From assembly GCA_002104905.1 (NCBI GenBank), contig MCFE01000383.1:19891-83890 (forward strand): a stretch of DNA of 64,000 bases. The letters run 5' to 3'. Each line of letters begins with the position of its first letter. The stretch's first letter is position 1. The stretch is from Basidiobolus meristosporus CBS 931.73. Taxonomy: Eukaryota; Fungi; Basidiobolomycota. Below are positions 1 through 64,000 of the stretch, piece after piece. The notes under the pieces are model-generated. The model did not search any database, was not told the origin of the DNA, and saw nothing but the letters and a program-made list of their open reading frames with translations. The translations under genes and the position numbers were made by a program.

Positions 1-215
1 GAGGAGCATTCTGTAACAGTATCAGGGTTAGTACATAGTGCTTGGTAAAAGTGTTAATTTGATACTCACTATAGAGGAATATTCATGGGAGCAGAGATGT
101 GAAGAAACTGACAAAGTTGGGATTGCAAATTAGTCCTACAGTGACTAAGACTAGCATAGAATTGCTAAGTAAACCTTGGCAGCAGAATGATACCAAACAG
201 TCCAATATTTGAACA
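1..215 (-). repeat. 3' LTR (cut by window edge) of a Ty1/copia element
   Basis: On the minus strand a polypurine tract GGTTGAGGGGGAG is followed by TGTT at 215, directly after the RNase H end. The sequence is similar to the solo LTR at 2942-3310. Confidence 0.75.
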
Positions 216-470
216 CTCCCCCTCAACCAAATAATTTCTTAATCCTAGTTCCTCTCTGGGATTCTCAAATTATGGTCTAGCTAGTGGTTTTGTCAATATA
301 TCTGCCACCATTCTGACAGATGGACAGTAAACTAGCTCTACTAAGTTATTTTCTGCATCTTCCCTCACAAAGTGATGTTGTATAACTAAGTACTTAGTTC
401 TGACATGATTTGTAGGATTTTTAGCTGATGAAATACAACTTAGATTATCTTTATAAATACATGTTGGTTC

Positions 471-3400
471 TGTTGAAATAATTAGGAGTCCACCTAATTA
501 TTAATATATTATGAACTAGCACTTAGTGAAATGATATATTTCAGATTATCAACATGGAAACTAGTTTGTAAGATATTTACTAAGTATTAGGAATTAGAGA
601 AGTACAGAATTTTAGGAAAATCTGAAACTTGTCCAAATGAGCTGAAACTTGGCACATACACTCCTGAGACTCTCCTAATAATGACCAAATAGTCACATTT
701 ACGTAGTTCTGCAATAAGTATAAATACTGTGTTGCAACGCAATAAAACATCAATGTGAATATCATGTAAATCTTCTAATTCTCCAATTCACTTCCAATAT
801 ATCTCTCTAATATTTCAACAGGCTTATGAGCCCCAAGCTTGCTTTATCTTGGTTGTCTACTTTGCTCTAGTGCTGTGTCTTTATTCTGGAGAAAGACCGC
901 CTGGTCTACCTGAAGTTACAAAAGACAGAAAAGTACTGCTGCTGCAAAGAGCTGCTAGATGGGATATATTGTTTTGGAGAGAGAGGCCTTTGCCCTTAAA
1001 GAAGACACCAAGCAAAGAAAAAGGTCATATGTCAAGGAGATCATGTTGGACAAATTCCAAAAGTTATGGAATATGCAGAAGGATGAAGCTTTGAGAAAAT
1101 AGGTAATCCCAGCAAGGAGTCAAGATCAATAAGGGGCATCTTACATGATATATGTATTAATGCAATGATCCTTATTATCACCACAAGATGGATCTATATT
1201 GAAGATCCACATATACCTGGGTCTGGATTAGACTATATCAGTTGATGAAGTGCCCACATTGCTGCAGTGAATTTACATTAGTCTGTAGTCACTTGAAATG
1301 AAATGATGCGCAAACACTTTGATGCCACCTGCTGCCCTGCTTTGGAGTTGAATTTGCCAACAGATATATGGATCAGCTTGCCCAAACTCTGAGGCTCAAA
1401 ATGATATATAATACCTATATATTTGGCTGAAGATCAGTGATCTCAGATATGCCAACTTAGGAGTGGTACGCATGATATATCAGTGGTACTATTTCCAATA
1501 CCAATGATCCTGAGGCTCTGTGAGACACTTATTAGATGAGCTACATATCTACATCAAGTATCAGATACAGTGGGAGGAGATACATCCATATATGTTGAAG
1601 CATGGAATTTCTACTGCCATCAAGAAAAGTGCTACCAGAGACCTTGACCAAAGTATATGCATACAGTCTCTATATACACTATAGAATATGCATGAAGTAC
1701 TATCAAGGAGTGTACTAGTTGCCCTACACTAGTACATATATCACATACATACAGTGATGAAGGATCATTTATATTAACGTGGATCAGATGTTAAACATGC
1801 TATTTTGATCAGATCAAGTTACTTACAGCTCCCAGCTATGGGCCAAACCGCAATGATGATATCTGCCTCCAAAAGTGCTGAGAGAAATGGCTTTTTAAGG
1901 AAGCTTACTTGATCAAATTTGATCAAGCCTGTGAAAAGTTATGCCAGATACAAATGGAAGACCAATTTGGTTGAAACATCTCAGAATAGATATGTTTTGA
2001 GGACAGGAGGTTCCTGAGCACTCTGGGAGATCTAACAAGCCGTGGATATGCTACCTGTATGGTCCAGATCTAGATCAATAAGGAAATTCCAGCAACCAGC
2101 ATCTTTAGGACCAGATATGGAACAAAAACCTACCGCCAATAAGTTGCCAGTTTCTAAATGGAGTTAGGTGATACCTAGGCCAGATTTGGACTATCTAGCA
2201 CACCAGATATGATCCAGTTATCCTACCACACAAGGATATTGAAGTATTGTTGCTAAGGAAAGTAGCAGAGCAGTCCAAGAGAACCTACGTACTCAGAGGC
2301 AACATCACTATTATGGTGAACAATGAAGTTAACTTACTTGCAGTGGAGGCTAGAGAAGTGGTACCAAGGGCCAACCTAAGGGTTATAATGGGTCCAGAAG
2401 ATCATGGACTTGTCTATTTGCACTGTCAACCAAGCTGTATGCTGAAAAGTTCTATCAGAAGTAACAGTGGCTCATCAGAGCCATTATGGTAGATTTATGC
2501 AATTGGAAAGTGCCAGATCAGGTTGTGCTGTTCAAGCGTAATAGTACATATGAGACCATATCTATCCTGTTTAGGATTAGGCCTCTATGAATAGCTGCCA
2601 ATCAAGCTGTGGTATGCTGTGATACCAAATCAAGCCTATCAAGATGCAAAGGGAAGATCTGAATACCATAACAGTGATATCAGTCCAAGAAAGTTATGCC
2701 TAGATCAGAAGGATATATATGATCTATCTCAGTCAGTTTTAGAAGGCAGGAAGCACCAGAAGACGTAGCTTCAGTGGGAGTACAATATCCCAGATTAGGA
2801 ATGAAGAAAAGATAGGATAGATACCATTGAAGGCACTAGTCCGGAAGAGGAAATACTTGGTCAAGCATCAAAGAATAAGGCAACTACAATGCTGACCAAT
2901 TGTTGGTCTCAGCAGATCATATATTGAGTATATGAGGAAAGTGTTGCAATTTAAGAAGTGATTTGGATATAAGGAACTAATCAAGAAATAGTGATAATAG
3001 TTGAACTGTTGTTTATTCGTAAAGAAGCTCAGTATTTATACCTTTGTAGAAGTAATACAGCTGCAACACTAAGTAGGGAGGGTTTCTCAATATTCAGGAG
3101 CATTCTGTAACAGTTTCAGGGTTAGTACATAATGTTTGGTAATAGTGCTAATTTGATCCTGACTATAGGGGAATAGTCATAAGATCATATATCTGGAGAA
3201 AGTGGCAAAGTTAAGGCAGTAAATGAGTCCTACAGTGACTAAGACTAGCCTAGAATTGTTAAGTAAATTTTTAGCTGCTGAATGATACCAAATAGTCCAA
3301 TATTTCAACAGAAAGTTACTATCCAGATCCAGTTATGGATATATGGAGGATAGTCTAAGTGAATTAGACTATAGACCAGAACTGTGGATGATCCAGATCT

Positions 3401-4148
3401 ACTTGAGAGAAGACCACATCCTAACTTTGCCAATTATTGACCAATTTTACTCAAATGAGAAACAGCAGATAGCCTGTAAATTCAGCTCTCTGATGATACA
3501 AACTATGCTGGGATTCAATCAGTATCTAAGAAGTTTTACTCCAATCAAATTGATGATACTCATTCATAGATATTTGTGATGAGATCAGAGTTCAGACTCA
3601 AAGCAATTTGATCTGAAGTATGTAATTAACAGTATGAACTTATACTTAGTTATTACAGATTATATGCAATCCTTAACATATATTGGAGAATACATTAGTC
3701 CAATAAGTTAGATGGTTAATTGCAGGTTTAATTTCAACCGCAAGATACACAACACCACAGCAAGTTCATAAGTATATGAATATATTATGTGAGTGGGAGT
3801 GTTGAAATAATTAGGAGTCCACCTAATTACTAATATATTATGAACTAGCACTTAGTGAAATGATATATTTCAGATTATCAACATGGAAACTAGTTTGTAA
3901 GATATTTACCAAGTATTAGGAATTAGAGAAGTACAGAATTTTAGGAAAATCTGAAGCTTGTCCAAATGAGCTGAAACTTGGCACATGTACTCCTGATACT
4001 CTCCTAATAATGACCAAATAGTCACATTTACGTAGTTCTGCAATAAGTATAAATACTGTGTTACAACTCAATAAAACATCATGTGAATATCACGTAAATC
4101 TTCTAATTCTCCAATTCACTTCCAATATATCTCTCTAATATTTCAACA
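471..4148 (+). mobile_element. Nested LTR element with no recognisable gag-pol (non-autonomous or degenerate)
   Basis: Near-identical ~350-bp LTRs at 471-820 and 3800-4148 (TGTTG...CAACA). PBS-like GGCTTATGAGCCC follows the 5' LTR and PPT GTGAGTGGGAG precedes the 3' LTR. A 5-bp TSD GGTTC/GGCTC splits the host RNase H frame. Confidence 0.85.
2942..3310. repeat. Solo LTR of the same family as 1-215
   Basis: TGTTG...CAACA termini; clear similarity to 1-215 (GAGCATTCTGTAACAGT...AGTCCTACAGTGACTAAGACTAGC...GTCCAATATTT). Confidence 0.7.
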
Positions 4149-7100
4149 GGCTCATCTGAATGACAGCTCAGGTCTTTAAATATTTTCTTAAGCCATATAG
4201 CGTCCTTAGTTGCTTGGTAAGCAGCCATATATTCAGCTTCAGTTGTATCTAGGGCCATAGTTGGCTGTTCTGAGATATTCCAAGTGATAACTGCACCAGC
4301 ATAACAAAATGCATACCAAGTGGTGGAGCATCTGTCAATCAGATATCTGCCTTAATCTGAATCACTATAACAATCAAATTTCTGACTACTAGCTGCTCCA
4401 GAGTATTCCAGCACCATATTTATGTAACCTTGAAGATAATTGGAAATCTGCTTAACTGCTGTAATTTGATCTGATCCATAATTCTCCTCAAATCAACTCA
4501 CTTTTCAGCTGCCACTGGAATATCAGGACATGTAGACAACATCAAATACATCAGACTACTAATCATTGATTGATAGTGAAGGTTTTGTTCCATATTTGTG
4601 CTGTTTACACCTAAAACTGGCTGAGATTTGCTCTATTTTGAATATTTGTTCATAGGAGCAGTTGCAGGCTTGCAATTTTCCATTTTGCAACATCTAAGAA
4701 TGTCACTGATGTACTTAGACTGATGCTGCACAATAATCTGTGTAGATATGTAAAAATTCACCTCAATTCCATGAAAATAGCCTAAGTTCCAGGATCTTTC
4801 ATTTTGAAAATGCCAAAGAGATCTGATTTTGTCTGTTCAAGTGCCTCTTGGTCACTTATAGCTATTAGTAAGTTGTCCACCTAAAGAACTAGGATGATCA
4901 CACTGTTTTTGAGCTATGTCACATAAATACAGTGATATGTAGCGCTACAAATGAACCCAATCTCCTCAAGATATGTGTCAATCTTATTATACCTTGTTCT
5001 AGGTGCCAGCTTAAGCTCACACAACAATTTCCCAAGTCAGCACACCTAATGGCAGCCTTTTGGATTGGTAAAACATTCTGGTTGCTCCATTTTTACAGTT
5101 TCTTGCAAATCCGCATTTATAAAGGCTGTATTGACATCCATTTAATGTAAATCTAGACTGTGTACAGCTGCCAGGTCTAGAGCTATCCTAATGGAGTTAA
5201 ACTTGGCAACCAAAGCAAGTGTTTCCTCAAAGTCTAGTCCCTTGATATGGAAATAGCTTTTAGCCATCAATCTTGCCATATACTTATCACTGGTACCATT
5301 TGAGGTTATCTTAATCTTGTGGACCCATACACATCCTATTGGCTTTCTCACATTTGGTAGATCTAGCAGTTCCCACATTTATGCTGTGATCAGTGATTGG
5401 TATTCTTCCTGCATTTCATGTTGCCACATAGTTGCATCTGGACTATGCATTGCCTGTTCCAGATTCTGAGATTTGGCACATAAGGCAGGATAAGCTTCTT
5501 CATGATCATTGGATGTCTGCCACCAGGATCCAGGGGCATTTCTTATTCCAGTAGATCTCCTAACTGGGATAATCTGCTCTGATCTGGAACTGGCAGAGTT
5601 ATCTTCTGTTTCTGGCTGAATTTGGTATGTATCTTTTTTATTAGTCTTAATTGCATCATCAGGCAGCTGGCCAATGACTTCTGTGGCTTTTTGATCTGAG
5701 TTCTCCTTGAATACAATGTCCCTGCTCTTGATCTGCTTCTGAATTTCACCATCTTAGACTCTATACCCTGCAGCATCATCACAATACCCAAGGAAGATCC
5801 CTTTTCTACTCTTTGGTTACAGCTCTGAGCATTTTTTGTTGGGGATGCAATATAAATTACCACTGCCAAAGATCCTGAGGTGCTGGAGGTTTAGTTTTGC
5901 CTGTATAGGCTTCAATGGGTGAAGAATCACATATTGCTGTTGTTGGGCAGGTATTCTTGATGTATAATGCAGTAGAAGCAGATTTGGCCCAAATCCTGTA
6001 GTTCATTCCCTTATGATATAGCATTTGTCTTCCCATCTCTACTCTAGTTCTATTTGCATGTTCTGCTACTCCATTTTGTTGTGGAGTATGTGGAGCAGTG
6101 GTCTGTTGAGGTATACAGGTAGATGAGCAGTATTTTGCAAACTCCTTTGAGCCTATGTTGGCATATTCAGGTACAATGATGACACATTGTAACTTGTATA
6201 TATTGTGATCTCTGATTCCCAAAGCTAGTTTTTGTGCATTTTCACTCAATAATAAGTAGTTCAGCTTAGTAAAAACTAATTTTAGTCCCTGAGCAGTTGC
6301 TTTACTGACTGATAGTAAGTTTTAGCTATTTCACATACAAAAGTATGTCAGTCAGTATTGCTGCTGAAGCCCCTGAGATATCACTCATATTTAGTGGTAT
6401 AGAACCACCGGCAGTAGCTTCCAGTGCAGAGTTGTCTCTCAGATAAGTCCTTCTTACAGGAATAGTGTTTAAGTTGCTGAATCACTACTTTATAACACAA
6501 ATAAGCTGTGAAGCTCCAGAGTCAATCTACTACTCATTAGACTTGTTCCAACGTACTGTGCCAGGGTGCACAGCGCAATCCACGGTTATAAAGAACAATT
6601 GGGCGCAATATTATAGCTACCAGAAGGCAGGATTGTTCTTGGACAATTTTGCACTATGCGGGACAATCTTGCACACTTATGGCACAATCTGACACAATGA
6701 GGTTGGCACGGATGATTGCACCAACTCGTAATGTTTGCATCACGTGCGCAATTGGATACCGCTATTATGGCAGGTAAAATCCGGTATTTGGATATGTTTC
6801 TTTAATGTAAATAGAAATAAATGTGTATCACACTATAAACTACACTGATACTTACCATTTTGGTTACCCTCACCCCAATTGGATGGTATCTCAGTGGTTA
6901 ATTGGTCCAAAAGTATCCTGAAACTGGCAGCCCCCAATTGGCTCATTGACTACTGAAAGAGCTACCTGATTTGTCATCAAATATCCCATTTTGCCCATTA
7001 AGCAAGTAAATCCCTGATCCTAGTGATTGGACAAGGTGTCATAGCTAGCACTCAGGCGATTGTGTACGTGCAAAACAGATCCAATAGCTGCACTGGTATT

Positions 7101-7279
7101 ACAGATGACGTATATATATGCAGGGTGTTTATTTATAGGTGTTCTGTCTCAAATGTGAGACAACCTTGATATTACTTACATCAAAAATTTGATGATCACT
7201 GATTAGCAATGGCTTTATTTGGATTGCAAAAAAAAGGGTTGTTGGGATCATTACAAATGTGAGCAATTCAAAGCAATTG

Positions 7280-8850
7280 CATCATCTTCTCCTGGGTTTT
7301 TTTCTCACAGGGATTACTACTGAAGCATTTGGTAGTGACTCACTTTGCACACCAATACTACTTCCTGGCTGACTATCATCTTGACTACTTGTGTATTTGT
7401 AGTCAGTATTTTGCCTCCTAGTTGATGAGTGCAATGCTGCAGCTTGGCCGTGCTGAATTGCTCCAACTGAACCAACTGAACCGGCCTGTAGTGCCACGCG
7501 CTGACGCGTTCTTTTACTTGCCAAGGGCTCCGGTGGTTGAGGCACTTCATGTTGGTCATCATCAGTCAGTTCACCAGAAGTAACTTGCTGATGGTCAGGC
7601 AAAATGGCATGCACAGGCACGCCTTGACGCGTTGAGATGGCCCTTGGCTGAGTTCAATGTGATGCTGCATGTTGACGCAACTTGGTCCGCTCCAATGGAC
7701 TTGTGTCTAAATGAGCCATTTGGCAAGTTCTTGTAGTTTTGCTCTGAAGCGCGCACGTTGACCCAACGCGCGTTGACTCAATGCGTATTGACTTGATGCA
7801 GGGCGTTCTGGTAAAGGGTGTTGGCATGGTCTGGACTGACGTGAGCCGGTGCGCTGTGGTTGCAAGACATGGTAGGGAATCCAGCAAGGCGTGCTGGTGC
7901 GATCTGGACAATGTTGCTCATGGTCTGTATTCTTCCTCCTGAAGCTCACCATCTGATTCATCAAGGTATTCACTTACCCTCTGTCTGATACTTTGGAGCT
8001 GTTGCCTGGATGAGTCCTGGGTATATTGCTCTCAGAAGCCACTTAGCTCTACTAATATATCACATAGTACATTAGTCATTTGAGGCAAAAACTCATTCAA
8101 GATCTCTTTGGTTCCCAAAGTTGAGGCACAAATGGATGCGTCCGGCCTGTACTGTGCAAATTGCGCGCAAAATTGTTCCTGTGCAGCTTCTTTGTCAAAT
8201 CCCCTCACTCTCAGCTCATTCTTGATTTCAATACTTGTCTTGTTGTATATCTTTTTACATACATTGGCTGGCATCTTGATGTAGAACTCATGCCACAGCT
8301 TTTTACTCAAATCCTTCCATTTTTGTCAACTCTCTGAGGTATCTAGTTCTGCTAGATTAATCAGTAGTGCCCAAATATCTGTATGAAGGCTCATCATAGA
8401 CACTTGGGCCATACTAAAATCATTTGGTGAGAACTCAAACAGATCCAACATCAACTTTTCCTGTCCAGACCGCACTTGTGAGCTGGGGGATGGGTTTTTT
8501 CTGGGTAGTACTAAAGATGAGTTGAGACTTGGTATGGGGACCATAGTAATGGATTTGGATACTTATACAGCAGTATATTGGCATCAACCTGGTCTTATAT
8601 GAAATATATATGAAAACTAATGTGATTGTTGAATTTTCCATATATTATGCATGATGCATCTTGGATTGCATTGACACAAATCAGATCACATCAATTGCAG
8701 ATTTCCTATTTGCTTATAGACCTTTGAGTAAAGCATCAATAAAAGTACCAAGGCATTGTTTGCGGATGATTTTTGCAACATAATGATGGGATACATGGCA
8801 ATTGATGGAGATTTAATCATAATGCATTAAAAATCAGATAAATAACACAG
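7280..8850 (-). pseudogene. Degenerate coding sequence of unknown origin, possibly a DNA transposon
   Basis: Several collinear minus-strand ORF pieces (7282-7620, 7654-7911, 8032-8310, 8326-8544) separated by stops. No motif recognised. Confidence 0.25.
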
Positions 8851-10038
8851 ATTGCGCCAAATCAATTCAAACCGCTGTAGTGGGGTGACAGTGTCACCCA
8901 CTGACAGATGTGCTCATTCCCTTATTTTCTACTTCCCTATATCTCTACTACACATATTTTAGTTTTATTCCACTTGTCTTACCTGATCAGTACTATCCCA
9001 TAAGCCAGTTGACTATCACACCTGCTTACCTTATTGCACAAGTTACCCCTCACTTTATGTACGATTACTAGCTATAAGTGCTTCCATATTAGGCAAGTAC
9101 CCATACCAGTACCTGTGACACATGGTGAACCCATGTCACCATCCCTACCATTTCCATACCATATATGGTATCCCTATGTTACACAGGTTTCAGAATACCA
9201 ATTCCTGATTGGTTGGAAGTGCTGTGCCTCTTAGAACCTTCTGGCACCTACTTAGAACATTTTTTAGGTCATTCTGATGTCATTAAGATTTCTATTGATA
9301 TCCGGAACCTTCTGGAATACCATGCTAAGTAATCACTTTGCCAGTGAGAAAAGTATATAAGGGAGGCTATCCCTCAACAATAAATCATCATCCCTTTTAT
9401 CAATATACCAACTTGTTGATTAGTGTGATCACTGCTACCTGCTGCTACTTGAACTTCCAGCCCCAGACCACAGGACACTCCCAGGAAACCGCGCTGACAG
9501 CCAACTGACCTTGGAGGCACTACTTGTGAGGAATACACAGAGTAGGTATCTTTATTATATTTGATTCTTACCCAAGTTTGTTCTTGTACAGGCAAAGATA
9601 CATTTCTGTCTTTGTAACTATTGATCACAGCTGCATTCTTATCAAGTCCCTGCTGGTGGAGTTTACAGTTGTTTTGACTTTGGAAGCTTTAGTACATTGT
9701 CATCTCAAAGGATGCTGAACCCAGCACATACTTTTGTTAAGACGCCAACTAAGTTGGGGATTGTAGCTCAATAGTTTTCCCTTGACAAGCTTGTGGCTTC
9801 ATTCCCCTTCACATTAGATTAGAGACAGAACCCAAGTATTCCTTGCAAGCTTTTACCAGAGGTTATTGCACCCAGTGAACACCCCACACACAAAACACTG
9901 GAGAAGTGTTGGACATATCTCTCCCTTGGACCTATACACCACCACACCACGCCATACAATCATCCACCAATTTTAATATGACTTACCCATCTGAACGGTC
10001 TTTTCTCATTAATCCCATCACTACCACTAGATTTCCTT

Positions 10039-10803
10039 TTGACACACCAGAGGAGATCTATTCCTAGTACTGTGGACCATCTACCCCAATCTGACTCAAG
10101 GAGATCCCTTGTTAAGCTTCTCTGCTACTACAAGAACTGTTGCCCTACAAGGTTTCATACCACCATCCATGGCAACAAAAGTCCTAGAAGCTTTCATTCC
10201 CAGCTGACAGCAATGGAGAACCACCTTGCAGAGTATATGAATGACTTAGAGCAAGCTTGGAATACTAGGTTCAGAAGCTCCAATAGACTTCCATATCCCA
10301 GAGTGTTCAGCAACAGGTTCCATATCAGGAGTATTTTGGATACCTTCCCAGTGAGGAATAATAGACCTTCTAGAGGGCAGAGGCACTTTTATTCTGGCAA
10401 GTACAAGGCACACTGTGTGAAGTTTCAAGCACTGACTGACATTGAGGGTAACATCATCTGGTTTAGTGGGCCATTTGCTGGAAGTAGGCATGACCAAGCA
10501 CTCTGGGTAGAGAATCATCCTGAATTCAGTTGAGGGGAGAAATGTATGGCAGACTTAGCCTATCTAGGAGAGGATTGTCACAGATTAGGATGTATTACAG
10601 CTTATAGGAAGCCAAAGAATGGTGTGCTTAGCAGGAAGCAGAAGCTCTACAATGAGATATTTAATCATTTCAGAGTGAGGGTAGAGCACACATTTGGATA
10701 TCTGAAGAGATTCAGCATATTGGCAGGTAAATACAGAGGAAAGTCATATATAGGTGAAAACATCACAATAGGTAAAATTGTTAAGATACTTATTAATGCA
10801 TAG
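10039..10803 (+). mobile_element. PIF/Harbinger-ISL2EU (IS5-like, DDE_Tnp_4) transposase pseudogene
   Basis: YSGKYKAHCVKFQ..D..G...FSGP..GSRHD, ADLAYLG, AYRKP..LSRKQKLYN and RVRVEHTFGYLKRFSIL. One in-frame TGA at 10531-10533. Confidence 0.85.
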
Positions 10804-10964
10804 TATACTCATACAAGAAGACATCCACTGAGAGAAATGTGTCTGAAGCATTATGAAGAGTAAATAAAGCAAGGAAAGCACTATTCTGAGCAACATAAGT
10901 AAGATTGAGTAAAATTACCAGTAACTGTATCATACCACTGGCATCATGGTAGAAGTTATAGTGC

Positions 10965-11035
10965 CAGATAGTGCTGTAAAGTGTCAGATCAATCTGGCAC
11001 TATAAACAGGCTGGCACTATGTGGCACTATCCAAC
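10965..11035. repeat. Cluster of TAGTGCCAG/TGGCACTA motifs in both orientations (possible subterminal repeats)
   Basis: ATAGTGCCAGATAGTGC...TCTGGCACTATA...GCTGGCACTATGTGGCACTAT, about 170 bp after the transposase. Confidence 0.45.
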
Positions 11036-11099
11036 TGAACAAGTCTAATCACTTTTATTGATGATTATAGAAGATACATGTGGGTCTACTTCATGAAAA

Positions 11100-12991
11100 G
11101 AAAGGACAAAGCGTTGTCTAAGGTCAGGGGGTTTTAAGTTATAGTGTAGTGAGGGACTAGTGGAAAATTAGGAAAATATGCTCTGAAAATGTTGGAGAAT
11201 ATACCTCAAAACTCTTCATCTGCTTCAGCAAAACAAATGGGATAAAGCAAGAGACTCCTTTACTATACTCCCCACAGCAAAATGGAGTAGTAGAATGTGC
11301 AAATTGATCAATAATAGATACAGCAACAGATATGATCCATAATCAAAATTTATCTGATAATATATAGGCAGAATCAGTTGCCACATCTGTATATCTTGAA
11401 AACAGGAGTTGTAGCAGAATACTTTTTGATTTTACACCATTGAGATATGGTATAGATATAGATCAAGTGTAGGACATCTAAGAATATTTGGGTGTACAGC
11501 AAACACCAAGAAACATTCAGGGTATTAAGCAAAATATAAGCCAAAAAGTGTAAAAGGCATGTTTGTGGGCTACTGCAATGAGAGTGAGGCATAGAGACTC
11601 TACAATATAAAAGCAAAGAAGCTGATCAAGTCCAGGAATGTGCTGCTTGATGAAAATTAAATTTTCACATAAAATAACATCAGATGATGCCAAAAATTTA
11701 ATCTCAAGTCCAACAGTTGTCTGGACTGAATCAGAACAAAGCAATGAGTACTTTTTCATTCCATAGGACCCTAAAGCCATGGTTCAGCCTGATTCAGTGC
11801 CCAAGAATAGCCCAGAAGTGATTATTCCAGTGTCACAGTCCAGGAGATCTGACTTGACCAGTACTAGCACAAATTACAATATCAAAGAGGCTACAAACCT
11901 AGCCTTTGCCTATTTAGTACATATTGATGTGCCCTAGACTGTCAAAGAAGCCTAAAATAGTGCTCAGACAAAGTTGGTCAGCAGTCTGATGCATATCATG
12001 CCTGGAACATGTCCAGATATCTCATATTCCATGGGAATTGTCAGCCAGCATAATCAGAACCATGGATCTGATCATATTGCAGCAGTTAAGCAGATTGTTA
12101 GACACCTAAAAGAAGCTACTGATATGTGCTTAAAATTTAATTATAGGGATTTAGAACAGGATCTTGTGAGATACTCTGATGCTGATTGGGGACAAAACTT
12201 AGAAGACAGAAGATCCCCACAGGATACACCTTTCTTTACTGTCAAGGAGAAATCTATGGAACTCAAGAGAGCAACTAATTGTAGCATTTTCTACCACAGA
12301 AGCAGAGCATATGGCAGTCTTTGAAGCAACAACAGAAGCAATGTGGCTAACAAGGCATCTTACAAATTTAGGTCTATGTCAAAAAATACCCATTACTTTA
12401 TTTCAAGATAATCAAGGATGTAAGCTCTTGGGTAGATATCCAACTTTTCATGCTATAGCTAACTATATAGATATTAGACATCACTTTGTATGTGAAGCTA
12501 CTGAGAGTAACTTAGTTATTATAACCTACTGTCCTTCAGATGAAATGATTGCCAAAATATTTATCAAACTATCAGCTAAAACAAGTTTGAATATCCTAGG
12601 GCAAAATTAGGACTAGTCAGTTTGAATATTCAGTTCAGTGGGAGTGTTGTAGAGAATTGTAACTCCACCTAAATACCAACCTAGGTAGTCACCTAGATCA
12701 TTACCTTCATATTCCCTGGAATACTGACCGTATTCCTTGCTGGGGTTCACTGACATTATTTTCACCAAAACATCAGGTATTAAGAGCATAACATTCTTAA
12801 AGCTATCCAAACAGCCCCAAACCTTGCACACATGCTTTTGCAGCCTTCCTAAACCTATTCTATATGTTTGCCATACCAAGACCATGTAAAAGTATAAATA
12901 ATACTTTTACATTGAGAAGAGCATTTAGTGAAAACCAAATAGTCCACTTGTACTCTGAGTCACCTTCAATGTCTCCACAACTCTTACAACA
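11100..12991 (+). mobile_element. Ty1/copia relic (integrase fragment, RT end, RNase H) with 3' LTR at 12645-12991
   Basis: TPQQNGVVE-like motif near 11260; YSDADWG..DRRS (ORF 11974); FQDNQG..IDIRHHFV (ORF 12311); PPT CAGTGGGAG followed by TGTTG...CAACA. Confidence 0.85.
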
Positions 12992-12999
12992 ATTTCAAG

Positions 13000-13700
13000 T
13001 TAGATCAGCCCTCTGAGATACCAGAAAGATTTGAAAGAATGGGCAAGATATTTCCAAGTATTCATTACCTAAAGTATTTCTTACAAGTTCCATTCAGTAT
13101 TCATACTCTTATGCTACAATACAAATGCAAGAACTGAATGAACTGGATACATACTTATTCAAATAGCCTTCTGAAGCAATTTCTACTCAGAGTACACTGG
13201 AAACATTGAGAGTCATATGTGGACATTGTAAGAATATCTATCCCAAAATGGATCACTAATGCCAACTGGATACATCTACAGCTTTTATACCTGGAGCATG
13301 TGATGGCTTTGAGTATTTATACTCAAAGCATAAAGCTGAATGCATAGATCTTTGCTACTACTGCATCCATTCTCTACTCCATCTTGCTCATTGTTTGAAG
13401 AATATTGAGCCTTGCTTCATCTTTTGGGAGTTTCCTATGAGACAAGGTATGGGGAGATAGAAAGACAAATTGAGTGATAAGTACTGCCATTTCTCAATCT
13501 CATCATGAATATGACCTTCAAGTCCATCATCAATGTGGTGAGTTGGCACATGGAGCACAGCCAGGAAGAGCTGGAAAATACTGAGGAGAGATGTGCATAT
13601 GGAGACAACTATACCTTTTGCTTTAAGAAGCTAAACAGCCCCAATGCATGTGTAATCAGCTAACTGATGCAAAGTTGGGCTGGATGTAAGAAGCCACTGA
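13000..13700 (+). mobile_element. CACTA/EnSpm transposase relic (C-terminal part)
   Basis: HSLLHLAHCLKNIEPCFIFWEFPM near 13365-13440 matches the H..H...GP....W.F..ER region of CMC transposases. Confidence 0.55.
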
Positions 13701-14249
13701 TTTTTATTAGTACAACTTTACCTTAGTATGCTGAGTTTCTCCTGAGTACAAGCCAATTTCTACACCATTCAATACAGAATTCATACAAACAACAACCAGA
13801 GTGTACCTGTAAGGGGGACTAGAGTCCAGCAGGGAAAAGGAATATATTGGCCAAGTGCCTAAAGGTATTTTGCAGTTATTCAGAGGGATTCATGGCAAAA
13901 GTGGCAGCAACCAAGCATTTGTTGCAAGATGTATATGTTAACAGCAATACAAGGCACATGGCAACTTTTCAAGTATCACACTGAAAAGCTGCAAAGTTGA
14001 GGTGATAGAAGTGTATCAGTTCCAGCAGATGTGCATGTATGCTGAGGTTAGTATGCAGGAGGACAAGTTTTATTTGATTTAAACTATGTGTTGAATACCC
14101 ATGGTATTAGTGAGTAAGCAAATAAACTGGGGTGATTCTACAATGGTATATATGAATGGTGCAAGGGGAGGTAGCAAAAGAAAATACCATTTGGTAAATT
14201 GGTATGCTAACTTTATACAGTACTAGCTGTAGGCTGCCACACTGCAACT

Positions 14250-15000
14250 ATAATGCCAAGAGATATCTGCATCAAAGCTGTTACAGTACTGTCAAGTTTT
14301 TTCCATAAATGGCAATTGGATGTACTGGCTGGTTGGCTCCACTCAAACAAGTGTAGGCCACTATAAAATTATAAGAATGCTATCATAATTCCATTAAAGG
14401 ACAGTTTTGATACAGTTAAGTTTATTAACCTATTGAGCAGTAAATTCAACAAAACACCATTACAATCCCATCATAAGATTGTAAGGAGGGTCAATAAATC
14501 CAAGCTGCTGGTATTATGATAGCCTCATTGCCATATCTTTACAGTTGATCTGGATTGGATCCACCCTTGGGACCAAATTATTGTCAAAGGGTGCAGGCTT
14601 AGTAACTAGGATCACCCACCACAAGCCTTAATATATCATGGCCAAATTCTTTATGGGGATCTATGAGAGTGCTTCTACCAAGCTGCCAAGTTCCCAAAAT
14701 ATAAGAAATCTCAAGGCTGTATCAAAGTCCCAGACCTCTGCAGGTACACTCTTAGGATCTTTATTGGTCCAACTTGCCAGCAATGATAGGTTTGGAGAAA
14801 TGACCAATTTGGGTTACTTATTGCAATATGATTAATAGCATAAGACAGTATGGTGTATATGGCTTGCTCAATCACCAACCTTGACATAGAAATACATACT
14901 ATGAGGTCAATGCATGAATGTACTGTTAGAAAATAATAACAAAAGGTGGACAGATTCACTTCATAACATCAACTGATATTCAAGTATCTCAAAGCTTGAA
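14250..15000 (-). mobile_element. CACTA/EnSpm transposase relic (N-terminal catalytic part, opposite strand)
   Basis: Degenerate IDPPYNLMMG (canonical IDPMHNLFLG) near 14465-14495, with upstream YTILSY..N and QVGP motifs. Confidence 0.45.
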
Positions 15001-16164
15001 ACTCCTGATATCTTTGGTTCAAGCTATCTTGCAGACAGGCACGCACGTTTCCTACAATAATATTAGGCTAAATAGTTTACATGGCAAATTTGGTAATCAG
15101 CTAACCAATACACTCACAAAGACTTGCAGCTAAAAAATTACAAGAAAAACACCAGCAGAATGCCAGCAAAAATTCCTTTAGGTAGTGATCAGATCAGTTA
15201 ACTTGGACAGTTCACACTTTCTGTAAAATGCAGCTGGAAGATGAAAGTTGATACAGTGCCAGTTTGGAGATAATCTAAATAGCATACACCAGATCTGCTG
15301 TAGCCAAAAACCTGTCGAGACTATGCACTGTACATCTCTCCTACTGGTGTGGCTTATCATCAGCTTTGTTTCACTATTCTACATCGGCAATGTTTGCACT
15401 TTCACCAATAAAGAGAGTAAAAAGTTCCATGGGTAGGAGACGGAATGGCAGCTATGGTCCCATGATCTATTCATTACTATTCCTACCTGGTACGTAGGTC
15501 TACAACCGTGGGGATATTCAAGAATTCGTAGAGCCTAACGTATGGAGAGTTTCTATTGAGGTACAATGGGAACTTATATGTAGCATGTAAGACGAATGAA
15601 AATAATATCCATCTGGATGCGTCTTTGGTCAAGATGCGGCAGATATAGACCATTGTTGGTATAGTGGTACACAAGCTAGTGACGAGCCCCATTGACAAGA
15701 TCGAAACCATTTTGAATGTGAAGAAGGAAATCCTCTACAGTTCTGACAATCAAGCAACTGCAGATCACATCTAAGACTGTAAACTAGCCAGGGACAGGTT
15801 GACCATTGCATTCACTACGGACTGGCATGTTGTGCATGATTTTGCTCGAGAATATTATGAGGCTTGCCATTTGAGGGAACTTACAGGTTGAGCTCAAATG
15901 GCCAGAATTCGGGCGGGTTACACACTTCATGGACCATTGTATGATGGCAAATGCGGCCTCAGATAGAAGGATTCCTTATGTTAAATTTAAGCTTAGCCCG
16001 GTCGGTAGATAACAATTGATTGGGCGAATGGGCAACTGGAATGGTAGGGCAGATCGATTTCTGATCAGAAATTCACCAATGTGACGGGTACGTCCATCGA
16101 CTGAAGCCTATAAAAGGCCCCACCAATGCACCTGAGTGCACCACATCTTTGATTCTTCATTTCC

Positions 16165-18690
16165 ATGCGAGCCATCTCCTTGCTAGTTCTTCTGCTTTCC
16201 CAGCTCGGAAACAATGAGGCGTCATACACGAAGCGAGGCGTCCTGAGACGAGGACTGCTCGATATCGAGCGTAATTCAAACGAGGAACTGGCCCCATACA
16301 TCGTTGAGTTTGAGGGATTCAGTGAGGACCCGAACGACCACCATCTTACCCACTTGGACTTCTTGAGCAACCTGGATGCCGTAGGCATTCGTTACAGCGA
16401 ACGCGTTAGATTCACCACTGTCCTCAACGCCATGTCACTCAACATCCACTCGAAGCATCCTGAACCTACTCGATGCCCATCCTCAGGTGAAAAGAATCTG
16501 GCCTGTGACGCAACACAGGCTTCATGCTCCTGTGCCACCATCCCCTTCGAGAGGACTTCCATCCGACTTGATCTCGAACATATACCTCTCTACGGCAGTG
16601 GACAGAGTGCATCAGCAACTGAACAACACGGGGGCAGGATATCAAGGTGGGGATTGTTGACTCTGGTGTTGATTACAATCACCCATCGCTGGGCGGATGC
16701 TTCGGGCCAGGATGCAAGGTCGGCTATGGCTTCGATTTTGTAGGAGATAGGGTATTGAATGACAAGCCAGATGAGCGTCCTATGGATTGCAATGGTCATG
16801 GCACCCATGTAGCGGGTATAGTGGCCGCAAGGGATGCCAACTTCGTGGGAGTTGCTCCAGATGTGATCCTTGGAGCCTATCGTGCGTTGGGCTGTGATGG
16901 TACCGGAGAGACCGACACGATTATTCAAGCCATCGAGAAGGCAGTCGATGACCATATGGACATTATCAACCTATCGTTAGGCAGTGAAACTCCATTCCCC
17001 GATATATTGGAGACTGCTATTGTTGAACGGGCCTCCAGTCGAGGAAGTCTGGTCATCGCAGCCGCGGGTAATTCTGGTGCTCAAGGACAATGGACCAGTC
17101 GGTGAGCCTTCAACTGCAAGAACAGCAATTGGAGTGGCCTCATTTGAAAGTCCTTCATATCCTGGACAGAAAGCAGTGCTGGACCAGTATCCCGAGCACC
17201 CAATCATATTTGGCTACGGAGACGGGAGGCCGATCTCTATTTCACATGCGAAAGTTACGGTCGTCACGTACGATGATTGCATGTCCATTCCCGCAAAACT
17301 GGGTGGGTCCGTTGCCGTATTGAACTCAAACGTATCGTCAGATGATTGTGACATGATCACTCAATATACAAAGGTTAAGGAAGCCGGAGCAGTTGCCATC
17401 ATTGATGGATCTACATCTGATGAACCCAACATCCCAGAAATACCCTTCGGTGTGAATCTACCCATTCTGGGCGCAGCAAAGAGGGACTTTGATTTTCTCA
17501 TTAAATCTCTCAGGAACACAACCATCACCCTGACCACTTTGGGGAAGGTCCAACTCCATCCAAATCCATATGCAGATAAGCCATCCTCCTTCAGCTCATG
17601 GGGACCTGATTTCGAGCTGAACCTGAAACCTGAGGTTGGCGCCCAGGTGGGAAGATCTACTCAACCTACCCACTTAGCCTTGGGAGGCTATGCCATATTG
17701 AGTGGAACCTCCATGGCTTCACCTTTCCTGGCGGGTGCTGGTGCACTTCTACTCCACGCACGCAGAACAGCCGGTCTTCCTACTGATGTCGACACAATGC
17801 GCAGTATACTGATCTCATCGGGAGCCCCAGCATTGGCCAATGTGACTACGGATCGATACGTTCCAGTGGGGAAACAGGGAACAGGTCTGATCAATGTCTG
17901 GAATGCCATCCATAAGACCACCTTGGTGAGCCCACTGAAAATATCCTTGAACGACACGGTCCATGCCAACCTAAGCCATGTCCTTACCATCACCAATACC
18001 AACACGATACCCATCACCTACAACATCACTCATCGACCAGCGCTGTCAGTCAACGGCTATGACCCCCAGGGCTACCTAGTGGATTCGACCAACCTTGTGT
18101 TCTCCGAAGCCTCAGCTGAGGTACAGTTTGATACTGCCCAGGTTACCATTGAACCTGGGAAATCGGCTCAATTCTCAGCCCAATTTGCACCACCAATCAT
18201 GAATAGCCAGCCATGGATATACAGTGGCTACATATTTGTGACTGGCTCAGATGGGAGTTCTCCGGCGGCAGTGCCTTACTTGGGTCTTGCAGGAGATATG
18301 AGTGAGCTTAGAGCGATCGACACCACCGGCCCCCATGCCCCCACTCTAGTGCATTCCAAATCCAAAAAGCCGGAAAAGGTTTATAACTTCAGCAGAAATG
18401 AAACCGCCATTGTTATTATCCCGTTGCTTCATCCCACCAAGCTTATCGTAATCTACGTCACTGACAAGTCACAAGAGCCCATTGGCTATCTAACAGCCAG
18501 TGAGAATATGGGCCTGCCAGCCGATAGAATACTCACTCTGAAATTCAACGGAACCGTTCTGGGTAACGACGGGTCTGAGCAGGTGTTGAGCAACGGTCAA
18601 TATCAGGTGGCGGTTAGATCAGCAGTTCCATTTTCCAGTCAAGAATCCGATGTCTGGATTTCATCCCCGATCCAGATCATCACCACGTGA
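16165..18690 (+). pseudogene. Secreted S8 subtilase copy 1 (I9 propeptide, S8, PA, Fn3-like), frameshifted
   Basis: Signal peptide MRAISLLVLLL; catalytic triad VDSGVD / HGTHVAG / GTSMASP. Four 1-bp indels relative to copy 2, near 16458, 17097, 17640 and 17672. Confidence 0.9.
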
Positions 18691-21332
18691 TATATGTGAT
18701 TGATCGAAGCATTCCATCATGATTTAGTTCCACCTGCCAAAACCACACCAAATTGAATAAACCCCCACGGCAATTCAGTAGGAAGCAAGAGAATCATGCT
18801 ACCCAAAAGCTACTTCCAATTATATGCAAGATTCAGTTTCCACTTGCTTCAAGCCAATCCCAGGCCCCAGTTCTACTTGTTTTATGGTCTAGGTTGGACC
18901 AAGCATTGAAGTTAAAGCTCAAGACTATTCCCATATGACTGGAAACTTCGTTTCTGGCAATATTGTAGACATGTAAATGCAAGAATCGGAGTATGTGAGC
19001 AGGCTATAGCATCCACTCTCAACGTACTTCTAAAAATGAATGTTGAGTGGTTGTATTACGTGCTAATGTGATCTCCTAGAGTTCAATATGATCGTTTGTG
19101 AGTCGATCATCACAGAATAGTTTTACCTACATCGTGTTGCACCGCAAAGTCCTTTTTATGTACGAAGAAGAATGGCATGAATTTTTCATATTCAATAACA
19201 ATCGGGATCTCGGGTTGTTAATCCAGCACTACTGTCTGTCAACGATATAATATACACCTATAATTTGAAAGTGTCAATGATATCTACCTAGATACCAGTC
19301 TCAGTGTTGCTTAAATGGGGCTCTTACGGTGTCTACAAGAAATTCCCACCAGAGTATAGCTATATTATTCGGCATCTATAAATTTATGCTATTGCCAAGC
19401 AGGATTACTTCTGTTAGGCAAAGGCGCCCCCATGGGAAAATCCCTCCCTGTGAGTCGCACCGTCTTAGATAAGGAATTCTTGGGAGAGTTGACGTACCGC
19501 AGATACTGCTCAGTGAGAGAAGCGGCTATTCTGTTTGAGTCGAAGCTGGGATGCCTGCACCTTTCACATACACCCAATCAAGATTGTTAACTTCCAATTT
19601 AAAACATTGGTTGTGGGTCAATTTTGTCGTTTTATTATACATATGTGCATAGCCTCCGTAGCCACATTAGATGGACCCCAGTGCTCGCATAACCAGTGTA
19701 AATCCTTGCTCTACTGAGCACTTTCTGTGATCTTTTTATGATGACGTGCCAATGGCATTTTAGAAATATTTGGTATTACCCTAAGGCTCCCATCATTGAC
19801 TTCAACTCTTGGTAGACCGTTATGAAGTAGTTCCAGTAGTACCTAGCGTTTTGTTTGCCTTAGCATATCAATGTCTGAGAACCTCAGTTGCCATTATGTC
19901 ATTTTTGGAAAATCAAGCTATTGATATCAAAGTCGACCTTTAGAAGCCAGCACTTGGAGAAAAAAGAAAGCCAAAATAGTTACCTGATGACTTGGAGTGC
20001 TTCTTGATAGATAACAGGTAGTAACCACTGGTTCTTTACTGGATGGTAGAGCTACTAAAATCAGGCCTATCAAGAAATGATACTCACTTGATTATAAGTT
20101 ACTCTGTGTCTAGGTAGAAGACTACTCCCATTATGCATGCTGACTGCCAACCATACAAACTCTTTAGCTTAGTGAATATATAACCTATTAGATCTGCTAG
20201 GTGCGTTATGGCAAAAATCACTGATGAAGAAACTCATTGGAGCCTTGCAAATACATCATTTTAAATGAACAAACATTGCTTAGTCACTGAAATAGCAGTT
20301 ATATGTGTTGTAAACTGTATGTTGATACACCTAAACCTGTACCTTGATTATAAAGTGTATATATTAGCTATACATGCCAGGTTCTGTTAGTTTTGTTTGT
20401 GGAGGTGTGCTTTCTGTATTCAAAAGTACACTCGTTACTATAATTTGCCATATGATCCACTTTGCACTGCTATGAGACCATGTACCTGGAATGGCATTTC
20501 TGTGGCAAATCGATTAGAGTTTGCATTTTGGTTAGTTAATAAGTTTCAGATTGGATTGGTATATCAATAGTATGTGGCATGTTGGATGCGACAGTACAGC
20601 AGTTATAGTTGTATGTATTTTAAAACCATGTGGTCCTTTGGGTGTAGGAAGATTAATCCATAGAGACATTTCCAGAAAGTATTCCAATCCCTGCAGAGAA
20701 TTTGATCAGGAAATAATAAGGCTCATACATTACCATCAAAGTGTCGAAATCGATATAGATATTCCGATGCAAATATGAAGTTTAAAACAGGTAAGACAAG
20801 AAATGTTTTCAAGGTTGAGAGTTTAATGAGTTCCCTGCCGCAATATTACGAGAGAGAGTGTATAGAGCATGTAGGGCAACTGGAGTGAATATCCAGAAGG
20901 ATGAACCTTTCACTGATGCGATGCGAGGCGAATGGGGAACAGGGTTGGCGTGGTGGCACTCAAGCTGGCGACACGACAAAAATCGAAGTATCTCGCGTAC
21001 GCACAATTTCGACGAAAATATTCATGTCACCGATAATATTGGTTGTGATCATGAGGCTTACCTTTTGGGGGAACACGCAGGTTTGGCCGACTGGTCAGTA
21101 ATGCGGCGTGTCGCACGCTTGATAGACCATTGTGCTATGGTGAATGCGGTTTCAGATTGAAGGATGCCTTACATTGAACTTGAGTTCAGCCTAGCTGGTA
21201 AGTAGCAGCAGGTTGGGTGAATCCATTTCCAACGAGAAATTCATGATTGGAACGAGTATGTTCATCGACTGGGGCCCATAAAACCCATCACCTGTGTACT
21301 GGAGAGCTCCACGCCTTTGATCCCTCACTTAC

Positions 21333-23856
21333 ATGCGAGTCATCTCCTTGCTAGTTCTTCTGCTTTCCCAGCCCGGAAACAATGAGGCGTCATACACAAA
21401 GCGGGGCGTCCTGAGACGAGGACTGCTCGATATCGAGCGTAATTCAAACGAGGAGCTGGCCCCATACATCGTTGAGTTTGAGGGATTCAGTGAGGACCCG
21501 AACGACCACCATCTTACCCACTTGGACTTCTTGAGCAACCTGGATGCCGTAGGCATTCGTTACAGCGAACGCGTTAGATTCACCACTGTCCTCAACGCCA
21601 TGTCACTCAACATCCACTCGAAGCACCTGGACCTACTCGATGCCCATCCTCAGGTGAAAAGAATCTGGCCTGTGACGCAACACAGGCTTCATGCTCCAGT
21701 GCCACCATCCCCTTCGAGAGGACTTCCATCCGACTTGATCTCGAACATATACCTCTCTACGGCAGTGGACAGAGTGCATCAGCAACTGAACAACACGGGG
21801 GCAGGTATCAAGGTGGGGATTGTTGACTCTGGTGTTGATTACAATCACCCATCGCTGGGCGGATGCTTCGGGCCAGGATGCAAGGTCGGCTACGGCTTCG
21901 ATTTTGTAGGAGATAGGGTATTGAATGGCAAGCCAGATGAGCGTCCTATGGATTGCAATGGTCATGGCACCCATGTAGCGGGTATAGTGGCCGCAAGGGA
22001 TGCCAACTTCGTGGGAGTTGCTCCAGATGTGATCCTTGGAGCCTATCGTGCAATGGACTGCAATGGGAACGGAGAGACGGATATCATTATTCAGGCCATC
22101 GAAAAGGCTATCTGTGACGGAATGGACATTATCAACCTATCGTTAGGCAGTGAAACTCCATTCCCTGACACTTTAGAGACTGCTATTGTTGAACGGGCCT
22201 CCAGTCGAGGAAGTCTGGTCATCGCAGCCGCGGGTAATTCTGGTGCTCAAGGACAATGGACCGTCGGTGAACCATCAACCGCGCGAACAGCCATTAGTGT
22301 TGCCTCATTTGAAAGTCCTTCATATCCTGGACAGAAAGCAGTGCTGGACCAGTATCCCGAGCACCCAATCATATTCGGCTACGGAGACGGGAGGCCGATC
22401 TCTATTTCACATGCGAAAGTTACGGTCGTCACGTACGATGATTGCAAGTCCATTCCCGCAAAACTGGGTGGGTCCGTTGCCGTATTGAACTCGAACGTAT
22501 CGTCAGATGATTGTGACATGACCACTCAATATACAAAGGTTAAGGAAGCCGGAGCAGTTGCCATCATTGATGGATCTACATCTGATGAACCCAACATCCC
22601 AGAAATACCCTTCGGTGTGAATCTACCCATTCTGGGCGCAGCAAAGAGGGACTTTGATTTTCTCATTAGATCTCTCAGGAACACAACCATCACCCTGACC
22701 ACTTTGGGGAAGGTCCAACTCCATCCAAATCCATATGCAGATAAGCCATCCTCCTTCAGCTCATGGGGACCTGATTTCGAGCTGAACCTGAAACCTGAGG
22801 TTGGTGCCCCAGGTGGGAAGATCTACTCAACCTACCCACTAGCCTTGGGAGGCTATGCCACATTGAGTGGAACCTCTATGGCTTCACCTTTCCTGGCGGG
22901 TGCTGGTGCACTTCTACTCCACGCACGCAGAGCAGCCGGTCTTCCTACTGATGTCGACACAATGCGCAGTATACTGATCTCATCAGGAGCCCCAGCATTG
23001 GCCAATGTGACTACGGATCGATACGTTCCAGTGGGGAAACAGGGAACAGGTCTGATCAATGTCTGGAATGCCATCCATAAGACCACCTTGGTGAGCCCAC
23101 TGAAAATATCCTTGAACGACACGGTTCGTGCCAACCTAAGCCATGTCCTTACCATCACCAATACCAACACGATACCCATCACCTACAACATCACTCATCG
23201 ACCAGCGCTGTCAGTCAACGGCTATGACCAGAATGGTTACGTGGCGGATTCGGCCTAACCTTGTGTTCTCCGAAGCCTCAGCTGAGGTACAGTTTGATAC
23301 TGCCCAGGTTACCATTGAACCTGGGAAATCGGCTCAATTCTCAGCCCAATTTGCACCACCAATCATGAATAGCCAGCCATGGATATACAGTGGCTACATA
23401 TTTGTGACTGGCTCAGATGGGAGTTCTCCAGCGGCAGTGCCTTACTTGGGTCTTGCAGGAGATATGAGTGAGCTTAGAGCGATCGACACCACCGGCCCCC
23501 ATGCCCCCACTCTAGTGCATTCCAAATCCAAAAAGCCGGAAGAGGTTTACAACTTCAGCAGAAATGAAACTGCCATTGTTATTATCCCGTTGCTTCATCC
23601 CACCAAGCTTATCGTAATCTACGTCACTGACAAGTCGCAAGAGCCCATTGGCTATCTAACAGCCAGTGAGAATATGGGCCTGCCAGCCGATAGAATGCTC
23701 ACTCTGAAATTCAACGGAACCGTTCTGGGTAACGACGGGTCTGAGCAGGTGTTGAGCAACGGTCAATATCAGGTGGCGGTTAGATCAGCAGTTCCATTTT
23801 CCAGTCAAGAATCCGATGTCTGGATTTCATCCCCGATCCAGATCATCACTACCTGA
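21333..23856 (+). pseudogene. Secreted S8 subtilase copy 2 with one frameshift
   Basis: 641-aa ORF with complete triad. An extra C near 23255 (GATTCGGCCTAACC versus GATTCGGCTAACC in copy 3) moves the C-terminus into ORF 23143-23856. Confidence 0.9.
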
Positions 23857-24862
23857 TCGATGTAATTGATTGTAGCCTCCCATCATAGTTTGGTTGTATC
23901 TGCTAAACCACACCAAGTTGAATTGTCTTGCAATGCAGTAATGGATGTGTAACCCATCGCACCTAGAAGCATCATTCATCCTTATTAATCTCCAACAAAT
24001 TGCTTGTGTAAAATCGAAATATATGCATAATCAGAAGCAATACTAATTATTGGTAACAAATCAGATATGTCGAATGCATGGCCAATCCTCGAAAAAGCAA
24101 ACGGAGGGCTGAATCTTTGTTGGGAAGAACATATGGTTGATATTTCATCAGATATGGCACTGATTCATCATAATACACCCAGTTATAGGCTTGATACTTG
24201 GGCTACTTCTGTGTTGTTTACTGCATCGCTTGAAAGCTATATCCAAATATGGGGATATACAGACTTGGTAGACCCTACTTTAAGATAGTTGATTATTCTC
24301 TAGCCATACCATCTTGTATGATTGTGAACAGAATCACCACTAGCAGCGGTGTGCGTTAACATAGAGATATGATTTCCTACCAGTGACAGAAATATCCATG
24401 ATGGACATTGTGGTAGAACTTCTTTTATTGGAGTGCGCTACGAGGCAAGCGCGACGTGACAAACATAGAAATGGATTCAATGCACCAGCCTATTCAGTAA
24501 TTATCGTATCATTGCGACTCTGGCGTGACGGCATCTGATGTAGCCAACCATCCACAAAGCCATCTGCTTGAATGAATTTCCAGAAACCATCTGGAGCGTC
24601 GCTGCAATCAACATAAAGAGGTGAGACAGCCATTTTCATAAACCGGATCAGTTAAGGAGCTTTGTGCTACGCCAAATGAGGTCTCAGCATGAACCTCAAA
24701 TATAGCCCAGTTGGCAGGCAACAAAAGATTGGGCAAATCAGAAGGCTGGGCGAATCAATAATCGATACATAGTTGGCGAATGCGATGACCTCGCCCACCG
24801 GATTCGATGAAGTCAATAAAAGCATCCGCCATATCACTGCAGTGCTCCACTTTTTCATCTTG

Positions 24863-27382
24863 ATGCGAGTCAGCTGTTTGGTTGCTCTACTGATTTCCCG
24901 GATCGGAAGCAACGACGCATCCCATGCGAAGCGAGAAATCTTTAAGCGTGGTTTGGTCGATATCGAGCGTAGCGCGAACGAAGTATTGGCCCCTTATATC
25001 ATCGAATTCGAGGGATTCAGCGAGGACGCAAACGCCAATCATCAAACTCATCTAGGCTTTCTAAGCGACCTGAATGCCGCAGGTATCCGCTACACTGAAC
25101 GGGCTAGATTCGCCACGGTCCTCAATGCTCTGTCAATTAGCGTCCATTCGAAGCATTTGGACCGACTGCACAATCATCCCCAAGTAAAACGGATCTGGCC
25201 TGTGGTAAACCACCGACATTTTGCTCCTATTCCCGCATCTTCTTCTCATGGGCTACCATCGGATTTGATCACAAACACATATCTCTCTACGGCAGTGGAC
25301 AGAGTGCATCGGCAACTAAACAACACCGGGGCAGGAATCAAGGTGGGGATCATTGACACTGGCATAGACTACAACCACCCATCCCTGGGTGGCTGCTTTG
25401 GGTCAGGATGTCGAGTCCGCTATGGCTGGGATTTCGTGGGAGATAAGAAATCGAATGCTAATGGCCCAATGGATTGTCATGGGCATGGCACCCATGTAGC
25501 AGGCATAGTGGCCGCAAAGGATGCCAACTTTGTTGGAGTGGCTCCTGATGTGATCCTTGGAGCCTATCGAGTTCTTGGCTGTGATAGTAGAGGAGAGACT
25601 GACGTCATTATCCAGGCCATCGAAATGGCAGTCCGTGACCAAATGGACATTATCAACCTGTCGTTAGGTGAAAACAATCCATTCCCGGACACGCTAATGG
25701 CTACCATTGTTGACCGAGCGACTAGTCGTGGTGTTCTGGCCATTGCAGCCGCAGGCAACTCGGGGATCAGTGGACAGTGGACCGTTGGAGAACCGTCCAC
25801 CGCACTCACCTCAGTAGCAGTGGCCTCATTCGAAAGCCCTTCATTTCCTGGGCAAAAGGTGGTGCTGGATCAATACCCCGAGAATCCGATGGTTTTTGGA
25901 TATGGAAAGGCTGAACCCTTCTCTTTTGAGCACACAAAGGTTTTGGCCGTGATGTACGATGGCTGTAAACCTATTCCCGTGAGACTTGACGGAGCAATCG
26001 TCCTCTTTCACTCCAAGAGACTTACCGTAGCATGCAATACGGCCACTCAATATTCCAACGTCGAGAAAGCAGGAGCAGTTGGAATCATTGAAGGCTCCAT
26101 TTTCGATGAGCCGCACGTTGCACTCACACCATTGGGTGTGAATATACCTGTTATGGGCGCTACAAAGGGGGATTTTGATTCTCTCCTGGCTAAGCTTATC
26201 AACGACACGCCCATCACCCTGACCACTTTGGGGAAGGTTCAGCTATATGCCAGCCCGTATGCTGATAGGCCATCCTCGTTCAGCTCATGGGGACCTGATT
26301 TCGAGTTGAATCTGAAACCTGAGGTTGGCGCTCCAGGTGGGAATATCTACTCAACCTACCCACTAGCCTTGGGAGGCTATGCCATATTGAGTGGAACCTC
26401 CATGGCTTCACCTTTCCTGGCGGGTGCTGGTGCACTTCTACTCCACGCACGCAGAGCAGCCGGTCTTCCTACTGATGTCGACACAATGCGCAGTATACTG
26501 ATCTCATCAGGAGCCCCAGCATTGGCCAATGTGACTACGGATCGATACGTTCCAGTCGGGAAACAGGGAACAGGTCTGATCAATGTCTGGCATGCCATCC
26601 ATAAGACCACCTTGGTGAGCCCACTGAAAATATCCTTGAATGACACGGTTCGTGCCGACCTAAGCCATGTCCTTACCATCACCAATACCAACACGATACC
26701 CATCACCTACAACATCACTCATCGACCAGCGCTGTCAGTCAACGGCTATGACCAGAATGGTTACGTGGCGGATTCGGCTAACCTTGTGTTCTCCGAAGCC
26801 TCAGCTGAGGTACAGTTTGATACTGCCCAGGTTACCATTGAACCTGGGAAATCGGCTCAATTTTCAGCCCAATTTGTACCACCAACCATGAATAGCCAGC
26901 CATGGATATACAGTGGCTACATATTTGTGTCTGGCTCAGATGGGAGTTCTCCAGTGGTAGTACCTTACATAGGCACCGCAGGAGATATGAGTAAGCTCAG
27001 AGCAATAGATGTCACCGGGCCACGCTCCCCCGCTCTGGTGCATTCCATTTCGCAAAGGCCGGGATTCTTCTATAACTTCAGCAGGAATGAAACCGCCATT
27101 ATTACAGTCCCATTGCTTCATCCCACCAAGAATCTTGGAATCCATGTGATTGATGAGCAGAAGAACCACATCGGCTACCTCATGGCGAGGAAAGACGTGG
27201 GACGTTCGCTGGGAACGCCGCTCACTCTGAATTTCAGAGGAAGCGTCGTAATCGACAACAAAGGCTCCAGACGGGAGCTGAGGGATGGCCGATATCATGT
27301 AGTAGTTGAAACGGCGATTCCATTCTTGAGACAAGAGTCGGATATCTGGATCTCACCCCCAATCGAGATCATCAATACCTAA
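24863..27382 (+). CDS. Secreted S8 subtilase copy 3, intact (839 aa from MRVSCL)
   Basis: Signal peptide, IDTGID, HGTHVAG, AAGNSG, GTSMASP, PA insert and C-terminal Fn3-like region in one uninterrupted ORF. Confidence 0.95.
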   Translation: MRVSCLVALLISRIGSNDASHAKREIFKRGLVDIERSANEVLAPYIIEFEGFSEDANANHQTHLGFLSDLNAAGIRYTERARFATVLNALSISVHSKHLDRLHNHPQVKRIWPVVNHRHFAPIPASSSHGLPSDLITNTYLSTAVDRVHRQLNNTGAGIKVGIIDTGIDYNHPSLGGCFGSGCRVRYGWDFVGDKKSNANGPMDCHGHGTHVAGIVAAKDANFVGVAPDVILGAYRVLGCDSRGETDVIIQAIEMAVRDQMDIINLSLGENNPFPDTLMATIVDRATSRGVLAIAAAGNSGISGQWTVGEPSTALTSVAVASFESPSFPGQKVVLDQYPENPMVFGYGKAEPFSFEHTKVLAVMYDGCKPIPVRLDGAIVLFHSKRLTVACNTATQYSNVEKAGAVGIIEGSIFDEPHVALTPLGVNIPVMGATKGDFDSLLAKLINDTPITLTTLGKVQLYASPYADRPSSFSSWGPDFELNLKPEVGAPGGNIYSTYPLALGGYAILSGTSMASPFLAGAGALLLHARRAAGLPTDVDTMRSILISSGAPALANVTTDRYVPVGKQGTGLINVWHAIHKTTLVSPLKISLNDTVRADLSHVLTITNTNTIPITYNITHRPALSVNGYDQNGYVADSANLVFSEASAEVQFDTAQVTIEPGKSAQFSAQFVPPTMNSQPWIYSGYIFVSGSDGSSPVVVPYIGTAGDMSKLRAIDVTGPRSPALVHSISQRPGFFYNFSRNETAIITVPLLHPTKNLGIHVIDEQKNHIGYLMARKDVGRSLGTPLTLNFRGSVVIDNKGSRRELRDGRYHVVVETAIPFLRQESDIWISPPIEIINT

Positions 27383-27539
27383 CGAATGAAGCATTTAACC
27401 AATTTTGTCATATTATCATATATTCTGGCTCAACCCAACAATTAAATAATTTCCCACAAAACCTAGCTAAATAAATCCATGATGGCAAGATTAATGAGTA
27501 GCATACGCAGATTTGGTGAACGTAACCTTATGAAGCCCA

Positions 27540-27790
27540 TCATTAGGGATTTAGGTGGGTGCCATCTCTCTACACCAGTGGATAGACTATCTTTGGATAT
27601 GGAAATGGAGAACCCTTCTCTTTTTACAAGAAGATTTGAGTCGTCGAATATAATGGCTGTATACCTGGTCGGTGAAACTAGACAGGAAAGTTGTCATACC
27701 GAAGTATATTAGGTGAGTTGTATATTGTCCACTTGATACTCCAATGTTGCAAGAACAGCTGACCTTCCAACTCGTATCGACATACTGCGG
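27540..27790. pseudogene. Scrambled relic of a fourth subtilase copy
   Basis: Plus-strand pieces match copy 3 near 25280 (CTCTCTAC..CAGTGGA.AGA) and 25895-25975 (TTTGGATATGGAAA..GAACCCTTCTCTTTT). A minus-strand piece reads NIGVSSGQY (compare GNSGISGQW). Confidence 0.55.
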
Positions 27791-29873
27791 TATACTGATT
27801 ACCTTGGGGACCCCGACATTAGCCGATGTGGTTCCGAACTGATACATTCCAGCCTGAAAGCAGGATGCTTGTCAGATCCATATTTGGGATGCTGTCCACA
27901 AGTCCGCCTTAGTGAGCCCACAGAAATTAACCTTGAACAATAAGGTCGGCACTAACCTAAATCACGCCCCTACCAGCATGGCCCCCGCGACCCACTCGTC
28001 CGCCTGCATTGTCAATCAATTGATATAATCATGCTCAGGTTAGGATTAAGATAAGGCGATTAGCGCATGTCTCATATGTTGTTGATAAGTAGGACTGTTT
28101 ACCTAAGAGGAGGATGCCTGCTGAGAAATCCCCCCCCATGAATTTCATCTTCTTGGGCACGGAATGTGCTGACAAAAGGCCGATATAGTTCTGAGTGAAA
28201 TGGCTATACCATTTTGAGTTAAAAGTCGGATGTCTAGATCTCACCCCCCCCCATCGCGATAGTCAATGCCTGATGACTGGAATCTGGTACAGCGAGTTGA
28301 TCTTGACACTTTATCTTACATATTAGTCTAATACACTCAGCTATATTGTGCTCACTATTTGTGTGAGTAGCATATCTGTGCAAGTAACACCTATGGATTT
28401 CACGATTTTATTCCACCGTATTTTTGCCCAAATATTTTGTGTTGCGCATAACTGGTCAAAAAGTTGGTGACTGGGCTTCATACTTGGTACTGGCAAAGGG
28501 CAGACAAGGGACCTCATATTTCACAAATTGGAATGGGAAGATGTAATCTCTGATTCTGATTTCCTGATGAGATTATGGTGGATTCCATCAGAAATTTCTT
28601 CAAGATGTGCCCACTAGAAGTTTCCAACTTGGCTTATCTAACTGGCAGCTCACTTTACCTACTGTCAGATCTTTGGTTCTGCTCATCACCTGTGAGAAGG
28701 CCAGCAGTTGGATTTTGGATCTTGCATGTTTTCTAAACAAAGCCAATCCACATAAATAACTGAGATTTGTTGGATTTTGTTGTAAGTCCTGAAGACATTA
28801 GAAGTAACTCTGGCAACAAGTAGGTTATTTGAATGTAAAAGTGCCATGTAAACTTTTGTAAGGACTTGGATAGGCAAAAACGTAGAATAAGCTTAGGAAG
28901 GTCCCAAGAGCATGTATGTAAAGTTTGGGGTCGTTTGAGAAACTAATCAAACTCTATGTTTTGGTTAGATAATATTTTTGCAAAAACATTCCAATTTTCA
29001 ACAAAAAATTGGCCAGGAAATAGTAATGCCCATAAGCTATGATCTAAGTGACGAAATCAATGGGAGTATTTAGATGTAATATGATGTAACACGGAGCAGA
29101 GAAGGTTGAGATGGCTTTGGTAGGTGGCTTAGCTGTGTTGGTTTGCCATGGCATCTTATTCAACATGGTATACAGATTAACACTTATCTCAAAACTAGTG
29201 GGTTTGAGCACGTTGCATGGTTCATAAGACATTGGCGTTCAGCCCCATCTAGCTATGGTCATGAAAGATGTGATTATGGACATACCCATGGCAACTATCA
29301 CTCGCATAAACTGTACATTCTAGACGAAGACCTGTAAATGCTCATTAGTGGTTATAGGTTTTGGGTAGATATTGTACAAGATACGGTATGTCCTAGGCGA
29401 TCGATCCAACCTGACCCATATCACGTGATCGATGAATCGGCTACTCGAATGAAAAATTGGGTGCCTGGATTTCGTCCTCCAATCAACAGTTGACAAATTG
29501 AGCATAATGCATTAGATCTGTCTAGCCATTTCATCATTTCGCTTATGCACAACGCCCCATGACCCTATTCGATAAATCCCACCATTTGTATGGGTTATGA
29601 ACCGATGCCACGTGACCTGAGGCCGCATTTTGCCTTCGAAGGATTGAGCAGCTATCTGAATAGGAAAGTCACATCCTCGCCCAGATTAGTATATCTATGG
29701 ATATCTTACCATACATTGTTGTCCACAATTAATATGAGAAACCAATTCATATATGGACATCAATTCGGAAGTATGGATATCCCTTTGTCACTAAACAAAA
29801 ATCGGGTTAGAAGAGCCAGCGTTAACCCTTTTAGCAGTTGAGCAAATAGACCAGTGTAAATAACGTAGTATAT

Positions 29874-32818
29874 ATGCCCGCAAGTAACGCCAAACCGCCA
29901 CAACATAGCGGACCACCGGAAGACGGGCCCCCATACGAGTATAGGTTAGAAGAACAAATAGGTATGAAGCTTGCATCCAACGCTTCAGAGAGCCATAAAT
30001 TCCCAAACTCCAACACCCCGTCCACTTCGCCAAAACATTCCACTGTCCCCGATAGTAGTTCTTGGAGTGTTCCGGATGGAAAACTGCAAGTAAGACCTCG
30101 GAAGCACCTCCTTCAGTGGTCCCACCGATTCACTCGACGTTTTCCTCGTAGGTCCGGGTGATCAAAGTGTCGGTCAACAAACCAGCTCGACGGATGTATG
30201 TTCGGCTTACCTTAGGAGGTGAAGTACGTTTACTTTAGCTACGGTGCCAGCAGAACCTTTCGCTCTGACCCCTCTAACCCCACCAACAGACCAGATCTTC
30301 CGAACCTCCATATCGGAAGACGCCGAAGGCTATTGGAACGAAAGCTTTGACTTCGACGTCACCTACCATTCCCAGCTATTTGGCATCTGTCAGGTAAATT
30401 CCTCACGGTAGTGTCGCTTCGAGCTCCGAATCCCCTGCTGATGGGTCGTTTCTGCAGTTGGATCTGTTTGAAGCGAACGTTCTCTTCTCCGACACGCACA
30501 TAGGAAGAGCCGAGATCCCTCTCTCTCAACTGGAAGGGATGCCAGAGCATTTTCATAGGTATTTTCCCTTGGGGTTTCTTGGTTTCCTCGGCTTGATGAA
30601 CTGATTGCCGTTTTTTCAGTTGTTATGAGCTGTGGGATAAACGTGTGTCGCCCAGTAATATCACCTCCCTGGACGCCTGGGATATGGGGTTGGTCAACCA
30701 TGGGGCGATTCAGGTTAGAATCAATTACCGGTACCAAGGGCTGGTCAGTAAAGTGCGTCAGACGAACATGAAAGCGGAAAGCCAAGAGCTGGACCGAAAG
30801 GTAGGGAGCATCTTCCGGAGTCGGTTGGAATCGGCGCTGGAAGAAAAAGGGCCGACCACCGGGTTTCGTAAGATCGAGGAGCAGGAAAGCAGGGATGCTC
30901 TGGCGGAGAAGGAGGAGTATCTGTTCAGTCTGGGGGAATCGGAAGAGATCAAGTCCACCGAATCCTCATCAGCCATCACTGGATTCAGTAGATACCTGTT
31001 CTCCGATCAAACGTTGCAGGTGCTGCAGGGGATCAGCAAACTGTCGGCAGCATTCGTAAGAAGTTTAGTCACTTCAGAAATGGAACTAGTGCTGAGTGAT
31101 GCATCTGTCAACTTCTTAGGGACAAGGCCTGGTCGCGTCAAACGTCGAGATCCTGGCAGGGCTGGTGATACTAGAGAAATTCTATCTAACGGTGGCTGAG
31201 TATGTTGTATATTCACTTGGTCACGGAAGCAGGAGAACTCACGTTTATTAGCGTCAAGACCAGGAAGTACATACAGGATTTGAATGACATTGAATACCCC
31301 GCTCATTTTTATAAATATGCCATGGCCGCTTATGTATGGAACGGACTAGTATTCCTTGTAATGGAGAAAAGGGTACTAATTCTCGATGTGCTATAGGGTT
31401 GGCGGGGACTGCATTTCTTTGGAAAACAGAAGAGCCTTATGGCAGGTAATGGTCTATATCAAGCAGACATCCTCCCCCAAGTCTAATCCGGATCGCTTCT
31501 ACCCCTGCTAGGTGCTATTGGTAAGGAATCAGACGCTACGAGTATTCGAGAGTTCCTGGTTCTACCTCGGGAAGATCTTCTCGGGTTCGAGTTTCGCAAC
31601 GGACAGGTTTTTCAGCCAAGTTATTTCATCGCATTGGACAGAAGTACCAACTCGATTGTACTGAGTATCCGAGGAACAATGGTAAGGAACCATTTTGCCG
31701 GCTAGAACCATCACTACAAAATCACCAACCTAGACCCCTAGAGCGCCCAAGACACCCTCACCGACCTGGTATGTGAGTACCAGCCTTGGAATGGGGGAGT
31801 GATCCATGCAGGAATGAAATCTTCCGCACAGTTCTTCATGACCGAGATCATCCCGCAGCTACTGGCGCATATAGCAGAGCATAAGGTGGATACCTTGAAT
31901 ATTGTCGGGCATTCGCTAGGAGGAAGCACGGCCAGTATTCTGACCATGATGATCATAGAGCATCAGGACGAAATCAGGCAGGCCAGCGGATGCGACTTCA
32001 AGATTCAATGTTACGCTTACGGGCCCGGCCCGTCAGTCTCGCTGGATCTGGCAAAGAAGTACGAAGGAGTCATCCATTCGTATGTAAACGAGAGTGACAT
32101 TGTGTGTCGACTCAGCTATGGAAGTATGATGGACTTCAAAAGCATGATTCTATGCGCGGTGGAGTGCTCTAGTAATCACCTGCAAGAACTGCTAGGTTTT
32201 GGGGTACTTTCAATTCTAACCTCATTTAGGAAAATCAAGCACTAACCACGGCCACGCGCATGCTTCAACAGGGGGTTTCCGGACTTTCTGGGAATAGTAA
32301 TTCTTCGGAGAAATGGAAGAAACGATTCAACTTCCTTATGGAACATCGGCAAAAAATCATCGGAAAGAAGCTGGCCAAGCCTAAGGTCGGTTGCATAGTG
32401 TTTGTTTACTCGCATGGCATCAGGGCAATGTTTCCTAATATACCGTTACCCACCCCCATCTTCCTAGCTGTATATCGCGGGAACGGTGTTTCACTTGTAC
32501 TCGGAGCCTACCTTGGCCGAACCTAATCGGACACTGATGGAACAAGCTGATGCGGAAGACTTTTCGGAGATGTTGATACGTAGCAGTATCATCATGGATC
32601 ATCTACCCAGCAAGTACGAGAGCGCCTTTCACAAGGCCCGTGAAACGCTGATGAGAGGAAAGGTAGAGATTCCAACTTCGCCGAACGAGGAGCCAAGCTC
32701 GTGCATACGCACAGAGCTCGCTGAACAGTTTGCCCGAGAGATCGAGAACCCTAGCCTGACCCAGTTACCTCTGGACATAGGCGTTCTCGGGCTAAGCCAG
32801 CAAGTAGATTCAACGTAA
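29874..32818 (+). CDS. Multi-exon C2-domain plus class 3 lipase (DAG-lipase-like) protein
   Basis: Spliced C2 domain (KLQ/VRVIKV..YWNESFDFDV..LDLFEAN..DTHIGRAEIPL) and lipase motifs IHAGM, IVGHSLGG, CYAYGP, VNESDIVCRL. Short GT-AG introns; exon boundaries approximate. Confidence 0.85.
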
Positions 32819-33860
32819 CAGCCGCGGTGAGACCACCAAAGTCAACCTTATTTGGGACATCATTGAATGAAGTGATTGGGAACACCTCGAGGGTCTTCGC
32901 TCCAATAGACTCCAGAATGTCAGGATGTTACCGTCGGCCGGCTACTGTAACACCCTTGTAAGCATCATCAAACGACACAACGATGTACAATACGCGACAT
33001 TACCGAATAAAATCCTTTTAGGACCATGTAGCACCAATTAGATATGTTTATCTATAGCATCGAGTGATTGAATGAAATCTCTAGCCGAATGTTGCGTTTT
33101 ATTGGTAGAGCTTGGCCGTTCGGCGCAGTCGCATCAACCGAAACACTTCAGTTCCTGGAATCCCAGAATTGGATGGCCAGAAAATGGTCACCCTCGGCAA
33201 CATCAAAGGTTGGGGAATCTTCCGCGAGAAAAGGGGGGTTTGTGCAAAGCTAACAAGCCCCAGCCAATGGTCATGAAAGCAACACGATCCGATATGGCAA
33301 TCATTTCCTCGTTCAGAACTCGAATGGCAAGTACCATCGTCTTTATGAGTGACAATCCTCCACAATAATGATAGCTCAGCGTTGACATCATGTATCACCA
33401 TATCTAGATGGCCTAGTCAACCATCAGATCGTGTCACACACAGTAGCTTATTCCACCCCCTACAATCGATCCAATAAGTACAGGACGCAGCACCTCCAGC
33501 ATCGTACTCATTGCCAATAAATGTTGATTTAGCTAGCTTTATAGAAGCATCCTTAGTGCGAGGATTACCAATAGGTAAATTTGGAGGCCGCTATGGGTAC
33601 CAATAAGCAAGGTGCCTCGAGGTACCGAGAATTAGTTCGACTTGCCAAGCATAGCTAGATTCCATTTAATTCAACCAGGCCTAAAACATCCTTATATGAC
33701 GAAATGGCTCGAATTTGGCCTGTCATCCCACTTGAATATATATATATACAGACCGCTTTCGATTGAAGCCTTCCCTTCCCCAGATATTATCGATCCCTGC
33801 CTATCAACTTTCCTCAACTCATCCAACCTCTTTACTTCTCCACCATCTGCTTTCCCAACC

Positions 33861-34757
33861 ATGCCGCCCCATCGATACAAGCTTACCGACGAGCAGCGTA
33901 GGAAGTTGGTCTACGCGGTGATCAACGAAGGAAAATCCATCAAAGAGACGGCGGACGAGTTTCAAGTGCCCTACGTAACGGTGTACGCGGTCATTCACAC
34001 CTTTCGAAAAACCGGAAGGATCAACGCTCTCAAGAAGGGTGGTGACCGTCGAAGCAAGTTGAATCAATCGCAGCACGATTGGATCACTCAACGAGTCGAC
34101 GACCAACCGGATATTTCGATCAGACAGCTCACTATGGAGCTGTGCGAGGAGTTCGATCTCCAGGTGTCGGCCTCAACCATCTCACGGGTCCTCTCAAAAC
34201 GAGGCTTCGCCGTACGTCGGATCCTCCCGTCAGCGCAGGAGGCCGAAATATCGAAGGAAGACAATGTGGGACAGGCTCTCGTCGAGTTTGCCGGTCAGGT
34301 TGTGTATATTGGTGAGGCAAGGTATCGAATCTTTATCAAGCGCACACACGACGATGAGGAGCCACCCAGGTCAGCAAATCAGACCGCCACTATCTACCTT
34401 GCTTTGAAGAAAAACAAGCCACTGTTCTCAGATATCCAGCTAGACCCATTTCAATTGACTACGTTCTCTTCGTTCATGGATGAAGTGCTAAAACTGATAG
34501 GCAACACGAAGCATTGCATTGTTTATAGCGTATTTGACGTAGACCATGAAGCGAAGCTGAAAGAACTCCTTCAGAACTCCCCTCACAAGCTTCTCGCTCT
34601 CCCCTCGAACGAAACCGTTGCCAATCCTCTAGAGCGCGGATTCAGCCTTATCAAGAACTTCCTCCGAAGGGATCTGCTTTCACCTCAAGATACCCTTCTT
34701 GCTAGATTCCAGGAGGCTTTAGATAGGACGATACGAGAAGTATGGGTTGATACGTGA
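33861..34757 (+). CDS. IS630/Tc1-mariner-derived protein (paired HTH plus DDE fold with degenerate catalytic residues), 298 aa
   Basis: KLTDEQRRKL..KSIKETADEFQVPYVTV (HTH1), KKGGDRRSKL, PDISIRQL..VSASTISRVL (HTH2), then VYIGEA / IVYSVFD / VANPLE. Intact and CpG-rich. Confidence 0.8.
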   Translation: MPPHRYKLTDEQRRKLVYAVINEGKSIKETADEFQVPYVTVYAVIHTFRKTGRINALKKGGDRRSKLNQSQHDWITQRVDDQPDISIRQLTMELCEEFDLQVSASTISRVLSKRGFAVRRILPSAQEAEISKEDNVGQALVEFAGQVVYIGEARYRIFIKRTHDDEEPPRSANQTATIYLALKKNKPLFSDIQLDPFQLTTFSSFMDEVLKLIGNTKHCIVYSVFDVDHEAKLKELLQNSPHKLLALPSNETVANPLERGFSLIKNFLRRDLLSPQDTLLARFQEALDRTIREVWVDT

Positions 34758-36682
34758 CACGGCGTCAATAATACGTACTGAGAATGATCCCATCGACCCC
34801 CAGCCGTAATCATGCACTAAGACAGACGTGAGCGTTGAACCATACGCGCGGAGGACCCTCGACAGGAATAGAAATAGTATACTTCGTACAATTCGAGCAA
34901 CCTATACCTTCTCTCGAATAATCGTAATAGTCATAATAAAGCATACACTTTGCCATCGCGCCTGATCCACATTAATCACATCCTTGTTCATCGTGATGTC
35001 ATCAAATACCCAGGGAAAGGCGTATATTTGGAGGCACTACCATGTTGTGATGGAGCTCAGATCGCCACGCATGCATATCCGAACCTTTTGTATTACGCCA
35101 CAGTGACTGGATGACTCTGACCTGACTTCATTCATATTGAGAGATGGCGTTTTGAAACCTTCTTACAACACGCACATTCCATATCCGAATTTGAAAAAGA
35201 CACGAGGGGATTGTTTGGACTGATGGACTTGTTGAACGGATGGAGATCTCTCCATGCTGTCCAATATCCCCCAAATGTGGTGTCCATGTTACGAGGACCT
35301 TCTATCATCAACTCTCATGGTTAAGTTTGCTAGCTTCAGTTGGAAAGTTTACCATCTAAACTCTACTCAACTACTCAACCTCAGTAATTCACCCTTTCTT
35401 TGGAGCCATCATTCTCACAGTCATTTCACATATCACCTGGGTTTGTCAAAAGGGATCACGAGAAGACTCCATATGAACCCAACAGGGTTGCTATATCCAC
35501 CATAGATTTGTGGGGCATCACATTAGGAGGATCCTTGGGACTGATGGAAGTACTAAATATTCGCAGCCTATCAAAACACTGCATTTTATGTTACAGGCAT
35601 TAGGTACAGCCCTGGCAAAGTACCATGTGTCTGTTTACCTCATCTTCAAATAGCCGTATGAAGCCATACCAATATAGCCATCATTTCTGTCAACCAGAAT
35701 GCTCATCAAGCCAAGTAAGGGAGGATTAAGTGTAGAAATAGGCTACTGCTAGGAGTGGATCACGTGGCCCGGTGGGTATTTTACGACCGGATTGTATGGT
35801 TAGAGTATCCCAAGTGTCTGGGGAGTTTCAAATCAAATTCCGGATCAAAATGCGAGCCAGATTTATGCTATCGACATCCACTGCCAAGTCGGTGTTCATT
35901 TTGGGAGGTGAGCCGATCCTTCGAACCATTTATATCGATGGCCACTTCATTCCTATTAGGGTCATCCCAACCAGATTGAGGAACCGCGGGACTCGGATAA
36001 AAAGTATCCCCTTCAAAGCTTAAAACATCGACCCCTCTGGTTCGGGGGAGGGGAGCTCACCCAGGTCGAAAATATCGACCGCGCTGGTTGGCGAGTTGAT
36101 ATTTGGCATCTGCTTGGAGGAGTAGTCGGCGCTGATCGAACATACTGAGTCAAGGCATCCCGAAACCATCTCGTTGGTGATGTGGTTTCAAGGGATTCAA
36201 CGGAACGGTCTGGAGATGTGACTCGTCGAGGTAACCAAGTGCGGACCCATTCCTCAGTGTTGATATGACATGTTTAAGGCTACGTAGCCGGATAATGTAA
36301 TTTGCCAGTGGGTCGGGTGAAGGTGGGAGGGGAGTGAAACCTCGTTTACCCCAAGTTGGCGAGTATATTTGGAAGCAAGGCTGGATTGATGTATATGAAA
36401 TGGGCAAGGTGGTAGATTTGTTGGAGAGAAAGAGAAAATAAGTTTCGTGAGCCAATACAGTTTATGGTGACACAATGTGACCTCCTATTGATCAAAGTGG
36501 TATGCCTCAGAGCATGTGTATTATGGGGGATGAATACCCAGCAGAAGCCATTCGATTCGCTTGTGGTATGGACATCAATATTGAAGACCGTCGACAACGA
36601 GTGGATATTGATTATATAAGGCGACGACCTTCCCTCACCTTCCTCATCTTCCGTAATATTTCTATTCGATTGAACTTGCCAA

Positions 36683-38472
36683 ATGTCCAACGAAGCCGAT
36701 TCGGTGGTGAGTACAGTTGTACAGTCAAGCGGTGATTATGGCTACAGAACCGGTGCAGAGGAGAGGTCAGCCCCTGCCGAGAGCAAGGAAGTGAGGGCCC
36801 ACTATCAAGTGAGAAAAGGTTCATCCAAAGAACCATCCGAAGAGCAAAAGCTGACCCAGCTGATGTGTGAGATACCAGAGTTTTCCAGACGGAAGAAGGC
36901 GTCGATTGTGGTGGTAGTTGCATTAGCCGGGATGGTAGGCCCCATTTCGACCAATATGTTCGTGCGTATGAATGGTTTCTTTAATTCACTGGGCGTGTGC
37001 CATCAGCCAACTTACTAGAGCCTCTAGGTTCCCTCGCTTGCGAAAATGCGTGAGGAGTTTGGAATGAGCGAATCAGTAGGGAATTTGACCGTCACCGTAT
37101 TCATGATATTTTTGGCCATTGCGGTAAATGGGTTGGATTTTCGGAGGAATCGAATGGTCTACTAATCCACATCATCATCAGCCATTGCTTTGGGGACCTG
37201 CATCGGACAAAGTTGGAAGAAGGGCTATTTACTTGATCTCCATCTCGATCTTCATTGTCGCTAGCGTAATATGCGGTTTCTCGATCAACAGTGCTATGAT
37301 GATTAGCATGCGTGGAGTACAAGCCATTGGTTCATCGGCGGTCCTAGCGATTGGTAAGTTTTGATCCGTGATTGACGGCCTCCTACTTAGCTGACGTTCT
37401 GTAGGTGCTGGTACTATCAGTGACATATTTGAGCCATCTGAGCGCGGGACGGCCTTTGGCCTGTATTATTTGGGGCCCCTGCTCGGGCCCGTGTTGGGTA
37501 CCTACTGATAGTAGCACCATGCAACATCTCACCACTGACCAACCATCATCACCATCACTAGGGCCGGTCATTGGCGGAATATTAGGGGACAGGGCAGGCT
37601 GGCGAGTGATCTTTTTCATGCTTGCTGGACTGGGGCTTCTTGTGCTAGTGTTGATTATCCTAGCTCTACCAGAAACCATGCCAGAGATCCGTGCCCGGAA
37701 CTACGCCCGCCAGAACAACCTGACACCTCCAACTGTGACGAAGAAAGTGAGCATCATACAGCCTCTACTCATGCTGCAGTACCCGTCTGCGGTCATGGTC
37801 ATTCTGTATGCGTGCTCCATTCTTGCGTCTGTGTATAGCTACACTACGTCGGTGCCGATCACATTTCGTTCACAGTACGGCCTAGATACATCCCAAGTAG
37901 GCCTTCTGTACTTGAGCTCTGGTGTTGGCAACATCATCGGGGCGTTGTTGGGTGGGAGGCTATCTGATTACTCGCTGAGAAAACTCCGGGTGAAGTATCA
38001 AGGCACAAGGATCCCCCCGGAAGCACGATTCAATTTGGTTTGGTTCGGCTCGATCTTCTTCCCGGTGAGTTTGTTGTGCTACGGGTGGCTGGTACGATTC
38101 AATGTTAATATTGTGGGGCCTCTGGTGACGATGTTTCTGAGTGAGTGATAAATTTCCGCCCAAGAAACTGATAGGATTCTTCTCTAAGCTTGTGTTTTGC
38201 TTTCAGTTGGCTTCAACTCCACCTATGTCTTTTCCAACACATCAACATACATTGTGGATATCTTTCCCGGATATGGGGCCAGTGCCACTGCCACGAGTAA
38301 TTGCTTGCGGTATTTGAGTGGAGCAATCGCGTCAGGAATTGTCAGCCCCTTACTTGATCTAATGGGCCCAGGTTGGCTATTTACTGGGCTGGCTCTTCTT
38401 ACTATTCTCATGGATGGTGTGCTGTATATTGTGTACAAACATGGTGAGCGATGGAGACCGAACCTAAGCTAA
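36683..38472 (+). CDS. MFS transporter, DHA1 (drug:H+ antiporter) type, about 6 exons
   Basis: LWGPASDKVGRRAIY (motif A), QAIGSSAVLAIGAGTISDIF, GPVIGGILGDRAGWRVIF and LPET. Introns near 36962, 37125, 37354, 37498 and 38142. Confidence 0.9.
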
Positions 38473-39217
38473 GCCTCGTTGGATAGAATGGCTCCTCCCT
38501 TACCATTGCTTCATATTTGACCATACTACTACTCGATACCTATCATTACTGATCTCCTGCGCTCCCGTCTTTACCGGTCAGCGGTATTACCCGATTTCTT
38601 GTACTCTCACCATTGAATGACTGATTCAGAGTCAAGCTTCAACATTTGACGAATAAATATGATGCCATTTTAATCTGGCTGCCGGCATTTGCTCGGATGC
38701 GATCATCAATTCACGATACAACTATTCTTCCGAGAATACAAATATTTAGATTAAACCATAATCTATTTTTATCGATAGTTGGTGTCAGCGGAGAATATGT
38801 TCTAAATCAAACAAATTAAGCTAGCTTTCATCCTCCAATTACTGAGCATCGTCATGGGTACCAATGCCCCATCAGACGTCTGCAAACAGCCTTTCCCAAC
38901 TGGTTTGATCAATCACTCCAAACTAGCTACTATCCATGTTTACTAGCATCATTATTGATGGAATGATGCACTTTGCTTTACCTAAAATTTACTGAAGATA
39001 AACTATAATCACTATGTTGTGTAAAGGCTAAGCTTGTATATTCTCCATGTCTAATTGTGTAATACATGACATACATACTAGACAGAGTAGATGAAGTAAC
39101 AAATACATATTTGACTTTTTGGACATTTGCTATTCTTACTACACTACCATAATATATACTGTGTTGTGCTCCATCCTACTCATAGCCTATAGCTTATGTC
39201 TTACACTAGATGGGATC

Positions 39218-40491
39218 TGTTGTAAAGATTTGTAATTCCACCTAAATATTCACATAACTTAGTCACGTAGATCATTACCTACAAATCTTAGAGAATTCTG
39301 CGCAAGTTCCTTGTTGGGATTTACTTGGAATATTTTCACCAAAACATCAGGTACCCAGAGCATGAAAATCAGATAAGTTGTCCAAACAGCCAAACTTTGT
39401 ACACATATTCTTGCAACCTTCCTAAACATAATTTACTTGTTCTCCCAGTCACTTCCAATATTTCCAAAACTCTTATAATATGAAACTAGGAGTGATACAT
39501 AGGAACAATAAGATATAAGCATCCTTATAGGGCTAATCCATTTAAAAGCTGACCATCTTTATACCTTGAAAATGTAATTTTAGCTTTGGTTATCTTGGAT
39601 AAGAATGAATCCTGAGCAACTTTGAGCACTAGCTTCAAGGGTTAGTAATGTGCTCACAAACTGATTTTAAACAATGATTTGCAAGTTCTGAAATATACAT
39701 GTATGAGATTCCAGTTATTTCATAAAGCTGGTCAGGGGGCTATATGAGAAATCTCAAAGTTGGAATTCATTGGATTCTTAGCTGGTATTCAGCAGGTATT
39801 CTGATGGTATTTTGCAGATATTCAGTTGGTGTTTCTGCTTCAAACTTTCAGTTGCAATTCTTGGTGAAAGTAATAAGCAGTGGATTACCAGATTTGGTAT
39901 GAATACTAGTTGGCCTAGCCTCCCTCTAGAAAGGATGTCTGCTTGCCTACTGTGACACTGGTATGTGAGTTACTGAGAGTTGTTACTTTTGGGAAAGTTG
40001 GAATTCAGCTGATATTATCATAGTATTCTGCTGTCCTTTTCTTAATTTTTTCTTAAGGGGAAGTAATTGAGCTCACAGACTAGGCAATGAAATAATTAGA
40101 CAGATATCAAAGCCTTTCACAGATTGCTTGTGAATATTTTATTGAGTGGGAGTGTTGTAATTGTCAAGTTGTCACCTAAATATTCATGCTAACTTAGTCA
40201 CATAGATCTTATTCTGTGAATAGCATTCTGTTCTGACCAAATCACTTGTTGGGATTTACTTAGAATATTTTCACCATATTATCAGGTACCCAGATTATAA
40301 TCTTTTTCAAAGTTGTCCTAACTTTGCACACATATTCTTAGGACCTTTCTTAACAAACTTCACACATTTGCTTGCTCTACTTTATCAAAAGTATGAATAC
40401 CATACTTTTGATTAATAATTATACAAGTGAATAACATGTAAATCCTCTAGTTCTCCACATCACTTCCAATACTCCTCAGAATATTGCAACA
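39218..40491 (+). mobile_element. Two degenerate copia-family LTRs (39218-39480 and 40153-40491) around a 670-bp spacer, TRIM-like
   Basis: Both resemble LTR 12645-12991 (CACCTAAATA..TAGTCAC.TAGATC..ATTTTCACCA..CATCAGGTA). PPT TGAGTGGGAG precedes 40153. Confidence 0.6.
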
Positions 40492-41139
40492 GTTTGTGCT
40501 TTTCTGATAGAGAACAGCTAAGCCTCATAATTTGCCTGGGAGTAGTGAACGTAAAGTATACATAGTAGGATGCTAAGGCATGATTCCTGGTTCTCATTTC
40601 TGGGAAGTTGTAAATTAGACTCCAAGTAGATTTCTGAAGAATTTTCATTTGGTATCTGATGCTGTCTGTCAAAAGTTTCTGCTAGGATTAAAGTGAATTG
40701 CAAATTGTACACTATAGCGTAGTGGTGCCCACCTACGACCATATTCAGAGTTTTTCAGCATAGCAAATAGTAGCAAATCAAATTAGCGTTCTCTTGCTTA
40801 ATATCGACTTACATCAAACAATATTTTTAGCAGTACCACAGTCGCAAACCACATGTGCATAATCTGTCTCATCAAAAACCCCCAACACGATATACATGAT
40901 CAACGTTTTCCGATATCCTCAGGAATTGGATGTTTCGGCAGCCAGAGATTCAATCACTTGGCGTGGATTTCTTTCAACTAAAATGGCAGATTGTTTCAAA
41001 ATACTCAGAGCACTAGATACTCCGAAGCGAAGACCAAATACTGCGCTATCAGAGTGTCAAGTTCCAGTGCGCATAGTCTGGCGACCACATTTGCGATACC
41101 CAAAGAAGAACGGGCTTCCAGAACAAGTTGAATACTAAT

Positions 41140-42000
41140 AGAACCGGGCAAATGCTATCTACGTGCGGACAATCCAAACGCTTTAGCAATGTTTTGATAT
41201 CTTCAGGAGCCCAAAAGAAGCAACATTTACGAAGCACATGCCTCACCAATCCCAATCCGAAATTGAGTGTTTACAACCAATGATCCATCATGAGATACAG
41301 ATCCCAGCAAACGATGCCCAGGCCAATTGGAGCAGCCGAGGAGATCCCCAATGTTGAGCACACCGAGACTTGATTCATAACTAGATTTCCTCCCCTTCAA
41401 CGTCCCACCACATCCACAGGATTCGGTGGCACGACCCGATTTGAACAAAGCCAGATCCACTGGCGTTAGATTTGTCATTGATACAAGAACGTTGAAGAAA
41501 TCCATGCGGCCAGTCGAAAGAGTTCCTCTAATTGGGTCAAACCACCCAGTTACGAGCAGCGTTTACAGGGGAGGGGTCTCCATTGAGTACACAGCATGCT
41601 GGCCAGTTTGAGCCACCAGCGTTTCCTTGTGTTGAGCCATTAATGGCGGTTGTCAAACTCGATATGAAACCTGTTACCACCAAGGAGTTACACGAGACAT
41701 ATAATTTCTGATGCGACAACCCTCGGTCCAACCTATGGATCACCATGATTGCCGGGGTGATTGGGGGGGGCTGATTGTTCACCAACTTACCCACACAGAT
41801 TCCGCCGGGGATTGGTACCTGTCTTGCGGACAATCCGTACGAATTGGGCTAAATCCGTGTTCTACCGAAGACGAGGTTTGTTTGCAGCAGAGGGGGAACA
41901 CCACGCAATATAGAAGGAAAGGAAGATTCCCTTGTACCCCTGGTTGCAAATCACTCATAGTCCACTGCAGCATACGGGCCGTCCGGCCAACCCTCTCTAT
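41140..42000 (-). pseudogene. Disrupted coding sequence of an unidentified protein
   Basis: Open stretch LLVTGWFDP..DFFNVL..SCGCGGTLKG..GDLLGCSNWPG..HDG flanked by stops, with normal CpG content. Confidence 0.3.
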
Positions 42001-42278
42001 CTAGCCAGTTATACTGTTGAGCCTCTTACCTAGCGAAGCATGCCGCCAACAATGCTGATCCCACTGTTAATTGGGGAGAAACCTGAGGTCATCATGCCCG
42101 ATATGGGGCATCTGGTATCGGGTATTGGGTATCAAGATAACCTATTGTTTATTTGTCATGCTCTATTCTAGTAAGGAAGAAGGTGGTGGATCATGATTGA
42201 TCTATACGTGAACCAGCATTCCGAATAGGAATCATCAGCTGGACTGCCATTGGTGTCACCATGAAAAGCAATGTTGCA

Positions 42279-43425
42279 TCACATCCCAGCCAAACTGGAC
42301 TCGGTGTCTTTCAGCGGATACGAATCGGCACACCTCTGTTTGTCGCTACTGGTGTAGCCATCCAGTGCACTCTTATGTGTTCCTGATGCACCGAAGCTTT
42401 GCTCCCTCAGTTTGGCCATTCGATTCAGCACCAGCAGGTCATTTGCCAGACGTAGTTGCAGTATGACATCAATATGGATCAGTATCTCTGTGTTGCGCCC
42501 CAGCACACCAATGAACACGCAAACGTTGATGATGAACCTGGAAAAATCAATTCTTAGCCGATCGCTCCGCGTGGGCCAATGGGGGATGTACGTACGATAT
42601 GGTGAGCATTGGTACCGCCTCGTACAGAAACTCTTTGAACAACGAATGGAGCAGTTGATTGTTGTGGGCATGGCGGCGCATAGCCCTCGCATGCTCGAAC
42701 ACCTAGAGAGGTGGTCAGTGAGTACGGAGTCGATCACTTCGGGCAGAAATACTTGCCTTCACCATGAACAAACCGGTCAGCACAATGTCGGTCACCACAT
42801 CAAACGCTATGGTGATCTGCGTGGAACACTTGGTCAGGGTAGTGGTACAGAAAGGGACAAAAAGAAGTGACAAGGTCAGGGGTAAGGGTAAGGGAAAAGG
42901 GTGGTAGTGGAAAGGGTGCAGTACTTGCCTGGGTCGAGATGGGCTCCAGCACGGAGATGCACACCGCCTGGTTTCCTTCGCTCACATCGTTGGAAAGGAG
43001 TGCGCAGTGGGTGTTGGTGGAGATCAACCTGATGACTATCACTACGGCGAAGAGGTAGCGGATACTCTTTCGATGCAGAGTCACGGCCTCGCATCTCCAA
43101 AACAAAATCACTTGGTTCAGCACCTTTGCCAGTTGGATGGCCGCACATGTTGTTCGTAGTCGAGTCTGACAGTCCCCATAGAAAGAATTCAGGACAACGT
43201 CCACGATGTTGGTTAAAGTCGCCCCTGCCACAAATGGTTAGCTACGCAGGTGAGGGGGATTTCCAGGGCTAGCTTACCTATCACCAAAAGATTGGATAGG
43301 ACATGCAAGAAACCTGCCCTGGTACACACTATCCTGATGTTGGTAAGTACGACACGAAGGTTGATCAAGGCCGAGGTGAGCGAAGCCACAAGGACGCCAG
43401 AGTAAAGACGATCATAGGAAATCAT
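42279..43425 (-). CDS. Five-exon multi-pass (7TM/GPCR-like) membrane protein
   Basis: Splicing out 43225-43277 (GT-AG), 42817-42928 (GC-AG), 42703-42756 (GC-AG) and about 42539-42595 (GT-AG) gives one frame with serial hydrophobic segments (GVLVASLTSALINL, YLFAVVIVIRLI, ITIAFDVVTDIVLTGLF, FIINVCVFIGVL). Confidence 0.7.
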
Positions 43426-43805
43426 CTTCGATTGAGGTGGTGGAAACAGCCATTTGCTACACTCCGACCCATTTTAATGCTAAGGGTCCGACCTCAGAAA
43501 TTTTTCTGAAGCTGTAGTGTGCTACGTATGGTGCATTCGACAAACCAAGTCACAAGCCACAGAATTGGTTCAGCGAGGTCAGAGTCGGCTCGGGGCGCTG
43601 ATTGGCCCCTCGTATAAAGTTGGTTTGAGTTAAGCATAACTGCTGGGGTGATGTCACAATGGTACCACCCAAGATTATTAAATCCAATCTATTTCTCAAC
43701 AGAACCGGTGTACCCCCCGGTAACAAGATGGATGTCGAGTTCGTTGTTTCTCTAATTAAATTACTTTATTTCAAACCAATAGCATTCAACGTCCAATATT
43801 ATCTA

Positions 43806-45428
43806 TCAGTTGGGGAAGGTACAGAATCTGAAGCCATCTTCCTTAGCGCACACCTGGCCATTGGCACAATCATTGTCACTGGAGCAGAGGCAGGAGTCTT
43901 CCAACGCGCAGTGCTTGATGGCTGGGTTCAGCTTGGATGGGATGTCGTTGAAGATGCGATTGGTGAAGTCGTTGCTGAACACTCCGCGGGGATCGTAGCG
44001 GCGAACAAGTCTGGCGAAATCCTTGAGCTTGGGGTGAGCGGCGGCACGAACCTCGTGGGAGAAGTAGTACTGGCCATTCTTGCCCCAATGTGGACGAGCG
44101 TCATACTTGTTGATCAAGGTTTGGCCAATGAGCTGGGTGGCCTCGAGTCCGAGTCTGGGATCGTTGATGTTGTCAATTCTGGATGGGGTGATGAACTCGA
44201 TGTGGACCGTTTTACGACCATAAGAAAGGGACATCCAGCCGTTGGTGGGAGGGCTGAATCGGAACCAGATTCCGTTGAAGGGGAAGTAGGCGGGGTATCT
44301 CTTGAGAATCTCCTGGATGTCACGGACGACATCCTTCAGGTGCTCCATGGGGAAGCCCATGGAGATGTCTCTGATGTCGAAGGGAACCTTGTTGACAGTT
44401 GGGTCCCAGAAGCATGGGTTGCATGTTTGGGTCATCATATCATGAGGGAATCCCACAGCTGGGTTGCTGAGGCCACCGCTTGGGTTGGCATAGATAGGGA
44501 GTTTGGTAGCGGTGGTGGTCCAGAAGGATCTTTCCCCGTCAGCCTCCATGAGGCGAAGCTCAGTGAGGTTGCGAGTGGCCTGCACTTGCTCGAAGGAGTT
44601 CACCAAACCTGTGACATCCTTGGGATCCATGCTGCTGATGAAGTTCCATCTGTCTTCACCCTTCTGAGTGACTGGAACGTAAGTTCCGTTGGAGGCAACG
44701 ACGGTACTGGTACCTGGGAACCACCAAGCCTGGAACAAGTCGTATTCCTCAGCCATGGCCTCGAGAGTACCATCCAGCAACTGGCTTTCAGGCACCGGGT
44801 AATTTTGCACATGGACCTTGTATGCAGGAATCACTTTGAAAGTCACATCGTAAACGAGACCCACAGCACCGATGTGGACACGGAAGGCGTCCAATAAACT
44901 GCCAGTAATGGTCTTGAGCTCGCCAGTACCGGTCACAACTCTCATGGAGACAACCATATCACTCATGGCCGTGACATGCTTGAGGGAAGAGCCGTGAGCG
45001 CCAGTGCCGAGAGCGCCTGCCACGGTGACTTCACCGAAGTTGGGCATGTTGACAATGCCGAGACCGTTAGCATTTAGGTGCTTGAGAAGATCAACCACTC
45101 TAACGCCAGCCTGGGCGGTAACTGTCTCACGATTGCGGCTGATCTTGATGTCTCTCAAACAGTCGGTGTTGACAACAACACCATCAGTACAAATGATGTC
45201 GGAAGCGGAGTGCAAGTGGCCGATACCCTTGACGTGCTGTCTGTTGCTATAGGCATTTCGGACGATACGTTGCATCTCGAAAACACTGCTGGGCTGAACC
45301 ATCTTTTGGCTGTTGCAAGAGATGTATCTGTTGAAGGAGGTGTACTTGCTGGAGAGCTCCTCACCCATGGAGGAACCGAGTAGGGCGCAAGCACCCAGAA
45401 GCGCAAGGAACTGAGCTCTCTTGGTCAT
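43806..45428 (-). CDS. Secreted FAD-linked oxidase of the L-gulonolactone / D-arabinono-1,4-lactone oxidase family (540 aa)
   Basis: Signal peptide MTKRAQFLALLGACALLG; FAD-binding KGIGHLHS and GALGTGAHGS; ALO C-terminal RPHWGKN; Cys-rich tail. No introns. Confidence 0.9.
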   Translation of the reverse strand: MTKRAQFLALLGACALLGSSMGEELSSKYTSFNRYISCNSQKMVQPSSVFEMQRIVRNAYSNRQHVKGIGHLHSASDIICTDGVVVNTDCLRDIKISRNRETVTAQAGVRVVDLLKHLNANGLGIVNMPNFGEVTVAGALGTGAHGSSLKHVTAMSDMVVSMRVVTGTGELKTITGSLLDAFRVHIGAVGLVYDVTFKVIPAYKVHVQNYPVPESQLLDGTLEAMAEEYDLFQAWWFPGTSTVVASNGTYVPVTQKGEDRWNFISSMDPKDVTGLVNSFEQVQATRNLTELRLMEADGERSFWTTTATKLPIYANPSGGLSNPAVGFPHDMMTQTCNPCFWDPTVNKVPFDIRDISMGFPMEHLKDVVRDIQEILKRYPAYFPFNGIWFRFSPPTNGWMSLSYGRKTVHIEFITPSRIDNINDPRLGLEATQLIGQTLINKYDARPHWGKNGQYYFSHEVRAAAHPKLKDFARLVRRYDPRGVFSNDFTNRIFNDIPSKLNPAIKHCALEDSCLCSSDNDCANGQVCAKEDGFRFCTFPN

Positions 45429-46042
45429 ATTGAGAAGTGTGGAGTGTATGGAGGTGTACACTGGAGGTATGTTGATTATGGTTTATTTATAGCCATGGTG
45501 TGTAGGGATCGTACCCGATTAGAGTGTTGAATTCAAATCGCATTCGAAGCCTCGAATTCAATCTCAAATAGTATCGGGGTACATGTGGCACCTGAAAAGC
45601 CGATATGAACAATCATGTTTTTTTTGCTCTACTCGTGTTTGGCCCTGCCACAATCGTAACATCTGTGTGAATCTAGGGGATTACAGTGAAGGGAAAAGCC
45701 GGAATCTGGACCTCGTAGATTACACCGAAAAAATGCTGGATCGGAGTTAGAATTGATCTTCTGAGTGTATGATATTCGAGAATATTCTATTCCGCTATGG
45801 GCCATTCACTCTTTAGCGTTATTTCTTCTGCATAGAGGAAAACTAAAAGTGGCTTCTTTGGTAATGTTGTAGGAGCCTTCTAGAACGCTATCCTCATTAT
45901 GCGAATATATGATATGCTACAGGGCATGATTGGTCGCATGAGAGACAGAAACATGTCATTGTTATTTGCTGATGTCATGCTACAGGCATATTAAAAGAAT
46001 TGCTGCTGGCTGTTTATCATAGATTTCCCAAATATTCTCCAA

Positions 46043-47056
46043 ATGAAAGTTATCCTGCAAAAAAAAGGTGGAGACGTGTCTGTCTTCGAAGAAGGAACCC
46101 TGCCAAAACCCACACCAACCGGGGGGGACTTGTTGATCCGTAACCTTGCTGTTTCCGTGAATCCAGTGGACTACAAAGTCCGTTCTGGTGGGTTTGTTAA
46201 CACTTATCCCTTAGTGTTGGGCTGGGACGGTGCCGGTGTGGTCGAAGAGGTTGGCGAGAATGTCAAAAACTACCGAGTAGGTGACGAGGTCATGTACTCT
46301 GGCTCATTAGTACGGCCTGGCTCAAATGCTCAGTACACTCTGGTTGATGAGCGCATCGTTGGTAAAAAACCGAAATCCCTTTCCTATTCTGAAGCAGCAG
46401 GATTGCCTCTTACAGCCCTGACCGCTTGGGAAGCTCTGGTGGAGCAGCTCACTATTCCCCTTCCAGAAGCAAAAACTGCCAAGAATCCCAAAACCCTTTT
46501 GATTATTAATGGAGCAGGTGGGGTCGGCTCGCTTGCCACACAGATCGCGTCCAAAGTTTTGAATCTTACCAACGTGATCACTACCGCCTCCCGTCCGGAA
46601 ACCATTGAGTGGTGTAAAAAAATGGGTGCCACTCATGTCCTCAATCACCACCACGATCTCAAGCAGCAGCTAACCGAGTTGAACTTGAGTGTGGACTATA
46701 TATTTATCTGCTACTCCACCGAGAAGTATCTCCCCATAGCACAGGATATCATCAAGCCATTCGGTAGAATTGTTACGATTGTTGAAGTCGAAAAGCCACT
46801 ACCATTCAGTGACATGACCAAGTCGCTTAGTTTCTCGTGGGAATTCATGTTTGCAAAGAGCATGTATAATCACGATATGTTATCCCAGTCTGTTATCTTA
46901 AATCGGATTGCCGATCTGGTTGATGCGGGGATCTTGCAGACTACAGTAACGGAGACTCTAGAATTTTCAGTGGATGGTCTTGCTGCAGCTCACCGAAAGG
47001 TGGAGAATGGCAAGGTAATTGGAAAAATCACTTTAGATATGGCTCACTGGGCATAA
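46043..47056 (+). CDS. MDR-superfamily zinc-type alcohol dehydrogenase-like / NADPH:quinone oxidoreductase (337 aa)
   Basis: SVNPVDYKVR, LGWDGAGVVEEVG, AQYTLVDERIVGKKPKSLS, AAGLPLTALTAWEAL, INGAGGVGS and KSLSFSWEFMF. Confidence 0.92.
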   Translation: MKVILQKKGGDVSVFEEGTLPKPTPTGGDLLIRNLAVSVNPVDYKVRSGGFVNTYPLVLGWDGAGVVEEVGENVKNYRVGDEVMYSGSLVRPGSNAQYTLVDERIVGKKPKSLSYSEAAGLPLTALTAWEALVEQLTIPLPEAKTAKNPKTLLIINGAGGVGSLATQIASKVLNLTNVITTASRPETIEWCKKMGATHVLNHHHDLKQQLTELNLSVDYIFICYSTEKYLPIAQDIIKPFGRIVTIVEVEKPLPFSDMTKSLSFSWEFMFAKSMYNHDMLSQSVILNRIADLVDAGILQTTVTETLEFSVDGLAAAHRKVENGKVIGKITLDMAHWA

Positions 47057-47769
47057 ACCTGCTGATATGCATTAAATCTGGTATTCTGCTTCGATCCTCC
47101 CCTTCTGGTCGAAGTAGTCAAATGTCTCGCAAATTTAAATTAGTGAAATTGCTTGATATACTTGGGTCAATTGCGAAATCAATACACTTATTAAATATTG
47201 GTGGTGAAACTTTTCAAAATGATAATCTTGGAATTATAGTAAAACCAGATTTCTCCAGGGTAACCAAAAATCTCACTACGCCTTTTACATATCCCTACCA
47301 ATATCAATTAAAAGTAATGACCCCTCAACAGTACCAAAATGAATGCCGAAATATCCTGCCCCTTTACCAATTCCTAGTAGCATATTAGCCATATCAAAGT
47401 AGTTAGAGTTGGTGCATGAGTGCTATGTTACCAATGTATGGGCATGACCAAATGTAACTCCGGTACATAGGCCCAAGCGTTGCAAAGAAATACAGAGCTA
47501 ACCAGAAAGTAGGTCTGGAATTTTGCATTTGAGTCAATATTTTGGATTTTAGTCATAGCGAAACCTTCACTATTGTTGACCTGAGAAGCAAAACATCAAA
47601 ATCAGATTGGTTAATACAGTGGCAGCTAGTATGCTGTACATATATTTTTTCAATAACATAGATGTACTCTTGAACAATGAGTTGATGATTATTTGCCAAT
47701 AACTCTGTTGGGCAGCACTGATCAGTAAATGAAAGTATTGAGGCACTAGAAATTATCATAATATCTATG

Positions 47770-47790
47770 TATATATATATATATATATAT
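47770..47790. repeat. (AT)10 microsatellite
   Basis: Direct reading of the sequence. Confidence 0.95.
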
Positions 47791-47799
47791 CCAAAACTC

Positions 47800-48900
47800 T
47801 CATCAGCTCATGAATTGAACAGTACAAACTCTTGTGCAGCTTTTCTGGCACTTGCACTCATTTCCAATACTCTACTGAACCCTATCAAGCATTTTGGGAT
47901 TGGGGCTGGAGATCAAATGTATTGGCAAGAGAGCAACCAAGTGGGGATATATTGAGATCATATAGGTTTCTACATCTGCCAATCTGATACAACTATGCTG
48001 GAATAGCAATATTAACAAATAGATACAACTGATGTTGCTCACTAGTAGGCAGTATCACAGATGCCAAACCTAGGACTTGCAGATTAGACACTAGCTTGAT
48101 TGTAATATAGTGAACATTACAGCATTGGTTTCTAAGCAAAAACCTCTCCATTTCATTACAAGGAGCAGTTTGATAGAGTGGCATCTACTTGTAGTTAAAG
48201 CTTGAGTCAAGCTTAGGTAATGTGTCCCTTTTAGTGATCTCTATTCATGCTGATGATGTTGCTATTAGGATCTTAATATATATATATTAACATCCTAGGC
48301 TATTGTGCAATATCAAGTATATCAGACTTGAGGAGCTAATAAGTACTAAAAGGGTAATAAAGCCAAGAGTACTGGAGTATTCTGAGCTAGGAAAATGCAA
48401 GTGACTGCCTGTCAGTAGCTGTTGTAATATTGATTATCACCAGCTGACTGTTGAACAATCATTACCAATGGTGTGGGACTACTTATGGTGAGGACATCAA
48501 GCAATCATAAGGCTACTATAGTAAGCAATCAAGTAGCTTAGTGGTCTAGGAGCATAAAACCCCATTTGGAACCAAAGACTTTGGGGAGATAATTACATAA
48601 AAATAACATAGTGGTCAAGAGATTCTATAGCAGCACACTAAATTCTGGGCCTACAAAGATGCCTCAGCTCATAACTCAATATATACAAGAGTTGCAAAGA
48701 AGCTGGAATTGATTAGAGCAACAAGTAGAGCATATGCTTTCACTTGGCAATTTATTTAATGTCAATATGGTACTTTTACAGGTCCATGGCCAGACCAAAG
48801 TACACTGCATATTCAGGAAGACTTTAAAGTATATGTACAAAGATTAATGCATTTGGTTAACTTAGAGAATTTTTATACTCTGAGTACTTAACATCATAAT
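47800..48900 (+). mobile_element. Highly degenerate LINE-like RT relic
   Basis: IHADDVAI (YADD-like) at about 48243-48266 in a CpG-free, stop-riddled region. No other motif is secure. Confidence 0.3.
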
Positions 48901-49717
48901 GAAAATATTCTAAGCAAACCTCATCAAAGAGTATTATTCATAAGCCATTATCTAAGTGAATAAACTAATAGAGTATCTGGGTAGGAATCATAATATACAA
49001 CAGTACTTGGCGATTGGATTGCTGTCATTTTATGAAACGTCGATAAATGCTTGATTATTATAACTTGTGTTATTGTCAGGAGTGAATGATGACAGTGCCC
49101 AACTCCAAAGGGTTCGCTCAGTAGTATTCAAGTGATTGGAAATGAGCAATTGTGGTGTAAATTGGAACCTGCTATGGACTTCGGGGGTACGTAATAAAAG
49201 AATATAGATGTAGGATAGTTGCGTAATCGCCTAGGGGGGAGGGGACTTAAATAAGAAGACGGACATTCATTTAGAGTGTAATGAATGGAGGAAATAGTCG
49301 AGTCCGTCAGTGACGGGATGATATTTTTCCTTCTAGCTCAAGATCTATATCCAAACCAACTACCGACTCATAGAAATAGAGGTAGGTATATGTATGACCA
49401 TGGTATGTTGTGTGGACCAATTAGATTTTCCTATTTAGGACTTTGCTCAGCCTTTCCTTCTTTTACGTTAGGTCGTATTTAACTATGTAACTATCCCGAG
49501 TGTTACGAGAGGGTTTATTGCACAAATAGGTATGTGTACAATCAATGTCAGGGATAGGGTCGAGAGTCTTTTAGAAACAGTCAGGAGGGTCGAGAAAAAG
49601 GTCTGCCGTCTGTGTTTCTGTGAGAGGGTTTCAATATGATCGGCTGGCTTAAGCCTATTCTAGATAACGTGATGATCTTAGCCCAAGGTGGCCGAGTATT
49701 ATTAGACCGAGCAGATG

Positions 49718-49799
49718 GGTGAGATGGCCGAGTGGTCTAAGGCGCTGCGTTCAGGTCGCAGTCTCTCCGGAGGCGTGGGTTCGAACCCCACTCTCATCA
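49718..49799 (+). tRNA. tRNA-Leu(CAG): tRNA-Leu, anticodon CAG
   Basis: Acceptor stem GGTGAGA/TCTCATC; D loop TGGCCGAGTGG; anticodon arm CTGCG-TTCAGGT-CGCAG; long variable arm; T loop GGTTCGAACCC; TTTT about 8 nt downstream. Confidence 0.97.
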
Positions 49800-51010
49800 T
49801 ACGAAACTTTTAGTTGCGTTATACATCCGAGTAACACAAACTACTTTGGCTTTTATGAACCGCCATTTTACTCTGGCACTTGATGCTAGTTTCTGTTCCA
49901 GTAGTTGGCAACGCTGAAAGCTGTAAGAGCTTCTTCATGCAATTGCTCAGATATGGCATTTTACCATATCAAGATCCTCTAGGCTTATTTCACTCCCCGA
50001 GATTAGCTCGATCCTATGTAACGTAGTTTATCTCTTTGCAAATATGGACTTCAAAGTTGGCTCTCAGAACTTCAATATACAAGTAAATCAGCTATTGCTA
50101 ACGATACAGATGTTTTGTAACATACACAATAGAGCATCTTGTTTCGATCCTCATCTTGTATATATTTACTGGAGAAACTATTGGGACTTGTCAACTAGAG
50201 TGTTTGTATATTCTACATAATCTTCCTTTACCCATACAGGACTCGGAGATGTACTCGATATGTGAGTTGACGATTGGCGGCGGATATACAACACAAACCA
50301 CCCATTGAAGCAAACAACGGTAATCCTCTTACCTCGCTAGTCTAGGCAAGGATCCAACGACTTCGGTTATATTACTGTAGCAATGTAGTAAATCTCACTG
50401 ATTCTATTCCGCGGCACGAAAGACACTCTAGCCTGGGGTTTCATTAGTACTGATATGCTACCATAAATGGCCCGGATATTGGTAGTCATAACGGACTATA
50501 GATAAATTCATTTGCTGAATTGCATATGGTGTTACCAAAGAGTTAGCATGACAATCGCCCAACCAGATTAGGTAGCATCGATCTCCATCTATAGAAATCC
50601 CACTAGGATCTTGTGATAGGTGTGTAAGTGTGCAACACTGAGTCAGATCATTTGGGCAAAGTGATGATGTCTATATTTATCTTCTGGCTTTCGAGATCTC
50701 CACTGCAAAGCTACCCTCCTCCACAGACGAGACTATACTCTCCATAGGAATACTCTAAATTTCGGGATTTTAGCCTAATAGGTACTGCATACATCAATCA
50801 GCCACCAGTTTCACATCATTATATGTATATATCTCCGCTCAAGTCACCCATATCATCGATTATAGGCAAACAGTGCTATCTGGTGACCGTCCAGAAAAAA
50901 ATGCATGGGAGCGCTGAACCATTGAGGAAGGAAATGATTTCTTGGCAATCTGAATGAAAGCCTATAAATATTTCACGAAGATGATCGTATCTGACACCAT
51001 TCAACGAAAA

Positions 51011-51289
51011 ATGAAGTTCGCAATAACTATTTCCGCTGGCTTGATTCTTGCCACTACCGCACTAGCCACACCATTTGAAAACTTTCCACAGTATTGCAAG
51101 GAGAACCTAGATACTTCGCTTCATTGCATCTATGAGTATCACTCTGGGTTAATGTTCAAGTGTTCGGGTGGACGGGTGCTTGATTACTCATGCCCTGACG
51201 ACCAAGTATGTGTGATGCTTACCGTTGGGTCATCTACTACCGCAGCATGTACTGAAAGATCTCCAGCACCGGTGAGTTCCAACAACTAA
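51011..51289 (+). CDS. Small secreted cysteine-rich protein, paralog 1 (92 aa, 6 Cys)
   Basis: Signal peptide MKFAITISAGLILATTALA; mature region C-x9-C-x11-C-x9-C-x5-C-x12-C. Confidence 0.85.
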   Translation: MKFAITISAGLILATTALATPFENFPQYCKENLDTSLHCIYEYHSGLMFKCSGGRVLDYSCPDDQVCVMLTVGSSTTAACTERSPAPVSSNN

Positions 51290-52083
51290 TACATTGCCAT
51301 ATCAAATACTTCGATGGTCAGCAATGGCCAAAACCTGTACATATATAACTATTACTTGCCGGAGTGAGAATATTCTCCCTTCATTCATAAGTATATACAA
51401 TAAATCCCATATCGCCATTGATGCTGTGGTTTCTGCGCCCCATAAACTAGAACATGCGGATATCTCGTTGCTTAATGTACTCAACAGTCACCATATTCAC
51501 ACACCCCACCAATATATGAATAGAACTCAACAAGCAATGAAGTGCGCGACGTCGATTTCCTCTACTCCGGCCTCAAGCTTTGTTACAAAATAATAATAAA
51601 ACGATTTCGGAGATTATTGCCGTTAATAATCCGCGGTAATACCTTCGTTTTCCATTCATGTGCATATTGGAATGGACTGCCCGGTAAGGATTGAAATAAT
51701 GAATCCAATCCCATTTTGGTGACCATAAATATCTATTATCCGCGTTGCCATTCTGAGTCCTAGATTTTAAGGAAGATTCGCCCCTATTTCCCCTAAGGAA
51801 GCACATTCGCCTGCAAAGATTCTCTACAGGAGAGGCTTTATTAATCGCCTATGATAGAGAATGCATACCACAGAGCCAATATGGAGGATATGTTGGTTGG
51901 TTTTTCTCATATTCACCTTTGGAAATACCGCATACATTCAACCTCCTCTCAATCACCACACAAACCAACCAGGCTGAAAAGAGCAAATTCGCGTGGATCG
52001 AATTTAATCGGTGGTGATCTCGATGTGGCATGGAAGGCGTGTGGATTATGGTGGAGCATTTATGATTCCAATCCACTATGGTC

Positions 52084-52167
52084 GAGATACCGCTATCAAT
52101 ATCAACCTACTTCCCAAAACGAGGTGAGATACCGCTATCAATATCAAGCTACTTCCAAAAACGAGGT
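52084..52167. repeat. Two tandem copies of a 42-bp unit
   Basis: GAGATACCGCTATCAATATCAA(C/G)CTACTTCC(C/A)AAAACGAGGT twice. Confidence 0.9.
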
Positions 52168-52395
52168 GATGATGCCAATTTTGGTGGACGTGTTCGCGTA
52201 TGCAGTACCTGACACGTCAAATCGCCATTTCTACCGGGTAACATGGACATGCTCCAGATTTGCCAAGATTGGAAGTTGCTGCCATGGAGAGCATTGGCCC
52301 ACTGGTGAAGGAGTGGCGTGAATTAAGGTATAAATATCAGGGAGCACTTCCAACAAGACTCAATAAGCTACCAGTAGCATACCAATCACACTACA

Positions 52396-52674
52396 ATGAA
52401 GTTTAGAACATCCATTTCCGCTTGCTTGATTCTTGCCACTACCGTCCTGGCCTTACCATTCGAAAACTTTCCCCAGTATTGCAAGGAGAACCTTGATACT
52501 GCTCTTCAATGCTTTTATGAACATCACTCTGGTGTAATGTTCAAGTGTTCGGGTGGACGGGTGCTTGATTACTCATGCCCTGACGACCAAGTATGTGTGA
52601 TGCTTACCGTTGGGTCATCTACTACCGCAGCATGTACCGAAAGATCCCCAGCACCAGCGAACGCTGACCTTTAG
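52396..52674 (+). CDS. Small secreted cysteine-rich protein, paralog 2 (92 aa)
   Basis: Signal peptide MKFRTSISACLILATTVLA; same six mature Cys as paralog 1. Confidence 0.88.
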   Translation: MKFRTSISACLILATTVLALPFENFPQYCKENLDTALQCFYEHHSGVMFKCSGGRVLDYSCPDDQVCVMLTVGSSTTAACTERSPAPANADL

Positions 52675-55483
52675 CTAATCACTAGCAAGAGTTCCTCGAT
52701 AACCAAGCATTGTAAATACCCCTATAATATGCTGAAATTGTAGCCATTACTCCATTTTTGTTGGAATTATATTAGTCGTCGTTGACAATACAGATGTCAA
52801 AAGTCGTACGCAATAAATGAATACTTTGAGAATTTGACTTGAATGAAATGTTGTCTTGGAGATCTAAAAGCCATGAATAGTTTGGTGCATTAGAATTACT
52901 TACAGTTTGAGTTTATTACGCGTATGTTTAACTGCTGAATTATATAATTCCATAAGATTGACAAGGATTGAAGGTGGCAGTGATATACACACAACAGCCA
53001 AGAAACTAATGGTCCACCATCTACATAAGAGCAGCGGTGCTGTGCTTCAAGAAATAGCCGTGTCTAACCGCAAATAATAATATGCTATTACAACCTGACC
53101 ATGTTGCCAAATTGCGTGATATTTTAGTAAACAAAGTTAGGATACATATGTCTTGGTTACATACATACAAAAATCAAGTTGTCATACCATGTTACACTAG
53201 ATCTCTATGCACCAGTAGAGAATATAGCTATGATCATTAGCAATATTATTGCGAGAACTTAAGGCTGTTAAAGATTTGGGGAAATCGTTAAGTTAGCAAC
53301 GGAGTAATAAAAACCAAGAGTACTAGAGCATTCAGAGGTTGGCAAGCCTGAGTGGAGAGTCATCAGTAGCCGCTATGATAAAGTTCGACTTGAAATTAAG
53401 AAGTCATAGATTTTGATTGATATTGTCAGAAAACTGTGATCGTAATCAACCACGAATGTCATTTTGCAATCAATACTTGTGATTCTTGGCTGTTTCTCGA
53501 GATATTTAGTATTTGTTGGAAAACAAAGACTGAGAGTGTACTATATACGTAGCCCTGTACAGTTGTAACGTACTAAACCACAGATGCACCATATTTATAG
53601 GAAAATAACGGTTGTTTGGCACATGGCTCATTGGCTTAGGCTACCTCGGAGTCACCGAGTGAGGTAGCGGAAATTGCTTGCAAAGAAGCGATGGCGGAAG
53701 CTAGTACGAGGGGGAAAGCTGCGTGACTGGCTTGTGGAGTTTCATTTGAAATTCCATTTTATATCAGCTTCTCAATGCCGTTCAATTAGGCATCGCTCAT
53801 AGCACTATCTTTATGCGAGCTACATTGATTTAATCTGGGTGCCCAATAGTTTACTACTTTGCCTCTTCGCACCAAGGCTACACAGTGTAGGATTCACATG
53901 TGATAATTAACAACTTGTTAATGTAAATTTATGATCACGATTTGGTCAATAGTACCCTTAATATCGTTCAAAATTCTCAATTTTTGCAGCAACTGTTCAT
54001 ACTAGTAAGCTAATCCAAAGCAGTTTAGCTAGGGCTTTGCTAACTGTTTACTAATGGAAAGTAGTCCCTGAGCTTACAAATCACTGTCGATAGACTCCGA
54101 TGCCACTACGGTTGATTTCAATGGGTCGTGACTCTCTATTCGTATCAGTGTGGCTTGCTTGGATGATACTTTGGCCACACGAATTAACATTTCTTGTGAG
54201 CTTAACATGCACGCCTTTCGGTATCTTTGTTCCATTGTCAAGCCGAGTGTATCTTACGGCAGTCCTATAATTGCTTGGAAGGTGCGATCTTTGAGAAATA
54301 CAGGCCATCGATGGCGTTGGTAATTCAAGTTTATTACGCTTGCTTGCTAGACACCTGCTCTTATATATTGCTGACTTTGACAGCCGGAGAACAGCGTCTG
54401 ATTCAAGCTCAGCCACCCACTACCACAGTCATGCCTCAGGACGGATATATTAAATTAACCTGTTATTACATGAACTTTGTTGTTGCTACGCATGAGTTTT
54501 CAATTGGTTATCTGTTGAGAAACAAGTCAAATGTGGTTGTTCACTTTATTCATGTTGCGCGATAGCTATGCTACTACAATCAGTAGCTTAGATGTTTGCG
54601 GATATGTCATGACCTGTGGACCCCGAGGTTCCTATGGTTGAATTCTCCTGAGTCTGATTTTCCGTTTTTATCAGTGTAGCCTGCCTGAATGAAGGAATTG
54701 GCATCTTCGGTGAGCTTGATATGTGAACCTCCTGGAATTTTGAGTGCAAGCAGTATCTAGTGAAAATTTCGGGTACTGAGTCAAAGTTTCCGAGCTCGTC
54801 TAGAGCTTGCTGGCGTTCGTTACTTGGGAAATTATCAATAATTTTATCCCGTACTCTTTTGATGTCCTTCAATAACTTATCCTTAGCCGGTTACGTCTTT
54901 TATTCAACAAATAATAGACTTTTCTGTAATCAATTTGCTGGTGAGACCTGTTTTGTTGAAATAGCTTTGGGAATAACCATGAGGCTATCTGTCTTAAGTC
55001 ATCAATCTTTGTCAGTGGCCTTCGCTTAAATCCATTTTTCAAGAGGAATACCACGCATTATTGCATAAATCCCGTTTTAATGGATGTCAATTTTTTGGCA
55101 TATAAATAAAACTACCAAGAACTGGGAGCTACGCAAAACATACCACTGCGCATTATTTATCTGTACCAAATGGGCGCGTTTCTGGCTGAAACTGTTCTCT
55201 TTTTTTTTAAAAAAACAATGTATGCAATCTAGATATAGGGAAACTAATATGAGAAATATGGCTTAGGCAAGACAGTCATTAATGGGCTAAATCTTTGTTC
55301 CGTTTGTAAATTTTGTAATTACACCCAAATGTTCCATTAACTTGGTTACTAAGTGCATAGCCTGCAAATCACCAGGGTATCTAATATAGTGGCAAAATAT
55401 TCCATGTAAACCCAAACATGAAACTTAGCCAAAGTACTCTAAGCTGTCCAAAAGTCCCCCAAACTTTGTCTACATGTACTTGG

Positions 55484-56140
55484 TGTTGTAGGAGTGTTGG
55501 AGATACTGGAAGTGATTGGGAGAACAAGTAGATTATGTTGTTTTCACTCATAGATTTAATAAAGGTAAAAGTAGTTTTTCTATTACTACATGGCCTTGGA
55601 AGAACAAACTTGTAGAATAGGCTTAGCAAGGTCCCAAAGAGTATGTGTGCAAAGTTTGGGGCTGTTTAAACAACTTCAAGAAATCTCATGTTCTGGATAC
55701 CTGATGTGTTAGTGAAAATGCTGTGAGTAAATCTTAACAAGGAACTTAGGCAGCATCCTCTAAGATTTGTAGGTAATGATATAAGTGACTAAGCCTGGTA
55801 GATTGTTAGGTGCAAGTACAAGCTTTTACAACACTCCCACTTAGCAAAATATTCATATGCAATAGCCTTAACTGAGGTATAAGATATTCAAGTTTATCTC
55901 TAGTTAATAGTTTAGTAAGTATGTCTGCAGTCATTTCATCTATAGGACAGTAAACTAATATAACTAAGCTATACTCCACAGCTTGCCATATGATATGATG
56001 TCTAATTTCTGTATGCTTAGTTCTAGCATGAAAAGTTGGATTTCTACATAGTTGTGTACATCCTTGATTATCTCAAAATAATGTAGTGGGCTTATTATAT
56101 AAGCCACATTCATGGAAAGATTTCTTAACCACAGGGCTTC
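55484..56140 (-). mobile_element. 3' end of a copia element (LTR 55484-55833, PPT, RNase H end), truncated near 56140
   Basis: TGTTG...CAACA LTR of the 12645 family; minus-strand AGTGGGAG PPT; NPTFHARTKHTEIRHH and CPIDEMTADILTK. Confidence 0.8.
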
Positions 56141-56145
56141 TTTTG

Positions 56146-56635
56146 TAAGGGCAGGAAAGTCACCAAGGGAGGTAAAATCTTTGTTGGTATTCAGTTATGT
56201 CAAATAACAAATAAACACACCAGCTGGGAATATAATTTTCCCACAGCAAACACTAAGCTGAAAAAAAATAAATCTAAGCTCAAGTTAAGGCAGTATTGCA
56301 GAGTACAATGGAGCTCAGGTTAACAGGAGAGTAAAGTAGATAAACCTAAATATATAATACTCCTTCAGGATGTAGGTCACAGCAGGTGAAGGGGTATTTC
56401 TGATAAGTGAAGTAAGTCTTGAAGGTAAAGATACATCCAACAAGCAGGGCTTGTAAACTGGAGAATCAGGAAACTCTTTAAAGGCATGTTCAATAATCTC
56501 CCAGTAAACTGGTCAAAAACATTTTGATGGAGCTGCTTGGCGATAATCTTGTCAAGTAATATCTCCATCATGTGATTGTTGATAAATCTCATGTTAACAA
56601 TCATGGAAAGGTTGCAATCCTGTTGCTTGAGATAC
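56146..56635 (-). mobile_element. Fossil copy of telomeric ORF1 module A
   Basis: Starts with the degenerate shared signal TAAGGGCAGGAAAGTCACCAAGGGAGGTAAAATCTTTGTT and aligns with 62370-62860 (IVNMRFINNH..EILLDK..AKQ..QNV.DQF). Confidence 0.85.
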
Positions 56636-56654
56636 TTGGAGTAAGGGTTAGGGG

Positions 56655-59308
56655 TTTATATTCTTATACAGAAATGAATAAAGCTTTGTGGTACCAAATT
56701 CAGCTTGCTTTAAGTCAAATTGCACAAATAGTGCAAATTGTACAAAGAACTATGTCTATAGTAAAGTGAAAATAAAAATACTGCTAAAAATGTGTAGAGT
56801 TGATTAGGAACTTGTCAACAAATTATGATAGAAAATAAAACAGAGCTAGTAGTTGTAAGAAAGAAAGGCACCAAGAGAAGGTGTCAAGGTATACTGCTGC
56901 TTCCTGGGAGCCAGTGACCTTGCAAGAAGGCAGAAGCTCTGGTCTGATTGTAGATATGATAGCACAAAGCCTCTGGATGAGCTCCATTCATTTGAGGAAT
57001 TAGAGAAAACATTGCATATCCTTGAACTCAAAGCAGCTCTCAACATGAGAGTAGTGAAAGTGCTTCCTACTGTTGGGGAATTTGGAGCCCAAGCAAAGTG
57101 CTTTTATTTGCCACCTTATGGCCTGGAAGACAAAGAAGGACCTCCTGATGTAAAGGGATATGTGTCCTTCACTAAGTTAGTGTCTACTCTCATAGGGGAT
57201 AAGTCCAACTCTGTCATTTAGGTAGTGACTCTTGAGATATACTCCAGATGCCTTTTGTGCATTGCTACAGAGAGAAGTATTTGCTCTCTAGGTGGCTTGG
57301 TGCTATTGGAGACCAAATAAGATCTAAACCCATCAGAAAGTGCATCCTCTTTGTCCCCTAGACTTTGAGGTAGTTTTGACCAAATTATTAGCAATCTTAA
57401 TGATTCATATCTACAAAGGACTATTGGGCAATGCTTTTACATTGTGCTGCCCAACCCCAATACCTAATGTCTCAGATCTGAATAGTGCAGCAACTATACC
57501 AATCTGACTACACATATGCCTTGGATATTACCTAAAATGGCAGTCAGAAGCATCAACCTCCCAGCTAATATCTTCTTGTTACAGAGCTTGTAAACAGGTA
57601 GTAAGGTCAGGATCAGTAGCCAAGCATATCATAGCAGCAGTATACTCCCAACATAGACACATAAGGGCCCTGAATAGCTGTAACTTAATCACAGAATATC
57701 TTCTAGCCCCTTTGAGCTGTAGAAATTTCAAAGTGGCAGAAGCCCTTTGAATACATTTTTCAGTGTAAGCTGCTCAAGAAATCTCACTTTGATAAGTTGA
57801 GGGTCCAGTGTAGTTGTAGAAGAAAGGTTGAGGCAAAGGTAAGTTATAGAAGGAAATATTTCACACCAGCCTTGATCCAATGTATGCTAATTTAGCAGTA
57901 CTTACTTCCATACCATTGGCAGTATAAGATAGTCTGCTTTACTCAGAAAACAATAAGCTTCAGCAATTGAATATCATCAGCAAATAGCAGTGCAGTAGGC
58001 ACAGAAGCTCATAAGTCATTTATACAGAGAATATCTGCCAGATCATCAATGTAGACATTGAGCAGAACTGGTGAAAGAAACAATCCCTAGCCCCCTCAGC
58101 CTGCAGAATGAAGACAAGATTAAACCATAGACACTGATAGTGGAATAACAAGCTAAGAAAGATGAGTGTGCAATCTCAAGAAACTGATTGGATGCATGCT
58201 TGTTCTTACGCTTCTTTGGGATTTTGAGGATCACCACCATATCAGTACCTGTTTCAGGTCAACAAAGAGTCTGCGTTTTCCTGCTTCATGACCTGATATG
58301 TAAAATACCACATTATATACTACTCAATGTGCTACAGTAGAGTAGCCTCCCTGAAGCCAGCTAGTGCAGGATGAAACTGGGCTAAGGGAGAATTACTAAT
58401 GCAGTGTAATAAGGGAGGCTTCAACTATTCTTTGCACATTGGTGACAAGGCAATAGGCCTGTGGTTATCAATGAATGAAGAATTGGACTTCTTTGGCAAA
58501 GGATGAATGTGACAATAATACCAGTTTCAAGGAGTAAATGCAAGCCTGAGGTGATTACAAAAGAAAGTTTTTAAATCATCTATGATAGCTTCATTTCTAG
58601 CAAAAGCCTTGAGAATATATACATGGAGAGGGCCCAGATCAGATGATTTGGGGGAGGGATACTTGCTGATTATCAGAAGAGGAGACCTGATAGCAAACCA
58701 CTCACTATTAGGGAGGGTATTATGCATAAAGGACCCAAATGCTAAAACCCAGCCAACTCAATGGTAGTGAGGAGGTGGGTATGAATATACTTCTTGAAAG
58801 TGCTTAGGTGCATCATCCACAGCAAGGATACTAAGATGTTTAGAGCTGATTACTACTTTGACCTGGGCTACCCTCTGAGCTTGCTTGAATATCACAGCAG
58901 CCTACTAGACAGCTGAGGCAGAGTGTAGTCTTCAAAGGGGGTCATGTCTTCTAGGACCAGGTTTGGTGGGATGAGCTTAGAGAGTTTCCAAGTAAACTTT
59001 GCATTTGATCAATACCCCAGAGTGAAAAGTAGTATAGGCAGGGCCAATGGCAGCACAGATAGCTCCTATAGGAGAGTTGGATGTAGGAACTTCCTTATGT
59101 CTCTAGGAAGTTTGCTGCTGTGTTACCCCAAAGAGCACTGGCTGCCGATGACCTACAGAACATTTGGCTTCTTAAGTGACTGAAGTTGCAGCTTGAGTGA
59201 GGCAGAAACAGAAATATTCTGCATGCTAGAAAAAGAATAGGCCATTGACACCATACCAGCAATGAATATAGAGTCTGACTAACTACACATTATATAAAAC
59301 TCAAGGTG
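56655..59308 (-). mobile_element. Degenerate non-LTR (LINE) element, module D, bounded by telomere-like junctions
   Basis: IDNHRPIAL (~58455), HPA.AGFR (~58355), *GLFLSPVLLNVYIDDLA (~58040-58090), LLFADDI (~57975) and GHWLPG (~56905). GGGTTAGGGG at 56645-56654 and TTAGGGGG at 59309. Confidence 0.8.
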
Positions 59309-59835
59309 TTAGGGGGAGGAAAGTCACCAAGTGGTGAAATCTTTATTTACTTATGACAAGTATCTAAAGAAGCCAAGTTAATCTGAAGTAATTCCTAGAA
59401 AGCTAGGTCTGAGAGATATCTTCCTGGTAAGCCAGGTCTGAGAGTTGAGAAGCTGAGTGGTACTATATTTCCTAGTTAGCTAGGTCTGAGAGAGGTTTCC
59501 TGGAAAGCCAGGCCTGAGAAGTGAGAATCTGAGTATATCTGAGGTGAGTTGTACTGATTTGCGGTAGCTTGTTTGTGGCCAGAATGGCCAGTAGACTGGG
59601 GGAACTGAGGGGTATTTCTGGGCGATCACTGGCCAAATTTACTAGGCAAATTTGACCAATTAGCATTTCAAGGATTTCAGCCAATCAGAGCCTTTACTTG
59701 GCCCGATGGTTGATCAAGCCATCTCCCAATGAGCACACATCAATTTATTGATCAAATTTTGTTGGATCCAGGATTTGAACCCACAACCATGGGTATGGAA
59801 GGGTTAGGGATAACCACAAGGCTAAGTGTTCTTGG
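59309..59835 (-). ncRNA. Module B copy 1: 527-bp tRNA-headed, SINE-like structured non-coding element
   Basis: A-box TAGCCTTGTGG (59814-59824) and B-box GGTTCAAATCC (59771-59781); multiple hairpins; shared 3' signal; no convincing ORF. Confidence 0.75.
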
Positions 59836-60363
59836 TTAGGGGGGAGGAAATTCACCAAGTGGTGAAATCTTTATTTACTTATGACAAGTATCTAAAGAAG
59901 CCAAGTTAATCTGAAGTAATTCCTAGAAAGCTAGGTCTGAGAGATATCTTCCTGGTAAGCCAGGTCTGAGAGTTGAGAAGCTGAGTGGTACTATATTTCC
60001 TAGTTAGCTAGGTCTGAGAGAGGTTTCCTGGAAAGCCAGGCCTGAGAAGTGAGAATCTGAATATATCTGAGCTAAGTTATACTGGTTTGCGGTAGCTGAA
60101 TTGTGGCTGGAATGGCCAGTAGACTGGGGGAACTGAGATGAATTTCTGGGCAATCACTGGCCAAATTTACTAGGCAAATCTGGCCAATTAGCATTTCAAG
60201 GATTTCAGCCAATCAGAGCCTTTACTTTGCCCGATGGTTGATCAAGCCATCTCCCAATGAGCACACATCAATTTATTAATCAAATTTTGTTGGATCCAGG
60301 ATTTGAACCCACAACCATAAGTATGGAAGGGTTAGGGATAACCACAAGGCTAAGTGTTCTTGG
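59836..60363 (-). ncRNA. Module B copy 2 (528 bp)
   Basis: Tandem copy with the same two ends; A-box 60342-60352, B-box 60299-60309. Confidence 0.75.
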
Positions 60364-62369
60364 TTAGGGGGGAGACAGTCACCGACAGGTGAAATCTTTA
60401 TTTCAGTTGAAACAAAGAAGCCAGCGCTACTGTTGTAGCTTTGATACAAGAGTGTGTAGCTGAGGGGAATTTGTAGGTAAGTTAATAAGAAGTGATGATA
60501 GTTCTTCAGTGCTCAAGACACTGTTCAGTGGGAAGGGGGGTAGCAAGAGAGGTAAGAATGACTTGTGAACAACATTAATGAGGGGAATATGATATGGATT
60601 GATATTCATCATAAAGGGAGTGTGCTGCTGCAGATATTGCTGCCAAAGGTCTGTCAAGTACTTCAGGTAGGCCAGCTTGGGTTCTTCTGACTGCAGAATA
60701 TAGTGAGCAAACTTCTTGACTTCAGGATCTCCAAGTATAGTTCTCCAGCAGGAGCCAGGTGTTGTGTGGTGTGTTCTCTTCCAGGCCTTAATCAGTGGGT
60801 TGTTGCAGTTGTGAAGTCTGAGGTATAATCTGGTTCTAAGGTAGAGAAGTCTGATCTTATAGGGCATAAACCCAAAAGCACCAAGAATAGCATGTCTGTA
60901 GGGGCATTCAGGCAAATGAGGCACCAAGGAGGTAATGCACCATACTGCAAACTTGTCAAGCTTAGTGCAGTCTCTAGAAGTAAGAGAGAGAAGTGGTAAG
61001 CCAAATTCCAGGACAGGGAAGACAAACTGCTTGAGTAGAAGGAGGCAGCTGGGAGCTGAAGTTGTAGGAGGAGTAACAGCCAGTAGCTTGTGGAGTGCCT
61101 GTCTTGCCAGGATAATTCTCTTCTTCAGGTGTGCTCCAGAGTCTAGTCCAGTAGGAAGGAAAGGAAAGCCAAGATATGTAGCAGAAACCTGCGCAGGTAG
61201 AGTGGAGTTCTCCAAGTTGATGGGAGAGCCCAAAGGTACTGTCTTTGCAATGGAAAGCTGGAGATTATTCTTCTGCAGATACTGGTGGATGGTCTGGGAG
61301 TCTTGTTGCACATTGGAGGAGGATATTCTGATGTCATCAGCAAAGAGAGTAACCAGGCAGTCAGCTGAGAGTCTTGGGAAATCATTCAAGAAGATGGCAA
61401 ACAGTATAGGACCAAGCACAGAGCCTTGAACCACTCCATTAGGAACTGAGAACACAGCTGATTGGTCACTTGGGTGCAGAATTCTTGCTTGTGGATCCAG
61501 AAACAGAGACCTGACAAGGAGGGTGAGAGAGGTACTGGAGAAGCATTGCAACTTGGACCAAAGCAGATTTCTGTCAACTGAATCAAAGGCCTTAGTGATA
61601 TCAAACAGAACAGAGGGATACTTGCACTGGAGAGAGTGATCTTGGCTAAGTATGACTGCATATTCCAAGGAGAGGCCAGGAACAAAGCCAAACTGTGCAG
61701 GATGAAACTTGAGAGAGTCAGAGTAGAGCTCCTGAGCAAGCAGAAGCTCAAACACCTTTCTGCAGGTGGGCAGCAGAGATATTGGCCTGTAGGAGCTAGG
61801 ATCCAGGTGCTTTCCTTTACCCTTGTACAGTGGCAGAACATTTGCAAAGGACCATTCCTCAGGAGTAGAAAGCTGGGCTGAGCATTACTGAAACAGTGGA
61901 AGCAGAAGTGCAGACATGGCCTTGGTACTAGTCTTCAGAAGCTCATAGGAGATTGTGTCCACACCTGGAGCAGTAAAGTTGGGAAGCCTCTTGAGCACAT
62001 TATGGATTCTCCTTTGATCAAGTGCAAGTGGGATGGGCAGAGTCTGGAAGTCAGGATGAAAGCCAGGAGTTGAGTACTGCTTTGTAGAGAAGAAGATGTT
62101 AGCCAGCTGTTCTGTTGAAGGTAACTTCCTGGAAGAGGGCCTCATTGCCCTGTAGAGTCTTGATACTGTTCTTGTTATAGAGTTGGAAGATTGCAGAGGC
62201 AAAGAACTCATAATATGAACCCAGAGCTGAGTATGCAGAGTGTGGTGAATTGCCTTGGAGTGGTGTATTGCTGTCAGGAGGAGTTTCTCTGTTTTTGGGT
62301 TAGGGAAACTCAGGTAGCTTTGTTGCAGGGCTGAAACAATGGATTCCCATTTTCATGAGGTAACAGGGG
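60364..62369 (-). mobile_element. Module C: non-LTR (LINE-type) reverse transcriptase with no endonuclease domain in this copy
   Basis: APGVDTISYELLK, W..ANVLPLYKGKG, SYRPISLL, HPAQFGF, FDITKAFDSVDR, GVVQGSVLGPILF, LFADD and TYLGF. Frame open from about 62352 to the stop at 60427 except one TAA (61885-61887). Confidence 0.92.
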
Positions 62370-63152
62370 TTAGGGGAGGGAAAGTCACCAAAGTAGGTGA
62401 AATCTTTATTTGATTTCAGACAAGTCTAACTACAAATAAAGAAGACAGCTGGGAATAGAAGATTCCCAAAGTAAACACTAAGATGAATATGAATAAATCT
62501 AAGCTAAAGTTAAGGCAGTATCCCAGAGTACACTGGAGTTCAGGTTCATGGGGGAGTGAAGTAGATAAGCTTGAGAGATATAATAATCTTTTAAGAAGTG
62601 GGTAACAGCAGGTGAAGGGGAGTTTTTGATAAGTGAAGTGAATCTTGAGATCAGAGATTCCTCTAATGAGAAGGTCTTGTAAACTGGAGAATCAGGAAAC
62701 TCTTTAAAGGCATGGTCAGTAGGTTCCCAGTAAAACTGGTCAGAGACATTTTGAGAGAATTGTTTAGCAATACTTTTGTCAAGTACTACCTCCAGAGTGT
62801 GATGGTTGATAAATCTCATGTTGACAATCTTGGATAAGTTGTAACCTTGTTGCTTGAGATACATCCTATGCTCAGATATAGGAATAAACTCCACATTGGC
62901 AAAGTAGCAGACAGCCCAGTCAGTAGCAGGAGGCAAATCAGAAGTGGCAGGAAACTTTCTTTTGGTCTTGGGAGGAGCAGCAGGATATCTTGAGGAAGCA
63001 GGAACAGACTTTTTGACAACTTCAGAGTAGGAAGAGTGAGCAGGAGCAGATGATTCTTGGGGAGTCTTGTTGGCAGGAAGAGTTGGCTCAGGGACAATAG
63101 ATTCTTGCAGATCAGAGAAGGCAGAAAAGAGCTTTTGAACTTGTTTCTTGAG
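62370..63152 (-). mobile_element. Module A: 5'-truncated ORF1/gag-like coding module
   Basis: Frame open from 63152 to the stop at 62499: heptad-like LKKQVQKLFSAFSDLQ, SYSEVVKK, Pro/Lys-rich linker, then VCYFANV..RMYLKQQGYNLSKIVNMRFINHHTLEVVLD. It carries its own copy of the 3' signal. Confidence 0.75.
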
Positions 63153-63680
63153 TTAGGGGGGAGGAAAGTCACCAAGTGGTGAAATCTTTATTTACTTATG
63201 ACAAGTATCTAAAGAAGCCAAGTTAATCTGAAGTTATTCCTAGAAAGCTAGGTCTGAGAGATATCTTCCTGGTAAGCCAGGTCTGAGAGTTGAGAAGCTG
63301 AGTGGTACTATATTTCCTAGTTAGCTAGGTCTGAGAGAGGTTTCCTGGAAAGCCAGGCCTGAGAAGTGAGAATCTGAATATATATGAGCTAAGTTATACT
63401 GGTTTGCGGTAGCTGAATTGTGGCCGGAATGGCCAGTAGACTGGGGGAACTGAGATGAATTTCTGGGCGATCACTGGCCAAATTTACTAGGCAAATCTGG
63501 CCAAGTAGCATTTCAAGGATTTCAGCCAATCAGAGCCTTTACTTTGCCCGATGGTTGATCAAGCCATCTCCCAATGAGCACACATCAATTTATTAATCAA
63601 ATTTTGCTGGATCCAGGATTTGAACCCACAACCATGGGTATGGAAGGGTTAGGGATAACCACAAGGCTAAGTGTTCTTGG
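63153..63680 (-). ncRNA. Module B copy 3 (528 bp)
   Basis: Near-identical to copy 2; A-box 63659-63669, B-box 63616-63626. Confidence 0.75.
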
Positions 63681-63699
63681 TTAGGGTTAGGGGTTAGGG
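63681..63699 (+). repeat. Short interstitial telomere tract (TTAGGG TTAGGGG TTAGGG)
   Basis: Direct reading, between B3 and B4. Confidence 0.95.
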
Positions 63700-63798
63700 T
63701 TAGGGGGATGAAAGTCACCAAGTGGTGAAATCTTTATTTACTTATGACAAGTATCTAAAGAAGCCAAGTTAATCTGAAGTTATTCCTAGAAAGCTAGG
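63700..63798 (-). mobile_element. Module B copy 4, only the 3'-terminal ~99 bp
   Basis: Matches B3 up to AAAGCTAGG, then switches into telomere repeats. Confidence 0.9.
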
Positions 63799-64000
63799 GT
63801 TAGGGTTAGGGTTAGGGTTAGGGTTAGGGTTAGGGTTAGGGTTAGGGTTAGGGTTAGGGTTAGGGTTAGGGTTAGGGTTAGGGTTAGGGTTAGGGTTAGG
63901 GTTAGGGTTAGGGTTAGGGTTAGGGTTAGGGTTAGGGTTAGGGTTAGGGTTAGGGTTAGGGTTAGGGTTAGGGTTAGGGTTAGGGTTAGGGTTAGGGTTA
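63795..64000 (+). repeat. Telomere (TTAGGG)n, about 34 perfect repeats, running to the window end
   Basis: Uninterrupted TTAGGG array with the G-rich strand running 5' to 3' toward the end. Confidence 0.99.

Follow-up and report, generated by a model that had tools for sequence, protein, structure and literature searches.

The closest described systems are retroelements that reside at chromosome ends, together with pairs of elements that have a common 3' tail. In Magnaporthe, MoTeR2 is the non-autonomous partner of MoTeR1, and the MoTeRs encode a restriction-like endonuclease. In stringent LINE/SINE pairs (eel UnaL2/UnaSINE1 and the L2 and CR1 partners), the SINE ends in the same 3' stem-loop tail as the LINE it is paired with, has an internal Pol III-type promoter, needs no poly(A) and uses short terminal repeats in priming. 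The 3' ends of Athena and Coprina are said, in work of Gladyshev and Arkhipova from 2007, to contain the telomere repeat in reverse-complement form. In Drosophila the ORF1-only HeT-A coexists with elements that bear both endonuclease (EN) and reverse transcriptase (RT) (PMC6581046), and in the TRAS and SART elements of Bombyx reverse transcription starts with help from the structure of the 3' UTR and from short telomere-like stretches of RNA (PMC7265360).

The last 7.8 kb of the chromosome end studied here are a unidirectional stack of retroelements that runs up to the tip. Within the window (the whole stretch of DNA analysed, 64,000 nucleotides), positions 56146-63798 form a head-to-tail array in which every element lies on the minus strand. 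Sequence reading and BLAST bore out the array, the polarity and the junction positions of the first-pass annotation, with one junction moved from 62370 to 62371. From centromere to telomere the parts are as follows.

55809-56145, minus strand: copia-like LTR-retrotransposon fragment, its 5' side cut off, beneath the array
56146-56644, minus strand: fossil A, an old 3' remnant from the ORF1-only family whose tail, CCCTTA, is degenerate
56645-59308, minus strand: D, the heavily decayed remains of an older LINE from a separate family, with junction GGGTTAGGGG
59309-59835, minus strand: B1, full-length SINE-like element, 96% identical over B positions 1-524 (BLAST match 59312-59835)
59836-60363, minus strand: B2, full-length SINE-like element, 98% identical over B positions 1-528 (BLAST)
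60364-62366, minus strand: C, a 5'-truncated LINE, 99% identical to positions 1381-3382 of copy L002 (BLAST)
62371-63152, minus strand: A, a 5'-truncated ORF1-only element with its own tail, 98% identical to copy L048 (BLAST)
63153-63680, minus strand: B3, full-length SINE-like element, the reference copy for B
63153-63197, minus strand: example of the tail, with AAUAAA, the TCACC/GGTGA hairpin (63169-63182), a pyrimidine stretch, a C-run and UAA
63681-63699, plus strand: spacer of three somewhat irregular telomere units that separates B3 from B4
63700-63798, minus strand: B4, a B element reduced to its final 96-99 nt, 99% identical to B positions 429-524 (BLAST match 63703-63798)
63799-64000, plus strand: telomere repeats, (TTAGGG)33, with which the contig ends (sequence reading)

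Searches of the window's other 56 kb (BLAST with module references, and tblastn) found no member of the A, B, C or D families. By sequence reading, the junctions are TTAG5 at 59309 and 63700, TTAG6 at 59836, 60364 and 63153, and TTAG4 at 62371, and the older ones read GGGTTAGGGG at 56645 and TAAGGG at 56146. The C tail directly adjoins B2, and the 5' break of B4 runs straight into the telomere cap (CTAG, then GGTTAGGG). At the base, the copia-like fragment gave no match in a Pfam search; its 88-aa open stretch holds what we take to be a polyprotein C-terminal motif typical of Ty1/copia, and its relatives at window positions 12389-12991 and at other array bases have different truncation points. 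Fossil A is 81% identical to the A family at the nucleotide level (BLAST match 56146-56635, minus strand), aligns to A ORF residues 123-240 by tblastn and has a median identity of 80% to 41 other A copies. D has a tail of its own type that ends in CCCCTAACCC and forms no hairpin, along with many stops and RT-like remnants visible by eye only; a Pfam search of D found no match.

Beyond this locus, we sampled ~60 loci, the top-scoring matches among hundreds of candidates. All elements lay on the same strand in 60 of 60 loci, with the sense strand continuous with the C-strand and 3' ends proximal, and all copies of A, B and C in these top-scoring loci were at chromosome ends; one contig held B arrays at both of its ends, on opposite strands. 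Element order, copy number and truncation points varied from end to end, and the outermost elements were truncated at any point and then capped by telomere. The genome also holds a TERT gene, recognised by a telomerase RBD match, which together with the (TTAGGG)33 cap agrees with the proposal that these elements coexist with telomerase. Single polarity, variable order and restriction to termini, as the first-pass annotation would have them, hold across the sampled loci; interstitial copies may exist elsewhere.

The feature that joins the A, B and C families is their tail (AAUAAA, hairpin, C-run, UAA), which BLAST found 80-90% alike over ~40-55 nt, with a 5-bp hairpin, TCACC/GGTGA, identical in all three; a common 3' end on the bodies of three different RNAs had been read correctly. 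Further tails begin in the window at 59309, 59836, 60364, 62371 and 63700, and the C-run ranges from 3 to 11 across junctions. Relatives from other public samples, with 48-80% ORF2 identity, keep both the tail and the head-to-tail junction.

The full-length LINE of the C family, assembled from natural copies, is ~4.6 kb long. Its 5' UTR, which has tandem repeats, is followed by ORF1, which starts at its own ATG and encodes a zinc-finger-like motif, a coiled coil and a C-terminal domain; a single in-frame stop marks this off from ORF2, whose product combines a divergent APE-fold endonuclease with a LINE-type RT. The window copy spans ORF2 residues 271-917 (linker, RT and C-terminal part) and the 3' UTR, with premature stops at 62353-62355 and 61885-61887. 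Its RT matched Pfam RVT_1 at 1.3e-25; for the RT of the full element the RVT_1 match was 2.6e-25, with human L1 ORF2p as the best relative of solved structure (6e-13). The endonuclease gave a sub-threshold Pfam match to Exo_endo_phos_2 (3.5e-4); its motifs N, Y, GD-N, D and SDH align with those of canonical APE LINEs, with the catalytic Glu changed to Asp, and its AF2 model (pLDDT 78) matches ExoIII/APE1, TRAS1 EN and L1 EN (E 1e-10 to 4e-9). ORF2 is intact in 13 of 15 same-length copies and is under purifying selection, which is strongest in the endonuclease domain (pN/pS 0.11, as against 0.27 for the RT). The first-pass annotation had taken the RT to be free of endonuclease and natively separate from ORF1, and neither claim survived: at least 29 other C copies, 99% identical, extend beyond the window copy's 5' breakpoint, and the longer ones reach the APE-like domain, the in-frame stop, a long ORF1 and the 5' UTR. 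Because other copies continue in this way, the window C is an ordinary 5'-truncated LINE. That the longer copies might be assembly chimeras is argued against by independent relatives in other public samples, which have the same ORF1-ORF2 layout.

A and B, by comparison, did prove to be separately mobilised units, as had been claimed for all three modules. The A family has an ORF of 242 aa, intact in 24 of 27 copies (pN/pS 0.32); the window copy covers residues 26-242 with its stop at 62499-62501, and in full copies the ORF opens with an ATG 75 nt upstream of the point where the window copy starts, preceded by a 5' UTR with 99-bp repeats. These data support the window A as a truncated copy of a real, independently mobile ORF1-only family. 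Contrary to the earlier view, its body is related to the LINE: it shares homology with the ORF1 of full-length C copies, the two C-terminal domains being 35% identical (E 2e-17). B is ~528 nt long and non-coding, with candidate copies that number in the hundreds (96-100% identity), a common 5' end in 16 full-length copies and a 100% identical copy of B3 on another contig, which together support an independently mobile non-coding element. Box A/B-like motifs are present and box B is enriched (59771-59781 in B1, 60299-60309 in B2, 63616-63626 in B3), which only suggests Pol III transcription. The tRNA head once assigned to B was not recognised by ARAGORN or Rfam, and B showed neither a T-run terminator nor a detectable tRNA fold.

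We read the observed anatomy, families, selection, orientation and junction statistics as a telomere-specialised community of non-LTR retroelements, an autonomous LINE with two passengers, and not as one split element (probability roughly 0.75). The LINE would be the driver, and A (HeT-A-like) and B (a SINE) non-autonomous passengers that carry the LINE's 3' tail and probably depend on its RT. The RT would recognise the hairpin tail, in the manner of stringent LINE/SINE pairs, and the RNA's terminal CCCUAA would base-pair with the 3' end of the G-strand. The cDNA would then be a direct extension of the G-strand, so that every copy would have its 3' end centromere-proximal and lack poly(A). Copies would often be 5'-truncated, the new end receiving either the next element or a telomerase cap. 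Separate A, B and C transcripts with the shared tail are a prediction from sequence.

As for the primer, telomere-like sequence at junctions has a median length of 5 nt and is at most 9 nt in 118 of 137, while terminal tracts measure 113-239 bp, and microhomology of at least 2 nt occurs in 19 of 35 junctions (7.8% expected, p ~1e-12), with 2-3 nt strongly enriched. Very short remnants and 2-3-nt microhomologies suggest a short or uncapped G-strand end and favour it over a random nick in a full-length telomere, although shortening of internal tracts after insertion could also leave short remnants. The usual primer may be a short, eroded or newly made uncapped end, or a cDNA end that jumps to the next RNA. 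The junctions make endonuclease-free priming from the overhang, as first proposed, a plausible mechanism but no more than that, since selection has kept the endonuclease domain; that the strongest selection in ORF2 falls on a domain not needed there counts against pure end-priming.

The same selection lends weight to a TRAS-like alternative, possible though clearly the less probable account, in which the APE endonuclease makes a nick in the G-strand of double-stranded TTAGGG repeats, ordinary target-primed reverse transcription follows, and arrays arise since targets are terminal only. An APE-fold domain with retained catalytic motifs and a fold that matches TRAS1 EN among others, at least one TTAGGG-like unit at each 3' junction, and an orientation as in TRAS, with C-strand sense (PMC7265360), all fit it. 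Random nicks in 110-240-bp tracts, however, predict remnants that are often long, contrary to those seen. SART1 requires at least 3 repeats and keeps away from the first two tracts; TRAS1 EN, for its part, requires ~10 bp of repeat (PMC7265360). Such needs exceed what most junctions retain. Tails also abut truncated elements and the variably cut copia-like repeat with an overlap of only 0-3 nt, and the telomere-like 10-mer held by every B head was free of insertions in the sampled loci.

It is less likely still that whole trains formed in single events, the RT jumping from the 5' end of one RNA to the next tail-bearing RNA to make one continuous cDNA. Some non-LTR RTs, that of R2 among them, are known to jump from the end of one template to the end of another, and full-length B 5' ends adjoin the next tail without telomere repeat (B1, B2 and C here, and at many loci), with non-templated extra nucleotides at some junctions and the variable C-run. 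Against this, neighbours differ in divergence from their family (B1 96%, B2 97.5%, C 99%), and some junctions hold 2-5 telomere units, which would need telomerase between additions.

Spread mainly by recombination or segmental duplication, with little or no current retrotransposition, is very improbable. Sequence exchange is common among subtelomeres, and the copia-like repeat recurs at several array bases. Recombination is also proposed as one source of Cnl1 array change in Cryptococcus (bioRxiv 10.1101/2021.08.11.455996). However, arrays differ by end, and the window's A-to-C junction was absent from all other sampled loci; copies are 97-100% alike, with ORFs mostly intact and under purifying selection; and 5'-truncated copies, exact 3' ends and microhomology are the marks that reverse transcription typically leaves. 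Weakest of all is a multipartite element with natively separate RT, ORF1 and non-coding parts and an RT module lacking endonuclease and ORF1, for although the window RT body begins abruptly after the A tail, without endonuclease or ORF1, and A and B are genuinely separate elements, longer C copies pass its breakpoint into both domains, and C breakpoints are scattered among the sampled loci, as for any 5'-truncated LINE.

A literature search found no paper describing the present system, and its likenesses are spread over several known ones. The Drosophila elements HeT-A, TART and TAHRE (jockey clade) likewise form head-to-tail terminal arrays with 3' ends centromere-ward, include an ORF1-only member beside elements with EN and RT, and retain the endonuclease domain though addition is thought to occur at the very end; the present host, by contrast, is a fungus with telomerase repeats and a TERT gene, its 3' ends are hairpin plus telomere complement and not poly(A), and a third, SINE-like partner is present. 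Bombyx TRAS and SART (R1 clade) are also LINEs of the APE type bound to TTAGG(G) telomeres, and their host likewise retains its telomere repeats; TRAS has the orientation of the present arrays. Both, however, bear poly(A), go into the interior of long repeat tracts and require several repeats, whereas the junctions described here mostly hold one unit or less, lack poly(A) and involve SINE and gag-only partners with a common tail. The endonuclease-deficient Penelope-like elements Athena and Coprina, and the Terminons, similarly lie at chromosome ends with short repeat stretches between elements, whereas the present RT is LINE-type and comes with an APE-fold endonuclease under selection. In Cryptococcus, another telomerase-bearing fungus, Cnl1 forms dynamic LINE arrays at most chromosome ends but also inserts into genes, and the portion of the preprint used here describes no SINE or gag-only partner (bioRxiv 10.1101/2021.08.11.455996).

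Subtelomeric non-LTR arrays with a non-autonomous partner link the MoTeRs to the present fungal system, although their endonuclease is restriction-like and that of the present LINE has the APE fold. UnaL2/UnaSINE1-type pairs resemble it in that a short non-coding element and a LINE have a common 3' stem-loop tail; here, unlike in those pairs, the B head has no tRNA origin demonstrable by ARAGORN or Rfam, the telomere complement serves as the terminal repeat, and every sampled copy is at a chromosome end. The sharing of one hairpin, C-run and UAA tail among three element classes appears to be peculiar to the present system.

At its right edge the window reads as perfect TTAGGG repeats for 198 bp of the plus strand, and this edge is therefore the right end of a chromosome or contig within the 89-Mb, 1366-contig assembly that holds it. 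Proximal to this tract, BLAST with module references reproduced the order proposed in the first-pass annotation (fossil A, D, B1, B2, C, A, B3, three repeats, a B4 stub, telomere) with all modules on the minus strand, and every junction named there was present on reading the sequence. Here A is an ORF1-only family, B a SINE-like family, C a LINE family and D a decayed older LINE, with the 3' ends of the elements toward the centromere. BLAST and tblastn with the same references revealed none of the array families in the remaining 56 kb of the window, and Pfam had no match for the D fragments or for the copia-like fragment on which the array begins. Related fragments at the bases of other arrays (in sampled loci outside the window, given L numbers) are cut at other positions, as expected if ends eroded into this repeat and were then healed.

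Window 55301-56146 and 12389-12991, and loci L023, L029, L006 and L012: copia-like repeat, lying under several arrays at their proximal base, with one shared orientation and differing truncation points

Base composition sets the array apart, with CpG observed/expected at 0.04-0.05 in the last 8 kb versus about 0.65-0.9 in the gene-bearing part of the window, and with a strong plus-strand skew of G over C, both expected of methylated repeats sharing one orientation. Further blocks of low CpG (observed/expected 0-0.27) at window 1-16000 and 48001-49000 probably represent methylated transposons with no relation to the telomeric families. Moving outward along the window array, copies become more similar to other members of their families, a rough trend that is confounded by subfamily structure.

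The array had been read as a multipartite retroelement whose RT module was natively separate from ORF1 and lacked an endonuclease. Searching the genome with the 2-kb C body as query returned 831 first-look candidates and at least 40 scored copies at 98-99% identity, where full-length matches extended to the 5' end of the query and sequence ran on upstream in those loci. The copy at L002 possesses an ORF2 of 917 residues, the first 200 of which lie upstream of the window copy's breakpoint, together with a partial ORF1, and longer copies extend ORF1 by 0.85 kb and reach into a 5' UTR, such that overlapping natural copies could be assembled into a LINE layout of about 4.6 kb. Because other copies continue into the endonuclease domain, ORF1 and 5' UTR, window C (which has premature stops at 62353 and 61885) is, judged by these relatives, an ordinary 5'-truncated copy of a complete autonomous LINE of that length. 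We found no family in which the RT natively lacks endonuclease or ORF1, as the longer copies carry both an APE-like domain and ORF1. C copies have scattered 5' breakpoints, no LTRs, and ORF1 upstream of ORF2, and their RT is LINE-type (Pfam RVT_1, 2.6e-25), with human L1 ORF2p as best solved relative (6e-13) and an R2-type RT scoring only 0.1; distant matches are unnamed APE plus RT proteins. Among 15 same-length ORF2 copies 13 are intact, with pooled pN/pS of 0.11 in the endonuclease part and 0.27 in the RT. ORF1 begins at an ATG and encodes a zinc-finger-like motif (CPNCG...C.C) and a coiled coil, then a long linker leading to a conserved C-terminal domain, none of it matched by Pfam.

L002:4317-4345, minus strand: boundary of LINE ORF1 and ORF2, in the same frame with a single TGA between them and no ATG after it or nearby for ORF2
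L003:250-800 and L004:1100-1560, minus strand: LINE 5' UTR, with about 110-bp tandem repeats in full-length copies

The layout of ORF1, TGA and ORF2 suggests readthrough or reinitiation. In the relative at L061, an ATG directly follows the ORF1 stop. After the 5' UTR repeats come five CpGs within about 36 nt, in an element otherwise nearly CpG-free, and an internal AACCCTAACCCTAA lies directly after this stretch, about 100 nt upstream of the ORF1 ATG. Together these could form an unmethylated promoter with a telomere-box, or else a re-capping seed; the 5' UTR of relatives is homologous around the site but without the telomere motif.

The N-terminal domain of ORF2 is divergent, matching Pfam Exo_endo_phos_2 at 3.5e-4, below the curated cut-off. 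Its N, Y, GDLN, D and SDH motifs align with those of canonical APE LINEs, and the catalytic Glu is replaced by Asp in all four family members. An AF2 model (pLDDT 78), whose underlying alignment included canonical APE sequences, matched ExoIII, APE1, the TRAS1 EN and the L1 EN at E values of 1e-10 to 4e-9; a profile of the four family endonuclease sequences only retrieved nothing convincing from the PDB by sequence. On the wider alignment and the fold search, the domain qualifies as a predicted APE-type endonuclease. TART and TAHRE of Drosophila, which likewise retain an EN domain (PMC6581046), pose the same puzzle of what such a domain would do at a natural DNA end.

The second family, A, yielded 487 candidates for its body at 97-99% identity. 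Other A copies extend just 75 nt past the 5' end of the window copy, to an ATG, beyond which lie a short spacer and a variable number of ~99-bp tandem repeats (from one to about seven per examined copy), and upstream of these stands the next element or telomere. Each of the 5' repeats carries CCTAACCC. The ORF has 242 residues in most copies examined, is intact in 24 of 27 distinct copies and has a pN/pS of 0.32, while residues 106-238 share 35% identity with the C-terminal domain of the LINE ORF1 (E 2e-17). Pfam has no match for the A protein, and its AF2 model shows a long N-terminal helix that leads into a beta-alpha-beta-beta-alpha-beta domain and then more helices, for which Foldseek against the PDB found nothing significant (best E 0.07, generic RRM/ACT-like matches); calling the modelled domain 'RRM-like' would be a remark on topology only. 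The earlier view of A as a separate ORF1 element is borne out by its intact ORF, own 5' UTR and own tail, and on its sequence A is a real, selected, ORF1-only element. It presumably relies on the LINE RT, as an ORF1-like protein is all that it encodes and its tail is shared with the LINE.

The third family, B, is 528 nt long with no long ORF (457 candidates, 96-100% identity). Sixteen full-length copies in the sampled loci begin at the same base, with the remainder truncated at scattered points. Each full copy has a perfect box B consensus at nt 55-65, a motif with 5 matches in the window versus 0.65 expected that is found there outside B copies only in a true tRNA-Leu, and a box A-like 11-mer about 34 nt upstream of box B fits at 10 of 11 positions by eye. 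Every full-length B also carries CCCTAACCCT, about 27 nt from its 5' end.

Window 59800-59809, 60328-60337 and 63645-63654, minus strand: CCCTAACCCT in B heads, between the box A-like and box B motifs
Window 59389-59534, and the corresponding part of every B copy: internal repeats of B from BLAST self-matches, about 75-nt units similar to AGCTAGGTCTGAGAG
Window 49718-49799: tRNA-Leu (CAG) gene

The term 'tRNA-derived' is not supported for B: ARAGORN found no tRNA in the B head at default or relaxed thresholds, Rfam recognised none on 8 kb and had no match on 111 nt at E up to 10, and single-sequence folding gave a z-score of 0. Because B has a box A-like and a box B motif, yet no tRNA model fits its head, the putative designation of a SINE with Pol III-type boxes is justified; the element is short and non-coding, with one defined 5' end and a tail shared with its partner LINE. 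In cDNA, CCCTAACCCT and CCTAACCC would put TTAGGG-like sequence near the new chromosome end.

Comparing the 3' ends of A, B and C revealed tails mutually similar across 40-55 nt, each with AATAAA, a hairpin (TCACC-loop-GGTGA), a pyrimidine stretch, a C-run and TAA, and all finishing in C(3-11)TAA, in many cases with CCCTAA units after it. The element 3' ends are thus a C-run plus TAA with poly(A) absent, even though AAUAAA sits 33 nt upstream in the tail; target-site duplications are not definable at chromosome ends. At L024:3617-3660, a 38-nt stub of the LINE tail alone sits at a chromosome end with a telomere stretch on either side, showing how little of a copy may be added or remain.

Across 137 non-redundant 3' junctions the C-run varied from 3 to 11, and the telomere-like stretch after it had a median of 5 nt, being ≤9 nt in 118 and >21 nt in only 2, with terminal tracts of 113-239 bp. 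For 35 junctions the proximal element is truncated and its sequence known, and in 19 of them its break overlaps the telomere-like filler by at least 2 nt, versus 7.8% expected (p about 1e-12). In the outermost elements truncation can fall at any point, leaving as little as 38 nt in one case, and the telomere caps the break directly. These short telomere remnants, the microhomology and the directly capped truncated elements fit a mechanism whereby the G-strand 3' end would pair with the terminal CCCUAA of the RNA and prime reverse transcription, and such pairing would explain both the TTAGGG plus extra Gs and the missing poly(A) despite AAUAAA. The junctions point to an uncapped end that is short, eroded or newly synthesised as the usual primer.

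The strongly selected endonuclease speaks against pure end-priming, and template jumping from one RNA to the next could be a variant of it that is compatible with these data. A random nick within a long telomere tract, akin to TRAS/SART, fits poorly with the ≤9 nt kept after the C-run at those 118 of 137 junctions. SART1 requires at least 3 repeats and the TRAS1 EN about 10 bp of repeat (PMC7265360); TRAS/SART elements insert at fixed positions inside multi-repeat tracts and keep at least about 10-15 bp of repeat proximal, which is not the case here.

Turning from single junctions to whole arrays, every recognisable element lies on one strand in all 60 of the 60 fetched loci, the terminal tract is always on the 5' side of the elements in the 19 loci that include it, and the B arrays at the two ends of one contig lie on opposite strands. 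Orders seen at other loci include B-B-B-C, C fragments in a row, C-A-B-B-B and C-A-A-B, and the window's junction of A and C is absent from all other sampled loci. Because order and copy number differ widely between loci, the variability anticipated between chromosome ends is observed and the arrays do not behave as a fixed unit. A fixed unit or an artefact was rejected, as many contigs and unrelated public samples share junction types in different orders. Stretches distal to the elements that had no match proved to be repeats recurring in other arrays, and the L055/L051 repeat family is not CpG-depleted and has about 130-bp tandem repeats.

L045:3185-3782, L047:2393-3559, L003:4363-5003 and L055:2525-3782: at least four further repeat families inside the one-way arrays, recurring in other arrays

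Relatives on contigs of other public samples (48-80% ORF2 identity) keep the ORF1-ORF2 layout and hairpin tail, as well as the C-run-TAACCC end and head-to-tail junctions, so the system is neither an assembly artefact nor very young.

The genome also has a Telomerase_RBD match above the Pfam cut-off and a perfect (TTAGGG)33 cap; this match and the perfect TTAGGG caps uphold the proposal that the elements coexist with telomerase. Overall, an end-directed, tail-sharing system of three classes stands from the first-pass annotation, whereas the segmented RT/ORF1 element without endonuclease falls with the longer C copies. A bolder reading, to which we give a probability of roughly one in three (0.35), is that this telomerase-positive fungus has a second, retroelement-based means of end-healing, in which the LINE RT would extend short or uncapped G-strand ends via the CCCUAA of tail-bearing RNAs, the LINE, a HeT-A-like gag-only element and a telomere-restricted SINE would compete for that RT, and CCCTAACCCT in B and AACCCTAACCCTAA in the LINE 5' UTR, near the 5' ends, would aid re-capping by telomerase or capping proteins. 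If end-healing of this kind is true, it would give the Drosophila system a free-living counterpart that is found together with telomerase, and its SINE would be the first to be specialised for chromosome ends.

The case for treating telomerase and retroelements as interchangeable answers to the end-replication problem is built mainly on telomere-specialised retrotransposons, but the well-studied examples come from insects. Here an early-diverging fungus has kept telomerase and stacked hundreds of young, selected LINE, gag-only and SINE-like copies on its numerous chromosome ends, offering transposon and telomere biologists a tractable system for testing how an RT comes to use a nick or a chromosome end and whether such elements act as back-up end repair. 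Full-text literature searches turned up neither a paper dealing with telomeric retroelements of Basidiobolus nor an account of a SINE restricted to telomeres; the nearest fungal precedents are Cnl1 arrays in Cryptococcus and MoTeRs in Magnaporthe.

The kinds combined here are known ones, namely telomere-specialised LINEs, stringent LINE/SINE pairs and gag-only partners. As with HeT-A/TART/TAHRE, the elements stand head to tail in uniform arrays at chromosome ends, their 3' ends on the proximal side, and HeT-A, an ORF1-only element of Drosophila (PMC6581046), is the counterpart of A; in Drosophila, however, the retroelements replace telomerase, which is present here. The C(3-11)TAA tails of A, B and C resemble the 3' ends of Athena/Coprina in bearing the telomere-repeat complement, but those elements have a Penelope-type RT and no endonuclease, in contrast to the LINE-type RT and APE-fold domain found here. 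The system thereby joins features so far seen separately: the division of labour of HeT-A/TART, LINE/SINE tail sharing and Athena-like 3' ends.
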